Shown here one piece after another: positions 1-64,000 of a stretch of 64,000 nucleotides of DNA. Under the pieces are notes generated by a model. It worked only from the letters and a program-made list of their open reading frames with translations. It had not been told where the DNA came from and searched no databases. The translations under genes and the position numbers were made by a program. The DNA is taken from positions 4,562,914 through 4,626,913 of the forward strand of contig NC_134034.1 of NCBI RefSeq assembly GCF_964204645.1, in the 5' to 3' direction. How positions within the stretch are numbered: the first letter of the stretch is position 1; every line of letters starts with the position of its first letter. The DNA comes from Tubulanus polymorphus (lineage: Eukaryota; Animalia; Nemertea).

Positions 1-1300
1 ATGGGGGATGATACGGAAATGAGAAATGTCACGATACAGCTATTTGTTAGGTATGCTGAAATGGCCATTCAGGGGATTGGTTTTTTAGAAGTAAAGGGTT
101 GCTCATTGCGTAATACAATAAGTATGATAAGTATTATTCGGTAGATTGGGTATCTTAACTGAATGGTCGTAGATTGCAGGGATGTGTGAGCGCTATGTTT
201 TTTTCCGAACTTTCAGTCCGTCTTGACCGGTTTATATACAGGATGATGCGTCGGCCGTTTTACATGTGGGGTTATATCCCCTGATTTGCGGGAAGGAATT
301 AGAACAATTCGAATATCAGATGTGGGTGGTTTGGAAGACCATAGGCCCAGGAGTTAAAGTTAATTTTTGAGAATCGGCTGTTTGAATGGCACTGAATGAG
401 TAGTGTCCAGAGGAATTTTCCCTAACTTTTGGGTGATGCATCTTAATGAGTTTTGTGGTCACTTTATGACATCCTTCCATAAATATATGGCGGCCTGCCT
501 GTCTATTTCAACGGTTCCAAGCCGCAAATAGCAGTTCATGTTATCCCTGCCTAGACTACGGATAAATGTGCTTTCTGAGGCAATGGGTGGGGACTAGCAG
601 CTGACATCTCGGCGATTCGGATGTATCTGATCAGTATATCCATTTTTGCATAAATTTCGGCTCATCTTTATAAAATGCACTTAGAATTATTATGAAATTA
701 TTCATTAATTGTTGAAGCTGTCTGTTGCCAACATGTGCTGGGCACACGATAATCAACTAAATGATGTATCTGGCATCTGTATTAATTTACGTCGTTGTTT
801 GGGGTCGGGACAGGTTTGACAAATCATCTGATATCGGTTAAGGTAACGGCTGATAGTTTGGACAGTGGGAAATTGACATGTTTGCAATGGTAATTTTAAA
901 GACAAATTAGGCTGCACACACTGATTATTTTTTTTGGTAAAGATAACGAGAACGAGAAGAGTCAGAAAGTTGAAGTGGTTGGTCATATATTGTTAAATTA
1001 TTAGACTACATAAATGTGGATATAGAGAAATGGGTGATTGTCTATGAAAGCTATTTGGGAAGTTGTGTTTGATATGTTTTTTTTGCATGACTACAATTGT
1101 ATAGGCTTGTTCTCATTAAATGTAAGATCAATATACAGATGTACATGCCTCATAATTGTTATATATTACTGATGAAAAGAGTCTCATATTTGATATTTGT
1201 AGATGATTGCTTTCCCTTAGATAAAGTTCGTGTGTTAAGTTTATAAGTATTTAGAAACTTTTTTGGCTTACCGTAAAATTCTATGGGGTCCATGTAGGTC
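1..1300 (-). pseudogene. Highly degraded non-LTR retrotransposon ORF2 (endonuclease/RT-linker region), tentative
   Basis: No long ORF. Minus-strand fragments loosely resemble APE endonuclease and pre-RT motifs (a PGP-like motif near 340-352). Confidence 0.25.
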
Positions 1301-2084
1301 TCGTTGATGAATAAGATGAACTGATGATGAGTGGGGTGTGTTGCTTAGTTTAGGTAGAAGTTTGATGTAGGATTGGATAATAGGGGAAAGGGTCAGAAAT
1401 TGTGATCTATGTCTACTTTACAGGTGTTGTAAATTGATGTACGGAATGGTGGTTGTGTATCATTAGTCTTGATGTTCTGAAGGTTTTGTGTAATTTTCAT
1501 TACCCTGCGGCTGGCTTTAAGTTGTTAGAGATGTTGCTTATGAATGATGTTCTGAAGCCTGTACACTTTTGAAAAGATTTTTTTTGGGAAACTACAATAG
1601 GGTCTTGTGAATTTTTGGCGATTGGGGACCAATCGTCTGGGGAGGAGGATAGTATTGGGGTGATAAATTTGTAGTTTGCATAGAGGGAGGGAAGCCAGAG
1701 TTCAGGGCAGTGGCTGAAGTTAGTAAACAACCTACGTTGATGCTTACGTCGCACACAAGACACTGAATAGAAGATAGGTGAAAGTGACGTGAGTATCTGC
1801 GTAGGGTTGCTGGTTATAGCGGCAGCCTTGAGCTCTGGTATGGCTAGGAAGTAAACAAGTAATAAACTCGTGACGTATAACATATGTAGAAGTATACGTC
1901 ACGAGTAACATGAAATAAGATAAAAAGGGAGGGTCAGCACAGTAAGGGGGAGAGAGATGCTAGAGTGGCGGAGAAGCCTAAAAATACGAGCTGTAGGAAG
2001 GAATAAGAATTGTGCGGGAAAATAAAGAAAGAACGTAGACCCACGAGAAGAGTTGTTATTATTCCGGAGTCAGAGGGATATCAC

Positions 2085-5000
2085 TTATCGGATTAATCGG
2101 AACCAACAACGACAACACGAGGGGAGAACGCAACGTGGCCCCCACAACAATTGGTTGAGAAACTCAACTCCACAACATTGTTGGAGAACCGAAAGCAACC
2201 CCACAACAATCCCACCGGTAGACCCAAGATCGTTCTTACATATGCTGTTCGGGTATTGTTTCCGGCGACATTCATCGGAACAATACCAGTCTTCGACTAA
2301 GTCATCCGCATCAAGATCCATGCACGTTAAATGGAATGTTTTGCAAAATGTATTTGTACAGTCAACTGTCGGTTCCTCGTCTCCTAAATCTGAAACCAAA
2401 GGAAAAGTGAGAATTGAAACCCATAATTGAGGATTTTGTATTGCAGTTAGATTTAAATTTACCTTCATTACATATACAGAACGAATCTTCTACTTCATCT
2501 TTGAAGATTCTATGAACATTGGCCTCATTTAAATCTTCTGGCCATACGAAATCGACAATTTCGCCAGCGAATCGGCGCAGGAAATTTCGTCGGTCTAACG
2601 TGGTGTAGCATCGATCGTATCCATCGCAAGTAGGTGTAGCGCTAAAAGAACGACGAAGGAATGCCTTGCGAACCGAAGAAATTTCGACGTGATGTGGGCT
2701 AGAGGTTCGGCGACACTCGAACCCTTGAAAAATTCGTTCATTACGTCCTAAAAAGAAATATAATTTGGCGATGAACAAAATACTTAATATTGCGTAGGTA
2801 TTAATTTGAATTATTTTACACACCTGCATCAGGAGCATTCTTTTGTGGAATTCCTGTGGGGCCGGCTCCAATCCCTCCAAACGATTCCATTGATCATTCG
2901 AATTGAACCACGCGTTGTGTGCGTCATTATGTCGCTCGCACGACAAGCCAACACCCCAACGCAGAATGGTGGCTGGTGATCCATCCTGTAATTTTGGAAT
3001 ATACTGTTGCAGGTTTTCCAAGATTTTTATCACACCAGCTATCGAAGACTCTTGGAAAACACCTAGATTTGTCTGGAAGCAAAATTGAAGAAATTGAGAA
3101 AAAAATGAAATACGATGGTGAAAAATTCTGAAAATCCAAACTTACCACATTTTATTTCAGTGAAGTCTCATCGAATCGATCATTGGTTATATGTTTGATG
3201 ACGAAATCACCGCAGTTTTGTCTGAAGAAGGGGATGCACTTGCACAAAATGCGTTGAACAATCACACCCATACGGAATTTTTCGCTTCGGAAGCAATCAT
3301 CGTCCGGTAAGAAAATCACCGTTTTCATGTCGGTCGCTTTCTTCCGTTCTCCGTTGCTGATCACGTTCATGGTATTAATACGATTCGTGCATAGGTACGA
3401 CAGGGCCCATAATTGGAGTTTGTTTCTCTTTTCGGAGTTATTGTGTCGTGTTACCTGTCTTAACCGAACGTTGTCCCAACAAATTGTCGATGTACCTGTA
3501 GCTACAAGAAAGTAATTATATAATTACAGTTAACGGTTGATATCACTGGTAGATTTTAATAATATGAAACGTGGCATATGCTGTTTATACATTGAACTCA
3601 TTTTACTTACGCGAATCGTTTGTTGACTCAATCAACGAAGAACTGCTATCACTATCTACACTTTCATCAGCATCGGTTTCGGATTCTTCCGGAGTCGGCG
3701 AATGCGATTCTTCGTTTGAACTATTGGAAGACGTTTAAGTGTTTGACTCGGCATCATCCGATGTGGCCAGTTCGTGTCAACTATAAATACAATATAGAAT
3801 TGACATCGTATGTCGAAAATGGATGAAAACTGGCACTACTGATTTTCTTTCGAATGTGTACACTCACCCTTTAAAGATTCTTGGCGAGGGGCTTGCGGTT
3901 TCGTCAAAAAATCTTCCGAGTTCCTTCTTTATCTCGTTCGAATTTGGGACGTGCGACTCTTGCAAAACATCAATCATCAATCTAGTCTGTTGGTGGCCTA
4001 AAAACAAACCAACGAAGCTGAACATTCTGAAAAGCTGAATAAAGGTCCAATAGCCTTGTGGCTCACCATTAAATCATTGAGTGCATATATAATGTCAAAA
4101 TATTATACTAAATATGAATTAATTTGGATTAGAGATGTATGAGGCTGACAATATATGCGCCTGCGGAGTGCTGTGTGTACTATAGTAGCCTATATATAGA
4201 CTCGCTCAGGTGATTCGCACACAGCCATACTGTAACCTATATTCGCACACACGCGGCTGACTGCTGACGCGCGTATATACAAATGTACTAGCGACGCAGT
4301 ACGGTAACGCAGTAATAGATTGACCGCAATTTCACAAGTCAGAATCCATCCATCGACAAAATGTCAAAAAATACAAACATATACAGACTTTTTTTCTACT
4401 AAACAAATACCGGCTATGATTTTTTTCTTAAATATACAAATAAATACCGACTTGGAAGACCCCTGCCATTGATCGTCGAACTTGCTAGTTCAGATACTGA
4501 ATTAAATAGCCTACTCGCTTATGTTCGTGACAACGAACAAATTATAAGCAAACGTACGATGGGCTTTCCCAATTACATCAGAAACGCCGAAATTCCCGGA
4601 ATTTCCCGTATATCCCACAAACAGCCAATCACATTCATTGTAGCTCAGGTTACAAGGTCAACTCAAATAAATAGAAGCGAGGAAATTTTGGGGGTTTATA
4701 AAGTGAGGGCCTGTAGGTCGAAAAGTACATTGAGATCAGTCGAACTAAAAACGGCGACACTTCTAAGAAGGATTGAACTTTTATATATTTCAATTCCAAG
4801 CATGCAAATTGTCATATGTAAAAACGTGCTATACTTAGTGCTAAAAAGCGGGGTTTTTGCGTGTTTTTCAAGAATAAGTCCCCTAAAAATAACTCGATCA
4901 CTATGAATTTTTTGTGGGCTCGAGAACTCATTAAGCCAAACCATGACACCAAAAATCAACACTATTGGTTCAACAGCCAATGTTTCTGCCTTGTTGACAC

Positions 5001-5600
5001 ACCGGTACTCTATTCATTTCCAATGAAAACTGCTTCATCAGACCGTTGGCATAGGCAAACCTACGGTTCGCCAAAAAGTAATACCGATTAGCAATGTAAG
5101 AGAAATACTAAATGAAATTCGTTATTATGTATAAATGGTGAATTACTTTTTGTGAGCAGCCTGCTCTCCACATTTGGGCAGAATTGCACTCCTGAATGAA
5201 CTTAAACATCCGTGGATGTCGAGTATTAAGAAGTGTAGCCAATGCCATTCCGATCGCTGGAAATACATGCCTGTTTTTGAGGCTACGACTGAAATAAAAA
5301 CATATCAATATTTATCAGACTCAACGCTGGTTTTGCTCTAAACACGTGTTTTTATGATTTTGATAGCTTACCTTAAAACAGAATCGTTGAGAGGTCTCTG
5401 TAGGGAGACATATTTCAGACACGCATAAAGTGTCGGAGCTTTGGTTTTAATGCAGTCTAATGTGTTGGTCAAAGAAAACGAATTTATGTCTTCAATGGTT
5501 GGCAGGTTTTTTGCCAAATGAAAATCCTCTTCTTCTTTCAGACGTCTCACCTCTGCCGCTATATTTTTCGTCACAACGTTTGTCATCGCTTTTTTCGCCG
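2085..5600 (-). mobile_element. Decayed, intron-containing Academ-like (DUF6589-type) DNA transposase with C-terminal PHD finger
   Basis: Minus-strand exon-like segments: FSLTNTLDCIKTKAPTL (5368-5586); LATLLNTRHPRMFKFIQ (5108-5308); CWDNVRLRQVTRH...LWALSYLCTNRIN (about 3370-3500); GVGLSCER..AHNAWFNSNDQWNRLEGLEPAPQEFHKRM (2820-3033); PHD-like CTNTFCKTFHLTC...WYCSDEC (2270-2370). Segments are separated by AT-rich gaps with splice-like ends. Termini not found. Confidence 0.55.
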
Positions 5601-6901
5601 CACTCGATCATTTGAATATGAATCTAAAGCCGTGTTTGTATCGGCTGTCTGCGATATATTTAGAAGCTTGATGAGAGGCTTTGATATTTGAAACCTACAA
5701 AATAAAAATTTAGAAAAAATTATATACAAACTTATGTATTAGACTAAATTCGTTTTCATTCGGACGATTTTTTGAACAAGGAAATCAATTGTCAACATTA
5801 AATCTTTGTAGACATTTTAAATAGATTACATAAGTGGGTCATTCTCCGCTAAATGAAAAAACACGTGTCCCTGGACATTTAAGGTAAGAATAAAAATTGT
5901 GAATGGATTTTTAATATTTTTTCAGCTGTGTATGATCATTTAGATACATGCTTTTAATTCATGTACTTTTTATGACATTCATCTATGAATAAAAATATAT
6001 TTTTCAATTTAAAAAACCCATGGGTATTGATTTTAGCGTGTCCCCAACGAACCCGATCTAGTTTATTAACTATATTTAAAAAACACCAACATATTTGAAG
6101 TTCATATTTTATGGTTATATCCTAAGATTAATGATTTAGAAAACAATGAGAAAAGTCATTACCCATTACCAAAGGATTTGAACCGTTTTTTTAGAATCAG
6201 CGATCCTGCATATCTCGAAAAGGAATCGAAGAGAAAACGTGAGGCGTATGTGCCCATTGCCGAACGCTCAAATCGAGAAATCCGTCGTACGCGCCGGCAC
6301 TGGTGGAAATTAAAAGAGGTCATGGAATGTTCATCTCCGTCACGTAAATTCATCTCCGTTACGATGAACAAAAATAGATTTTCTCAAGTAATGGAAATAC
6401 TTATGTAAACAGAAATTGCATGACAAAATAAAATGAAATAAACGCATTTCAGTGTCAATGCCATGATTAATTTTTTTTTGTAAACAGACATGTGAAAATA
6501 ACTACAATATGCTTAAAACGGTTGCTTACTACAAATTACCATATTCCTTAACTTTGGCCCCAAAATACTGCACTTATGAAAATCGATATGATATTTGGAT
6601 TACACCTGAAATATTGTTTTGGTAAAATATTCATGTTTAAATGCTTCGATTACGATTAAACTAAATTTCAATTCTATTCATTCAATATCTGTATTGGACA
6701 TTTCCAATTTTCAAATGTTCATCTTACGTATTTGATATCGCAAAAATTATGACATAATTGAAATAAGTCTAGGGTTAGTTACTAGAAAATTGATACTTTT
6801 TTACGAATCGAAGAAATTAGATTTCCAATATGCTCATTGTTTATGATTTCCTTTTCAAAATCGGCTTTTTACACGCGCTTCCATATTTCAATGCACAGTC
6901 T

Positions 6902-8623
6902 TCCATCCGAGCTTGTTATGCAATTAAGGTAAAGCATTCATCAATCTTCACAGTCAAAAGTCATGAGATAAAATATGCAACACGAATACATATATTTCAT
7001 TCTAATTTCTATTTCCGCACATTTTAAGAAAAAGTCTAACGGAGATAAGAGATGTTATAAGCGTATGTTATATAAACTTGGTATGCTAGGTATAGTAAAA
7101 GTGCACCACACTAATTGTCATTCTTTATTCATTCATTCACATTCGCATTAACTGATTCAGATTCAGGTCTTCGACATAGAACACAGTGTACACGTTTGAA
7201 ATGTCAGTATTGCAGGCTTTTTGCCATTTAAACCGATTCAGGATCTGTGAACTTGAGAACTCAAGTCTCGGGCAGGTATTGGAAATAAACTTGCCTCAAA
7301 AACGACGACTTCGCCTCAAAATCATATAAACGTGGTACAGTAAGGGAACATCCCCATATTTTCTCGAGTGTAGCCACTTCGTAGGTGCTTTAGACGTACA
7401 CTGTATGTACAGAAAGTAACACTCGCTGGAAATACAACCCCATCGGAGCTTTAACTGCAGAGAGCGGGGCCATGCCAATAGTAAATGCCCCAACCTAGGA
7501 AAACCGCTAGTAACCTGGAAACCACGTTTTGCTGCTCCCACACATGCTGAAGATGCAATGTTACCTCTTCCCGCAATTAGTGCGGAAGGAGCCGATCTCA
7601 TGGAAGGGCTAGAAAACTCCACAACTCCAGGTGAAAATCTCAGCATAGCAAAGTGGTGGCCAACCGGATCAGTCATGCACCTAGAGTAGCAGCAGTTTAG
7701 GATTCAGTTGATATTTCAATCTCTCAATGAGTTCGTCGAACCGAGGTTATACCATTTTTGGGATAATAGTGGCATGTGCAAAGTTGCTCGCCACAGTAAT
7801 CCGGAACGTGATAACAAGATGCATATCTTGGCATTGGCAATCCAGGAGGAACAAAATGTGCAAACTCTCCCGAAGAGTTAAAACGGGCACAGGACATTGC
7901 GATTAAGAACTTTCTCCCTGATGCGTCTTGCTTCGAGGGAGAACGCTAGCCGCAGTGACCATGCAAAGGATACTCTATGCGCATGGCTTGTTTCAATTCC
8001 CCTTAAAAAATTCGTATGCACGCACATTCCACATTAACAACGTACGAGTCGGATGTAGCATTCCTCGGAGTAATTCAGGTAAATGTTACCTGTTATTCAT
8101 TGTTTACAATATACTTCACTATTTCATACTATGAATGTGTAAGAGAATCATAATCAATTTAACGGGTTAATTTAATTTTTCAAACCTCAAATAAGACACG
8201 CTAATAACAGCCTAATTTGGTAGCAATGAGGACTCACATTCTCATATACGAGCACGAGTATGTTATATGGGGGGAAATATAATGATATCTAAGTTTTTCA
8301 TTTAATCTCATTTAAGGAAACCCTCGCCTCGACGGAAGGAACGATTCGAATTCTCGAAGAACTGCAGCGATATATCCCGCCTTATCCTAACGGTGACCGT
8401 TCGGGATTTTGTCATGGGGTGAGCAGCTCTCGTGCGAATGGCATGATGTTGAAAAAAATGAACACCGGAAATTCGTGGAAAATACTCGAGGGATTGGGTT
8501 CTACGCCTCAGGAGTTCCCTTAACGGATGCTCCTGATGCAAGATGCAAAGAAAACTTTAGGCTCAGGCCAAGCATCGCTGAAAAAGATTAGCAGGATTAG
8601 CGGTGGGTAATTAAGGAAATTGT
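6902..8623. repeat. Dispersed repeat, copy A (related to 19950-21828 and 21827-22865)
   Basis: Near-identical sequence by direct comparison; ORFs MTDPVGHHFAMLRFSPG at 7296-7676 and 20690-20941, and MLRGRTL at 7928 and 21193. Confidence 0.9.
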
Positions 8624-8644
8624 AATATCGTAATCACCGATATA

Positions 8645-8900
8645 TTCTTATGATGCGACCCTTAAGTATATAGCTAGATTTTTATCCTTGCACAACTCAT
8701 CCACTAGATCGTCTATTATGTATAAATGTTTCTTTTCAATATCTATGTTCTCGTATATTTCTTCGGGAATCCCTCGACAAATTCTACACAATGAATTAGC
8801 TCCGGATACTAACATCGTAAAACAATGTTTAAACTTTGTCGGTCCGTCGTATTCGGTCATAACCGATTCGTATCTTGACGTTTCGATTCGTTATATTATC
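8645..8900 (-). pseudogene. Remnant of a Polinton-type A32/FtsK packaging ATPase (second lineage)
   Basis: FKHCFTMLVSG (pre-Walker A), then GIPEEIY...LYIIDDL (Walker B); internally deleted. Confidence 0.55.
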
Positions 8901-8986
8901 AGTTGCTATGATGGTATTAGATTACGCTTTTTCATTGACTTTCATTAATATCGAATATTCATGTTATTTATGTTTACTGCTAGGTA

Positions 8987-9130
8987 ATGGTTTCGTATGT
9001 CCCGAACGATAATGATTTCGTATGTCCTGAATGTATGAAGTGTTTCAGCCGTAAAGACATACTAAGATCTACTTCGTCATTTAAAATCTCATCGACGCGG
9101 AAACGAAGGGGTCAAATACACCTGTCATCT
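8987..9130 (+). pseudogene. C2H2-like zinc-finger fragment next to the ATPase remnant
   Basis: FVCPECMKCFSRKDIL; the His part is lost by a frameshift. Confidence 0.35.
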
Positions 9131-11371
9131 TTGTTTGAGGGGGATGAGTCGGTAAGATGGCCTGAAGCGTCATTATCGGATGATTCATCGCCAAAACGTG
9201 CTACAGCGGATCTCAGAAAATGCCCTCCGGCGATGTTCGTGCGGCCGATTGCCCAGATTCCATCGCGTAACGCACCGATTCCACCGCGTAACGCCTTCCC
9301 CTAGACGGATTTGCTTGAACAAGCTATGCGGGATGTCGACCGGCTATCGATTACCGACCCCACATCAGCAAAACCAACGGATCTCTTCGAAATCGATCCC
9401 GATATGATTGACGAGATTTTGAAAGCCTTTAGATGGAGACGTTTACGACGGCATTGGAGGAGCGCCGCAACCAGGCCCTTCTCGCGATCCGGGATACTCG
9501 TCGCAACCCCCGCAATCTCCTCATCCGCGGGAGGATTGCCGCAACCGGCACATTCTCGCGGTCCGTCGTTCACGTCGCGGTCTTCCCACGGGCAACAACG
9601 ACAATCGTCGGAGTATACGGTACAAAACGTCACTGTAAAGAATTGACGGTAATAACTGTGCGTTCGAGGACTCTCGCCGTTTACTAAATGATAATTGGCG
9701 ATCACTTTGGGATTATGGCAACTGAATTCTGTATAATCCCGATATATTTCGGTAATTTAACGGTATTTTAATTCGAAAAATTCCTAAATCTTTAAAACTA
9801 GAAATTTCCAATTTTTAACGGAAAATATCCGAGGGAAATTGGGAATTTTCCGGTTTTAGCCTTGTTCTAATACGGATGGCAGTGCACATGCGGGTAACAT
9901 CATGGCGGATCTTTCCAACAACACGATACCGAAATCAAGTTTGCAATACCGGTAAAAAACACTAAGCTCATGCTTGTCCTTTGCTCAAATATGTTTTCTT
10001 TCTTTAAGTAAGGGCTCTGTTTCAACGCAGAATACCTATGCCTTGGCAGTGCGTGTGCGTATTAGATCGCGTGGCCGGGTGTGTTTAGGCCTATAGAATT
10101 GAGGTATAAGTTTACCGTCATATATAAGTCATTGGCAAAATTTTTTTTAAAATCAATATCTAAGATGTAGAGTGCATTTAGTAGTTTAGATGGCAATGTT
10201 TATGTCTTGATATTTAGGGATTATTAACGGAATATAACTTCCTTGTCAGCAAAGTTATTTTGACAGGATTAGGATTAGGATTAGGATTTTATTTACACTC
10301 CAACCATTTCTATGGTACATGGAGGGAGACTTATACAAAGTATACAATATTCACAATTAGCAAAAAGTATAAACGTATTGATAAAATATAACAAAGTTTT
10401 TAACAATATATACATACACTATTTACAACATACTTATGATTGGAGGGATCTATATACATCTAAGCTCTTTTTTAATGAATTTTGCAATATGTTGATTGTA
10501 GGATTTTTTAGAATATCCAGATTGCCAAAAGAGTTCAGATTCAAAATATTTTCACGGATTTCATTCAGTAGGTTGCAGTTAAAAATAAAATGCAATTCAT
10601 CACCTAAAACATTACAAGCCAAACATAATCTCTCATTTCTATCTAACGGAAGATTTGATAATTTATTCACAGGCAAGCGATAAGACCCAATTCTAAATTC
10701 GAATAAACTTGTTACTAAATCTTCATCAAGTTCACTGAAATATCTTTCTAATTTAATATCATTTTTTATTGTCTATAATTAATGGATGTCGGGCTAGCAT
10801 CTATTGTGGAAACGGTATTTTGATGGTGTTGGTCACAAAGAATCTGTTTTATTCGCCTTGAGAAGGTCCTACTGGTAGCTAAAATTGCTGTGTCCAAATA
10901 TGAGATCGCAATCATCAAAGTATAAATAATAACCGAGGACTCTTAAGTCTATCGTTTAGATACAGATTGTAAGATATTTTGTAAAGGATTGAGTTTAGTT
11001 TCCTTTCCCGATACTTTCTTTATCCAAAAATTAATCATTCTACGTTTGACTTCATTACATAAAGGATAACGTCCTACCTCTGATAACACTTGCAAATTAC
11101 GATAATACTCTGTCACTTTTATTAAAATTGTGCAGTACAATGAGTGGAGATTCTCTAATATATCAAGATTTTCATAACCCCAAACCTCGCATCCATACAT
11201 ATTGGAGCGACACACATATCAAATAGCTTGAACATAACATCTACTAGAAGTTTCAAACGCCTACCTTTTTGAATGATCGAAAACATAGCTCTCATTGCTT
11301 TATCTTAAAGGTATTTTCTTGCTTTAGCAAAGCTACCATTCCAATTAAATTTCACTCCAATATATACATAC

Positions 11372-14300
11372 GCCTGCAATTGTTCGAGCCTCAACGTGGA
11401 GCAGGGTTGGTTAAAAGCGAAGTCAAACACGAGCCTACATATAGCGAAGTAGAGACCCAAACCAATTAACGGAATTTTGTGCTGCTTGCTTCTGTGACTA
11501 CTTAAAACTCTTAAAAGAGCCTATAACAGTAAGAACAGGATGAGTACACTCAATGAGGAGCCTCGTCCGAACCGCTTTCTGTGGAGGGACGAGCTGCTAT
11601 ACAGCCTCTGGGAAGCAACTGACACATTGTTTGCACGAGGACTGTGGAGTGGTAGAGGATGCTCAGACAAAGATATCGAGCGGGAATGGCTGAAACTACA
11701 TCCAGAGCTGACTGACAGAGCAGAACGCCGGGTCACCAATCAAGTGGAGGACGGAGATCAGGACGAACCCGCCACGTGGGCGGACGCCTAAGAACCCAAC
11801 CCCACCGGGAAGTGAGGATACAGGAGAAATCCCAGCGATCAACCAACCGGCACAGCGACGGCAAAGGAGGGAGGCCAGGAGAAATCAGGGTGCAGTCGCC
11901 GCCGTGACTACGACCACCCCAGAACTCACGGCCGATCTCCCGGGGGGCACACCGAACTCGAAGGGCGAAGCGCCGACGCACCGCTCCTAGAACCGGTGCC
12001 ACCTGTCACACTTAGCCATGAGGAAGAGGGGGATGAGGAACCCCCTCAAATCGAGTACGTAGGCGAGTTAGAGTTGGAAGGTGGTGGGGCAGCTGTGGGC
12101 CCAACGTTCAAGGAAAAGGAGTGGAGCAAGAGCCTCCAGCTCGCGTCCGAAAGTCGAAACAGGCGATCCCAAGGCCGAAAAGGCCAATTGATGGACCCGT
12201 TTAGACTGGAGTGCGCTAACGCGGCTTACGCGTCATACTGGGACCAGGTGCAGCATAGAGGTCCAGATGAGCAAAGCCTAGGAACGTACGCCACCGGGAT
12301 CTATGCACTTAAGCGCTGGAAAACCAATAGCCCGAGTCAGATCAAAACCCGAAACCTAGCAACCAGAACTCAATAGTTAACAGACCAAGTCGCAGCGCTC
12401 GGCAGGAAGTTGGGCAGAGCACCATCGCATTAAAGCAGGCACGAAGCGCACAAAAAGACAGGAGCGCAATGCGAAGGGGGTGTGCCACAAGGTTGGGGGC
12501 AAGCCCCTGACTCTGAACAGCGTCCTCCGCCTAATCGGCTCTCTCCGAGCCAAGATGAAAGTGCGCCAGCGCCAACTCACCGAGGCAAAGAGAGAACTGA
12601 CCAAAGCGGAAACCGAACTCAAGTTCGAACAGAGGGGACCCGCCATGTTTGACGACAAACTGGAACAAAACGGCAAAAATCGTCTACGGCTGAGTTCCGA
12701 GAGTTATGGAATGGTGTGAGCGGGACCGAGAGGGTCACGGACGTGAGGTCCTTGCACATCGCGAGGTGGGCCGAAATATCATCGCGACCAGTACCTGAAG
12801 ATAGCACGAATGTCCTAGGAGTCATCGACGGGTACTGGGATCGCATCCTGAGCAATTTGCCAGCCTGGAAAGCACCGGGCCCCGACAGCATCCAAAACTA
12901 ATGGTGGAAAAAGCTCCCGGCTTGCCGGGATGCCCTAAAACAAGTAGTCGAAGGTGCCCTTAGGGGCGAGCTAACAGTTGACGATGTCTTCTGTGGCGGC
13001 CGAACGGTAACGTTCCACAAAAAGGGGGACGAGGCCGATCCAGCGAACTACCGACCAATTGCCTTCCTGAACACGATGTACAAGATTACTACGGGTGTAA
13101 TGGCGAAGTAGATCACTGATCACTCAATCGCGACAGGTATTCTACCGGAAGAGCAGAGGGCACTGCGAAGGGGCTGTAGGGGGACGCTTGACTGCCTGCT
13201 GATGGACCAGTCCATACTAAAGCAGGCGGCCTGGATTGATTTCAAAAAGGCGTATGACAAGGTCCCTCATGACCTTATCAAACACGCAGTAGAAACAATC
13301 GGCGCAACTCAATGGTTAAATGAATCCCTTAGCGAGATCATGAGACACTGGAACGTTGTGTTTGAGCAAACTGGCAAGTACGGATTTGAACGCAGTGAGA
13401 GGCTACACCTGAGGCGAGGGCTTCTCCAGGGCGACGCCCTGAGTCCGATACTCTTCTGTATTGCCATCGCGCCCATTTCAACGGCGTCAGATGAGCATAC
13501 GGCGGGGTTCAAGACGAACGACGGAGCCAGGTTGACCCATTTTGCTTATATCGACGACATCAAGTTGATACAGCCCAACGAACCCGCGCTGCATGTGACG
13601 GCCAGGGTGTGCGGAGATGCTGCGGAAGCTTGTGGGATGGAACTAGGCTACGAGAAATGTGGGGAAGCCCACATGGATCGTTAGGGCGGAGTGATGACGG
13701 AGGGGCAGACAATGCGCCACTGCCAGTGTATGGAAGAGGGAGCATGTACACCTACCTGGGAGCGCCCCAGTTGCTTGAAACCTTCATGGGTGACCTGAAG
13801 ACGAAAGTCAAAGACCACCTTTGCGCCAAGGCGAAGGCAATCTGGGGATCGACGCTCAGTTCCAACCAGAAAGTTACCACGCACAATGCCGTGTGTATGG
13901 GTGCCTTGATGTACTACTGCACGATAGGGTCGTGGTACCGCACAGATGCTGATGAAATTGATAGCTCGCTGCGGAAAGTGATGAGACAGAACGGGGCACT
14001 GTCTAATCACCAGTCGATCGATAGATTATATCTACCCAGGGGAGAGGGCGGACTCGGGCTCCAGTCTGCTTGGTACGTACTGACGCAAACCGCTGTGGGT
14101 GTTGCCAAGTACGTACTACAGTCTGAGGACCCATTCGTCAGGAAACTGGCGGATGTGTTCTGCTATGTGGCTAAGTACAACAAAGACAATGACAACGTGG
14201 TCCGTGTAGCGTTAAACGAGCAGGCGATGAACGCACCATTTGATCAGAAGACACGAAGGATGCGGACATCTTGCCAACCAAGAACGACATCAAAGCCGGC

Positions 14301-15272
14301 ATCACCGGGGAAGTCCTGAGACAGAATTAGGGCAAAGACGATTCACGGGAAGTTCTGGAAGGCGGAGAGGGGCAACGCCACCTTTGCATGGCTGACCACC
14401 AAGTCGAGGAATTACAATCGGAAACGGTGTGTGATATAATGTCGATGCAAGATGGAACCGTCCGGACTCCCTACTGGCAAAACCGGTTTGGCACCCGGGA
14501 CTCACCAATGTGCCACGCATGCGGCGCAGTGGTCGTGACGATTGCACATATAATATCAAAGTGCTAGAAACACAGTTGGGTTACACATAAGACACTTCAT
14601 GACGATGTTGCACGAGCCTTGTACAAGATCATCGTAAACCAGATCGGGATCAAAGTACAGGTAGACGAGGGTAGTGCTCCGCCGGACGTGGTAGAGGGCA
14701 AAGTTGAACTGCGCCGGGACCCGCCGATTCCAACGGATAAGAAAATAGAGGCTAGGAGGCCGGACATTCTCCACAAAGATAATGAACGCAGGCTAAGGAT
14801 CACCGAGGTGGCGGTGGCACTAGACCATCCTAGTTTCCGAACGGTTCCAGGAAAAGTACAACAAATACCTCCCACTGAAGAACCAGCTAGGTCGACTCTT
14901 TCCAACGAACAAAGTCGTAGTGTGTCCTGTCAGTATCAGTGCGTTAGGTAACACGCTCATGCTCGAAGAAAACCAAGACTGGGCTGGAGATCTCTGCGCC
15001 CTGGATCGCCGTAGTGCGATTCAGGTTATGCAGAGTGCCGCGCTGACGGGTTCAGTGAAGGCCCTAAAGATGCACATTGCAGGGTTCTAAGCTCATCACC
15101 GATGAGCGTTGATTCACCGATTGGGTAGGAGAGCTGACACGGCTGCTCTACGCGGGAAGGAAGCCTGGCGTGCATGCCAAGGGCCTACCGAACGCAACAA
15201 CCCGGTATTTCCTTTTCTACTTACACAGAAGTCCGAATACCAATGCCGGACACTATGAGAAGACTATTATTA
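11372..15272 (+). mobile_element. R4/Dong-clade non-LTR retrotransposon (RT plus restriction-like endonuclease), decayed
   Basis: KAPGPDSIQN, WIDFKKAYDKVPH, RGLLQGDALSP, YIDDIKL, RLYLPRGEGGLGL; CCHC knuckle at about 14510-14565; RRPDI...ITEVAV PD-(D/E)xK endonuclease. GC-rich against the flanks, ends in (TAT)n, several stops and frameshifts. Confidence 0.85.
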
Positions 15273-15926
15273 TGGTTTTTTTCGGAATTCGCAGTGAGGC
15301 CGTTTACAGCGCATTAATCAAATAAAGTACTGTGACTGTAGTGCTTTCTCATCTTCAGCGAGAATAACTGTATCATCCGCATAGAGAATGATAAAAAAAA
15401 ATTCAATAAAGTATCAAGCTCTTGATTACGTTTCGAATTCAGACTTTCAATAATTGTCAGAGTTGGTTTTCCACGAGTGATAAAAAAATCCTCGATATCG
15501 TTTAAGAATAAAGAAAATAGAATGGGTAAGAGATTTTCGCCCTGTCTTAGACCCCTTTCAGCTGCAAAATATTGAGAGGTGCTACCATTAAATTTCATAC
15601 ATGATTTGCCTGAATTGTACATGTTCTCAAGTACTCTTAAAAAATTTCCATCTATACAATTGGCTAATAATTTCCTCCATAACGTTACTCTACATACTGA
15701 GTCGAACGCTTTTTTAAAGTCAACAAAGGCACAGAAAAGTCTTCTACCCTGGCAATGATACATTTCAACGATCCATTTCAGCGTAAAGATATGGTCAAAA
15801 GTTGAATACTTCGATCTAAAACTAGCTTGAGCCTCACTTATAATATTATTTGCCTCTAGGAAAGTTGACAGTCTATGGTTTAAAATACTCATAAATAGTT
15901 TACCTAGGCAACTTACTAGGGTGGTA

Positions 15927-16386
15927 CCTCTGTAGTTATCAGGGTTAAAGGGGTCGCCAATTTTTTGAAAATAGGTTTGATAATGCCTACAGACCACATC
16001 TCTGAGATTTAATAAATTTTGTAATATATTTATATAAATATATATTTATATAATTATTTTGTAATTTATTCGGATATTGGCTAAACTTCAATAATTCATT
16101 CGTAATTCCATCAATGCCTGATGCTTTGTCGTTTTTAAGTAGGGAAATTGCTTTAACAACCTCTGTAGTTATCAGGGTAACAGGGATCGCCTTTCTTTTT
16201 GAAAATAGGTTTGATATTGCCTACAAACCACACCTCTGGGACATGGCCAGTTTTAAGTACTAGATTGAATAAATTTTGTAATATATTTACTCTGTTCGGA
16301 TATTGGCTAAACTTCAATAATTCATTCGTAATTCCACCAATGCCTGATGCTTTGTTGTTTTTAAGTAGGGAAATTGCTTTAACAAC
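15927..16386. repeat. Tandem duplication of ~230 bp inside the LINE
   Basis: cctctgtagttatcagggt...gtagggaaattgctttaacaac occurs twice; the first copy has a deletion and an AT-rich filler. Confidence 0.8.
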
Positions 16387-17847
16387 TTCATCAGTGGTTA
16401 TATCACAGTTTAAAGTACAATTGTTGCACACAGGATGATCAACCAAATCTGGGGATTCACTGACATCATTCATTACATTGTCAACATTATCAAAATCATT
16501 TAACTTCCTAAAATGTTCGAGAAAAATATCTATATCAACATCGCCTTACTTATCTTTGGTCCCATTATCGGAGTTAAGCATTGACCAATATCTGTTTGGA
16601 CCATTAATTTCACATTCTCTCAGTTCTTTAATAAATGCTTCATTTTGTATTTTCTTACTTTGTCTTATAACTTTTTTATGCTCCTTAGATGCCTTCTTAA
16701 ATGATCCAAAGTTAGAAGGCGAAGGGCAGCCCCTATATCTATCTCTCCTATAATTATATCCTTTCTGTGCATCTCTGCAGTATTTGCGAAACCAATTGTG
16801 AACTGTCTTTTTCCTGCTATTACTTTTTCTATGATACATCAAGTTACATTCTTCAGCACTTTTTAATAAAGAAGACACAAATTGTTCAGTAAGATCATTT
16901 ACATTATCCGGAGATTGATTGTCTATGTTCTGCAGCCCATTCAGTAGCAGTTTGTTTAAATCCATGTCGCATAGTTTTGACTCGGCCCTCATGAAAAATT
17001 GATTTGATTTATTGTTATCCCACCTAACTGCAGCTTTTTCATTGATATGAGTATTATTATCATTAGCACTAGTTGCATGTCTGGAATGTGTATTCAACCA
17101 CAGCTGAGCTACCATTAGCGCCATCTATCCAGCATAAATTGAAGCTTTTGCCAGCTTTTAGAGCCAATATATCATTTTGGCGTTGCCTATTTTGTGACTT
17201 AAATAATGAATATGAAGAACCCTGATCAACTTTTGACATTTGCGGTGACGGTAAACTGAAATTCCAAAAACTGAACGGTAAACTGAAAGGCCCAAATAAA
17301 GTGAAAGTCGTCTTTTGGGAAAATGGGTGTAGAAGCAAATAATCTATACTAGGCTTAAGATGTGGATTAGGATGGGCTGATGGTTTGGAGGGTTCTGTTA
17401 CGTAGCCTATAGACCTGCCCCTGTAAAGTGGAACAGCGTCTTAATTTTCTAGAGCGCCCATAATTTTTGCAACCGCCTATTTAAGTCCATTAAAGTCACA
17501 TTATCAACTCAGTGTTTTCGTATTAGCCTGATTGTTACTACTCGTGGGTACCCTGTACTATATGAATTCAACAATTGCAATTCATAAAGACTACTTGAGA
17601 CTTTTGGCCACATAAGAGTTTATAAACTGTTGTCAGTGAAATTAGCTTTCATTTTGTAGATTCCCACTGTAGAATCATTTTTTGATGACTAACCACATGT
17701 AGGTCTCAAGATCAGGTCTCATAATAATTTCTAAATATATCCCTTTCCCAGAATTGTAAGCTCTCACTTAAATATTCCATATTCAAACACAATGAGTCCA
17801 CTTAAAACCAAAAGGCTCTGCATTATTGCCATTGCATAGTTGATGCC

Positions 17848-18105
17848 ATGGCGTGTAACGATATTGACGTGAATTCACCGGCGATAGACAGAGCTCACAA
17901 TATAATGGCTATTGCCACGAGGTTGTTGAAAAAAGGGAAATGTCACTGCGAAGTACACGGAGAGGAGATAAGATTCATGAGAGGATATCCTTTCTTCTTA
18001 TCCAAATCGGGCATAAATGCTGAACTGTTTGCAAAGAACAAATTACACATCAGTCGCCAGGGAGTTCAGGGAATTGCTACATATGCACGGGCATATTTTC
18101 GGTGA
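17848..18105 (+). pseudogene. Possible LINE ORF1 / SGNH-esterase remnant
   Basis: IDRAH motif and LFAKNKLHISRQG, resembling the D-x-L-H esterase motif of CR1-type ORF1. Confidence 0.3.
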
Positions 18106-18429
18106 GAGCTGAGGACCAACATTGCTATTCGGTATTCATTCACACGAATCACTTAAATGGTTCCAGCTTAATGCCCGTGCATGCACCCTCAGTTAAGAAG
18201 ATGAAGAAAACGGGTGAAAATAAGAAGAATGCGACACAGAAGAGAATACCGAAAACGACCATCGTCAAGATCACGCAGAAGAAGGTTAAGTAAGTATGTC
18301 AAGATCCGTGAAGCTCGCAATCACCTAGCCTCATGATTAGTTCAATTCGTTTCGCCAATACAGTTTAATCAGTTTCTTTTCAAGGTACATTTTGGTATAA
18401 TATTCATTTTTAAATGCTTCGATTAAATC

Positions 18430-19310
18430 AGATTGCAATACCAATGTCAACTGGAAAACTGTTTAATTTCTTTTTTCATATTGTTCATAATTAGACAATC
18501 TATAACATGTGTTACATCTTGTGTTGAATATTTTTAACTTAATATTGACCCCAAAGAAAACATTTTTCGTCTTCATTTTGAACATTAATTACTACTTTTG
18601 TAAAAATATTCACATCTGTTGTGTATAGTGAAACATTTTCGATATTTTGGGATTTTGATTTTTTTTCTGGTTTTATTAGGAAAAGTTAAATCTAAAAATA
18701 CTATTTCATCTAGTGATAAACCAGGACCTACGCAATATCTTTCTTCAATACGTGTTCTAAAATTCATTAATTTCTTTAATATAACTTCCATTTGAACTTT
18801 TGAATATGATGTGTTACTTTTTCATCATATTTAATAAATATAACATTACCAGCTAAACAAGTTTAAGAATATTCAACATCTGTAACAAAATTCATAATAG
18901 TTTTCATTAATTCTAAATGATTTTCAAAATCCTCAACTGTTCAATCATTATGAAATGTAATAATTAATGCAGCTGGTTCAACTTTCTAGCTAAATGATTC
19001 AATGATTTCAAAATCATCCTCATCATATCTAATGAATTTATCTAGTCATTGATATTTTTCATAAAAGCCTTGTCTGTCTTTGTAGTTTTAATGGTTTTTT
19101 CCCATTGTTTTTTAGCAACGAAATATTCGTTGCCTAAAAACATTTTACTTATATTCTTTTTATGTTTTAGAGAATCTAACTGTCCCTTAAATTTCTTTTT
19201 TAATATATTCATCACAAATATTGCAATAAATGTCATATAATTTATAGAATATATTTTTTTCATCCGAATTTAATTTGTCAACATCTATTTTTTTATGTTG
19301 ATGCGATACA
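18430..19310 (-). pseudogene. Diverged fragment of the N-terminal region of the same Polinton PolB family
   Basis: IEERYCVGPGLSLDEIVFLDL matches IEERYFEGSGLTLNEIIYLDL of the 23589 ORF; LDSLKHKKNISKMFLGNEYF matches LESQKHHQNLSNNVLGKDYF. Confidence 0.75.
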
Positions 19311-19428
19311 TGATGAAAAGATGTATTCCACAGGGACCTGACAAAAAGAATTTTGACCCTAGTATCCTAGGTACTATATATAAAAAGACAAGGGAGCCAA
19401 CTCTCCGTCAGATCGGTCGATAGGTATG

Positions 19429-19752
19429 TCACTTCAACAGTTCGTAATTTCGTTATTGATAATCCAATCCGCTTCAAGTAAGATTATTCTTAAAGATAAC
19501 GAATTTCTGCGTTGGACTGAGTGGTTTGAGAAAGATTTGAGTGCCTGTGAGATTGTTAAATCGTTCGATAAATCCGTCTGTACCGCACCAGCCTGGAAGT
19601 AAATATGACCATGATTTTTGAAAACAAACGGCGCTTTCGACCAGAAATTCTGAACCGATTTTTTACAAACGAGAGCTTTCTTTATCTTAAAGAATAATCT
19701 TACTTGAAGCGGAATGGATTATCAATAACGAAGTTACGAACTGTTGAAGTGA
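19429..19752. mobile_element. MITE-like foldback element with ~70-bp inverted arms
   Basis: tcacttcaacagttcgtaa...cttaaagataa (19429-19499) is the near-perfect reverse complement of 19682-19752. Non-coding, no clear TSD. Confidence 0.7.
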
Positions 19753-19949
19753 ATAATTAACTGTAAATGTCAAAAGGCCTTATGTTTTAGGATATTATCG
19801 ATATTATGTCTATATTTATATAAATCTGTAATATTTTATAATGATTCATTCCATCGACAGAATACATATATGCAGCTTGAGACATACATTGATCTGATCT
19901 TGTTTTGTTCCTTTAAAGGATTATTCTGAAGACAACCCCGTCTTCATAC

Positions 19950-21828
19950 TTCATCCGAGCTTAATGCAATTAAGGTAAAGCATTCATCAATATTCACAGT
20001 AAACAGTCATTAGAAAAATATGCAACACAAATACATACATTTTATTCTAATTTCTATTTCCGCACATTTCAAGGAAAAGTCCTCCATGCTGGAACGGAAA
20101 GTTGGAAAATTGAAAAAAAGAGGAAGTGCAATCTGAAGTAAGCTACCCGGTGTTTTACTAAAGAAATCTCCATTAATTCACAATCCTGCTTCTCATATTT
20201 TTTAATATTCATTTTCATGATTAACCGAGAAATTAACAGTAACATCCACAAGATTGTACTCAAAACTTAGCTATACATGCGCCATCTATTGACCAACATG
20301 TGACGTACATGCACCCTTTTATAAGCGTATGTTATATAAACTTGGTATGCTAGGTATAGTAAAGGTACACCACACTAAATGTCATTCTTTATTCATTCAT
20401 TCACATTCACATTAATTGATTCAGATGCAGGTCTCCATAGAACACAGTGTACATGTTTGAAATGTCAGTATTGCAGGCTTTTTGCCATTTAAACCCATTC
20501 CGGATCTCATGAACTTGAGAACTCAAGTCTCGGGCAGGTATTGGAAATATATGACGAATTCGCCTCAAAATCATATAACGTGATACAGTAACGGAACATC
20601 TCCATATTTTCTCGAGTGTACGCCACTTTCGTAGGTGCTTTAGACGCACACTGTAAAACTCACCGTAAAGTATGAGTAAACTTAAAGGGTCAGGAAATAC
20701 AACCCCATCGCAGCTTTAACTGAAGAGAGCGGGGCCATGCCGATGGTAAATGCCCCAACCTAGGAAAACCGCTAGCAACCTGGAAACCACGACTTGCTGC
20801 TCCCACACATGCTGAAGATGCAATGTTACCTCTTCCCGCAACTAGTGCGGAAGTCGCCGATCTCATGGAAGGGCTACAAAACCCCACAACTCCAGGTGAA
20901 AATCTCAGCATAGCAAAGTGGTGGCCAACCGGATCAGTCATGCACCTAGGGTAGCAGCAGTTGTGGATTCAGTTGATATTCGAATCTCTCAATGAGTTCG
21001 TCGAACCGAGGTTATACCATTTTTGGGATAATAGTGGCATGTGCAAAGTTGCTCGCCACAGTAATCCGGAACGTGATAACAAGATGCATATCTTGGCATT
21101 GGCAATCCAGGAGGAACAAAATGTGCAAACTCTCCCGAAGAGTTAAAACGGGCACAGGACATTGCGATTAAGAACTTTCTCCCTGATGCGTCTTGCTTCG
21201 AGGGAGAACGCTACCGAGCATGCAAAGGATACTCTATGCGTATGGCTTGTTTCATTCCCCTAAAAAAATTCGTATGCACGCACATTCCACATTAACAACG
21301 TACGAGTCGGATGTAGCATTCCTCGGAGTAATTCAGGTAAATGTTACCTGTTATTCATTGTTTACAATATACTTCACTATTTCATACTATGAATGTGTAA
21401 CAGAATCATAATCAATTTAACGGGTTAATTTAATTTTTCAAACCTCAAATAATACACGCTAATAACAGCCTAATTTGGTAGCAATGAGGACTCACATTCT
21501 CATATACGAGCACGAGTATGTTATATGGGGGGAAATATAATGATATCTAAGTTTTTCATTTAATCCCATTAAAGGAAACCCTCGCCTCGACGGAAGGAAC
21601 GATTCGAATTCTCGAAGAACTGCAGCGATATATCCCGTCTTATCCTAACGGTGACCGTTCGGGATTTTGTCATGGGGTGAGCAGCTCTCGTGCGAATGGC
21701 ATGATGTTGAAAAAAATGAACACCGGAAATTCGTGGAAATACTCGAGGGATTGGGGCCTACGCCTCAGGAGTTCCCTTAACGGATGCTCCTGATGCAAGA
21801 TGCAAAGAAAACTTTAGGCTCAGGCCAA
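19950..21828. repeat. Dispersed repeat, copy B
   Basis: Aligns to 6902-8570, with a different insert at about 20082-20318. Confidence 0.9.
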
Positions 21829-22865
21829 AACTCCACAACTCCAGGTGAAAATCTCAGCAGAGGAAAGTGGTGGCCAATCGGATTAGTCATGCACCTAGGG
21901 TAGCAGTAGTGGTTCAGTTAACATTCGAATCTCTCCGTGAGTTCGTCGAACCGAGGTTACACCATTTACTGGGATAGTAGTGGCATGTGCAAAGTTTTTC
22001 GCCACAGTTATCCGGAACATGATAATAAGATGCATATCTGGGCATTGGCAATCCAGGAGGAAAAAAATGTGCAAACTCTTCCGAAGAGTTAAAAAGGGCA
22101 CAGAACATTGAGATTAAGCACTTTCTCCCCGATGCGTCTTGCTTCGAGGGAGAACGCTACCGTGCCGCAATGACCATGCAAAGGATACGCTATGCGTATG
22201 GCTTGTTTCATTCCCCTTAAAGAATTCGTATGCACACACATTCCACATTAACAACGTACGAGTCATCGTTGAAATCGGATGAAGCAAACCTCGGAGTAAT
22301 TCAGGTAAATTTGTGCCTTATTCATTGTTTACAATATACTTCACTATTTCATACTATGAATGTTTTAGAGAATCATAATCAATTTAACGTTTAATTCAAT
22401 TTTTCAAACCTCAAATAAGACACGCTAATAATGGCCTATTTTGATAGCAATGAGGACTCACATTCACATACCAATGTATATCGATATACAACGCTTAAAA
22501 TGTCAACAATGTGGCCTGGCATGTTGTATATGAGCACGAGTATGTTATATGGGGGGAATATAATGATATTTAAGTTTTTCATTTAATCTCATTGAAGGAA
22601 ATCCCCGCCTCGACAGAAGGAACGATTCGTATTCTCGAAGAACTGCAGCGTCTTATCCTAACGGTGACCGTTTGGGATTTTGTCATGGGGTGACCAGCTC
22701 TCGTGCGAATGGCATAATGTTGAATAATTGAAATATGAACACCGGAAGTTCGTGGAAAATACTCGAGGGATTTGGACCTACGCCTCAGGAGTTCCATTAA
22801 CTTCAGGCTCAAGCATCGCTGAAAAAGTATAAGCAGGATTAGCGGTGGATAATCAAGGAAAATGT
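21827..22865. repeat. Dispersed repeat, copy C (partial, more diverged, tandem to copy B)
   Basis: Restarts at aaaactccacaactccagg (equivalent to about 7613) and runs to ggattagcggtggataatcaaggaaa (equivalent to about 8620). Confidence 0.85.
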
Positions 22866-22981
22866 ATGGCTTTTCCTTCATAGAAATTTTAGGTGGAGTA
22901 ATTAAAGAAACCGCTCAACTGGTATAAAGATCTTGATGAGGTGTTTGAACGCGGGAAATTCTATATACGAGGAGATGCCTA

Positions 22982-23242
22982 TTGAATAAACCATTGCCCA
23001 TCGTGCGACGAGATAAACGTTTTGGATATTCCGCGAGGGTGATATTTGGATGCTGTAAGGCGTATTGCTGTTTGAACTGTGTATCCGGTAAGGCTAGATG
23101 TCCGGTTTGCCAGTTCGATTACGAGATGACTGATTTTCGATGGTCTGACCGGAAACCGATGCGGGCACGTCAATGTGGACGAAACGACTGCGGCGGTACT
23201 GGTGACAAAATCACCGGTTGCTCTTCATCCCATATTTTGTAA
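22982..23242 (+). CDS. Small Cys-rich RING-like ORF, possibly a Polinton accessory remnant
   Basis: GCCKAYCCLNCVSGKARCPVC. Confidence 0.3.
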   Translation: MNKPLPIVRRDKRFGYSARVIFGCCKAYCCLNCVSGKARCPVCQFDYEMTDFRWSDRKPMRARQCGRNDCGGTGDKITGCSSSHIL

Positions 23243-23529
23243 TCGGTTGTAGCGAAAGATCGGATTTTTGCGGTGTTTGCAGCTTAGGCGTTTGTTTCCT
23301 TTGCAATACGATAACAAACGAACATCGTGAATATGGCAATTGAACATGCGATGATGAATATTGCGGAGTGGCAACACACACCGAATTGTATGAACGAATT
23401 CTTATCTTCAAAAAATTTCCCCGTGTATCTTCGATGTAAAAGCATTTCATGTCTGAGATAATTTCGAAAATAAAACATAAAAATTTTACATCTCTTTTCA
23501 AATCGACGTATTGTTTTTGCTATTAGTTT

Positions 23530-23593
23530 GTTTCAGATCAGAGGGCGAGACACCACTCATCACCACAAGTAATTTTTTTTCCTAATAAATGGG
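23530..23593 (+). repeat. Left terminal inverted repeat of copy 1
   Basis: gtttcagatcagagggcgagacaccactcatcaccacaagtaattt (46 bp) matches the reverse complement of 41924-41977 apart from an 8-bp duplication there; imperfect similarity extends through ATAAATGGG. Confidence 0.9.
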
Positions 23594-26500
23594 GGAGAAT
23601 GAACACCAGACAGAAAACAATAATGTTAATAAAAATCAATATTATTGCCAATATTGTAAAAAATACATCGATACATCTCATAAAACACGACATGAAAAAA
23701 CTGCAAATCATATAAAAAATGTAATAAATTTTGAAACTCCAGAATATTCCAATGAAAGAAAAGTAAGATTAGAAAATATGAATGTGGATGAAATAAAATG
23801 TGAAGTTTGTAATGAATTTATAGTAAAAAGGAATTATAATAGACATCTCGAATCACAAAAACACCACCAAAATTTGAGTAATAATGTTTTAGGAAAAGAT
23901 TATTTTAACGATAAACCTCAAAAAGTAAAAAAACCAAGTTCAAAAACTAAATCCATTTCAAATAAACCTCACATGGAAAATGTTAGAAATTATATTGATT
24001 CACTAGAAATAAAAGATACAATTGAAATTTTAGAAACATTACATAGTAAAATTGGTCCTGCAGCTATTATATTTGGATTTTTTAAAGGTACAACAATAGA
24101 AGATTATAGTAAATTTAATGAAATAATAGAAAAAATACTAGATTTGATAACAGATGTTGAATATCCAAAAAATAGTATCTCTGGGAAAGTAAGTTTTATA
24201 AAGTCAGAAGAAAAAATGGATTATAATATTCAAACACTCTCTGAAGAAATAATTTCAAAAACGCAAATAAAAGAGAAGTTAGAAAAAAAATTTAATGAAT
24301 TTAAACGTCATATTGAAGAAAGATATTTTGAGGGTTCTGGCTTAACATTGAATGAAATTATATATTTAGATTTAAATGTTTACAATACAAAAAGGAATAA
24401 AACATCAAAAAGTAATAAAATGTTTAAAAATGATTCAAACTTTACAACAGAAAAGGATATTAAAGCATCATCTTATATTAAATTACCATTTACAACAAAA
24501 GCAGTAATAAATGTTCAAAATGAAGATAATAAATGTTTTCTATGGTCAATTATTAGTTGTTTACATCCAACACAGGAAAATGTTTGTAGAATAACAGATT
24601 ATCGGAAATATGAAACATTATATAAAATTGATCAATATCCAGTAACTATAAAAATGATTCCTAAAATAGAAAAAGTTAATAATTTAAAAATAAATGTATT
24701 CGAATTAATGCAATTACCAAAGACAAAAGGTGAAAATATTAAAGATTATACATTGGAAGCTTTATATTTAACAGAATATTATGATGATGAAAATGTTATG
24801 GATTTGTTATATTACAAAAAAGATGAAAATGAACATTATATGTGGTTAAAACAAATTGATTTATTCTTTAGAACAACAGAAAGTGATCATCATCGTAAAA
24901 TTTATCTATGTAGAAAATGTTTATCTAAATTTATGACTGAGAATGCGTTACTAAAAGATAAAGAATTATGTGATAATAAAGATTTTTGTAAATTAATAAT
25001 GCCAACAAAAAAAGATTGTAAGTTGAAATTTACTAATCATAAATTTAAAAATATTGTTCGTTTTGTAATTTATGGGGATTTTGAATCGTTGAATAAAGAA
25101 TTAACTGATCAAGATAGAAAAGAAATATATAACAAAAAGCAATTATTAAAATCAATGGATAAAGGAAATGAATTAAATGAAGACACAATACAAGACCCTC
25201 CAATTATAAATACAATTTAAAAAGTTCACCAAAGAGCTGCTGCTTATGGAATTTATATAAAATCAAATTATCCTGAATTATATGAAAGTCAATATATTTC
25301 TTTTAGAGGTGAAAATGTAGTTAATGATTTTTGTGATAAAATGATTGAATTAGAAAGTGATTTTACAAAATTATTAAACAAAAATAAAAGAATAGTTATG
25401 ACAAAAGAAGATGAAATTGATTTTAATTATGCAACTCATTGTTGTTATTGTGAAAAACATTTTTATTCATTTGATAAAAAAGTTAGAGATCATGATCATT
25501 TAAATTCAAAATATCGTGGAGCTGCTCATGAAGATTGTAATTTACAAGCTAAGAAAGTTAATTTCGTACCAATATTATTTCATAATTTATCAGGCTATGA
25601 TACCCATCTATTTATAAAACAATTATCGGGAAAATTGGGTGCAATTAATCAAGAAATAGAACAATATAATGCTATGCATGGTGTAAATGTAAGAAAATAT
25701 GATTTTAAACTATTAGCTAAAACATCTGAAAATTATATTTCATTTCAATTTGGTTGCATTAGATTTTTAGATTCTTATAGATTTCTAGCAAGTTCATTAG
25801 GTAAATTATCAAAAAGTTTAGTTGATAATGATTTTGTTATAACTCGATATTATTATCCAAATGAACAAGATTTTAAATTATTGAGATATAAAGGCGCAAT
25901 TCCTTATTCATTTTATAAAACACACAATGATTTTAATGTAACAGAATTATTAAAAGGTCAATTTTATGATCAATTAAAAGAGGAGTATGTGAAAGACGAA
26001 GTGTTTAATAGAACATTAAATATTTGGAACCATTTTAAGATGAAAAATCATGGCGAATTAGTTGATTTATATTTAAAATCAGATGTTATGATATTGGCTG
26101 ACATATTTAAAAAATTTAGAGAAGTTAATTTGAATCATTTTAATGTTGATCCTTGTTATTGCTACTCTAGTCCTGGTTTAACCTGGCAATGTGGTTTAAA
26201 ATATACAAATGTAGAATTAGATTTATTAAAAGAACCAGATATGGTTTTATTATTTGAAAAATCAATTAGAGGTGGAATTAGTGGTGTTATGGGAGATAGA
26301 TATTTTAAAGCAAATGATGAATATAAATTATTATATATTGACGCCAATAATTTATATGGTTGGGCAATGATGCAACCTCAACCATATAAAAATTTTATAT
26401 TAACAGAAGTTGAAAATGATGATAAAACTAATTGGGAAAGCGCAATTATGAGTTTAGAAGATGAAGCACCAATTGGTTATTTCTTTGTAGTTGATTTAGA

Positions 26501-28652
26501 ATATCCTGAAAATATAAAGTTTAAAACAAGAAACTTACCTTATTGCCCAGAACATTTAACTGTAAATGATAGTTATTTAAGTGAATACCAGAAGAAAATA
26601 AAACCGAAAGATCATGTTTTTACAGAAAAATTAATACTTACTCAAAATAATAAATACAATTATATTGTTCATTATAGAATGTTAAAATTTTATCTAAAAC
26701 AGGGAATGAAATTAAAGAAAGGACATAGATATATTGAATTTAATCAATCGAAGTGGTTAGAAAAATATATAGATTTCAATACTCAACAGAGAACCATATC
26801 AAAAATAGATTTTGAAAAAGATTTCTTCAAATTAATGAACAATAGTTTTTATGGTAAAACATGCGAAAGTATTAGAAATAGAAACGATATTGAATTAGTA
26901 AATAATTCTGAAAGATTAAGACATTTACAATCAAGTCCTAGACATTTAGGAAATAAAAGATTTGAAGATTATTTAACAGCAGTTAAATTAAAAAGAACGT
27001 CAATGAAATTTAATAAACCTATATTTATTGGTTCGACTGTTTTAGAAATATCAAAATTATTAATGTATGATTTTTATTATAATGTTTTACAACCACTTTT
27101 GGGGAAAAGCATATTGAAATATTATATTTTGATTCTGTAACAGCTGACAACCCATATTATTAAAATGTAATGCTAAAATATTGATAAGAAGAATTTCAGA
27201 AATAATTCCAAAACAAAATGAATGTTATATTTCATATGGTGAAAAAGAATTAATACAAATAAATGGTTTAATGGATGTTTGGACAAGAAATGGATGGAAA
27301 AAATTAAAGAATATTATTAGGCATAAAACAAATAAGAAAATCTATAGAGTTAGAACTAAATTAGGATTTGTAGATGTTACAGAAGATCATAGTTTAATTA
27401 AACGAAATGGCGATGAAATAAAACCAACTAATATAAAAATTGGAGATGAATTATTACATAAAAGATTTTTCCAAAGAATAAATCATATGTCATTTGATGA
27501 AATAATTGATAATATTTATAATATAGAACCCGAAACATTAGAAGAAAAAGAATATTTTATCAAAGGATTTTTCATGGGAGATGGTTCAGCAGGTGTGTAT
27601 AATTATGTTTGGGGTAATAAATATTGTTGGTATTTATGCAATCAAGACTTAAAATTATTAGAAAGAATAAAGAAATTCTGTGAAGAAGTTTATCCAAATA
27701 AAACATTTAGAATCATGGATGTTATGAAATCATCAGCAGTTTATAGAATACTTGTAAATAATCCTAAAGATTTTGCTATAAAATATGATGATGAATTCTA
27801 TATTCATGCAATAGTTAAAAGTAATACTTCAACAAAAGAAAAGATAGTTCCAGATTATGTATTAAATGCAAAAGATAATTTAAGAAAATGGTTCTTCATT
27901 GGATTCTACGCAGCAGATGGTACTAAAAAATTTACAAATGATAAAAAGATAACCTTTGCACAGAAAGGAAAAGTTGCTATATCAGGATTGAATATATTAT
28001 GCAGTTCATTAGGATTTAATATGAATATAGAATTAATTCAATCTAAACCAAATTATTTTAATTTAAGGCATGTAGAAAAAGATTTAACTGAAGAAGTTAA
28101 AGATTTATTTGAAATATATAACCCAACTGACTATGTTTATGATTTATCAACAGATGATGGAACATTCAATTCTGGGTTCTCATTAATCCAAAAAATACCG
28201 ATAGTTACATACTAAAAATCAAGACAAATGATATAACAAAAGACTTAAAAACATTAAAACATCATTTTGATTTTAGCAATTATCCCAAAGATCATGAACT
28301 ATTTAGCAATGATAATAAATAGATTCCCGGTAAATTTAAAGATGAACTAGGGGGTGATGAAATGATTGAATTTGTTGGGATAAGAAGTAAAATGTATAGT
28401 TATAGAACAAAAGATCATGAAGCTAAAAAGTTAAAAGGAATAACAAAACATGTGGTTGATAAACATATAGAATTTCAAGATTATATAAAGTGTTTATATA
28501 ACTCAATTGTAATGAAACACAAAATGAATTGTTTAAGATCAGAAGATCACGAGATGTACATTAATGAAGTTGAAAAAACTAGTTTGAATCCATTTGATGA
28601 TAAAAGGCATATTTTAGATGATGGTATAAAAACATTACCTTATGGTTATTAA
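23589..28652 (+). pseudogene. polB: Protein-primed family B DNA polymerase with intein; disrupted by frameshifts and a stop (ORFs 23589-25220, 25341-27140, 27181-28215, 28362-28652)
   Basis: N-terminal C2H2 fingers; INVQNEDNKCFLWS; ExoI IYGDFES; Endonuclease VII/HNH-like RDHDHLNSKYRGAAHEDCN; ExoII FHNLSGYDTH; IRFLDSYRFL; ExoIII YLKSDV; SIRGG; motif A YIDANNLYG; motif B KLMNNSFYGK; motif C YFD|intein|TDS; GKFKDE; RSKMYS; KLKGI; DDKR. Confidence 0.95.
27134..28196 (+). other. Intein with LAGLIDADG homing endonuclease in PolB motif C (copy 1)
   Basis: Block A starts SVTAD immediately after YFD; block B VTEDHS; LAGLIDADG motifs FIKGFFMGDGS and FFIGFYAADG; block F YVYDLSTDDGTF; ends KN followed by TDSY. 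One frameshift near each end; ~355 aa when restored. Confidence 0.93.
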
Positions 28653-29965
28653 AACATAAAATCAATATCATCATAATCGAAATCACTATTGGCTTCTTCA
28701 TTTTCATTTAATTTTTTAGGTTCTTCTTCCATTCCATTTTTCTGATTTACATAAAGTTCTATCTTGTTCCACATTTCATCTCGCTCTCTTTGTTTCTTTT
28801 TGTTTGTTAATTCGTCAAATGGAATTATAATATCTAGGTTTAAATAATTTACAATCTTATTTAAATAGAATTCATAATTTATTGAATCTGTTATTCTATT
28901 TTCCAAATGATACATTAATATTTGTTTGAATATTTTTTTTTATATTTTTCATATCTTCTTCTGTTAATTTAGGTTTTTCATAATAATCGTTAAGTAATAA
29001 ATATAAATACATTTTCTTTTGTTTTGTGTTAAATGTTGATGGAATAATTGTTTTTATAATATCTTTTTTAATTATTTCACCATTTTTATTTTCTATTATT
29101 TTTATTTTTTCAAGCCATTGCATATATTCTGGTGTATGATCTTCTATAGAACATATTTTGAAATTTCATCTAGATAATTTAATTTTGGATCTATGAGAAA
29201 ATTTCTAGTTTTTTCTTCACCCAATAAATTCTTTTGCCATCCACATTCATTACAAAATAACACAGTACCTTCTTGTTTTAAGGTCGCATAACTACATTGT
29301 GGGCATTTTTGTTTATAATTTATTGGTAATAGATCTTCATTAAGCTCTTGGTATTTTCTTACGTTTTCTTTATGTTTTATTGTTCTATTATGTAGATTTG
29401 AATTACTTGTTGTAATAATCAATTTACAATATTTACAATGATATGTTTTTCTTGTTAATTCATTATATTGTTTTTCTAACTTTTCAACTGTTTCTTTATT
29501 ATCTGGTAACGTTTTCTCATATTTTATTTTTTCTAATACATTATGTTTTCTTTCGTTGAATTCAGTTTCAAATTTATTAGAAATTTTATCTATATGTGCT
29601 TTACGAAATTGATGATTCTCCCAATCTTCTATATTTTCAGGGTTATATTTCATTCGACAAGGCTCACAGAAATGATCTTTTATATTATCCGTATCATAGA
29701 ATAAGAAAGGTCTTTTCCAAATAACTTCAGGTTCAACTTCAGCAGAATTACTATTACTTTCATTACTACCAACATTAGCCGTTGCGCCATTAATTCTACA
29801 CTTCTCTGAATGTTTTTTAACATAATTTCTTGAAAATAATTTATTACATTTTGGACAGTTTAGTTTAGGGGGTTTATAATTTTCATCATGTTTTTTCATA
29901 TGTCGAGCCATATTACTTTTTCTTAGAAGTTCACCACAAATTTCGCATGCTATCTTCTCATCCAT
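28649..29965 (-). pseudogene. Multi-zinc-finger protein (one gene split into three ORFs by frameshifts)
   Basis: CEICGELLRKSNMARHMKKH, CPKC, CKYC..H..H, CPQC..CNEC. Copy 2 reads through the junctions between these three ORFs in frame. Confidence 0.8.
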
Positions 29966-30033
29966 TTATTTAGGAAAAATTTTATTAAAATTAATTTTTA
30001 GTGATGAGCGGTAATTTTTTTATGTTATAAATA
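29966..30033. promoter_or_regulatory. Divergent promoter region between the zinc-finger and minor capsid genes
   Basis: 68-bp gap conserved in copy 2 (57034-57101). T-tract plus ATAAAT on both strands, and a CTCATCAC box shared with the TIRs. Confidence 0.55.
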
Positions 30034-30686
30034 ATGGTAGAATTAAAAGAATACAGAATATTTGTTGATTCTAGAAGACTTACAAATTATAAATCACATA
30101 ATTTACCAGTACAATTAGATAGAGAATTTAAGAATTGTGTAGATTTAAAATTAGTCAATATAAGTTTATGCAATTCTTTTTATAATACATCGAATAAAAC
30201 TGTTGAACATAGAGCCTTTTTAATTTTTGATAAAGGTAAAAATGAATGGTTCTCTATATTTTTAAAACCTGGGTTATATAATTTAGATACATTAGTACAA
30301 GAAATTAATAGAAAAGCCTGGCACAAATTAGGTAGTAGTTCTGGGTTTGGTATTAGATTTTAAAAAAGTGAGAGTTCTGATAGAATAAAGATAAGGTTGT
30401 CTAATAGTGAAAAACATAAATTTATGGTAAAAAAAACCTATAGCTAAACTGTTAGGAATTCTTCCTGATAGATCTTTTACAAATATTGACGCTACTACAC
30501 CAAACTTAATACCTTACACACATTTTTATAACGCAAATAAATTATAATTTAACAGAATGTGATTTCAAACCATGCATTCCTCGTTTTAATAATTTTAGAT
30601 TAGAAATAAGAAATCATAATGGATACTTAATTGATTTAAATAATTTCCCTGTAATTTATGAATTAGTTATAAGATGTAGAGAGTAA
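30034..30686 (+). pseudogene. Minor capsid (penton-like) protein, frameshifted and internally deleted
   Basis: IFVDSR...LDREFKNCVDLKLVNISLCNSFYN...PGLYN; C-terminal LEIRNHNGYLIDLN. The pattern is typical of single jelly-roll minor capsid proteins. Confidence 0.65.
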
Positions 30687-30702
30687 TTTTTTCACTATAT
30701 AA

Positions 30703-31041
30703 ATGAATATAACTGTTGGACCGAGTATATGTTTTGGGTTTGATTTTAAACATGGTAAAGAAATGAGAATTAAACTAAATGATGTAATTACTGATATAAA
30801 AAGTAAATCATTTAACAATGCATTAATGATTAATAAAGAAAATCATAATATAGAAAAAGTAATTGATTTAATTAAATCACCTTTAGAATATTATGAATTA
30901 AATGAAGATGGAATTATTGAAGATATTAAAAACATATTAACCGAAATATATGATAATCATAAAAGTAGTAATGAAATAAATGTTGAATTATTCATAAATA
31001 AGATAACTAAATATTTTGAAGATAGTAATTTGTTTGATTAA
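30703..31041 (+). CDS. Polinton hypothetical protein
   Basis: Intact 112-aa ORF, ATAAATG start, homolog at 55842-56232. Confidence 0.7.
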   Translation: MNITVGPSICFGFDFKHGKEMRIKLNDVITDIKSKSFNNALMINKENHNIEKVIDLIKSPLEYYELNEDGIIEDIKNILTEIYDNHKSSNEINVELFINKITKYFEDSNLFD

Positions 31042-31669
31042 TAAATGAGTGATAATAAGTGGATAATAACTGGATTATATAATGGAGCATTACTATCCGT
31101 TGGAACTGTTGGTTATTCAATGGTATTAAAAAAAGTATTTAAAATGGGAAGTGTTAATGTTGATAGATTTGATATAAATGATATTTTAAAATTAACATTA
31201 GCAGTTACTTTATCCAGGGAAGTGTGATGAGATGGAATACGGACGCTATTGTGCAGCTCTTGTCGAATGTGCGTTGTAATTGCCCTAAAGCCGATAACGG
31301 TTCGTCGGCGAGCGCTTTGTTACGTAACGCGCCGATAAGCGATAACCAGCGAGATCGGGAATCTCCGTAATAATTCAGTTGTTTCCGAATATCGGTTTTT
31401 CATCCCACAATAAACTTATATAAAAATTCCTCTGTAAACTGGTTAAACTCAACACCTGATTTCCCCTCATCAATTTTAGTCGATCAACTTGTATTCACAA
31501 TTGTCTTAAATTTAAGTGCCCCCTAGTTTGTCTCTTAACTGCTTCTCTTTAATCTGTTTTAGCGTGTAACTGTTTCTACGTTAATTTTCCTTTAGTTAGT
31601 ATCATCTCTGATTACTTGAATTAGTCTCTTTGTCTCTGGATTGTATATATCTCTCATAATTTCTGTATT

Positions 31670-31720
31670 ATTCATTATTTCTGAAGATGACTATTAGGAC
31701 ATAGACGAAACGTTGAATAA
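31670..31720 (+). ncRNA. Degenerate hammerhead-like motif in a Penelope pLTR-like remnant inside the TIR transposon
   Basis: CTGAAGA-tgactattaggacatagac-GAAACGT, preceded by a pyrimidine-rich tract as in the Penelope pLTR at 60730-61090. Confidence 0.45.
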
Positions 31721-32334
31721 ACTACTAACATTTTTGGACTTTTTCGTTATCATTGTGCGATTCTCTCTACATCGCTTCAGACGGATATAGTGTTTTATCA
31801 ATCGTGATATCGGTTCTTTCTGCTGTATTAAAATGGCAACGGTTGTCAACGAAATTATAAATGATGACGATTTTGACGATCTATTCTTTGATAGTGACGA
31901 ATTGGTTCAGATCGATACGGAAATATTACGGGAATCCGCTGGATCAGGATCAACTAATTCGGCCGATTCTAGTGAGTGTTATTCCTTTTGAATCAATGAA
32001 ATATCGGAATAGTTTCCACCTAATTGCAGGCACTTTATTCTTTCCTTTTCTTTTTCATATAGGTACTTCTCAGGCTCAGCTGACCAGAGACTGCGAACTG
32101 AACACGAGAAAACACACATACAGGTATTTTTTAAAATTTATTTTTATAATCAATACAATCCTTTTAGGTTATAAAATAATAAACGAATACAGAAAATAAT
32201 ATATAAACATAATATAAAAAATCCAGATAAGTACATGTTAAAATAATAATCATTATTATTATCTTCGCAGGAACACTATATATTTGGAAAAGGCTATGAC
32301 TGAAGTGATTAACCATCGAGTATTTAAATTCAGT

Positions 32335-32679
32335 TCAAATGGAATGGCAGCAGTACATTATGGAAAATCGATCGATAAAATTTTGACTACAAATACGTCG
32401 CCGTCCAGACTTGGAATTAACCAGTGGTTTACATGTCCATTGTTTTAATTTGATAGTCACAGGGACAGTTTTTTTAACGTTTTTGTTCTTACGCCATTTT
32501 TGTAATTTGACACGACACATATTACAGATATATATCGGGTACTGTTCAGTATCATCATCAAAATCAATGTTGAACAACTCCTTCACATGGCTTTTGAAAT
32601 TATTTTTATCGTTAGGACGACGATCCGGAGGTTTCGCATTTTTTCCACACAATCGACAAAGATCCATGACTAAAAACAA
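32335..32679 (-). CDS. Zinc-binding module resembling the RAG1 N-terminal / Chapaev 'Chapa' domain; truncated transposase N-terminus
   Basis: LCRLCG-x~23-LFNIDFDDDTEQYPIYICNMC. Confidence 0.6.
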   Translation of the reverse strand: MFLVMDLCRLCGKNAKPPDRRPNDKNNFKSHVKELFNIDFDDDTEQYPIYICNMCRVKLQKWRKNKNVKKTVPVTIKLKQWTCKPLVNSKSGRRRICSQNFIDRFSIMYCCHSI

Positions 32680-33456
32680 GAAAAGGTTAATTAAATGAGA
32701 TTGCTGATGCTATTTAGGCAACTTGGATTATATGGGGGACAATAATTTGTAGGCCTAATGTAAGCGTTATTAAGTAACATTATTATGTAGTAAATACACA
32801 TTTTAAAGATCATACTTCGTGTATATGTTTGTGTCGTAACATAGCAACATGACGTCAGAAACGAAAGCTGCGCGAGTCTGGGCCGAAATATTTGACATCT
32901 TCAAGGCCCAAATAACGCTAAACCCGGAATCGGAACGAACTGGCAAAAACATATGTTTAACACATAAAAACAGACTTTAATCACAATATAAATACTTAAT
33001 GTTCCGATACCGGGTTTCGGAGATATAGAAGAATAAAAATACATACCTTTTTGGACAAATTTTACGAGAAATTGTTGAATTTCAGCCGATTTTCTAGAGA
33101 AAAATATGTGTATACACAGCCACTTCCACGTTGTTCAATGAGCTGCAGTGCGCATGCGTAGTATCGATCGCAGAACATTTATCGGGCTAAAACAGTATTG
33201 CGGGTTGTTCTGCGACCGAATCAAAGTTGATGTTGACTGGTGTTCAGCTGGTAACACACACTCGATAAGCGTAGCTTACTGCTGTTGCGGTAACCTTTGA
33301 TGTACGGGCTGAATTGAATAGCCTACATCCGGCAATTAAAAGCGTCCGTATTCCATCTCATCACACTTCCCTGCTTTATCTAATTTAACTATTGATTATT
33401 TAGAAAAACAAAAATATATTCCTCCCATATAAATGCGTAATTATTTTACTAAATAA

Positions 33457-33882
33457 ATGGCTTCTGCAATTATAACTATTATAGGATCGGCAATTGTTAA
33501 CGCTTTGGCATTTACTGGTGGTGGTTATTTATTTAAACATATTAATAAAAATAGTTCATTAGGAGAACAAAGAAGACATAACTTAGCATCAGAGAAATAT
33601 AATAATAAAGCAGCAGAAGAATACAGAGAAAAACGACAAAACTATATGGATTATATCAACAAGGAATTATATGATCAGAAGATTTCACATAGAGATTTTC
33701 AATCAGTTGATGATGCAATGAGTTTATATAACGCAGTAACAAATAAAGAAAAATTACATCTATACAAACCTAAATTATCAGATTATTATACCCCAAGTAA
33801 AGAACAACAGAAATATGAAATAATATGGATTTTAGGTGGAACAGTTATTGTTATATTTGTAGCATATAAATTTACTAATTAG
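33457..33882 (+). CDS. Polinton membrane protein with N- and C-terminal hydrophobic segments
   Basis: MASAIITIIGSAIVNALAFTGGGYLF and IIWILGGTVIVIFVAY; homolog at 55170-55589. Confidence 0.8.
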   Translation: MASAIITIIGSAIVNALAFTGGGYLFKHINKNSSLGEQRRHNLASEKYNNKAAEEYREKRQNYMDYINKELYDQKISHRDFQSVDDAMSLYNAVTNKEKLHLYKPKLSDYYTPSKEQQKYEIIWILGGTVIVIFVAYKFTN

Positions 33883-33901
33883 TAATTTTTTTGCTTAATA
33901 A

Positions 33902-34317
33902 ATGGAAGATAAAGTTGACAATATTGATATTATTCCTCATGATATAAATAAAACTAATTAAAAACATATTTAGAAAAACAAATATTAGAATTTGAAAGTG
34001 AAAAATATTTAAAAAGTTAAATTATATATTATCTTATTATCAGTGGTTCGGTTACAATTAGTTCTGTAATAACATTTCTAGCAATATTCAGTCCATTTAC
34101 ACCTTTAGCTATATCAATTGGCGTGTTAGGATTAAGTTCAAGTGTTTTAACCGGTATAAGTTCAAAATTAAATATAAAAAGTAATAAAGAAAAAATTAAA
34201 ACTAATATAAAAGAAATTAATAAATTAAAGAACACACCAGATTATATCATAAGTTTAAATGGTCATATAACAGTTGAAGAACAAGATAAATTATTAAAAG
34301 AATTAATAAATTATTAA
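33902..34317 (+). pseudogene. Two-TM coiled-coil protein (intact in copy 2)
   Basis: Homolog of 54717-55151, with stops and a deletion here. Confidence 0.8.
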
Positions 34318-34333
34318 TTTTTTAATTATATAA

Positions 34334-35723
34334 ATGGTAGATAGTTTTCCAAAAGCTTTCCAATATAATAAATCAATTAAATATAATATTCCAGCAATAG
34401 ATTTTAATAAAGATATTACATATAGAAATGAAGTTTTAGATTCATTAACTAATTTAGAAATTTATGTCACTGAAACTAATAATTTTAATGCAAAGATGGA
34501 AAATATATTTCATGTATATTTAATTGATTTTAAAAAATTGAAAGATGAAAAACAATGGTTATTAAAATCTAATATGAAGTATTGGCAGAACCAATTAAAT
34601 TTTGCTGTTTATTGTGCAACAACAGGTTGTGGAATTAGTTGGAATGATCATTTGAATAATTCTAAATATAAATTAATTCAAAGTTTATTTAGATTTCATA
34701 CATACTTTCAAATCAGAATAATATTAAATGAATTAGAGTGCGCTTTACCAGGATCTAGGTATTTTAAGGAATTAGATAATAATATTAATTAATCAAAGTT
34801 TTATAAAATTTGTAATGAATTTAATATAGATATAAATAATTCTGATTTTAGAACAAAAATTGGAACAATAAGATCACTTCCTTGCCCTAAAAAGATTGCA
34901 GAATATTGTGCACTTCCCATACCATCTAATAGTTTTTATAATATCTATAATAATAAATGAGGTTATGGTAAAATAGAAACTAAGGATTTAGAAACATTAA
35001 ATTTCAATAAATTACCGAAATTTTATGATCAATTAAAACAAGAAAACAATAATGGTTGGGTTTATTTTATTTTAGAAAATAATGAAGGTTTTACAAAATC
35101 AGGTATAGACAGAATAAATCAATCTATTAGAACTTATTTGATAAGTATTCTAGGTGCACAAGTTGAAACAAGATCACCGATAATTGGAAATTTGAATACA
35201 TCATTCGATACACAAAAACAATTTAAAGTTTTATTTGAAGATTCAATTCATAATGATAAAAATAGATCGATTCCAGAAAACATTGTAAGATATCAAAATT
35301 ATTTAGATAAATCAGATATTAGATTAAATTATTGTATAGGCACTAATCTATTAATAATTTCTAATGATTTAGTATTAAAGATGGGAAATATAATTGGTTA
35401 TAATAATCTAATTAAAACTGCAACAATAAATAATTCATTTGGATTAAATGATATAAATAAAAAAGATAATTACTGCTCCAAAATTAATGGAAGGTGAAAA
35501 AAATAAAAAACATATTCAATCAACAGAAACTAAAACTTAGAATATTAAATTGGATAATGATTCCAAAATAAAAGATTACAATACTACAGAAAATATTAAA
35601 ACTGATAATATTCAACATGATATAATTAAAACTGATAATGATAATAAATCCCATGAAAATACTAAATTAGCTTTAACTTGTATAGGAATTGTTATAGGTG
35701 GAATATTATATTTTAAATTTTAA
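34334..35723 (+). pseudogene. Conserved Polinton protein (NMKYWQNQLNF..ATTGCG family) with C-terminal TM segment
   Basis: Homolog of the intact 434-aa ORF 53396-54700; internal stops and a frameshift. Confidence 0.8.
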
Positions 35724-35739
35724 TTTTTCTATTATATAA

Positions 35740-37188
35740 ATGGATGTAGAAGGTGGAGAAGATATTGGAATGGATAATTTTGATGAACCTGGTATAAGTG
35801 ATGAACAACCACCTGATTTTGATGAAACAAGTTTCAGTAACGAAAATGAAACAGCATATAATTCTAATTTAAATACAACTGCATATATTGATAAAACACG
35901 TTCAAAGATAAATACTGAAAATGAAGTTACAGAAATAACAAAAAAAGAATTAGAATATGACGAATTAACTGATGATTTCAAACCAATATTAGAAAAATCT
36001 GGATTCAATATAACAAATAAAGGTGTAAATTATTTAGTAAAAGATTTGAAATATTTAAATGGTGATTCTTATTGGCATTTGAAAGATGACTATTATTTTA
36101 AGATTTCTTCTAATAAAAGTCTTGATAAAATAATAACAAAATCAACTTTTATTAAATTAGAACAATCTAGAATTAAGAAAATCAATAATGATGTTATAAC
36201 TGATGTTACAGAACAAGAGATAAATCAAAGTAGAAGAGAATTTAATCGAAGAAATAAAGATTTTTTGAAGATAATTAGTGAAAATTTAGAGCCAGAAACA
36301 ATTCCTAAAGAAGATATAACTTCCAAAACTAGTAGACCTAATTCAAGAGAAGTTCAAACTGAAAAACTTTTACCGAAGGGATTACTTGATGCAACAGATC
36401 AACAATTAGAAGATTTAGATATATTTTCTGGTAAAGCAATAAGAGAAATTGAAAGTATAAGACATGCATCTGATAAAATTGCGCATGAAAAAGAAATAAG
36501 AGATATTAAAATTAGATTTTTAGAAAAAGAATTAACTGATAAAAATAAAGAAATAGAAAAAATAAAATTAGATAGAGATAATAAAGTTATTGAAGAAAAT
36601 GAATTTAGAAAAAGAAATGCGTATTTAGAAAAAGAAAAAGATGATTTAGAATATAACATAGAATTACAAAAAGAAGAAATTAAATTATTATTAAAATCAT
36701 ATGATTATAATATTAGTAGATTAAAAGATGTTTTTAAAAGATATCTAATAAAACCAGATTCTAAAATATCATTGAAAGATAGAATAAAATTATTATTTAA
36801 GTTTGAAGGAATAACAATTCTTTCAATTCTAACAGCTGTAACTATGTTATTTACAACAATTGGTTTAGCAATATCAAATGCTTTGAAATCTACTCCTACT
36901 CCCAATAAAGCGGATAAACCTCCAGATAATAATTCTATACAAGATAAAGTTAAAGATGGTTTAAAGAAATTAGCAAAATATTTATGGGAACTATCTAAAA
37001 AATCTGCTGCAGCTTTACCAGGAATTATTGCATCAATTGTTGGTTTTATATTGAAATCTGCTGGGAATATTCTTAAATTTGCTGCTGAACATATTATTTT
37101 ATTTTTAATTACAGTTCTAAGTGCAATTATATTTTGGTTAGTGAATATGATATCAAAAAGATATCAAGAAAAAAATAATAAAAAATAA
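35740..37188 (+). CDS. Acidic N-terminus, coiled-coil, multi-TM protein
   Basis: Intact 482 aa with a long coiled coil, then ITILSILTAVTMLFTTIGLAI, LPGIIASIVGFIL and IILFLITVLSAIIFWLV. Confidence 0.85.
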   Translation: MDVEGGEDIGMDNFDEPGISDEQPPDFDETSFSNENETAYNSNLNTTAYIDKTRSKINTENEVTEITKKELEYDELTDDFKPILEKSGFNITNKGVNYLVKDLKYLNGDSYWHLKDDYYFKISSNKSLDKIITKSTFIKLEQSRIKKINNDVITDVTEQEINQSRREFNRRNKDFLKIISENLEPETIPKEDITSKTSRPNSREVQTEKLLPKGLLDATDQQLEDLDIFSGKAIREIESIRHASDKIAHEKEIRDIKIRFLEKELTDKNKEIEKIKLDRDNKVIEENEFRKRNAYLEKEKDDLEYNIELQKEEIKLLLKSYDYNISRLKDVFKRYLIKPDSKISLKDRIKLLFKFEGITILSILTAVTMLFTTIGLAISNALKSTPTPNKADKPPDNNSIQDKVKDGLKKLAKYLWELSKKSAAALPGIIASIVGFILKSAGNILKFAAEHIILFLITVLSAIIFWLVNMISKRYQEKNNKK

Positions 37189-37212
37189 ATAATTAATTTT
37201 TTTGTTAAATAA

Positions 37213-38459
37213 ACGAGTGGGAGTTATATAAGTCCTTCTAAGATTTCTAGAATATCTAATGCTATTAAAGCAGAAAGATCACATCATATAATTACTCATT
37301 ACCCTTCAAATATTAATCCCGATGAAACTTTATACGTTAGAATCCCTCGATTAACACAAAATACTTTTTATGTCCCAAATAGTATTTATTTATCAGCTGA
37401 TATAAAAGTAATTGGTCATGATAATAATTATGTTGTTGATAATGTTGGGAGATATTTGATTAAAAAATTAACTATAAAGATTGGTCCAGAAACAGTTTTC
37501 TCATCATTGATTATAATTTATTTATGCATTATAAAGATTTATGGTTAACTAAAGAAAATAGAAATAATATGATATTTCAGGGTATTCAATCGGAAAACCA
37601 TAATAAATTAAGATCTGAAGCCAATAATGCAGTAGTAACTAATGCTGTAGATAATTTGATTAAAAAGATTTATCGAAGCAAATATAAAATTCCATTAGAC
37701 TTTGAATTGATAAATAATAATGCACCTTTATATAAATACGCAATTCAAGAAGATATTATATTTGAGATAACATTTGCTCCTGTAAATGAAATTGTATTAT
37801 CTAGCGTTGTTAAAGATATGGGTTATAAATTATCAAATATATGTTTAGAATATGACACAGTAACTAATGAAAATATTGCTAGCACAATTCAAACTCAATA
37901 CAATCAAGGAGTTTCATTATTATATGATTATATTGATAAATTTAAAACTGTAACTATTAATGCAAATGATGAAATAATTAATGAGAATATTAACTTCCCA
38001 AGAAGATCTATTAAAGGTATATTAATATTTTTTACCATTGCAACATATTCTAATGGCGCAATAAAGGTAGATAATTATTATAATCCTGAAATAACAAAAG
38101 TAGAAATAACTATCGAAGGAATAGCAAATAAAATATTTTGTCAAGGAATGAGAATGATTGATCAGTGGCCAGAAATTAGAAAACATTTTATGAATGAAAA
38201 AATAAAATCATTTGAAAATTGTAATATTAATCAAATTGATTATTATACCGGTAATAAATATGCATTATGGTTAGATTTTAGAAGAACAGAGGATAATTCA
38301 TTGCATGGTTCTGGGAAAAAACTACAGAACACTAAAGATGGAATACAATTATTTATGAAAAAGAAAAAAGGAAGCTTAAATTTCAAAATGCATATTTATA
38401 TTATATCTGATGCGCAATTAAATATTGTAAATTCACAATTAGATAGTATTCAATATTAG
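37213..38459 (+). pseudogene. Major capsid protein (double jelly-roll, inferred); start ATG>ACG and one frameshift
   Basis: About 415 codons, beta-strand-rich; PSNINPDETLYVRIPRL, NVGRYLIKKL, LEYD, PRRSIKGIL, ALWLDFR. Lies directly upstream of integrase and ATPase. Copy 2 has ATG. Confidence 0.75.
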
Positions 38460-38489
38460 AAATATAAAGTTAATATTAAGGATATATAA

Positions 38490-39617
38490 ATGGGAGGTAA
38501 AAAAACTCCTAATACTAAAGAACAATATTTAAGAAATTTATATTACAACCCTGAGAGTTCGGTTGCTTATTCTTCTACTAAAAATATATGGCGTCAAGTA
38601 AAACAAGATAAATTAGATAAGATAATTCCACACAATTTAGTTAAATATAAAGATATAAATGAATTTATGTTAGAACAACCAACATACACAACACATAAAA
38701 AAATTGTTAGAACATATAAAACTCGTAAAACTATGGTAAGTTATGTAGATCAACAGTGGCAAGGAGATTTAATTGATATGAAAAATGTTAAGAAAGATAA
38801 TGATGATTATTGGTGGTTATTGAATATATTTGATATTTTTAGTCGTTATGTATGGAGTTTCCCACTTTATAGAAAAGATGCTGTACAAACATCAAATGTT
38901 TTAAGAAAATTTCTTTCGGATGATAAACTAAAACCAGAAAAAATACAATTTGATGATGGAAAAGAGTTTGATAATTCACTTGTTCATGAACTCTTAGATA
39001 ATCATAATATTAATTATTTTTCAACAAAATCGGATAAAAAAGCAGCAGTTGTTGAACGATTTAATAGAACATTAAGAACAAGAATGTGGAAATATTTTAC
39101 AGCAAATAATACTTTTAAATGGATTGATGTTTTACCAAAATTGATAGAAGGATATAATAATTCTTATCATTCTTCTATTGGAATGAAACCTATTGATGCT
39201 AGAAAACCTGAAAATGCTGAAATTGTTTGGAATAATTTATATGGAGCATTTCTTGTAGATGATTTTGGTGAACGTAAATTTAAAGTTGGTCAAAATGTTA
39301 GAATTTCTAAGTATAAAAAGATATTTGACAAAGGATACGATCGAAATTTTACTAGGGAAATATATAAAATAAAAAAGGTAATAACAACAAAACCATATGT
39401 CTATAAATTAGAAGATTTAGATGGTGAAGAAGTTGATGGTTACTTTTACGAAGAAGAATTAAGTTTAACTACTGAAAATCTAGAACAAGAATATAAAATT
39501 GAAAAAGTATTAAAAACAAAAACTATTAAAAGAAAAAAATATTCTTTAGTAAAATGGGTTGGATGGCCAGATAAATTCAATGAATGGATATTATCAAGTA
39601 AAATTAAAACTATATAA
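38490..39617 (+). CDS. int: Retroviral-type (rve, DDE) integrase with C-terminal chromodomain
   Basis: QWQGDLIDM, QFDDGKEF, VVERFNRTL, YNNSYHSSIGMKP, KFKVGQNVRISK; chromodomain YKIEKVLK...LVKWVGWPDKFNEWI. Intact. Confidence 0.95.
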   Translation: MGGKKTPNTKEQYLRNLYYNPESSVAYSSTKNIWRQVKQDKLDKIIPHNLVKYKDINEFMLEQPTYTTHKKIVRTYKTRKTMVSYVDQQWQGDLIDMKNVKKDNDDYWWLLNIFDIFSRYVWSFPLYRKDAVQTSNVLRKFLSDDKLKPEKIQFDDGKEFDNSLVHELLDNHNINYFSTKSDKKAAVVERFNRTLRTRMWKYFTANNTFKWIDVLPKLIEGYNNSYHSSIGMKPIDARKPENAEIVWNNLYGAFLVDDFGERKFKVGQNVRISKYKKIFDKGYDRNFTREIYKIKKVITTKPYVYKLEDLDGEEVDGYFYEEELSLTTENLEQEYKIEKVLKTKTIKRKKYSLVKWVGWPDKFNEWILSSKIKTI

Positions 39618-40226
39618 ATGAATAAGGAATTATTTATATTTGAGCCTCATAATATGTTAATATCTGGTGTAACAAATTGTGGAAAAACTTATTTTATATT
39701 AAATTTATTAGAAACTGTTTATGAAAACTATTTTGATAATATAGTATTATTTTGTCCAACATATGAATTTAATCAAACTTATGATAGAAATATTACTAGA
39801 AATAATAAATTTATTATATTAGATCCTAAAACAGTAAAAGAAAATTTAGATAATTGTATTAAAATAGCAATTGATATTTATAAAGGATCAAATACATTAT
39901 TCATTATAGATGATTGTGCTAATCTACATGATTCAAAAGTTAGAGAAAGTGAGTTATGTTATTTAGCTTTCGCTGGGAGACATTTCGGGATAACAACATG
40001 GGTTTTAAATCAAAAATATAATTCAATTGTTAAAGACTTTAGAGAAAACATTAGATTTCTAGTTTTATTCTACAACAAAGATAGAAAATCGATGAAAAAT
40101 GCACTTGAGGAAAATGATATCATTCCACGTGATTTACATAATGAATATATGGATAAGTTGAAAAATATTAAAAGATCAAAATTACTATTTAGATTACAAC
40201 TCCCATTTAAATATGAATTTATTTAA
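39618..40226 (+). CDS. A32/FtsK-HerA-like genome packaging ATPase
   Basis: Walker A SGVTNCGKT, Walker B FIIDD, GRH motif, Q and R-x-N motifs. Intact. Confidence 0.92.
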   Translation: MNKELFIFEPHNMLISGVTNCGKTYFILNLLETVYENYFDNIVLFCPTYEFNQTYDRNITRNNKFIILDPKTVKENLDNCIKIAIDIYKGSNTLFIIDDCANLHDSKVRESELCYLAFAGRHFGITTWVLNQKYNSIVKDFRENIRFLVLFYNKDRKSMKNALEENDIIPRDLHNEYMDKLKNIKRSKLLFRLQLPFKYEFI

Positions 40227-40227
40227 A

Positions 40228-40490
40228 TTCAATTAGTTTGTTAATCTAGTTGAATTCTAGTTATTGGTAGTTGTAACAAAAATCAAATAGATTTAACAAT
40301 ATTTTAACTAGCTTGTTAATCTAGTTTAATTCTAGTTACATTCTAGTTGAATTCTAGTTGTTAGTAGTTGAAACAAAAATCAACTAGAATGTAACAAGAA
40401 ATAAACAAAAACAACAATATTTCAACTAGCTTGTTAATCTAGTTGAATTCTAGTTACATTCTAGTTGAATTCTAGTTGCAACATCACAAC
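40228..40490. repeat. Internal array of ~11-bp TTCTAGTTGAA-like units in direct and inverted orientation
   Basis: Repeated ctagttgaattctagtt / aactag; conserved in copy 2 at about 48760-49045. Confidence 0.8.
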
Positions 40491-40507
40491 TAATTTTTTT
40501 GTTATAA

Positions 40508-41045
40508 ATGGTAGGTGAAAAGAAAATAAAATCTAAAAATGGTGATGTTCCAATTGAAAAAACTTTAAATGATTTAGGAATAACAGAAAACAAATTAATT
40601 CCAGATGATGGTGCTTTTAATAATGTTACAACAAATAATAATTATGAATATTATCTTTATTGTAAACATCAATTAGAAATATTAATAGCATCTGGAAAAT
40701 TTAAAAATTTTGTCGGTAAAAATTTAACTTATAATGAATTAGATACAATGAAATCAGATGAAATTATTAGATTATTTAAGATTTATGAAGCCAGCTAGAA
40801 TTAATGACGCGATATCAGAAAATGTAGTAAAAGGTTATAGTAAATTATGTAATTATATACTACCAATTGAAGATGAAAATAGATTATATTCAGATTTAAA
40901 AAATGATTATTTAGTTATGACTGAATTAAATAAATGGATTGGATATTTATCATTTCAATTAGGCGGATTTATGACATTATTATCAACTGGGGTTATAACA
41001 TTTTCAAATATTGAAAGTAAAAATATTTCTATAATAAATGAGTGA
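40508..41045 (+). pseudogene. Polinton hypothetical protein (frameshift near 40790)
   Basis: ORFs 40508-40798 and 40758-41045; copy 2 reads YETARTAR across the junction. Confidence 0.7.
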
Positions 41046-41391
41046 GGTGGAAGAAGTGAAGAAAAAACCGAGATCACAGAAACAAATTGAATGGTCTCGG
41101 CAATTAGGAATTAAATCACAAGAATATAAAAAAGCTGTAAAAGAAAAAATAAGTAATAAAAATGTTAATAAAAATGGTGAAAATATTGTTATTTCTAATC
41201 CTTCTAATGATAGAATATTTGATAAATGTCTATATTTTACAGTTGGATTTGTAATTGTATTCATTTTGATTGGGTGTAATTGGTATAAGAAATCAAATAA
41301 AATTCATGATATTTATAATTCTGAAACAACTGCTATCAAAAATGAAAATACTTCTGAAATTCCAAAATTGACAATAAAAAAAATTGATTAA
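41038..41391 (+). CDS. Small single-TM protein with basic N-terminus
   Basis: KKKPRSQKQIEW and LYFTVGFVIVFILIG; ATAAATG start. Confidence 0.7.
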   Translation: MSEVEEVKKKPRSQKQIEWSRQLGIKSQEYKKAVKEKISNKNVNKNGENIVISNPSNDRIFDKCLYFTVGFVIVFILIGCNWYKKSNKIHDIYNSETTAIKNENTSEIPKLTIKKID

Positions 41392-41640
41392 TATTTTAGA
41401 AAAAAAGCAAAAAAATAATTGAATATCACCATGTGGGTGCCGTACGGCACCATCTCACTACTTTTGTCTATCACTGTGTGGGTGCAGTTTATGGCACCAT
41501 CTATGCGGAGCAATTAAATTGTCCAGATAAATCATTTCGGATTCTTGATATTCATTATTTTTATTAACTTATTTTTTTTAATTTAATCAACAATTTCTAA
41601 ATCATGATGTCCATCTTCATTTTTTCCATGATAGATTATT

Positions 41641-41910
41641 TTAAATCCTTCTAAATTTTTTTAATTCCTCTGTACTCAATGAAACCCATTTATCAGGTAA
41701 AAATACTTTAAATTCTCGCGATGTACTAACATTACAGTAGCTTAAATTCGCTGATACTTTCTCTCCATATTTAGTTTTTATCTTTTCTAATTTCAATATT
41801 TTATGTTCAATTTCTTTTGTAACATCAATTAACTTTTTTATTTCAAATTGTTTTTTTGCTGGTTTTATTCTGTTATTTATTGTTGCTAAGAATGCTTTTC
41901 TATCTCCCAT
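41641..41910 (-). CDS. Small terminal protein transcribed inward from the right TIR (TKYG...VFLP motif)
   Basis: 89-aa ORF whose ATAAATG start abuts the TIR. Confidence 0.6.
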   Translation of the reverse strand: MGDRKAFLATINNRIKPAKKQFEIKKLIDVTKEIEHKILKLEKIKTKYGEKVSANLSYCNVSTSREFKVFLPDKWVSLSTEELKKFRRI

Positions 41911-41977
41911 TTATAGGGAAAACAAATTACTTGTGGTGATGAGTGGTGTCTCGCCCTCTCGCCCTCTGATCTGAAAC
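41906..41977 (-). repeat. Right terminal inverted repeat of copy 1 (extra 8-bp tcgccctc unit)
   Basis: Reverse complement of 23530-23593. Confidence 0.9.
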
Positions 41978-42210
41978 CCCACTTTTACAATTACTATCAG
42001 CGATGAATCGTGACGAATTGTAAGAAGGATTACGATGAGCTCCACCACTACCACCATTCATCAAAACGTTCATAACGACATAATGGAAAACTAACAACTA
42101 CAAGGATACAGATCTATGAGGAACGGTTTGCAAGACAGAGGTTAGAAAAAATGAAATATGTTTTTGTTTTATTGCAATAAGACTTTTTTTATTCGCGTAT
42201 TTTAAACGTA

Positions 42211-42420
42211 TTAGAAATATTCATTTACAAATTCGTAACGTGTATCATTGTCACATCTCGTAAGGATTTTACTTAAAAAGATCTCGAGTATTCGTTCATT
42301 CGATGCGATGGTTTTATTTCGCAGAAATATTTTTCGCGTCGGATGATGTAGTTCATATTTCGTACAACTTTGCCAGCGCTCCCATAACCCCGGTTTTCGG
42401 GGTGTATAATACTGCATTTT
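42211..42420 (-). pseudogene. Integrase remnant of a second Polinton lineage
   Basis: YYTPRKP...YELHHPTRKIFLRNKTI...DTRYEFVN resembles the N-terminus and second Asp region of Polinton integrases (compare the 38490 ORF). Confidence 0.6.
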
Positions 42421-42567
42421 TAGAAACTCTACAGAATTCATCGATACGAATAACCTCTCCAATACAACAATTGGCGACGGCAGGCCGCAACAAGACATTG
42501 AACGTTTGAAATTAAAATAGAATAAAAGAAGGATTTCACGAGATATATAATAATATACTTTAATATA

Positions 42568-43081
42568 TTATTTTTTACAACATTCGTTCACGTATTTTAT
42601 TAGAATCTGGTAGACGCTATTCATGTCGGTTGTGGATCTAGCACCCACTACGATAACGGTACAGACTCGGTGAATGAGGCATTTGACCGTGATATAATAT
42701 TCGCAAACAAGGCCCGGGAAAATCTCTGGTCCATACTGACAGTTCTCGTTTTTTCGGCTTAACTCGATTAGATCGATCGTTCTTAAGGTTTTAGCAATGC
42801 CGGTCATAGTCTGAACTTTGAAATTGTTAAAACGTACTGCTTAAACCTAAACGCTGTATTTTCCTGGCAAATCGTCGATAAATCGTCATTGCTCCGTCGA
42901 TAGACACACAAATCTACCGGTTTAAAACAATAAAAAGGTCTCGGATATTTTTCGACTTTTCACTATCAGAGCGCTAAAACTTTTACGATTGTAAATTACG
43001 TCGTGTTATCATCGAGCCATCTTAGTTAAATCGATTGCACAATTCATTTCAGCGGTAACCAAAACGTTAAAGTTTTGTCAT
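42568..43081 (-). pseudogene. Intronless TATA-box-binding-protein-like gene in a Polinton remnant
   Basis: Repeat 1: NVLVTAEMNCAIDL...YNRKSFSALIVKSRKISETFLLF*TGRFVC; linker RRFARKIQRLG. Repeat 2: FNNFKVQTMTG...IDL...QYGPEIFPGLV...VKCLIH..TVIVVGARS. Confidence 0.8.
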
Positions 43082-44160
43082 ACAGCATTTTCGTTTACAA
43101 TTTTAGATCTGAGAATAATATAGCCAGAAATTCAAAGCGACCGGTATCCGTTACAATTACAATTGACGACCGAGAAAGAAATGACAAATGCGTAGACGCG
43201 CTACACATCATTCGTCGCACATTCGAAAACGTTCTCGGCGGTATCAGTGACCGACTTGACGTGAACTCTCGTGATTGTACCCGTATATCAATACATCAAC
43301 CGTCATTGGCCATCAATATCAATCTATGTTTTATGCCGTACGAACGATAGACTGTTGATTTTCTGTTGACTATTACTATTATTATTATTATTATTATTAT
43401 TATTGTTTTTATTATTATTATAATAATTATTATTACCATTATTATAATTACTTTATTATTATTATTATTATTATTGATTAGCATTATTATTATCAATAGC
43501 ATTATTTACATAAGTATAACTGCACATTCCCCTGCACTCTGCACAAGGTTCCAGTGCCTTAATTTTAAGTACAACCTGTTGGCTTGCACTGGATACCTCG
43601 TAACCGTACTATGTTATTTGGTAAAAGTATTTTGCGGCTGATCGCAAGACGAATAACCATTAATCGGTGGATCTCGCTACCGATTTCAAATCAAAAAAGA
43701 CCAATTCAACGTTTAACAAGACGACGACAGTTTTTTGATTTTGAAACGGACTCCTCCTCGCCCCCGTACACACCGTGGCATATCCTGAAGCGGATCGTAG
43801 ATGGCTTTTTACAGACACGCATCGCGGGGCAACCGTATTTGCCCATAACTTTAAGGCGTTCGACGGTATTTTCGTTTAAAAATACCTGGTCAAGTTTGGA
43901 ATAATCCCGTCGATTAAACCGGTCGGTGGTAAGATTCTCTCGATGAAAGTCGAGCATCTCGAGATGACATTGTTGGATTCGTTTAGTTGCTTGCCGATGA
44001 AACTGGCGAAATTACCGAAGACGCTCGTCTTCGAAGAATTAAAGAAGGGCTACTTCCCTTACATTTTTGAAGACCAGAAAACATTGACTACGACGGACCG
44101 TTACCGGACGCGTGGTTCTATAACCCGGACAGTTTTACGGCGAAGTATCTAGAAAACGCT
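43075..44160 (+). pseudogene. polB: Degraded pPolB of a second Polinton lineage
   Basis: RISIHQPSL..NLCFMP; FFDFETD (ExoI); AHNFKAFDG (ExoII); LLDSFSCLPMKLAKLPKT..ELKKGYFPY. These signatures differ from the copy 1/2 polymerase. Confidence 0.8.
43369..43506. repeat. Imperfect (ATT)n microsatellite
   Basis: Seen directly; possibly the tail of a short retroposed insert at 43506-43620. Confidence 0.95.
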
Positions 44161-44199
44161 GGATAACGTTTTCGAACGGATACGGATCTCAACACATTG

Positions 44200-44705
44200 T
44201 TTCATTAGGATTATATCTTTAAATTCATTATCTAAGTCACATTGAATTGCAAAATCTTTAAAATTTCAATATATCACATTGAATTCCAATACATGCATTT
44301 GATTTATTACTATTAAAGATACTTTGTTTATTATCAAAATTAAAATAATTTAATAGTGGATTTTTAATTCTCAAGGTTCACAAATGATTAGCCTTTGAAA
44401 GTATTATATCACTTCGTTAAAATGAATTTTAAGAATAATTGTTATGGTTACATCTAATTTAGCTTCATTATTTAACACTGTGAAAATATTTTAGGATTTT
44501 CAACACCATTATCTAAAGTATCTATTAGTCCAATAATTAAATATGTTTCATTTAATAGTATTTGATTGATTATAGTGATATTATCAATATCATATTGTCT
44601 TCCATACACAAATTTTTATGCTGAGAAATCATTTTTAATGTTGAATAGTGAAAATAAGTTATTAGTTCCTTTTATTTCAAATTTGAATTCGGTTTCTTCT
44701 TTCAT
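44200..44705 (-). pseudogene. Decayed inverted paralog of the 46134-46799 ORF
   Basis: Minus strand MKEETEFKFEIKGTNNLFSLFNIKN vs MKTEEEEPNFKIEINETNKSFSQFYIKN; shared ttagatactttagataatgg and gcaattcaatgtgacttagataatga segments. Confidence 0.7.
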
Positions 44706-45556
44706 CTATATATAGCAAAATTTTCATTAAATTGATTTTCAAGATTATTTATATTTTAAAATCTAAATTATTTTACTCACACTTTAATATCTTAAAAATC
44801 TAAATTCTTTTACTCACACTTCACTAACACTTTGTATTTTAGAAACTATTGATATATCTAGCGATGAGAGGGACGACTAAGAAAGTGAGACTTCTTTAAG
44901 AATAATATAAGAATTCTTAGTTCCTTAATAATTTTGATAATTTCCTTTAATAATGCTTTAAGAATTCTTGGATGATAAAATTAAAATACGAACAATATTA
45001 TAACTAATTTATTTTTTCTAAATCAATTATCATTATATATTTCATACAATATTTTATCATTTTTATATATTTCACAGATCATTGTATTATCTTTTACTAT
45101 TCTTTAAATAAAAAGTATGAAAAATCTATTTTCATCAATCGTTAATTACCGGTTACTTTTTATCAATTATTTTACATATTTTGTTTTTCAAATTCTATAA
45201 CATGATGTCATTTTTAATCTTTACCTTTATAGATAATATAAAAGATACCTGATCATCATTTAAAACATCATATCTTCAATTAATTCTATTAAATCCATCT
45301 GGTAGATATGTTCCAAATTTATAATTATACATTAAACCTTCATATTCCGAATGTGTAAATTTATTTCCATATTTTGTTGTAATAATTTCAATATCTGTGA
45401 TTAAATATCTTTTTATTCAATGGGTATTTACTTAACTTTATATCAATATAATACTAATGGATAGCCCGTGAAGACCACCATTTTTCAACGTAGAACTTCC
45501 TACCCATTAGTTCATTGCATACGAATTGAGTAGGAGCATTTTAAAGTGGCCTATTA

Positions 45557-45745
45557 GGCCTATGTGGTGTAATCACCCGTGTCCAAAGAGACCATATGGG
45601 ATCTCGGGTCCGAGTTCACATGTGCCCGAAAAAACTGGGGCCCCTAATCACATACTGAAAATTTCTCCTTCCCATGGAGGCCAGTAATAGGGGTAATAGG
45701 CTTTCAGGCCAAAGGTCGAACGGTCGAGCTCATTAAAAAACAAAA
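45557..45745 (+). mobile_element. Possible tRNA-derived SINE
   Basis: GC-richer island with weak A-box (tggtgtaatc) and B-box (ggtccgagttc) and an A-rich tail. Confidence 0.25.
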
Positions 45746-45850
45746 CATTAAAATAATAATAATTTCTACTTGAATTAGTCGGGAAACTCATAAAAAATGA
45801 AAAATAATTCTCACACACTCGAATTTATTTTTCATTTTCTACTCGCTAGA

Positions 45851-46060
45851 AAAAGTGTGAGTAAAGTGTGAGTGAAATAATTCATATTTTAACAGATTTC
45901 GAGTAAAAATATAAGTAAAATAAATGGATAACTAAAAGAATATAAAAGTGTGAGTAAAGTGTGAGTGAAATAGTTTATATTTTAAACATATTTCAATATT
46001 TATATTTGTATGAGTTAGATTTTTAAACATTAAAAGTGTGAGTAAAGTGTGAGTGAAATA
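45851..46060 (+). repeat. Three spaced 29-bp direct repeats aaaagtgtgagtaaagtgtgagtgaaata
   Basis: Copies at 45851, 45944 and 46032; inverted partial copies (tttactcacactt) at about 44772 and 44809. Confidence 0.85.
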
Positions 46061-46133
46061 ATTCATATTTAAAACATTGAATATTTATATTTATATGTGT
46101 TGGATTCATTTTAATAAAAGTTTTGTTATTAAA

Positions 46134-46799
46134 ATGAAGACAGAAGAAGAAGAACCCAACTTTAAAATCGAAATCAATGAAACCAATAAATCATTTTCAC
46201 AGTTTTACATTAAAAATTATATTTCAGCAACAAATTTAGTGTCCGCAAGACATTATAAAATCGATAATATTACTATGATTAATCAAATATTATCAAATGA
46301 AACATATTTAATTATTGAACTAGTAGATACTTTTGATAATGGCGTTAATAATCCTAAATTGTTCAATACAGTTTTTAATTTTAAAGGAACTTTAGATGAA
46401 AACATCATTAATATTCTTAAAACTCCTTTCAATGAAAGAAATGATGATATAATACTTTCAAAAGATTACAATGATTTGATTGACTTAAGAATTGAAAGAA
46501 GACAATTATATTATTTCAATTTTGATAATAAACAAATTATCTATAATGAAAATTCATCAAATATTGGAATTCAATGTGAATTAGATAATGAAAAATCATA
46601 TAAAGATATTGCAGTTCAATGTAATTTAGATGATGAATTTAGAAAATTCAATCCTTATGAAAAAGTGCATTGTTATTGCGGAGGTAAATATTTAAAATCA
46701 CATAAATCAAAAAATTATGAAACAATTAAAGGAGTTAGTTTAACAATACCTTTTTTTCTTTACCGAATTAACCGTGTATTTACTAAGATAAATCTTTAG
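46134..46799 (+). CDS. AT-rich virus-like hypothetical protein with a C-terminal CxCG finger remnant
   Basis: Open frame 46077-46799 with likely ATG at 46134; repeated IQC(E/N)LD; HCYCGGKY..SHKSK. Confidence 0.5.
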   Translation: MKTEEEEPNFKIEINETNKSFSQFYIKNYISATNLVSARHYKIDNITMINQILSNETYLIIELVDTFDNGVNNPKLFNTVFNFKGTLDENIINILKTPFNERNDDIILSKDYNDLIDLRIERRQLYYFNFDNKQIIYNENSSNIGIQCELDNEKSYKDIAVQCNLDDEFRKFNPYEKVHCYCGGKYLKSHKSKNYETIKGVSLTIPFFLYRINRVFTKINL

Positions 46800-47221
46800 T
46801 GTACCGGGGAATCGTAGGCCTAAACTAAACAGGCCGTAGAGATATGGCGGAGAAAAGCTGTTATGTCGACGAGGTATCAAAATAAAAGAATATATTACTT
46901 TATTCGCGGGCTTCAACCATTTATCAATACTCTATATTTCCTACAGTACATACCGATCATTGTCAAATGCACAAGGTATTTACTAAATACAAGTATATAA
47001 CACACTCCTATCCGTATGCTGGACTCACACTTGACATTCGGAGTAAGCGTTCGCTCTGGGGGAAAGGAGATCGTTCGCTGTGTCGCTTGAAGTGTTTATC
47101 GAGTTTTACGCGACCTTAAGGCTTTAGTATGGTGGCTGATAAGATAAAAAAACATGAATATGCAAATGAGGGCGACATTACGACAAAACGACAAAACTAA
47201 AATAACGCGAGAAAACAATGA

Positions 47222-48066
47222 TTTTGATTTTGTCGCCCGCGACAATTCATTATTTTGGTTTTGTCACACGCGACAATTCAATATTGTGGTTTTATCGCCC
47301 GCGACAATTCATTATTTTGGTTTTATCGCCAGCGACAATTCATTATTTTGGTTTTGTCGCCCGAGACAATTCATTATTTTGGTTTTATCGCCGGCGACAA
47401 TTCATTATTACGGTTTTATCGCCCGCGACAATTCATTATTTTGGTTTTGTCGCCCGCGACAATTCACCTTTTTAGTTTTGTCGCCCGCGACAATTCACCA
47501 TTTTGGTTTTGTCACCCGCGAAAATTCATTATTTTGGTTTTATCGCCCGCGACAATTCATTATTTTGGTTTTGTCGCCAGCCACAATTCATTAGTTTGAT
47601 TTTGTCGCCCGCGACAATTCAATATTTTGGTTTTGTCGCCCGCGACAATTCACCATTTTGGTTTTGTCGCCTGGACAATTCACCATATTGGTTTTGTCGC
47701 CCGCGACAATTCACCATATTGGTTTTGTCGCCCGCGACAATTCATTATTTTGGTTTTGTCGCCCCCACAATTCTTTTTTTGGTTTTGTCGCTCGACATTT
47801 CATTAGTTTGGTTTTGTTGCTTGTGACAATTCATTATTTTGGTTTTGTCGCCCGCGACAATTCAATATTTTGGTTTTGTCGCCCGCCACAATTCAATATT
47901 TTGGTTTTATCGCCCACGACAATTCATTACTTTGGTTTTATCTCCAGCGACAATTCATTATTTTGGTTTTGTCGCCTGCGACAATTCTTCTTTTTGGTTT
48001 TGTCGCCCGCGACAATTAATTATTTTGGTTTTCATAATTTTGGTTTTGTCGCCCGTGGTTTTGTCG
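47222..48066. repeat. Minisatellite, ~27 copies of a 31-bp unit (ttttggttttgtcgcccgcgacaattcatta)
   Basis: Head-to-tail units with no spacers; translations repeat every 31 aa (3 units); internal hairpin TTGTCGC-CC-GCGACAA. Confidence 0.95.
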
Positions 48067-48099
48067 GAACATTAAGTTTTTTTGTCGAACAGTGTGTTC

Positions 48100-48438
48100 A
48101 GGTGGTTTTGGAAATTTACTCGGTCTGGTATATTTTGGATTACTGTGTATGTCATTTGTCAGGACATTAAACAGAAGACGACTTAGGATACTACCTTGCG
48201 TGACTCCACTAGTTAGACCGTCTCATTCCAAGATGAGGCGTTCCGTTGATTTCGGTTACAAGTTTCCGTTCAGAGATAACTGCTGAGCCATTTGGGCGAC
48301 CTATCATTGATACTGTTTCCTAATAGCCTGTTTAGTAATGGCTGATGTTGAGCCTTATCAAATGCTTTGTTGAAATCCCCCGTTGAACAGGATTCTAAGA
48401 CTGTGCACAAAACCCGTTATCGCTGCTTTGCAGCTATA
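48100..48438 (-). pseudogene. CR1/L2-type reverse transcriptase fragment
   Basis: DFNKAFDKAQHQPLL...WLSSYL...SGVTQGSILSRLLFNVLTND. Confidence 0.75.
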
Positions 48439-48740
48439 TTTCTAGCTGTTCTCGCGGTTTCATAAATCTTAAATAATCTAATAATTTCATCTGATTTCAT
48501 TGTATCTAATTCATTATAAGTTAAATTTTTACCGATAAAATTTTTACATTTTCCAGATGCTATTAATATTTCTAATTGATGTTTACAATAAAGATGATAT
48601 TCATAATTATTATTTGTTGTAACATTATTTAAAGCACCATCATCTGGAGTTAATTTTGTTTCTGTTATTCCTAAATCATCTAAAGTTTTTTCAATTGGAA
48701 CATCACCATTTTTAGATTTTATTTTCTTTTCACCTCCCAT
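48439..48740 (-). pseudogene. Truncated homolog of the 40508 gene
   Basis: MGGEKKIKSKNGDVPIEK...; cut by the LINE fragment. Confidence 0.8.
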
Positions 48741-48759
48741 TTATATAACAAAAAAATTA

Positions 48760-49045
48760 GTTGTGATGTTGCAACTAGAATTTAACTACAATGTAACTAA
48801 AAATCAACTAGATTAACAAACTAGTTGAATTATTATTGTTTTTATTTATTTCTTGTTAAATCTAGTTGATTTTTGTTCCAACTACCAATAACTTGAATTC
48901 AACTAGAATGTAACTAAAAATATACTAGATTAGAAAGCTAGTTAAAATATTGTTGAATTTTATTTGATTTTTGTTTCAAATACCAATAACTAGAATTCAA
49001 CTAGAATGTAACCAAAAATGTAATAGATTAACAAACCAGTTGAAT
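48760..49045. repeat. 11-bp CTAGTT array (copy 2)
   Basis: Reverse-complement homolog of 40228-40490. Confidence 0.75.
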
Positions 49046-49655
49046 TTAAATAAATTCATATTTAAATGGGTGTTGTAATCTAAATAGTAATTTTGATCTT
49101 TTATCATTTTTCAACTTATCCATATACTCATTATGTAAATCATGTGGAATAATATCATTTTCTTCAAGCGCATTTTTCATCGATTTTCAATCTTTATTAT
49201 AAAAGTAAAACTAAAAATCTAATGTTTTCTCTAAAATCTTTAACAATTGAATTATATTTTTGATTTAAAACCCAAGTTGTTATCCCAAAATGTCTACCAG
49301 AAAAAGCTAAATAACATAACTCACTCTCTCTAATTTTTGAATCATGTAAATTTGCACAATCATCTATGATAAATAATGTATTTGATCCTTTATAAATATC
49401 AATTGCTATTTTTATACAATTATCTAAATTTTCTTTTAGTGTTTTAGGATCTAATATAATAAATTTATTATATCTAGTAATATTTCTATCATAAGTTTGA
49501 TTAAATTCATATGTTGGACAAAATAATACTATATTATCAAAATAGTTTTTATAAACAGTTTCTAATAAATTTAATATAAAATAAGTTTTTCCACAATTTG
49601 TTACGTCAGAAACTAACATATTATGAGGCTCAAATATAAATAATTCCTTATTCAT
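49046..49655 (-). pseudogene. Packaging ATPase (copy 2), Walker A G>D and frameshift
   Basis: SDVTNCGKT, FIIDD, SGRH. Confidence 0.9.
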
Positions 49656-50783
49656 ATTTATATTTTTAATTTTACTTGATAATATCCATTCATTGAATTT
49701 ATCTGGCCATCCAACCCATTTTACTAAAGAATATTTTTTTCTTTCAACAGTTTTTGTTTTTAATACTTTTTCAATTTTATATTCTTGTTCTAGATTTTCA
49801 GTAGTTAAACTAAATTCTTCTTCATAAAAATACCCATCAACTTCTTCACCATCTAAATCTTCTAATTTATAGACATATGGTTTTGTTGTTATTACCTTTT
49901 TTATTTTATATATTTCCCTAGTAAAATTTCGATCGTATCCTTCGTCAATTATCTTCTTATACTTAGAAATTCTAACATTTTGACCAACTTTAAATTTAGG
50001 TTCACCAAAATCATCTACAAGAAATGCACCATATAAATTATTCCAAACAATTTCAGCATTTTCAGGTTTTGTAGCATCAATAGGTATCATTCCAATAGAA
50101 GAATGATAAGAATTATTATATCCTTCTATCAATTTTGGTTAAACATCAATCCATTTAAAAGTATTATTTGCTGTAAAATATTTCCACATTCTTGTTCTTA
50201 ATGTTCTATTAAATCGTTCAACAACTGCTGCTTTTTTATCCGATTTTGTTGAAAAATATTTAATATTATGATTGTCTAAGGGTTCATGAACAAGTGAATT
50301 ATCAAACTCTTTTCCATCATGAAATTGTATTTTTTCTGGTTTTAGTTTATCATCCGAAAGAAATTTTCTTAAAACATTTGATGTTTGTACATCATCTTTT
50401 CTATAAAGTGGGAAGCTCCATACATAACGACAAAAAATATCAATTATATTCAATAACCACCAATAATCATCATTATCTTTCTTAACATTTTTCATATCAA
50501 TTAAATCTCCTTGCCACTGTTGATCTACATAACCTACCATAGTTTTACGAGTTTTATATTTTCTAACAATTTTTTTATGTGTTGTGTATGTTGGTTGCTC
50601 TAACATAAATTCATTTATATCTTTATATTTAACTAAATTTTGTGGGATTACCTTATCTAATTTATCTTGTTTTAGTTGACGCCATATATTTTTAGTAGAA
50701 GAATAAGCAACCGTACTCTCAGGGTTGTAATATAAATTTCTTAAATATTGTTCTTTAGTATTAGGAGTTTTTTTACCACCCAT
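49656..50783 (-). pseudogene. int: Integrase-chromodomain (copy 2), frameshifted near 50135
   Basis: ORFs 50139-50783 and 49197-50132, near-identical to 38490-39617. Confidence 0.92.
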
Positions 50784-52052
50784 TTATATATCGTTAATTT
50801 TAACTTTATATTTCTTATATTGAATAATATCTAATTGTGAATTTACAATATTTAATTGTGCGTCAGATATAATATAAATGTGCATTTCAAAATTTAAGCT
50901 TCCTTTTTTCTTTTTCATAAATAATTGTATTCCATCTTTAGTGTTCTGTAGTTTTTTCCCAGAACCATGTAATGAATTATCCTCTGTTGTTCTAAAATCT
51001 AACCATAATGCATATTTATTACTGGTATAATAATCAATTTGATTAATATTACAATTTTCAAATGATTTCACTTTTTCATTCATAAAATGTTTTCTAATTT
51101 CTGGCCATTGATCAATCATTCTCATTCCTTGACAAAATATTTTATTTGCTATTCCTTCGATAGTTATTTCTACTTTCGTTATTTCAGGATTATGATAATT
51201 ATCTACCTTTATTGCACCATAAGAATATGTTGCAATAGTGAAAAATATTAATATACCTTTAATAGATCTTCTTAATATTCTCATTAATTATTTCATCATT
51301 TGCATTAATAGTTACAGTTTTAAATTTATCAATATAATCATATAATAATGAAAATCCTTGATTGTATTGAGTTTGAATTGTGCTAGCAATATTTTCATTA
51401 GTTACTGTGTCATATTCTAACATATATTTGATAATTTATATCCCATATCTTTAACAACGCTAGATAATACAATTTCATTTACAGGAGCAAATGTTATGTC
51501 AAATTTAATATCTTCTTGAATTACATATTTATATAAAGGTGCATTATTATTTATCAATTCAAAGTCTAATGGAATTTTATATTTGCTTCCATAAATCTTT
51601 TTTATCAAATTATCTACAGCATTAGTAACTACTGCATTATTAGCTTCAGATCTTAATTTATTATGGTTTTCCGATTGAATACCCTGAAATATCATATTAT
51701 TTCTATTTTCTTTAGTTAACCATAAATCTTTATAATGCATAAATAAATTATAATCATCTAATGAGAAAATTATTTCTGGGCAAATCTTTATAGTTAATTT
51801 TTTAATCAAATATCTCCCAACATTATCGACAACATAATTATTATCATGACCAGTTACTTTTATATCAGCTGATAAATAAATACTATTTGGAACATAAAAA
51901 GTATTTTGTGTTAATCTAGGAATTATAACATATAAAGTTTCATCAGGATTAATATTAGAAGGATTATGAGTAATTATATGATGTGATCTTTCTGCTTTAA
52001 TAGCATTAGATATTCTAGAAATCTTAGAAGGATTTATATAACTCCCACTCAT
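50784..52052 (-). pseudogene. Major capsid protein (copy 2), disrupted
   Basis: ORFs 51417-52052 and 50784-51284, near-identical to 37213-38459. Confidence 0.75.
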
Positions 52053-52072
52053 TTATTTAACAAAAAAATTAA

Positions 52073-53379
52073 TCATTTATTTTTTATCATATTCACTAAT
52101 CCAAAAATAATAGCACTTACAACTGTAATTAAAAATAAAATAATATGTTCAGCAGCAAAGTTAATAATGTTTCCTGCAGATTTCAATATAAAACCAACAA
52201 TTGATGCAATAATTCCTGGTAATGCTGCAGCAGATTTTTTAGATAGTTCCCATAAATATTTTGCTAATTTCTTTAAACCATCTTTAACTTTATCTTGTAT
52301 AGAATTATTATCATTCGGGGGTTTATCCGGTTTATTTGGAGTAGGAGTAGATTTTAAAGCATTTGATATAGCTAAACCAATTGTAAATAACATAGTTACA
52401 GCTGTCAGAATTGAAAGAATTGTTATTCCTTCTAATTTAAATAATAACTTTATTCTATCTTTCAATGATATTTCAGAATATGGTTTTATCAACAAATCTT
52501 TAAAAATAAATCTTTTTTAATCTATTGATTCTATCTTTTAATCTAATAATATTATAATCATATGATTTTAATAATAATTTAATTTCTTCTTTTTGTAATT
52601 CTATGTTATATTCTAAATCATCTCTTATACTTTTATCATGCGCAATTTTATCAGATGCAAGTCTTATACTTTTAATTTCTCTAATTGCTTCAACAGAAAA
52701 TATATTATTTAAATCTTCTAATTCTGTTGCATCAATTAATCCACAGTAAAAGTTTTTCAATTGGAACTTTATTTGATTTAAATTTACTAGTTTTGGAAGT
52801 TTTATTCTGTTCAGAAGTTGTTTCTGTTTCTGATTTCTTTTTTATTATTTCAAATAATTCATTAATTCTTTGTTTAAATACGTCTATATCATTATCAGTT
52901 AATTCTTGTTTTATAACATCAGTTATTACATTACTAATACTAGTTCTTTTAATTCTATCTGGATATAAATCACTCAAAGTTGATTTTGTTAATATTTTAT
53001 TTTTATTATTTTTATAAGTGATATCAATATAATAATCACCTTTCAATGATAATACCATTTACCATTATCTAAAAATTCTAATTTATCTGCCAAAGGTCCA
53101 ACGGCTTCATCATTTATAATAAATTTAGAATTTTCAATTATACGTTTTAATTTAGGTATTTTGTTTAAATTATTTAAATCTTGTTTTACTAAATCTGGGT
53201 CTAAATTTTCAGGATTAAATTGTGATTCTGCATTTTTAATATAATCAGGCATATTTAAATTATTATTATATTCTGGCTCATTACCGTCATTAAAACTTGT
53301 TTGACTTAAATCAGGTTGTTGTTATACCAGGTTCATCAAAATTATCCATTCCATTATCTTCTCCACCTTTTACATCCAT
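52073..53379 (-). pseudogene. Coiled-coil multi-TM protein (copy 2), fragmented
   Basis: C-terminus near-identical to 35740-37188; N-terminal half divergent. Confidence 0.8.
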
Positions 53380-53395
53380 TCATATAATAAAAAAA

Positions 53396-54700
53396 TTAAA
53401 ATTTAAAATATAATATTCCTCCTATAACAATTCCTATACAAGTTAAAGCTAATTTAGTATTTTCATGGAATTTATTATCATTATCAGTTTTAATTATATC
53501 ATGTTGAATATTATCAGTTTTTATATTTTCTGATGTATTGTAATCTTTTATTTTAGAATCATTATGCAATTTAATAGTTTTAGTTTCTGTTGATTGAATA
53601 TGTTTTTTATTTTTTTCACCTTCCATTAATTTTGGAGCAGTGATAACCTTTTTATTTGTATCATTTAATCCAATTGAATTATTTATTGTTGCAGTTTTAA
53701 TTAGATTATTATAACCAATTATATTTCCCATCTTTAATACTAAATCATTAGATATAATTAATAGATTAGGGCCTATACAATAATTTAGTCTTACATGAGA
53801 TTTATCTAAATAATTTTGATATCTTACAATGTTTTCTGGAATCGATCTATTTTTATCATTATGAATGGAATCTTCAAATAATACTTTAAATTGTTTCTGC
53901 GCATCGAATGAAGTACTATTATTTCCAACTATTGGTGATCTTGTTTCAACTTGCGCACCTAAAATACATATCAAATAAGTTCTAATTGATTGATTTATTC
54001 TTTGTATACCAGGTTTTGTAAATCCTTCACTATAAGATTCAATAAAATTAATCCATCCATTATTATTATCAATTCTATAATTATGATTAGCTCCAATTCT
54101 ATGCATATAATCAATTCTTTTTATTTCATACTGTTCACCAACGCCATGTAGTCTACCATGCGCTCTAAAATCGGAATTAATATTTATATTAAATTCATTA
54201 CATATTTTATAAAACTTAGATAGATTAATATTATTATCCAATTCTTTAAAATATTTCGATCCAGGTAAAGGGCATTCTAATTCATTTAATATCATTCTGA
54301 TTTGAAAATATGTGTGAAATCTAAATATTGTATGAATGAATTTTAAATCAGAATATTTCAAATTTTTATCTAAGTTATTCAAGTGTTCATGCCAACTTAC
54401 ACCACAACCAGTTGTTGCATAATGAACAGAAAAATTTAATTGATTCTGCCAATATTTCATATTAGATTTTACTTTATATGTATTATATTCATCTCGAGTA
54501 AAAGTAACTTCATATGTATTAAATATATTTTCCATTTTAGAAATAAAATAGTTTGTTTCAGTAACATAAATTTCTAAATTAATCAATGAAGGTAAAACTA
54601 AATTTTTAAATATTATCATGTTACTAAAATCTATTGCTGGAATATTATATTTATAATATTCATTTGATTTATTATATTGGAAAGCTTTTGGAAACCCCAT
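53396..54700 (-). CDS. Conserved Polinton protein with C-terminal TM segment (434 aa, intact)
   Basis: NMKYWQNQLNFSVHYATTGCG, FRFHTYFQIR, ILGAQVETRS, LALTCIGIVIGGILYF. Confidence 0.85.
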   Translation of the reverse strand: MGFPKAFQYNKSNEYYKYNIPAIDFSNMIIFKNLVLPSLINLEIYVTETNYFISKMENIFNTYEVTFTRDEYNTYKVKSNMKYWQNQLNFSVHYATTGCGVSWHEHLNNLDKNLKYSDLKFIHTIFRFHTYFQIRMILNELECPLPGSKYFKELDNNINLSKFYKICNEFNININSDFRAHGRLHGVGEQYEIKRIDYMHRIGANHNYRIDNNNGWINFIESYSEGFTKPGIQRINQSIRTYLICILGAQVETRSPIVGNNSTSFDAQKQFKVLFEDSIHNDKNRSIPENIVRYQNYLDKSHVRLNYCIGPNLLIISNDLVLKMGNIIGYNNLIKTATINNSIGLNDTNKKVITAPKLMEGEKNKKHIQSTETKTIKLHNDSKIKDYNTSENIKTDNIQHDIIKTDNDNKFHENTKLALTCIGIVIGGILYFKF

Positions 54701-54716
54701 TTATATAATAAAAAAA

Positions 54717-55151
54717 TTAATAATTAACTAATTCTTTTAATAATTTATCTTGTTCTTCAACTGTTATATGGCCATTTAAACTTATTATATAATCTAGTGT
54801 ATTCTTTAATTTATTAATTTCTTTTATATTAGTTTTAATTTTTTCTTTATTACTTTTTATATTTAATTTTGAACTTATACCAGTTAAAACACTTGAACTT
54901 AATCCTAACACACCAATTGATATAGCTAAAGGTGTTAATGGACTGAATATTGCTAGAAATGTTATTACAGAACTAATTGTAACCGAACCACTTATAATCA
55001 AATAATATATAATTTTACTTTTTAAATATTTTTTCTTTTTTATCTTTAAGTCACTTTCAAATTCTAATATTTGTTTTTCTAAATATATTTTTAATTTAGT
55101 TTTATTTATATCATGAGGAATAATATCAATACTATCAACTTTATCTTCCAT
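54717..55151 (-). CDS. Two-TM coiled-coil protein (144 aa)
   Basis: IIYYLIISGSVTISSVITFLAIF and LAISIGVLGLSSSVLTGI. Confidence 0.8.
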   Translation of the reverse strand: MEDKVDSIDIIPHDINKTKLKIYLEKQILEFESDLKIKKKKYLKSKIIYYLIISGSVTISSVITFLAIFSPLTPLAISIGVLGLSSSVLTGISSKLNIKSNKEKIKTNIKEINKLKNTLDYIISLNGHITVEEQDKLLKELVNY

Positions 55152-55169
55152 TTATTTAGAAAAAAATTA

Positions 55170-55589
55170 CTAATTAGTAAATCTATATGCTACAAATATA
55201 ACAATAACTGTTCCACCTAAAATCCATATTATTTCATATTTCTGTTGTTCTTTATTTGGGGTATAATAATCTGATAATTTAGGTTTGTATAGATGTAATT
55301 TTTCTTTATTGGTTACCGCGTTATATAAACTCATTGCATCATCAACTGATTGAAAATCTCTGTGTGAAATCTCCTGATTATATAATTCCTTGTTAACATA
55401 ATCCATATAGTTTTGCCTCTTTTCTCTTTATTCTTCTGCTGCTTTGTATTTCTCTAATGCTAACTTATGTCTTTTTTGTTCTGTTAATGATCCATTTTTA
55501 TCAATATGTTTAAATAAATAACCGCCACCAGTAAATGCTAAAGCGTTAACAATTGCCGATCCTATAATAGTTATAACTGCAGAAGCCAT
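55170..55589 (-). pseudogene. Membrane protein homolog of 33457-33882 with an internal stop
   Basis: Direct alignment to copy 1. Confidence 0.8.
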
Positions 55590-55613
55590 TTATTTAGTAA
55601 AATAATTACGCAT

Positions 55614-55835
55614 TTATATGGGAGGTATATATTTTTGTTTTTCCAAATAATCAATAGTTAAATTAGATAAAGTAACTGCTAACGTAAATTTTAAAATATC
55701 GTTTATATCAAATCTATCAACATTAACACTTCCCATTTTGAATACTTTTTTTAATACCATTGAATAACCAACAGTTCCAACTGATAGTAATGCGCCATTA
55801 TATAATCCAGTTATTATCCACTTATTATCACTCAT
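55614..55835 (-). CDS. Small hydrophobic protein (73 aa, intact; empty site for the 31215 transposon)
   Basis: MSDNKWIITGLYNGALLSVGTVGY... Confidence 0.8.
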   Translation of the reverse strand: MSDNKWIITGLYNGALLSVGTVGYSMVLKKVFKMGSVNVDRFDINDILKFTLAVTLSNLTIDYLEKQKYIPPI

Positions 55836-55841
55836 TTATTT

Positions 55842-56232
55842 ATCAAAAAAATTACTATCTTCAAAATATTTAGTTAACTTATTTATGATTAATTCAACAT
55901 TTATTTCATTACTAGTTTCATTTGTATATATTTCATTTATTATTTTTTTGATATCACCGATGATAAAATCTTCATCTAATTCATAAAATCTTAAAGATTC
56001 TCTAATGATAAAATCTTCATCTAATTCATAAAATCTTAAAGATTCTCTAATTAAATTAGTAATCTTTTCTACATTAAATGTTTCTTTATCTATTGTTTTC
56101 TCATACTTAAATGTTGTTTCATTAGAAAATGCAATATTTTTGTGTAATTACATCATTAATGTTAAATTTCATTTCTTTCTCACGTTTAAAATCAAATCTA
56201 AAACATATACTCGGTCCAACAGTTATATTCAT
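55842..56232 (-). pseudogene. Homolog of 30703-31041 with a frameshift and a ~45-bp tandem duplication
   Basis: MNITVGPSICF start; duplicated gataaaatcttcatctaattcataaaatcttaaagattctctaat at about 55962-56051. Confidence 0.7.
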
Positions 56233-56248
56233 TTATATAATGAAAAAA

Positions 56249-57033
56249 TTACTCTTTACATCTTATAACTAATTCATAAATTACAGGAAAGGTATTCTCA
56301 AATCAATTAAATATCCATTATGATTTCTAATTTCTAATTTAAAATTATTGAAATGTGCAATACCAGGTTTAAAATCACATTCAGCTAAATTATAATTTAT
56401 TTGCGTTCCAAATTGTTTAACGTTCTTCAATGGTAAAATATTCAATATACTAGAATTACATGTTGTATCTTTAGTTGCTTCAAATGTTTTTGTAGGATGG
56501 ATTAAATTGCAATAAATATAAAAGTGTGTAAAAGGTATTATATTTGAGCTACCGTGTATGTTTACTAAAATAAGTTTATTTGGAGGAATTCCTAACAGTT
56601 TAGCAAAAGGTTTTTTTACTGCGTAAGCAGTCATCAATACATTAGATTTAATAAGTTCATCATCAAACTTTATTTTAATTTTATTAGAGCTCTCACTTTT
56701 TATGAATTTAATATTAAATTTAGAATCACCATTACCTAATCTAATCCGAGCTTTTCTATTAATTTCTTGCTCTAATGTTTCTAAATTATATAATCCTGGT
56801 GTAAGCATGAGTTGAATCCATTTTTCTTCAAGTTTATCAAAAATAAAAAGGCTTCTATGTTCATCAGTTTTATCTGATATATTGTAAAATGAGTTACATA
56901 AACTTATATTTACTAATTTTAAATCAACACAATTCTTAAATTCTCTATCTAATTGAACTAGTAAATTATGTGATTTATAATTTGTAAGTTTTCAAGAATC
57001 AACAAATATTCTGTATTCTTTTAATTCTACCAT
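56249..57033 (-). pseudogene. Minor capsid (penton-like) protein (copy 2)
   Basis: PGLYNLETL; HFYIYCNLI; SSILNILPL; FKLEIRNHNGYLIDL. Early stop codon. Confidence 0.65.
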
Positions 57034-58075
57034 TATTTATAACATAAAAAAATTACCGCTCATCACTAAAAATTAATTTTAATAAAATTTTTCCTTAATA
57101 AATGGATGAGAAGATAGGATGTGAAATGTGTGGTGAACTTCTAAGAAAAAGTAATATGGCTCGACATATGAAAAAAACATGATGAAAATTATAAACCTCC
57201 TAAACTAAACTGTCCAAAATGTAATAAATTAATCTCAAGAAATTATGTTAAAAAACATTCAGAGAAGTGCAAAATAAATGGCGCAACGGCTAATGTTGAT
57301 AGTAACGAAAGTAATAGTAATTCTGTTGAAGTTGAACCTGAAATTATTTGGAAAAGACCTTTCTTATTCTATGATAAGGATAATATAAAAGATCATTTCT
57401 GCGAGCCTTGTCGAATAAAATACAGCCCTGAAAATATAGAAGATTAGGAGAATCATCAATTTCGTAAAGCACATATAGATAAAATTTCTAATAAATTTGA
57501 AACTGAATTCAATGTAAGAAAAAATAATATATTAGAAAAAATAAAATATGAGAAAACGTTACCAGATAATAAAGAAACAGTTGAAAAGTTAGAAAAACAA
57601 TATAATGAATTAACAAGAAAAATATATGATTGTAAATATTGTAAATTGATTATTACAACAAGTAATTCAAATCTACATAATAGAACAATAAAACATAAAG
57701 AAAACGTAAGAAAATACCAAGAGCTTAATGAAGATCTATTACCAATAAATTATAAACGAAAATGTCCACAATGTAGTTATGCGACCTTAAGGCAAGAAGG
57801 TACTGTGTTGTTTTGTAATGATTGTGGATGACAAAAGAATTTATGGGGTGAAGAAAAAACTAGAAATTTTCTCATAGATCCAAAATTAAATTATCTAGAT
57901 GAAATTTTTAAAATATTTTCTATAGAAGATCATACACCAGAATATATGCAATGGCTTGAAAAAATGAAAATAATAGAAAATAAAAATGGTGAAATAACTA
58001 AAAAAGATAACAAGAGAAATCCCACAATAAGATCAGCCAAAACGAGAAACTTGAATAGAAGAGTATATATATTTG

Positions 58076-58115
58076 CGCAACGTTTCGGCTAAAGACTATT
58101 AGCCATCATCAGGCG
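58076..58115 (-). ncRNA. Minimal type I hammerhead ribozyme (Penelope pLTR)
   Basis: Reverse complement of 61049-61088. Confidence 0.75.
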
Positions 58116-58434
58116 TACTGAGTACAGGAGAATATTACAAGATATTTATACAAGACCAAAACAATAGAAGCAGAGTGAGTGATTAAAATATTGAAAGGGG
58201 AATAGATTAAAGTAATGACATAACAACTAGAAAACAATGCTAAAGTAAGCAAGGCAAACTAGGGGCAATGTAGATTAAAGTAATTAATAAACAAAGACAC
58301 AAGCTAAAGTGATTAAAACGGGAGGACAAGCTAAGGGGTAATCAAATAAAACAAAGAGAAGGAACATGAAAGGCGATAATCAGTGAGTGAGTGGAAACAA
58401 GCAAACTATGATAAAGGCAAAACAATGGAGGGAA

Positions 58435-60297
58435 TTAGTATAACGGGGGTACAAGAGAAGCGAGAAATTTGGAGATCAAAATAATGTGGGGGGAGAAACC
58501 GTTATTCAAATTAACACAATTTTCCAAGTTTTCAATAATCAGGGCCGATTCCATAATGTGTCGTTTAATCTTTTCTGAACAGGGGAAAATTATGGAGGCA
58601 TTTTCAAAATCAAAATTGTGGCTGGTTTCGTATACGTGATTGGCAACACCGCTTTCAGGCTTAAAATTCTTTACATCATTCTTATGTTCACGAATGCGCT
58701 TGTGTAAATCGCGTCCGGTTTCGCCGATATATATTTTGTTACAAACTTTACAGGAAATTTTATATACACCAATGTTCAGGGGTTCAATTTTGGGGGAGTT
58801 ATGAGTAAGATTACGACTAAGTTTGTTGTTATAAGTAAAAATGAGTTGTTTGTTTAAGAGATGGAGGGGAGTTTTAGATTTTTCCAGAAAAGGAACAAAA
58901 GGTACAATAATAGGCTGTTTACGCGCGCGGGTCCCTTGAGAGTGACTGAAATGTGAACGACGGGCTCTCAAGAGAGCTTTATTCAAAATGTCGTCGGGGT
59001 AAGCTAATTTATTAAGAGAGGTCTTGATCTGGGTTAGTTCATCATCCAAGAAAAGGGGGTCACAAATCCTTAATGCGCGAAGGAATAAGCTTTGGGCAAC
59101 ACTAAGTTTAATGTTATGAGCGGTGAAGGAGAAATAATGTAGGTATGTTCCAGAGTGGGTAGGTTTCCTATAAACCGAGAATTTTAGACAAGACAAACAA
59201 TTGTGTATACAATCATCAAGGAAAGGGATTTTCCCATCAACTTCCAATTCAAATGTGAAGTTCAAGGAGGGATAAAAAGAGTTAATAAATGTGAGAAATT
59301 GATCAATATCAAAGTCAAAAGGTATAAGGGCAAGAATATCATCAACGTATCGTAACCAAAGTTTAGGGAGAGTATCTGTGTAAAGAGGTAGTAATTCGGT
59401 TTCAACGTGTTCCAGGAAAAGATTTGCTAGAATGGGACTAAGCGGGTTCCCCAGAGCCATGCCAAAAACCTGTTCGAAATATGAATTGTTGAAACTAAAA
59501 AAGGAGTTCTGGGTGCAAAGTTCAATTAATTCGATAATACAATCAGTAGGAATGTCAAAATTGAAATCCAACGAAGGAAGTTTCCGTTTAAGAAAATCAA
59601 GGGTAGGCCTAAGAGGAACATTGGTAAAAAGAGAACTAGCATCAAACGAAATGAATCTATCGTTACCAGGAATAATGTTTTTTAACCGTTCTAATAAATC
59701 TTGGTTGTGTCGTAAATGCGAGGCGGAGAAAGAACCAAGAGCCGGTGATAATTGTTTAGCCAGAAATTTGGATAAACGATAAGAGGGCGAATTACAATTA
59801 GATACAATGGGGCGCAGCGGAACATCTTTCTTATGGATTTTGGGGAGCCCATAGATATAAGGTAGGGAGGGTAGACGTGATTGAAATTTCGAAAGAATAT
59901 CTTTAGAGTCCGGAAACCGTTGGATAATACCAGACAGATTCTTATTGAATGAAGCTTGCATACGTGAGAGAGGGTTGGATTTCAATGGTTTATAAACATT
60001 AGAGTCACCAAGAAGGGAGAAGATTTTTTGATTATAATCACAGATATCTAAGAGAACAATTTTGCCACCTTTATCAGCTTTTGAAATACGAACAGAGTCT
60101 AGTTTTCTGAGTTCAGAGAGGGCAATCCTGAAACGACGAGGTAAAAATTCTGAGTAATTATAACGGAGGTTATCACAAATAGTTTGTAAGTTCATAAACA
60201 TAAAATTGTAGTCAAAATTCGAGGAAGATGTCTTGCGCTGTTCTAATTCCGACATAAAATCCAGGATGTTCGTCTTGCGGTGAGGTAAAGAAAAGTT
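58435..60297 (-). CDS. Penelope/Poseidon-type reverse transcriptase plus GIY-YIG endonuclease (5'-truncated, open frame)
   Basis: KADKG, YGLPKIHK, PLRPIVS, SFDASSLFTNVP, GMALGNPLSP, RYVDD, VYRKPT; GVYKISCKVCNKIYIGETGR...RIREH. Confidence 0.95.
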   Translation of the reverse strand, partial: NFSLPHRKTNILDFMSELEQRKTSSSNFDYNFMFMNLQTICDNLRYNYSEFLPRRFRIALSELRKLDSVRISKADKGGKIVLLDICDYNQKIFSLLGDSNVYKPLKSNPLSRMQASFNKNLSGIIQRFPDSKDILSKFQSRLPSLPYIYGLPKIHKKDVPLRPIVSNCNSPSYRLSKFLAKQLSPALGSFSASHLRHNQDLLERLKNIIPGNDRFISFDASSLFTNVPLRPTLDFLKRKLPSLDFNFDIPTDCIIELIELCTQNSFFSFNNSYFEQVFGMALGNPLSPILANLFLEHVETELLPLYTDTLPKLWLRYVDDILALIPFDFDIDQFLTFINSFYPSLNFTFELEVDGKIPFLDDCIHNCLSCLKFSVYRKPTHSGTYLHYFSFTAHNIKLSVAQSLFLRALRICDPLFLDDELTQIKTSLNKLAYPDDILNKALLRARRSHFSHSQGTRARKQPIIVPFVPFLEKSKTPLHLLNKQLIFTYNNKLSRNLTHNSPKIEPLNIGVYKISCKVCNKIYIGETGRDLHKRIREHKNDVKNFKPESGVANHVYETSHNFDFENASIIFPCSEKIKRHIMESALIIENLENCVNLNNGFSPHIILISKFLASLVPPLY

Positions 60298-61048
60298 CCT
60301 CCATCTCTTAAACAAACAACTCATTTTTACTTATAACAACAAACTTAGTCGTAATCTTACTCATAACTCCCCCAAAATTGAACCCCTGAACATTGGTGTA
60401 TATAAAATTCCCTGTAAAGTTTGTAACAAAATATATATCGGCGAAACCGGACGCGATTTACACAAGCGCATTCGTGAACATAAGAATGATGTAAAGAATT
60501 TTAAGCCTGAAAGCGGTGTTGCCAATCACGTATACGAAACCAGCCACAATTTTGATTTTGAAATGCCTCCATAATTTTCCCCTGTTCAGAAAAGATTAAA
60601 CGACACATTATGGAATCGGCCCTGATTATTGAAAACTTGGAAAATTGTGTTAATTTGAATAACGGTTTCTCCCCCCACAACATTTTGATCTCCAAATTTC
60701 TCGCTTCTCTTGTACCCCCGTTATACTAATTCCCTCCATTGTTTTGCCTTTATCATAGTTTGCTTGTTTCCACTCACTCACTGATTATCGCCTTTCATGT
60801 TCCTTCTCTTTGTTTTATTTGATTACCCCTTAGCTTGTCCTCCCGTTTTAATCACTTTAGCTTGTGTCTTTGTTTATTAATTACTTTAATCTACATTGCC
60901 CCTAGTTTGCCTTGCTTACTTTAGCATTGTTTTCTAGTTGTTATGTCATTACTTTAATCTATTCCCCTTTCAATATTTTAATCACTCACTCTGCTTCTAT
61001 TGTTTTGGTCTTGTATAAATATCTTGTAATATTCTCCTGTACTCAGTA

Positions 61049-61088
61049 CGCCTGATGATGGCTAATAGTCTTTAGCCGAAACGTTGCG
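61049..61088 (+). ncRNA. Minimal type I hammerhead ribozyme (Penelope pLTR)
   Basis: cgc-CTGATGA-t-ggctaa(tagtct)ttagcc-GAAA-cg-TT-gcg: core boxes, stem II ggctaa/ttagcc, stem I cgc/gcg, palindromic ACGT in place of stem III. Confidence 0.75.
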
Positions 61089-61614
61089 CAAATATATATA
61101 CTCTTCTATTCAAGTTTCTCGTTTTGGCTGAACTTATTGTGGGATTTCTCTTGTTATCTTCTTACACGGACATTGTGTATCTTCTCGTCTCAACTAAAAA
61201 AGATATTATAAAAACAATTATTCCGTCAACATTTAACACAAAACAAAAGAAAATGTATTTATATTTATTATTTAACGATTATTATGAAAAACCTAAATTA
61301 ACAGAAGATATGGAAAATATAAAAAGAATATTTAAACAAATATTAATGTATCATTTGGAAAATAGAATAACAGATTCGATAAATTATGAATTCTTTTTAA
61401 ATAAGATTGTAAATTATTTAAACATCGATATTATAATTCCATTTGATGAATTAACGAACAAAAAGAAACAAAGAGAGCGAGATGAAATGTGGTACAAGAT
61501 AGAACTTTATTTAAATGAGAAAAAATGAAATGGAAGAACCTAAACAAATTATACAAGAACAATTAAATGAAAAAGAAAAAACAAATAGTGATTTCGAGTT
61601 TGATGATATCCATT

Positions 61615-64000
61615 TTAATAACCATAAGGTAATGTTTTCATACCATCATCTGAAATATGTCTTTTATCATCAAATGGATTTAAACTAGTTTTTTCAACTT
61701 CATTAATGTACATCTCGTGATCTTCTGATCTTAAACAATTCATTTTATGTTTCATTACAATTGAGTTATATAAACACTTTATATAATCTTGAAATTCTAT
61801 ATGTTTATCAACCACATGTTTTGTTATTCCTTTTAACTTTTTAGCTTCATGATCTTTTGTTCTGTAACTATACATTTTACTTCTTATCCCAACAAATTCA
61901 ATCATCACCCCCTAATTCATCTTTAAACTTACCAGGAATCTTTTTATTATCATTGCTAAATAGTTCATGATCTTTGGGATAATTGCTAAAATCAAAATGA
62001 TGTTTTAATGTTTGTAAGTCATTTGTTATGTCATTTGTCTTGATTTTTAGTATGTACGCAACCGTATTGACTGCTATTAATGGAAATCCACAGTTAAATT
62101 GTACCATCTTCAGTTGATAAATCATAAACATAAACTGATGGTTTGTATATTTTAAATAAATCCTTAACTTCTTCTGTTTACTCATTTTCTACATGACTTA
62201 AATTAAAACAATTTGGTTTAGATTTAATCAATCCAATATTCATATTAAAACCTAATGAATTGCATAATATATTCAATCCTGATATAGCAATATTTCCTTT
62301 TTGAGCTAAAGATATCGTTTTGCGGTTTTTGAAACTTTTTGAACCATCTGCAGCATAGAACCCAATGAAGAACCATTTTCTTAAATTATTTTTTGCATTT
62401 AATACATAATCTGGAACTATCTTTTCTTTTGTTGAAGTATTACTTTTCACTATTGCATGAATATAGAATTCATCATTATATTTTATTGCAAAATCTTTAG
62501 GATTATTTACAAGTATTCTATAAACTGCTGATGATTTCATAACATCCATGATTCTAAATGTTTTATGTGAATAAACTTCTTCACAGAATTTCTTAATTCT
62601 TTCTAATAATTTTAAGTCTTGATTGCATAAATACCAACAATATTTATTACCCAAATCATAATTATACACACCTGCTGAACCATCACCCATGAAAAATCCT
62701 TTGATAAAATATTCTTTTTCTTCTAATGTTTCGGGTTCTATATTATAAATATTATTAATAATTTCATCAAATGACATATGATTCATTCTTTGGAAAGATC
62801 TTTTATGTAATAATTCATCTCAAATTTTTATATCAGTTGGTTTTATTTCATCGCCATTTCGTTTAATGAAACTATGATCTTCTGTAACATCTACAAACCC
62901 TAATTTAGTTCTAACTCTATAGATTTTCTTATTTGTTTTATGCCTAATAATATTCTTTAATTTTTTCCATCCATTTCTTGTCCAAACATCCATTAATCCA
63001 TTTATTTGTATTAATTCTTTTTCACCATATGAAATATAACATTCATTTTGTTTTGGAATTATATCTGAAATTCTTCTTACCAATACTTTATCATTACATT
63101 TTAATAATATTGGGGTGTCAGCTGTAACAGAATCAAAATATGATATTTCAATATGCTTTTCCCCAAAAAGTGGTTGTAAAACATTATAATAAAAATCATA
63201 CATTAATAATTTTGATACTTCTAAAACAGTTGAACCAATGAATATAGGTTTATTAAATTTCATTGACGTTCTTTTTAATTTAACTGCGGTTAAATAATCT
63301 TCAAATCTTTTATTTCCTAAATGCCTAGGACTTGATTGTAGGTGTCTTAATCTTTCAGAATTATTTTCTAATTCAATATCATTTCTATTTCTAATATTTT
63401 CACATGTTTTACCACAAAAACTATTGTTCATTAATTTGAAGAAATCTTTTTCAAAATCCGTTTTTGATATGGTTCTCTGTTGAGTATTAAAATCTATATA
63501 TTTTTCTAACCACTTCGATTGATTAAATTCAATATATCTATGTACTTTCTTTAATTTCATTCCTTGTTTTAGATAAAATTTTAACATTCTATAATGAACA
63601 ATATAATTGTAGTATAAATAAGTATTAATTTTTCTGTAAAAACATGATTTTTCGGTTTTATTTTCTTCTGGTATTCACTTAAATAACTATCATCTACAGT
63701 TAAATGTTCTGGGCAATAAGGTAAGTTTCTTGTTTTAAACTTTATATTTTCAGGATATTCTAAATCAACTACAAAGAAATAACCAATTGGTGCTTCATCT
63801 TCTAAACTCATAATTGCGCTTTCCCAATTAGTTTTATCATCATTTTCAACTTCTGTTAATATAAAATTTTTATATGGTTGAGGTTGCATCATTGCCCAAC
63901 CATATAAATTATTGGCATCAATATATAATAATTTATATTCATCATTTGCTTTAAAATACCTCCCATAACACCACTCATTCCACCTCTAATTGATTTTTCA
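61615..64000 (-). pseudogene. polB: pPolB with intein (copy 2), C-terminal part, disrupted
   Basis: YIDANNLYG, KLMNNSFCGK, YFD|SVTADTP...AVN|TVAY, GKFKDE, RSKMYS, DDKR. Confidence 0.95.
62066..63131 (-). other. Intein with LAGLIDADG homing endonuclease (copy 2)
   Basis: In-frame N-junction ISYFD|SVTADTPILLK; VTEDHS; FIKGFFMGDGS; FFIGFYAADGS; YVYDLSTEDGT; in-frame C-junction FPLIAVN|TVAYILK. Confidence 0.93.

Follow-up and report, generated by a model that had tools for sequence, protein, structure and literature searches.

Genes of a decayed Maverick/polinton-type element in Tubulanus polymorphus start at a signal resembling poxvirus late promoters

Nearly every gene of a Maverick/polinton-type virus integrated in the genome of Tubulanus polymorphus starts at a signal of the poxvirus late type, which suggests that the element borrows the RNA polymerase of a large virus. 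We therefore favour, with moderate confidence, the view that its genes share a viral promoter of the late type and that a co-infecting large DNA virus provides the RNA polymerase which reads it, probably giving leaderless transcripts. Within this view a poxvirus-type helper fits the shape of the motif best and takes the larger share of our confidence, an iridovirus-type helper being the main alternative.

The element occupies approximately positions 23531-41977 of the window (the whole stretch of 64,000 nucleotides analysed) and is a decayed endogenous virus of about 18 kb. It possesses the Maverick/Polinton set of protein-primed DNA polymerase B (pPolB), rve integrase, A32-type packaging ATPase, double jelly-roll major capsid protein (MCP) and terminal inverted repeats. 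The features of this copy (copy 1) and its surroundings are as follows.

23530..23593, + strand: left terminal inverted repeat, about 62 bp; matches the right end; holds the motif and the start codon of the polymerase gene
23570..23592, + strand: example of the bipartite motif (TAATT and T tract, spacer, TAAATG)
23589..28652, + strand: protein-primed DNA polymerase B with N-terminal zinc finger (PF03175, E 5e-17; zf-U1); TAAATG start
27135..28210 (approximate ends), + strand: intein with LAGLIDADG endonuclease in the polymerase (PF14890, PF14528)
29144..29965, - strand: zinc-finger protein with C2H2 fingers in tandem (CTCF-type fingers, E 3e-5); TAAATG start
30034..30686, + strand: candidate minor capsid protein, broken; homolog of the 254-aa ORF of L003; TAAAT 3 nt before ATG
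30703..31041, + strand: 112-aa gene, no assigned function; TAAATG start
31045..33432, + strand: small hydrophobic gene of about 73 aa, split by an insertion; TAAATG start
31215..33373, no strand: foreign insertion of 2.16 kb; has a 7-bp duplication and terminal inverted repeats of its own; most copies are without it
33457..33882, + strand: 141-aa gene, no assigned function, kept in relatives; TAAATG start
33902..34317, + strand: two-helix membrane protein of about 144 aa, broken; weak SLATT match; TAAATG start
34334..35723, + strand: conserved gene of about 434 aa, broken in copy 1; 397 homologs; TAAATG start
35740..37188, + strand: 482-aa coiled-coil protein, hydrophobic C-terminus; TAAATG start
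37213..38459, + strand: double jelly-roll MCP; start codon and frame broken, upstream T tract intact
38490..39617, + strand: rve integrase and chromodomain (PF00665, above cut-off; PF00385); TAAATG start without T tract
39618..40226, + strand: A32-type packaging ATPase (PF04665, E 2e-13); TAAATG start, its TAA being the integrase stop
40508..41045, + strand: gene of about 200 aa, no assigned function, broken; TAAATG start
41038..41391, + strand: 117-aa gene, no assigned function; TAAATG start
41586..41910, - strand: gene of about 110 aa, no assigned function, broken; TAAATG start within the right terminal repeat
41906..41977, - strand: right terminal inverted repeat; matches the left end
48440..64000, - strand: second copy, decayed, about 91% identical; extends past the window end

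The polymerase gene is split into four frames (23589-25220, 25221-27140, 27148-28215 and 28323-28652). Tens of element copies are present in the host genome, and read depth at the left end rises from about 12 to hundreds over 23531-23537. The second copy carries a Penelope-type insertion at about 58001-61163, and the 2.16-kb insertion of copy 1 is skipped by 675 reads of run X5. Run X7, perhaps RNA, yielded a single partial record. The target-site duplication of Mavericks/Polintons is 6 bp; no direct repeat common to both flanks was found here, where the ends are uncertain by about 5 nt and the flanks perhaps rearranged. The Ulp1/adenain cysteine protease is a marker of Mavericks/Polintons, and also of adintoviruses as surveyed by Starrett et al. 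Among the scanned ORFs it had no match, and the largest orphan ORF was without a fold match. The element had been said to encode no RNA polymerase, and indeed no scanned ORF gave a significant match to an RNA polymerase family. Poxvirus-derived genes were found neither in the window nor in the scanned ORFs of the related loci L001-L017. Rfam had no match over 23000-64000, and capsid and ATPase queries retrieved no relatives from viral_contigs or genome_contigs.

The structure model of the MCP homolog P0001 (77% identical) is a double jelly roll (pLDDT 84.5) that matches iridovirus, PBCV-1 and virophage capsids with TM 0.53-0.63, and on this basis the MCP is predicted to have the double jelly-roll fold. 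The 30034 product is a candidate minor capsid protein by its size and strand-rich look, with no Pfam family and no PDB sequence match. For the gene of about 434 aa a good model was obtained (pLDDT 81), which had no match in BFVD, PDB (best Z 4.0), Pfam or Atlas and does not imply a new fold; two further orphan ORFs had no PDB sequence match below E 0.5. The C2H2 zinc-finger protein could be the element's own regulator.

ATAAATG is present at all 13 starts where the sequence-only reading had placed it. The start at 30034 likewise reads as described, and the MCP gene of copy 1 has a broken start codon, the homologous site of copy 2 having the motif. Starts were checked by alignment to intact genes of the relatives L003 and L001; alignments begin at residue 1 for the genes at 30703, 33457, 34334, 39618 and 40508 and at residue 2 for the MCP. 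TAA|ATG occurs at 13/15 starts compared with 22/268 out-of-frame ATGs of the same coding sequences (p 1.5e-11), and ATAA is not equally common before internal ATGs (ATAA|ATG at 13/15 starts, 8/268 out-of-frame ATGs), the starts at 23589 and 41910 sitting in the two terminal repeats and hence not being independent. The host part of the window has the motif at 47 of 1255 ATGs. Among 12 homologous starts of the second copy, nine have TAA|ATG, two have TAAAT just upstream and one is altered. One signal is used on all genes, polymerase and integrase included.

The T tract proposed upstream of most starts was upheld in part: its strict form, (G/T)TAATTTTTT, occurs at only 6/15 starts; a looser TAATT stands exactly 19 nt ahead of the ATG at 9/15. 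For the 30034 gene TAATT lies at -22, an equal distance to TAAAT. The integrase, the ATPase and the 41038 gene have no T tract. A T at -9 from TAAAT is present at 11/13 window starts. Intergenic gaps are as short as claimed (12/14 neighbour gaps below 70 bp), too short for ordinary 5′ UTRs, and the proposed lack of introns fits the collinearity with intact homologs.

The motif was followed in a clade of 15 related metagenomic loci (L001-L014 and L017) and a more distant outgroup (L015, L016 and L018-L020). TAAATG was found at 52/62 clade starts (about 4 expected) but only 1/15 outgroup starts; these counts are not independent, as the loci share kinship, and the clade limit was set after the motif was seen, on a quick capsid tree (SH-aLRT 91). 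Loci L021-L025, short and with weak capsid matches, lie outside both counts (motif at 0/5 starts). Chance arising from AT richness is ruled out by the counts of starts versus out-of-frame ATGs and of clade versus outgroup. In 48/50 de-duplicated starts of relatives a T stands at -9 from TAAAT, and a T at -10 occurs at 39/50 compared with 19/64 non-start TAAATG sites; the motif has an additional AA at -15/-14, and 49/50 starts have a purine after the ATG. The base at -3 is T in 54/62 clade starts and A in 10/15 outgroup starts. Five of the ten clade exceptions retain a TAAAT-like sequence at most 4 nt from the ATG, which argues that the motif acts as a DNA element and not as a stop codon. In 5/8 clade pairs the ATGs of divergent genes are spaced by 19, 28, 28, 28 and 30 nt. 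Conservation spans capsids that are only 52-60% identical, changes of gene order and loci of 36-44% GC, suggesting that the motif is under selection and is not a relic.

In vaccinia late promoters the start codon is overlapped by TAAAT(G), the 10th nucleotide upstream is a conserved T (PMC11980589), and further T residues lie 5-7 bp from TAAAT (PMC5294985). Slippage at a TAAAT-type initiator is known from fish poxvirus homologs (PMC4542343), and at a TAAAN-type one from yeast linear elements (PMC6211774). The proposed likeness to such promoters (PMC11980589, PMC5294985, PMC4542343) is borne out in both parts, TAAAT followed by G on the start codon and a fixed T in a T-rich core about 10 nt upstream, and extends to the purine after the ATG and to divergent genes served by the signal placed back to back. 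Here the T peaks at -9, one base off the 10th nucleotide given for vaccinia, where the counting rule of PMC11980589 may differ. Unlike poxvirus promoters, the polinton motif has the extra AA, and the signal precedes nearly every gene of an integrating element of 18 kb in which no RNA polymerase gene was found. For the early terminator TTTTTNT no enrichment at gene ends was seen: at most 80 nt from the stop it occurs on the sense strand of 9/51 ORFs compared with 14 antisense, and such a role was rejected. TTTTTNT is also rarer within coding strands (ratio 0.35-0.39), where A runs are likewise depleted. In the literature we found no report of a TAAATG-type start motif in polintons.

Likeness to poxviruses was taken from the literature, that to iridovirus-type viruses from counts in loci. 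TAA|ATG precedes 14/37 starts of iridovirus-type loci, among them L147 (4/9) and L148 (4/6) with MSV199, DUF3627 and KilA-N genes, and L267 (6/20), whose bin capsid is closest to the Singapore grouper iridovirus MCP (E 5e-123); these loci were chosen by a motif-containing pattern, so their rates are inflated. In unselected giant-virus loci the count was 95/1130. The claim that the motif points to poxviruses alone was thus not sustained: in iridovirus-type records, too, TAAATG opens many genes, and the helper need not be a poxvirus. Motif scans of viral_contigs gave 33/498, 76/665 and 93/796 starts among the matches listed, with no long locus near the clade rate and none recognised as poxvirus. 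A point against the favoured reading is that so short and AT-rich a motif is also found, less often, at the gene starts of other large viruses.

The proposed promoter would consist of one signal of fixed spacing, an A/T tract, in which a T stands 9-10 nt upstream, and then TAAATG. By analogy with vaccinia, transcription would begin inside the AAA, a 5′ poly(A) leader would arise by slippage, and the mRNA would lack an encoded leader; this might be why the base at -3 can be T and a stop codon can directly precede the ATG. Mavirus and CroV are a precedent for such mimicry (10.1101/068312), and as in mavirus the element may be silent until a helper infects the cell, may replicate and be packaged in or near the helper factory, and may then reintegrate by its own integrase. 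Against this, the polymerase and integrase genes carry the signal like all the others, and the polymerase of a poxvirus, being cytoplasmic, would have no access to a provirus in the nucleus, which leaves the first activation step unexplained.

An iridovirus-type (Pimascovirales) helper instead of a poxvirus, a sub-case of the helper-dependent reading, is rather unlikely in our estimate. In favour of this sub-case, the relative L003 has a dNK-type kinase, an enzyme common in iridoviruses, which had no match in G001 or G002. TAA|ATG is frequent in L147, L148 and L267, at rates inflated by the motif-based choice, and the intein derives from large viruses other than those on the pox side. Iridoviruses begin in the nucleus (PMC5294985) and would therefore have access to an integrated copy. 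Against such a helper, the upstream T is weaker in iridovirus-type starts (8/14 versus 48/50 at -9), and published promoter work on IIV-6 indicates AAAAT at 15-19 nt ahead of the start site. A comparably small chance is given to autonomous expression, in which the zinc-finger protein of the element would recruit host RNA polymerase II to start at or near an AT-rich core and the likeness to poxvirus promoters would be convergent. The tandem C2H2 fingers of the 29965 gene, the tens of host copies, as nuclear transposition could give, and the ease with which short AT-rich motifs converge agree with this, but the zinc-finger gene itself bears the same motif, and 19-30 nt between divergent ATGs leave no space for two Pol II start regions and UTRs. 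Moreover, scanning ribosomes on a templated leader would initiate poorly where an in-frame stop and a T at -3 precede the ATG, as in the clade; the more distant relatives have A at -3.

It is very improbable that the polymerase is supplied in trans by an RNA-polymerase-encoding linear element, as pGKL2 does for pGKL1, or that the motif is an ancestral relic. Yeast linear elements do combine protein-primed polymerases, a TAAAN initiator, poly(A) leaders and their own RNA polymerase (PMC6211774), but the scanned ORFs contain no RNA polymerase gene, and a relic is at odds with a motif kept across divergent capsids and changes of gene order. About as improbable is a translational or genome-packing role of TAAATG, be it stop-start coupling on polycistronic RNA or frame-insulating stops. 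Genes are densely packed, and integrase and ATPase are joined in this way in the window and in L003. The TAA, however, ends an upstream ORF of at least 50 codons at only 1/13 window starts and 3/57 starts of relatives, and coupling, accounting for few sites, was rejected. Besides, terminal genes and divergent genes have the motif as well, its stop is TAA throughout and never TAG or TGA, and a partner lies at a fixed position upstream.

The intein is of the Pol-c type of large DNA viruses (YGD|TDS site, Ser first, Asn last, LAGLIDADG endonuclease); junctions were read in the closest relative P0137 and in mimivirus P0215, Pfam matches in the window. It was gained once, by polinton ancestors, polinton inteins forming one old clade. 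Polymerases with related inteins are delta-like, not pox-like. The idea that a present helper explains the intein therefore failed, and the intein was rejected as a marker of such a helper, as the motif is rare in genomes with related inteins (95/1130).

Mavirus has a maturation protease, and none was found in the polinton here; pGKL1/2, to our knowledge, have no capsid and no integrase. As in mavirus/CroV (10.1101/068312), there are a pPolB, an rve integrase, integration into the host genome and a single promoter motif across element genes that resembles a large virus's late motif. Unlike here, the CroV motif is TCTA, the capsid is of another lineage, the mavirus helper is known and induction has been shown. 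pGKL1/2 share linear DNA, protein priming and a TAAAN initiator but have their own RNA polymerase and capping enzyme and an early-type upstream element (PMC6211774). With Mavericks/Polintons and adintoviruses (PMC8502044, PMC11071308, neither of which mentions promoters) the element shares pPolB, rve integrase, A32 ATPase, double jelly-roll capsid, terminal inverted repeats and many genomic copies; it differs in the undetected protease, the very short repeats holding terminal-gene promoters, the pPolB intein and the lack of a visible target-site duplication at the 23531-41977 insertion. AHEV_PLV1/2, CBEV_PLV1 and Ca_PLV1 are likewise polinton-like and have been proposed as poxvirus hyperparasites in animals, being tied to poxviruses by co-purification and shared genes (PMC11296320). 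These entomopoxvirus-associated PLVs differ in being about 12-14 kb, with an adenovirus-type protease and without rve integrase, and the main text of PMC11296320 does not mention promoter, motif, TAAAT, transcription or intein.

All virophages and PLVs that have been cultured and have a helper come from protists and depend on Imitervirales or Algavirales (10.64898/2026.09.29.755237). We tentatively regard it as a serious possibility that a widespread, apparently protease-less, integrase-bearing Maverick clade represents animal provirophages, silent in the germline and wired to an undiscovered poxvirus-type (or iridovirus-type) late transcription. This bears on how animal Mavericks are transcribed and whether a helper is needed, a question made testable by a defined bipartite promoter. 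It predicts an unseen large DNA virus in hosts of the clade and offers a sequence-only sorting of Mavericks into helper-dependent and autonomous ones; if it is true, promoters could predict the helper class. The outgroup motifs differ from that of the clade, being TATAG in L015/L016 and TAAAA in L018, and such lineage shifts would then record helper switches.

Positions 23531–41977 of the window are occupied by a Maverick/polinton-type endogenous virus (copy 1) with the following features:

protein-primed polymerase B (PF03175), copy 1
rve integrase with chromodomain, and A32 ATPase, copy 1
double jelly-roll capsid protein, copy 1; the folded model of its homolog P0001 (77% identical) matches iridovirus, PBCV-1 and virophage capsids
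terminal inverted repeats of ~62 bp, both ends of copy 1

A second, inverted copy starts at 48440 and is ~91% identical to copy 1 across 12 kb; decay has affected both. In run X5 the raw-read depth was ~12 over the flank and 170–900 over most of the element, which corresponds to tens of element copies in the host genome if the flank is single-copy. LINE and Penelope elements are present in the host DNA. The sole eukaryote-named capsid match was a bivalve protein (40%), which suggests an animal host.

Gene starts in the window were verified by homology to intact genes of the metagenomic loci L003 and L001. All 13 starts for which the sequence-only reading had listed ATAAATG do read so. As in-frame methionines cannot follow a stop codon, out-of-frame ATGs of the same genes served as the control. 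TAA directly preceded the ATG at 13 of 15 starts compared with 22 of 268 out-of-frame ATGs, and ATAA at 13 of 15 compared with 8 of 268, so that ATAA is not equally common at internal ATGs; the two terminal starts, which lie in the inverted repeat common to both ends, amount to a single independent case. The genes are tightly packed as proposed, with 12 of 14 gaps below 70 bp. A further word, (G/T)TAATTTTTT, had been placed upstream of most starts, yet its strict form occurs at just 6/15. A looser TAATT lies 19 nt upstream of the ATG at 9/15 starts, and a tenth start has the identical TAATT–TAAAT distance.

Capsid alignment yielded 25 metagenomic loci. In L001–L014 and L017, whose capsid proteins are 52–84% identical to P0001, TAA preceded the ATG at 52 of 62 ORFs of at least 100 aa (~4 expected), in counts whose independence is overstated because the loci share ancestry and include near-duplicates, for a clade whose limits were set after the motif was seen. 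These counts do not include the DNA of a large group at ~40% capsid identity. The outgroup loci L015, L016 and L018–L020 had the motif at only 1 of 15 starts; L021–L025, short and weakly matching (0/5 starts with the motif), were excluded. In a quick tree the clade loci and the window fell into one group (37 of 57 rows, SH-aLRT 91). The motif is kept in loci of 36–44% GC (L005–L007) and despite changes in gene order, and accessory genes missing from copy 1 likewise start with it. The deoxynucleoside kinase and HNH-like accessory genes at L003:10340–10981 and L001:5568–6083 have TAAATG starts. Outside the clade, TATAG/TATAA-like words stand right before most ATGs of L015 and L016, and L018 has an A/T tract plus TAAAA before the ATG at 3/4 starts; these other start motifs could mark other helper types.

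De-duplication left 50 of 57 starts and 64 of 75 non-start TAAATG controls for a position profile. T was found at −9 from TAAAT in 48/50 starts compared with 27% of controls, and at −10 in 39/50 compared with 19/64. The upstream T is a second feature, independent of TAAATG. In the starts of the relatives, A's peak at −15/−14 from TAAAT, and a purine follows the ATG at 49 of 50 starts. Several observations favour a promoter over a role in translation. The TAA ends an upstream ORF of at least 50 codons at only 1/13 window starts and 3/57 starts in relatives. At base −3 the clade has T in 54 of 62 starts, unlike the usual eukaryotic context, but the outgroup has A there in 10 of 15. Half of the clade exceptions (5/10) still have a word resembling TAAAT no more than 4 nt from the ATG, and several of the remaining ones are broken genes or internal starts. 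In divergent pairs of the clade and window the two ATGs are 19–30 nt apart in 5/8 cases and 64–72 nt apart in the rest.

Vaccinia late promoters, as described in the available text of PMC11980589, carry TAAAT(G) across the start codon, and the 10th nucleotide upstream is a conserved T amid further T's; PMC5294985 places a T-containing core 5–7 bp from TAAAT. The polinton motif is alike in both respects, with TAAATG over the start codon and a T at about the same upstream distance, a likeness that is drawn from published promoter descriptions rather than from poxvirus start counts. Poxvirus transcripts begin within this element and gain a 5′ poly(A) through slippage (PMC4542343). By analogy, the most likely reading, held with moderate confidence, is that the polymerase of a helper virus uses the signal as a late-type promoter, which would give leaderless mRNAs with 5′ poly(A) and leave the genes silent when no helper is present. 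Promoter mimicry is reported as established for mavirus (10.1101/068312). No RNA polymerase subunit gene was found among the ORFs scanned. Yeast linear elements have a TAAAN initiator too, but use their own polymerase with it (PMC6211774, available text). The main explanation without a helper, that host Pol II reads these starts together with a C2H2 protein, draws on the fact that the element itself encodes such a protein; we regard it as unlikely. Dependence of the element on a helper is likely.

The sequence-only reading took the promoter to be poxvirus-like. The motif and the upstream T do match vaccinia late promoters, but a label restricted to poxviruses is weakened by iridovirus-type starts. 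A back-to-back motif scan led to the iridovirus-type records L147 (4/9 starts) and L148 (4/6), which encode MSV199, DUF3627 and KilA-N genes; L267 has 6/20 and comes from a bin in which the capsid protein best matches an iridovirus MCP. Pooled with L266, this motif-selected sample has TAA before the ATG at 14 of 37 starts, with T at −9 in only 8/14. TAAATG starts are not described for invertebrate iridoviruses in the available text of PMC5294985, according to which iridoviruses begin replication in the nucleus. A nuclear phase would ease the problem that an integrated copy is out of reach of a cytoplasmic polymerase; in the case of mavirus, entry of a viral late factor into the nucleus has been proposed as the way round it (10.1101/068312). 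Asfarvirus-type late promoters, given as TATATA (PMC11788076), fit less well. By motif fit, a pox-type helper would be best and an iridovirus-type helper next. Egoviruses are described as the closest poxvirus relatives; Trichomonas polintons received KilA from them, and basal egoviruses occur in marine sediment. The available text of the paper on them (10.1101/2024.03.23.586382) holds no promoter data.

Two further poxvirus or giant-virus links did not hold. Sense-strand copies of the early terminator TTTTTNT come after 9 of 51 gene ends and antisense copies after 14, so the word does not mark 3′ ends; the tract of T's at gene ends is part of the start of the next gene. TTTTTNT is depleted inside window genes (6 observed, 15.4 expected). 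Relative to codon-shuffled sequence, its frequency on coding strands is 0.35–0.39 of expectation for three clade sets (window; L001, L003, L004, L010), 0.58 for the outgroup and 0.94 for AT-rich viral loci. Runs of A inside genes are depleted as well, so this depletion has no clear cause. The intein had been attributed to a present helper. Its best matches are other polinton polymerases (64%, 50%, 46%), followed by RNA-primed polymerases including that of mimivirus (40%). A quick tree of 62 rows groups the window with five polinton-type rows in a single clade (support 100), whose sister it does not settle; among the labels, P0139 and P0140 are fragments confirmed as polinton-type by BLAST to the window extein, and P0141 is so labelled by Pfam only. 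Among the closest viral polymerases, two are delta-like, and no poxvirus enzyme ranks high among their PDB matches. Around related giant-virus polymerases, in 80 loci taken without regard to the motif, TAA preceded the ATG at 95 of 1130 starts, and none of the loci came to half. Because these loci seldom use the motif and the polinton inteins form one clade, the intein is a record of old contact with a large virus, not of a present helper. Intein invasions in general have been suggested (PMC11071308, available text). The intein (27135–28210) is of Pol-c type within a protein-primed polinton polymerase, and six such form one clade among giant-virus inteins; one cluster has 136 members, and a single contig of run X1 lacks roughly this stretch.

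The promoter architecture is real and clade-wide in a Maverick lineage, and apparently unpublished. Our literature search, in which subscription journals were thinly covered, found no paper reporting a TAAATG motif in polintons. The word promoter is absent from the available text of the adintovirus (PMC8502044), preplasmiviricot (PMC11071308) and cryptophyte PLV (PMC12220804) papers and of the 2026 polisuvirus preprint. PLVs co-purified with entomopoxviruses are published (PMC11296320); they have a protease and lack the rve integrase, whereas copy 1 has that integrase. The main text of that paper, as available, holds no promoter analysis, and its supplements may bear on it.

Capsid homologs in the P0009 cluster are labelled as Bartonella proteins in RefSeq, on contigs <2 kb, and are probably host DNA inside those assemblies. 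A conserved protein of ~434 aa (34334–35723 and 53396–54700) has 397 homologs and a confident model; sequence and fold searches gave no match for it. Copy 1 contains an inserted DNA element (31215–33373) that looks non-autonomous and has terminal repeats and a 7-bp duplication; inserted in copy 2 is a Penelope-type retroelement (58001–61163) with RT and GIY-YIG whose inverted ends are long. An Rfam scan of 23000–64000, in which group I introns were looked for, gave no match. The AT-rich stretch 44300–46800 contains an inverted repeat (44485–44701 / 46147–46363) and a 234-aa ORF, shows no kinship to copy 1 by tblastx, and is adjoined by a 31-bp tandem array (47147–48125). Between the ATPase and the next gene, both copies have repeats of CAACTAGA/TCTAGTTG words (40230–40490 and 48760–49045), possibly an origin or binding array; comparable tracts lie downstream of the ATPase in L001 and L010.

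Follow-up and report, generated by a model that had tools for sequence, protein, structure and literature searches.

The window, that is, the whole 64-kb stretch of DNA analysed here, carries two mobile elements lying tail to tail, each with a protein-primed PolB (pPolB) gene that is split by a long insert. Element 1 is ∼18.4 kb long, a 2.2-kb transposon included, and is bounded by terminal inverted repeats that a repeat search placed at 23530–23596 (left, plus strand) and 41903–41977 (right, minus strand); the repeat arms match over 57 nt at 93% and can be extended to ∼70 nt. Its plus strand carries the pPolB gene (23589–28652; PF03175, E = 7.6e-17), which is broken by stops and frame breaks, a retroviral-type integrase with a chromodomain (38490–39617; rve, E = 6.1e-09; Chromo, E = 0.00096) and a packaging ATPase (39618–40226; Pox_A32, E = 1.7e-13). 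On the combination of pPolB, rve integrase, packaging ATPase and terminal inverted repeats, we class the element as Polinton-type. We keep to this label for three reasons: no 6-bp target-site duplication was seen beside the repeats, the exact ends of which are uncertain in this decayed copy, a five-motif scan gave no maturation protease, and the candidate capsid ORF at 37464–38459 had no Pfam, useful NCBIfam or PDB match and a single-sequence model with a pLDDT of 32. The window's class of pPolB also contains an endonuclease VII-like domain, which is separate from the insert described below.

The second copy occupies 48449–64000 on the minus strand. Its pPolB gene (61615–64000, minus strand) is likewise broken and ends at the window edge, and its integrase, ATPase and capsid-like genes are 95–97% identical to those of element 1. 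The 2.2-kb transposon of element 1, missing from element 2, lies at 31215–33373 and has 36-bp inverted repeats, a 7-bp duplication (CTTTATC) and a zf-AD ORF (32335–32709); element 2 harbours a Penelope-type retroelement at 58001–61163, with RT and GIY-YIG in a 631-aa ORF and an 867-bp inverted repeat (99.3%). Elsewhere in the window lie two decayed non-LTR retroelements (11816–17124; RT matches at 13112–13681 and 15317–16045), a decayed fragment (18517–19218) that is 64% like the 5′ part of the pPolB gene (24577–23806), an inverted pair at 44200–46662 (74%, with 93-bp repeats) and a 245-aa ORF of no known kind at 46062–46799, and a tandem array of 26 copies of 31 bp (47221–48032).

The insert splits motif C of the polymerase between its two aspartates, YFD|TDS. 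It covers 27134–28196 on the plus strand (copy 1, 1063 nt) and 62066–63131 on the minus strand (copy 2, 1066 nt), exactly where the original prediction had put two copies of an intein. In copy 1 the Ser codon at 27134 directly follows YFD and the Asn codon at 28194–28196 precedes TDS; frame breaks lie near both ends, and between them a stretch of 347 codons is open (27148–28188). All of the intein motifs that had been listed are present: block A (SVTADTPILL in copy 2), block B T-E-D-H (27379–27390 in copy 1), block F V-Y-D-L (28135–28146), the terminal Asn followed by Thr, and two LAGLIDADG motifs, FIKGFFMGDG and FFIGFYAADG, whose aspartates are encoded at 27580–27582 and 27916–27918, all on the plus strand. 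Copy 1 has Lys as its penultimate residue, a position taken by His, Lys or Ser in relatives.

Profile and structure searches led to the same assignment. The insert matched LAGLIDADG_3 (PF14528) above the Pfam cut-off (E = 2e-06) and Intein_splicing below it (E = 7.6e-07); the NCBIfam intein_Nterm model was weak for the window and above cut-off for two relatives, P0029 and P0032. A structure model built from a 64-row alignment (pLDDT 94.4) adopts a Hint plus LAGLIDADG fold. The ten best rows of a Foldseek search with this model were all endonuclease-bearing inteins, headed by PI-PkoII (E = 5.2e-15), and a wide VIA search returned PI-PkoII at Z 25.6 (rmsd 4.5, 303 aligned), with full inteins at Z 19–26 and mini-inteins at Z 11–14. 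I-DmoI was also matched (Foldseek, TMt 0.72), as befits a pseudodimeric LAGLIDADG fold. The archaeal inteins PI-PkoII (PDB 2cw7/2cw8), TliVMA (7qsu) and PI-PfuI (1dq3) thus share the two-domain fold of the window's insert at 14–21% identity. By every feature of sequence and fold examined, the insert is a class 1 intein, for which splicing and cleavage are predicted, and the call of an intein with a homing endonuclease domain at the pol-c site of a Polinton-type pPolB stands on its motifs, fold and site. A stand-alone Hint domain of the Hedgehog or BIL type was ruled out, the insert having an endonuclease and exact exteins; a spliceosomal or group I intron by the open frame with intein motifs and by the joined form found in a DNA run (below); and chance similarity by E-values down to 1e-135. 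Rfam and tandem-repeat scans found nothing further at the site.

Both window copies are pseudogenes, because each has frame breaks and stops. Neither intein length is divisible by three. In copy 1 the frame breaks fall just upstream of the site, a few codons inside the intein and at its end, and the polymerase has stops in both exteins. Copy 2 had been described as having both junctions in frame, which the sequence does not bear out: the upstream polymerase reads in frame across its 5′ junction, but two stops lie inside the intein, a frame break occurs near its 3′ end and the Asn|Thr junction is in another frame. Residues +1 to +3 of copy 2 read TVA, so the second catalytic Asp has been lost. 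The two inteins are 92.6% identical in DNA, with a dN/dS of 0.33 (p = 4e-05), compared with 0.15 for an N-extein stretch. Their differences are uneven, with 1–4 per 100 nt over the first 700 nt and 12–16 per 100 nt over the last 300, and most of the dN/dS signal comes from these 3′ 300 nt (about 0.15–0.3 for 27854–28160 against copy 2). Because the 3′ 300 nt are far more diverged than the upstream part, the pattern suggests recombination between two diverged intein alleles.

Intact homologues were found among other sequences, which we denote by P numbers. A near-length search with the intein gave 27 matches among 1934 candidates, and a longer search gave 177 among 3786, the best 120 of which were examined. 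The top matches among these 120 were intact pPolBs in which the intein occupies the identical site: the inteins of P0028 (63% identical to the window's), P0029 (48%; in a cluster of 136), P0031 (45%) and P0034/P0035 (40–41%) are all in frame, and P0030 and P0032 are partial sequences. Below the pPolBs, the best 120 held giant-virus-type RNA-primed PolBs, with 29–41% identity over most of the intein. Ser1, TEDH, the block F Asp, Asn|Thr and the first endonuclease Asp are present in all 22 complete pPolB inteins listed, many of which are near-copies, and the second LAGLIDADG Asp motif was matched in 21, the exception being P0031 (FCGFYAADG). Residue −2 of the site varies among pPolBs (F, M, G, S, A or L). 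Across several pPolB lineages these inteins are about 38–63% alike, with intein-less sisters throughout: among the best 120 pPolB extein matches, the intein was present in 3 and absent from 117. Three intein-less sequences, P0219, P0220 and P0222, read YFD|TDSYILKIK exactly as the window does and are 68–69% identical to its extein. P0221, a pPolB 56% identical to the window extein, is labelled Sulfurimonas sp. in UniRef and is probably a binning contaminant.

Outside this group the family occurs chiefly in RNA-primed polymerases. An index-free search added 142 representatives, with RNA-primed PolB exteins in 132, a topoisomerase in one, another type in one and no extein match in 8; none had a pPolB extein. 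Of 160 viral and metagenome loci among the matches listed, 124 were PolBs, 6 lacked an extein match and 30 were unparsed, and no pPolB-type intein was seen among them. Viral contigs scanned with the intein and with P0219 as single-protein queries gave no matches. Members of the same intein family also sit at other D|TD motifs (P0033, P0111, P0113, P0121, P0129, P0134, P0141 and P0123); these are the DxD of type II topoisomerases (DQD|TDG) and a radical SAM protein (WED|TDF), so the family has reached sites that are not allelic but have the D|TD junction in common. A further set of near stand-alone intein ORFs comprises P0002, P0007 and P0179–P0192 (cluster of 55; contigs of 14–825 kb). In six of these 16 the reading frame starts 11 residues ahead of the intein, and its M[NT][KE][ST]QL-type leader does not resemble the pPolB flank; nine end 4–8 residues past the intein. 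They look like the product of intein amplification away from an intact polymerase, possibly by way of a non-autonomous element.

We then compared alleles with and without the intein. Reads of four runs were mapped to 26200–29000. One of these, the DNA run X6, carries the species label of the best-matching organism (0.51 of words), which may be the species that the window comes from or one closely related to it. In X6, 28 reads from 22 starts joined 27131 to 28195, which is the exact intein-less allele. Depth was 207 at the 5′ edge of the intein and 143–259 per bin inside it; the raw ratio corresponds to about one copy in eight without the intein, and the depth indicates a multicopy element unless the genome is tiny.

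A second comparison came from the P0029 cluster, for which 15 members were listed and seven plus and five minus long members were compared. Plus and minus alleles are 98–99% alike (P0161, 95%). Eleven of their 12 fixed differences fall within residues −7 to +44 around the site, and none falls in residues 1–1034 (Fisher p = 3e-15). The plus flank, TDSFVLSVNTKD, agrees in 12 of the first 12 C-extein residues with P0255, P0271 and P0272, which belong to other, more distant lineages and are 74–78% identical to P0029 upstream; with its own minus sisters it shares 7–8 of the 12. P0030 and P0292 show the same flank pattern, whereas the plus/minus pair P0165/P0168 has identical flanks and no trace of co-conversion. 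The flank pattern fits co-conversion of donor flanks or survival of minus alleles whose site has drifted, and either reading requires an endonuclease that was active at some time. Motif C itself varies: among P0214–P0331, D-C-D-S was read in 25 of 118 and D-T-D-A in seven (20 unparsed), and most D-C-D-S forms resemble the lineage of P0029 and P0030. Target escape is a possible explanation of these variants.

The history of the intein was followed in trees of inteins and exteins. The more careful intein tree (LG+G4) contained 56 inteins, 11 from pPolBs and 45 others that we chose from ∼200 parsed; the intein trees were built without InBase, Mimivirus or archaeal reference sequences and have no known root. 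The pPolB inteins formed one side of a branch with support of 92/63, which was present in 189 of 200 bootstrap trees and had a support of 86 in a quick tree of 90 rows. In a quick extein tree of 51 N-extein stretches, intein presence required eight changes and a single intein-bearing clade was rejected (AU p = 0.00014); the rows were author-chosen, so that the eight changes are not a population rate, and shuffled labels gave a similar figure (8.5). Deep splits were concordant in the two trees, namely the window with P0028, P0029 with P0030, and P0032 with P0034/35, which speaks for an old residence of the intein in the main pPolB class. P0031 is the exception. Compared with five other pPolB exteins, its extein matched none significantly (best E = 0.009) and had a much higher PF03175 score, and its polymerase likely belongs to the other of the two pPolB classes, Alpha and Beta, distinguished in the consulted part of Starrett et al. 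(PMC8502044). The P0031 intein nests with that of the window (99/92). An extein without a match combined with a nested intein indicates, for this one sequence on a 5.3-kb contig, that the intein moved between pPolB classes. The original prediction, in which the intein was captured once and taken into one germline, is consequently too narrow, since several pPolB lineages and an unrelated class bear the intein.

Where the pPolB inteins came from is less clear-cut. Among the matches listed, their nearest outside relatives are, as had been proposed, mostly giant-virus RNA-primed PolB inteins at YGD|TDS. All nine complete pPolB inteins of the focused tree have a block G of the form FN[CS]GFPL..N, one residue shorter than in most relatives. 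A similar shortened block G was otherwise seen in 18 giant-virus rows, which we picked through their similar motif; three of six of these genomes looked up are Imitervirales IM_01 in the consulted part of PMC8575486, where the other three are not listed. The IM_01 inteins are ∼39–44% identical to those of pPolBs and share FN[TS]GFPLI.KN with the same shortened spacing, yet they form a separate branch of the tree. The shared C-terminal motif points to a link with marine Imitervirales IM_01, and a giant-virus source is plausible because the intein family is most diverse there. For the proposed direction of transfer, from a large DNA virus or microbe into a pPolB, the trees give no support: the pPolB inteins form a branch of their own and are not nested in a giant-virus clade. 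In the accessible part of their study, Ogata et al. (PMC549080) doubted direct homing between distant pol-c sites, so the first entry into a pPolB may have been ectopic; the presence of the family at topoisomerase D|TD motifs shows that ectopic events do occur.

Three alternatives to our reading deserve weighing, two of which concern its parts. The donor may not have been a giant virus at all, the intein having passed from Polinton-type elements to IM_01 or having come from a third source, e.g. the lineage behind the archaeal-type PolB inteins P0117/P0119/P0132. We regard this as doubtful, if quite conceivable. In its favour, in the unrooted tree the pPolB inteins lie within no giant-virus clade, and they joined the IM_01-type inteins in 4 of 200 bootstrap trees, as opposed to 146 of 200 for a union with the 'other' branch of archaeal-type PolB inteins. 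That branch is long (1.27) and prone to attraction, however, and the union of pPolB and IM_01-type inteins was not rejected (AU p = 0.30). The shortened block G shared by the nine pPolB inteins and 18 giant-virus rows, and the far greater diversity of the family in RNA-primed PolBs (132 of 142 representatives and 124 of 160 listed loci, with no pPolB among them), also speak for the giant-virus donor. A separate question is whether the contig derives from a protist, alga, fungus or cobiont, which would parallel the intein-bearing endogenous viral polymerases of algae. No host gene was identified within the 64-kb window, and the same PolB class occurs also in fungi and unicellular eukaryotes according to the part of Starrett et al. 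consulted (PMC8502044). Against a non-animal host, which we consider unlikely, the Penelope element in element 2 matches Atlas clusters in which 89–98% of members have HTH_animal and the commonest taxa are Arthropoda or Platyhelminthes; an intein-less sister pPolB matches clusters with few recorded taxa, Ctenophora, Mollusca and Arthropoda being the commonest; the named pPolB relatives are from two corals (39–43% identity); and the inserted transposon has a zf-AD domain. The evidence for the animal host of the original prediction is indirect, coming from animal-like mobile elements and relatives, and we judge the host to be, probably, an invertebrate animal.

The third alternative touches the main interpretation, which is that a class 1 LAGLIDADG intein resides at motif C of Polinton pPolBs, that its intact copies are predicted to splice and that it has likely spread by homing. 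We hold this reading with good confidence. Ser1, the block B His, the block F Asp, the terminal Asn and Thr+1 would splice the precursor and restore the polymerase active site; because splicing would rebuild that site, it would be needed for replication of the element, and imprecise loss of the intein would be lethal to the element. Once freed, the endonuclease would cut motif C of a second, intein-free Polinton present in that cell; with an intein-bearing copy as repair template, the cut site would be converted together with a few flanking codons, leaving minus alleles with altered flanks as untouched recipients or escape alleles. The intein would be an old acquisition of pPolBs, most likely taken from, or gained alongside, the giant-virus PolB inteins at the same site; since then it would mostly have followed one pPolB class, with at least one jump between classes. 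Integration of the element would have taken it into host chromosomes, likely those of an invertebrate, where the two window copies then decayed. It could instead be that the intein splices but has lost homing, after a single ancestral gain followed by vertical inheritance, the minus alleles being precise losses or lineages that never had it. The deep congruence of intein and extein trees in the main pPolB class could indeed reflect old vertical descent with repeated loss, and the identical flanks of P0165/P0168 agree with this. Yet plus alleles have the flank residues of other lineages and not those of their 99%-identical minus sisters, the jump of P0031 requires transfer between polymerase classes, and the endonuclease aspartates are kept across about 38–63% identity; endonucleases that no longer home usually decay. 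Inheritance without homing seems to us improbable for these reasons. Collectively, the evidence points to long-standing homing among Polintons rather than recent capture.

To our knowledge, inteins are reported to be absent from animal genomes. As the original prediction supposed, the searchable full-text literature yielded no report of Hint inteins in the polymerases of Polintons, Mavericks, adintoviruses or polintoviruses; InBase, Repbase, subscription journals and bioRxiv supplements lie outside that coverage. The pol-c site, the intein mechanism and endogenised viral inteins in algae are already known. As far as the consulted text of Ogata et al. (2005; PMC549080) goes, the Mimivirus PolB intein and the archaeal pol-c allele occupy the same YGD|TDS motif C site and resemble the window's intein in their Ser start, Thr-His block, terminal Asn, Thr+1, LAGLIDADG endonuclease and length of ∼350 aa; the host protein here is, in contrast, the protein-primed PolB of an 18-kb integrating element rather than an RNA-primed PolB. 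The inteins of Klebsormidium, Tetrabaena and a labyrinthulomycete likewise lie in viral polymerases that an integrated virus brought into nuclear chromosomes (Gallot-Lavallee et al., 2023; PMC10710043, in the part consulted). Those are viral-like polymerases of algae and a protist, whereas the present case concerns a multicopy Polinton, likely of an animal, in which both plus and minus alleles and traces of homing are seen. Endonuclease domains inside pPolBs have been noted before, as HNH and VSR domains of Polinton pPolB2 (Jeong et al., 2023; 10.1101/2023.08.22.554363; Krupovic et al., 2024; PMC11071308), and Krupovic et al. (2024; PMC11071308) suggested that such domains 'result from intein invasions'. 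The consulted portions of these reports describe no Hint domain, in contrast to the complete Hint-LAGLIDADG intein within the catalytic motif here. What is likely new is the host, i.e. protein-primed polymerases of integrating Polinton-type elements, in what are likely animal chromosomes, with traces of homing between lineages.

With the clade of Polinton inteins, the range of inteins comes to include protein-primed polymerases and, should the host assignment hold, animal chromosomes. Homing needs donor and target in one cell, so the intein would be a record of genetic encounters: of Polinton lineages with one another, of one polymerase class with the other and, probably, of Polintons with giant viruses. 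Where intact alleles with and without the intein coexist in multicopy families, assemblies already available allow homing, co-conversion and target escape to be measured directly, and such families are a source of Ser/Thr inteins and LAGLIDADG enzymes with a history of evolution inside eukaryotic cells. More tentatively, at somewhat below an even chance, this may be a homing intein of the animal germline that drives through Polinton copies, selects escape variants (YFD|TDA, YGD|TDA and YTD|CDS), has crossed both polymerase classes and has been amplified in near stand-alone form in one host. If so, metazoan nuclear DNA would harbour a natural homing endonuclease drive, and the intein would mark past co-infection by Polintons and marine giant viruses.

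Follow-up and report, generated by a model that had tools for sequence, protein, structure and literature searches.

Polinton core genes are set out in section 3.1 of PMC8502044, and TBP is not among them. A TBP label does stand on the map of the MELD virus (Fig. 5 legend of Starrett et al. 2021, PMC8502044; bioRxiv 10.1101/697771), a label that would put a gene of TBP type into an element of middle size that has an adintovirus-like PolB, as in the locus described here. The labelled gene is known from this legend entry, and the parts of PMC8502044 that were covered give no tree, residues or promoter for it; TBP does not occur in the readable text of its supplement, and neither TATA nor TBP occurs in the main text of PMC11071308. 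A literature search, outside which most subscription papers lay, yielded no published description of a Polinton TBP family beyond that legend. Among other viruses, a mirusvirus TBP exists, according to the accessible part of PMC10132985. The timing of capsid genes in integrated Polintons is little known, and particle formation is a long-standing question.

We analysed a 64-kb stretch of DNA (the window, in whose positions all coordinates are given) containing a TBP-like gene. Our reading, which we hold to be likely, is that the gene belongs to a dead Polinton remnant with an element-borne TBP that, in working relatives, reads a TATA variant of its own for packaging and capsid genes.

A TBP-like pseudogene in a CpG-rich remnant

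The window is eukaryotic DNA rich in repeats, and its Polintons, Penelope elements and LINE point to an animal genome. Approximately 23.5–41 kb and 48–64 kb are occupied by two AT-rich Polinton copies, which are inverted relative to each other and share about 93% identity. Between them sits an island at 42.0–44.2 kb with a GC content of 33–44%, which is bounded by high-copy repeats; other repeats truncate the remnant within it at about 41995 and 44200 (Table 1). The observed/expected CpG ratio was 1.8–2.0 in the integrase, TBP and PolB parts of the island, against 0.5–0.6 in the flanking Polintons.

Table 1. Features of the remnant island, in window positions.
Feature	Position	Strand	Remarks
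Further piece of the CpG-rich remnant, joined to the cut integrase	42069..42288		CpG o/e 1.77; different contig matches, with 24 other letters and 9 gaps
rve integrase N-terminal remnant	42290..42447	-	Directly downstream of TBP, same strand; gap near 42353; ends at about 42290
TBP-like pseudogene, core domain, two repeats	42568..43070	-	Motifs, Pfam TBP, solved TBPs, second copy
Probable internal-deletion junction	43070..43073		Contigs depart from opposite sides
Element-derived stretch, putative pPolB N-terminal region	43073..43360	+	CpG o/e 1.98; other contigs map onto it
Later insertion: (AAT)n tract and about 100 CpG-poor high-copy bases	43371..43600	-	CpG o/e 0.23; depth 1357 against about 40 nearby
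pPolB exonuclease-domain remnant	43730..44160	+	Motifs FFDFET, AHNFKAFDG, KKGYFPY; frameshifted, cut off

The four TBP motifs quoted in the earlier note were all found on the minus strand. YNRKSFSALIV, FKVQTMTG and YGPEIFPGL share one frame and RRFARKIQRLG lies in another, so that two frameshifts flank the latter; the frameshifted stretch, around the basic helix, runs from about 42900 to 42835. In-frame stops occur near 43011, 43008 and 42924, all three in the first repeat, and the 5′ end is apparently truncated at about 43070. The Pfam check suggested in the earlier note was positive for both repeats: the translation of 43110–42571 (minus strand, X at the stops) matched Pfam TBP (PF00352) in two stretches with an E value of 8.4e-23 and 80.5 bits against a cut-off of 22.9. 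Solved TBPs were matched with an E value of 2e-15. Neither an intron nor an N-terminal extension was found in the gene, which bears out its description as intronless and limited to the core domain, and no other TBP-like stretch was found within the 64-kb window. The TBP-like gene is a genuine TBP homologue, now a pseudogene.

In yeast TBP numbering anchored on F99, the gene keeps F99, F116, F190 and N69, whereas position 207 is H and positions 159 and 161 are T; the four intercalating Phe and both Asn (69 and 159) of canonical TBP are thus not all present. Three of the four Phe are kept in the window gene, whereas TRF2/TBPL1 is marked by the loss of three, and the single TRF2 row compared lacks F99, F116 and F190, all of which the window gene has.

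In regards to the flanks, the integrase remnant aligned to the N-terminal part (about 85 residues) of the integrase of contig L001, described below, with a tblastn E value of 2.7e-5 and a score reached by none of 300 shuffles; it gave no Pfam match. As an integrase of the AT-rich Polintons it was rejected, the score being reached by 206 of 300 shuffles. The pPolB remnant matched Pfam DNA_pol_B_2 (E 5e-12) and was 45% identical to protein P0196 over 43799–44071. The stretch next to the TBP, presumably the pPolB N-terminal region from its motif resemblance, gave no Pfam match and no usable Atlas match and lies outside the reach of the P0196 alignment. The insertion that follows it, with a 3-base array at 43371–43493, is likely the 3′ tail of a retroposon. 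Packaging ATPase, protease and capsid genes were not found in the window remnant.

The PolB of the AT-rich neighbours found no match within the island, so this is a second Polinton lineage, as the earlier note had proposed. The position of the TBP between an integrase remnant and a divergently oriented pPolB remnant was confirmed in orientation and on both flanks, and the immediate adjacency was probably made by deletion.

Other features of the window were as follows. In each AT-rich Polinton, a LAGLIDADG-bearing intein interrupts the pPolB immediately ahead of the TDS in the polymerase motif, at 27148–28212 (plus strand; Pfam E 7.6e-7) and 62100–63113 (minus strand; E 2e-6). The accessible part of PMC11071308 mentions that homing endonucleases have inserted into polinton pPolBs; a complete intein in what is probably an animal genome may merit attention. 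These Polintons also carry a gene for a VLTF3-like late transcription factor (28739–29042, minus strand, and 61076–61528, plus strand; Pfam E 1.5e-5), and both lineages would therefore bear a transcription factor of their own. A Penelope-like element at 58001–61163, with RT and GIY-YIG (58438–60330) and an 867-base inverted repeat at 99% identity, splits the VLTF3-like gene region of the second AT-rich copy. Positions 18517–19218 hold an older fragment, 64% identical, from the 5′ region of the AT-rich Polinton PolB, and a tandem array of 26 copies of a 31-base unit lies between the two AT-rich Polintons at 47221–48032. The stretches 44200–44786 and 46043–46662 are inverted copies, 74% identical, of a mid-copy repeat whose 245-codon ORF belongs to no known family.

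A clade of short divergent TBPs

A protein search over 1.84 billion representatives gave 884 matches. The top match, P0003, is a duplicated plant TBP that scored twice and was set aside; after it, P0004 (39%) and P0005 (36%) were the best among the 150 matches listed. These two and 17 more proteins of 169–210 residues make up a clade that holds the window gene. The predicted fold of P0004, an intact relative, was a clean TBP saddle (pLDDT 96).

The window protein fell inside the clade with a FastTree support of 0.98 (155 of 163 proteins) and with SH-aLRT values of 95 (60 chosen rows, quick search, in which the window row is a flagged long branch of 1.53) and 99 (27 rows); the trees and the profile that show the grouping also served to select the clade members. 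On the 27 rows, forcing the window gene together with canonical TBP made the tree 30 log units worse, a borderline rejection (AU p 0.044). A forced grouping with the one TRF2 row was not rejected (p 0.079). The phylogeny called for in the earlier note thus set the gene, narrowly, apart from canonical TBP. N159T together with V161T/S was found in 19/19 relatives and in the window gene, where the canonical rows have N and V in 17/17. Because of the long branch and of members picked by the same methods, we regard this residue pattern as a stronger sign than the tree. By sequence comparison, the window TBP groups with 19 short divergent TBPs, apart from cellular TBP.

The clade profile score was discarded as a diagnostic, as canonical TBPs scored 119–163 bits against 126 for the window gene. 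Ten further short divergent TBPs (P0022, P0040, P0056, P0058, P0093, P0097, P0112, P0128, P0143 and P0148) fell outside both the clade and canonical TBP and may be other mobile-element TBP lineages.

Other searches gave no additional relatives. Scans of viral contigs with P0001, P0005, the PolB piece, P0196, P0004, the L001 capsid-like ORF and the L001 integrase found none, and a word-based protein search with P0001 returned one archaeal-type TBP and nothing else. In a 13-sequence alignment, conservation was nowhere high enough to support a locus scan. The three loci found by a PolB motif scan were all without TBP, and none of the 23 loci from a TBP-helix motif scan of prokaryote genomes matched the TBP profile. 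L003 was rejected as a relative: its match was a chance one of 30 residues, with no TBP match.

Gene order, the TBP/PolB junction and the origin of the gene

The sole placed member of the 19 relatives is P0005, carried by L001 (7486 bases), which with the 99.5% identical L002 represents one element. L001 is an almost unbroken Polinton segment. It comprises a zinc-finger gene (opposite strand), an ATPase with a single stop close to the start, two ORFs (125 and 257 residues), the TBP and a whole rve-chromo integrase, followed by ORFs of 247, 133 and 440 residues and an adenoviral protease; the Pfam matches of the ATPase (E 0.001) and the protease (E 0.004) are weak. The ORFs after the integrase, which we take to be penton-like and capsid-like, gave no Pfam match. 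At 8606–8787 (minus strand) the window contains a second ATPase, also decayed, that resembles the one in L001 (42% identity, E 2e-7), so the window holds further remnants of the L001 Polinton class.

Moreover, reads of the same species contained a second TBP–integrase copy, 86–91% identical to that of the window. This copy, a 5590-base contig (X1), covers 42572–42837 and 42908–43070 of the TBP, with 37 other letters in 266 and 15 in 163, respectively. At the integrase start it covers 42306–42479, with 68 extra letters at 42353/42354, and then diverges from the window. Its TBP is joined to the integrase in runs from two studies. Run X4, from another study, supports the second copy and had 0/278 reads at ≥99%, which indicates that the window copy is not common to all samples. 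The TBP is therefore not confined to one copy of this family; its absence from other copies, which the earlier note had named as a sign against its reading, is not what was found. The gene stands directly upstream of the integrase in three places: the window, the second copy and L001.

The same comparison bears on the other side of the gene. The TBP-bearing contig departs from the window at 43070, in agreement with 22 reads of run X4, and another contig, which maps to 43073–43109 and 43187–43289, departs at 43073, with the same joint in X2 and X3. Upstream of its TBP, the second copy extends for 1790 bases, comparable to the about 2.1 kb that the ATPase and two ORFs occupy there in L001, and among the pieces listed none lies on 43071–43480. 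A similar junction cuts the integrase near 42290. We consider it quite likely, from these alignments, that an internal deletion at 43070/43073 placed the TBP beside PolB.

The TBP and PolB might instead, as the earlier note implied, be native head-to-head neighbours with a shared two-way promoter in this lineage. They do face apart in the window, Polinton gene order varies, and the departure of the second copy at 43070 could be divergence, the TBP–integrase spacer being also too diverged to align at 80%. Two different contigs that depart from opposite sides at 43070 and 43073 nevertheless speak against native adjacency, as do the upstream bases of the second copy (three of whose pieces fall outside the listing), the upstream genes of L001 and the second such junction near 42290; moreover, if 43073–43360 is indeed the pPolB N-terminal region, as we presume, there is no room for two promoters. 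We therefore regard native adjacency as unlikely. Of the integrase–TBP–PolB synteny that had been proposed for testing, the TBP–integrase half is conserved in L001 and the second copy, and the PolB half is not, which is a caution that gene adjacency in decayed copies can arise by deletion.

In regards to origin, the grouping with the clade, N159T and V161T/S, the TBP–integrase order in L001 and the second copy, and the high CpG content shared with the element argue that the TBP is element-borne. They likewise uphold the view that it is not a recent processed host pseudogene. A retrocopy of a host TBP or TRF2, inserted into this Polinton copy or captured by it on a single occasion and since decayed, would explain the intronless gene. 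It would also fit an identity to some canonical TBPs (up to 31.7%, in a range of 26–32%) that comes near that of the best clade members (35.2%) and a TRF2 grouping that was not rejected, and the comparisons were made without the host's own TBP. A further point in favour of a retrocopy is the absence of a third-position excess: among the 23 of 52 differences between the two copies that were listed, 8 fall at third codon positions (p 0.52), and purifying selection between the two is therefore not evident. A retrocopy would, however, have to carry the residues diagnostic of the clade, recur in the same order before the integrase in the unrelated contig L001 and in the second copy, and possess the CpG content of the element, and we judge it very improbable.

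By hand count, 7 of the 23 listed differences are silent, six of them within ten codons of the second stirrup motif, P-E-I-F-P-G-L, which is identical in both copies. Coding parts align at 86–96% between the copies, and most of the TBP–integrase spacer does not align at 80%. Long-term constraint on the predicted protein is clear from the unbroken relatives, not from the pair of copies.

Proposed function and comparison with known systems

Among the 19 relatives, the first repeat keeps N69 (19/19), F99 (18/19) and F116 (19/19), and the basic helix keeps R137 and R141 (both 19/19). Position 188, that of the TFIIB-stirrup acid E188, is acidic in 19/19, P187 is kept and F190 is kept in 15/19. In the second repeat, position 205 is never Leu and position 207 is Phe in 8/19; T124 is retained in 1/19. 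According to the accessible parts of PMC12529657, E188 is a TFIIB contact and ORF24 of KSHV has polar residues at positions 161 and 205. The altered second repeat points to a factor of changed specificity more than to a general TBP, and it is the first-repeat DNA contacts, the basic helix and the acid at 188, kept while the second repeat is altered, that favour a functional reading.

A candidate box, YWTWAAAAG, occurs 7 times in L001 against 1.55 expected (0/200 shuffles), the motif having been chosen post hoc, after the sequence was viewed, and in one element. Five of the seven occurrences lie 15–174 bases before the starts of the ATPase, ORF125 (twice), the integrase and a capsid-like ORF. 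No occurrence was found just before the L001 TBP on the TBP strand; this gene has three ATTGG boxes and one TGACTCA instead. The occurrence after the L001 TBP stop resembles a polyadenylation signal, and the window has a one-base-short look-alike there and no clear copy. The candidate box differs from TATAAAAG in the first two bases, which form the side read by the second repeat of TBP. According to the part of PMC1636458 that was covered, L205 is situated close to TATA base 2 and belongs to the three yeast TBPm3 changes that alter the reading of this base.

These observations are consistent with the following scheme. The element would have had a Polinton/Maverick gene set in which a short, divergent TBP immediately preceded the integrase, and the remnant in the window is dead and probably twice deleted. 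In working elements, expression would begin with the TBP gene, from a promoter of the host type. Its product would then read the variant TATA box of the element and bring host RNA polymerase II to the genes for packaging and capsid, thereby licensing the structural genes. That the element encoded its own basal transcription factor, as the earlier note put it, is plausible. For a TBP of changed specificity that uses host polymerase II to drive structural genes, we put the chances at about even.

The same protein could act as a decoy or repressor that occupies TATA boxes, or soaks up TFIIA, NC2, Mot1 or TAF1, and so dampens host transcription. R137 and R141 are invariant, against the fourth Phe in 8/19 and T124 in 1/19, so that a protein surface is held tighter than part of the DNA face, as a decoy would require. 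The retention of N69, F99, F116, P187 and an acid at 188 speaks against it, however, as does the candidate box before structural genes in L001; moreover, instead of scattering, the substitutions in the second repeat have settled on T and T/S, which fits a new specificity better than a loss. We consider a decoy or repressor to be improbable, though it is the chief alternative.

More broadly, and with somewhat less confidence than an even chance would give, a widespread Polinton lineage may have a one-protein late-gene switch, in which a 170-residue TBP, its second repeat rewired, recognises a box of the element's own, for instance (C/A/T)TTAAAAG, keeps its TFIIB contact and steers host polymerase II to capsid and packaging genes, converging with herpesviruses with the smallest parts list. 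An element-borne TBP and a matching box would offer a direct and small test of Polinton gene timing.

Compared with known systems, the locus resembles Polintons, Mavericks and adintoviruses in its pPolB and rve integrase remnants, and L001 does so in its integrase-chromo and its putative ATPase and adenoviral protease. The putative integrase–penton–ORF–hexon–protease order of L001 is similar to the order of labels in the Beta panel of Fig. S2 in the readable supplement of PMC8502044. Capsid genes, termini with inverted repeats and the 6-base target duplication are missing from the window remnant, truncated as it is by other repeats. With cellular TBP (PF00352) and TRF2/TBPL1 the gene shares the two repeats, which form a saddle in the predicted fold of P0004, N69, F99, F116, F190 and the YxPE stirrup. 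It differs from canonical TBP, to which it is 26–32% identical, in the absence of an N-terminal tail and in N159T and V161T/S.

The TBPs of Nucleocytoviricota and mirusviruses are likewise virus-encoded TBP folds. A BFVD search gave 46 matches at E ≤0.001, and the 50 matches listed had identities of 7–19%, so that no close link is shown. Among the TBP mimics of beta- and gammaherpesviruses, KSHV ORF24 is similar in having a viral TBP fold, a more polar DNA face (161 and 205 changed) and a variant late box; in contrast, it is large and multidomain, works in a six-member complex, keeps all four Phe and lacks the TFIIB acids (accessible parts of PMC12529657). The Polinton TBP has about 170 residues, keeps the acid at 188 and has often lost F207. 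It is a little-described variant of the viral TBPs, element-borne and, in this locus, dead. The window copy is accordingly a poor specimen, and study is better directed at intact relatives, of which L001 is an example; to the described systems, the locus adds a host lineage, a diagnostic residue pattern and the linkage of TBP to the integrase.
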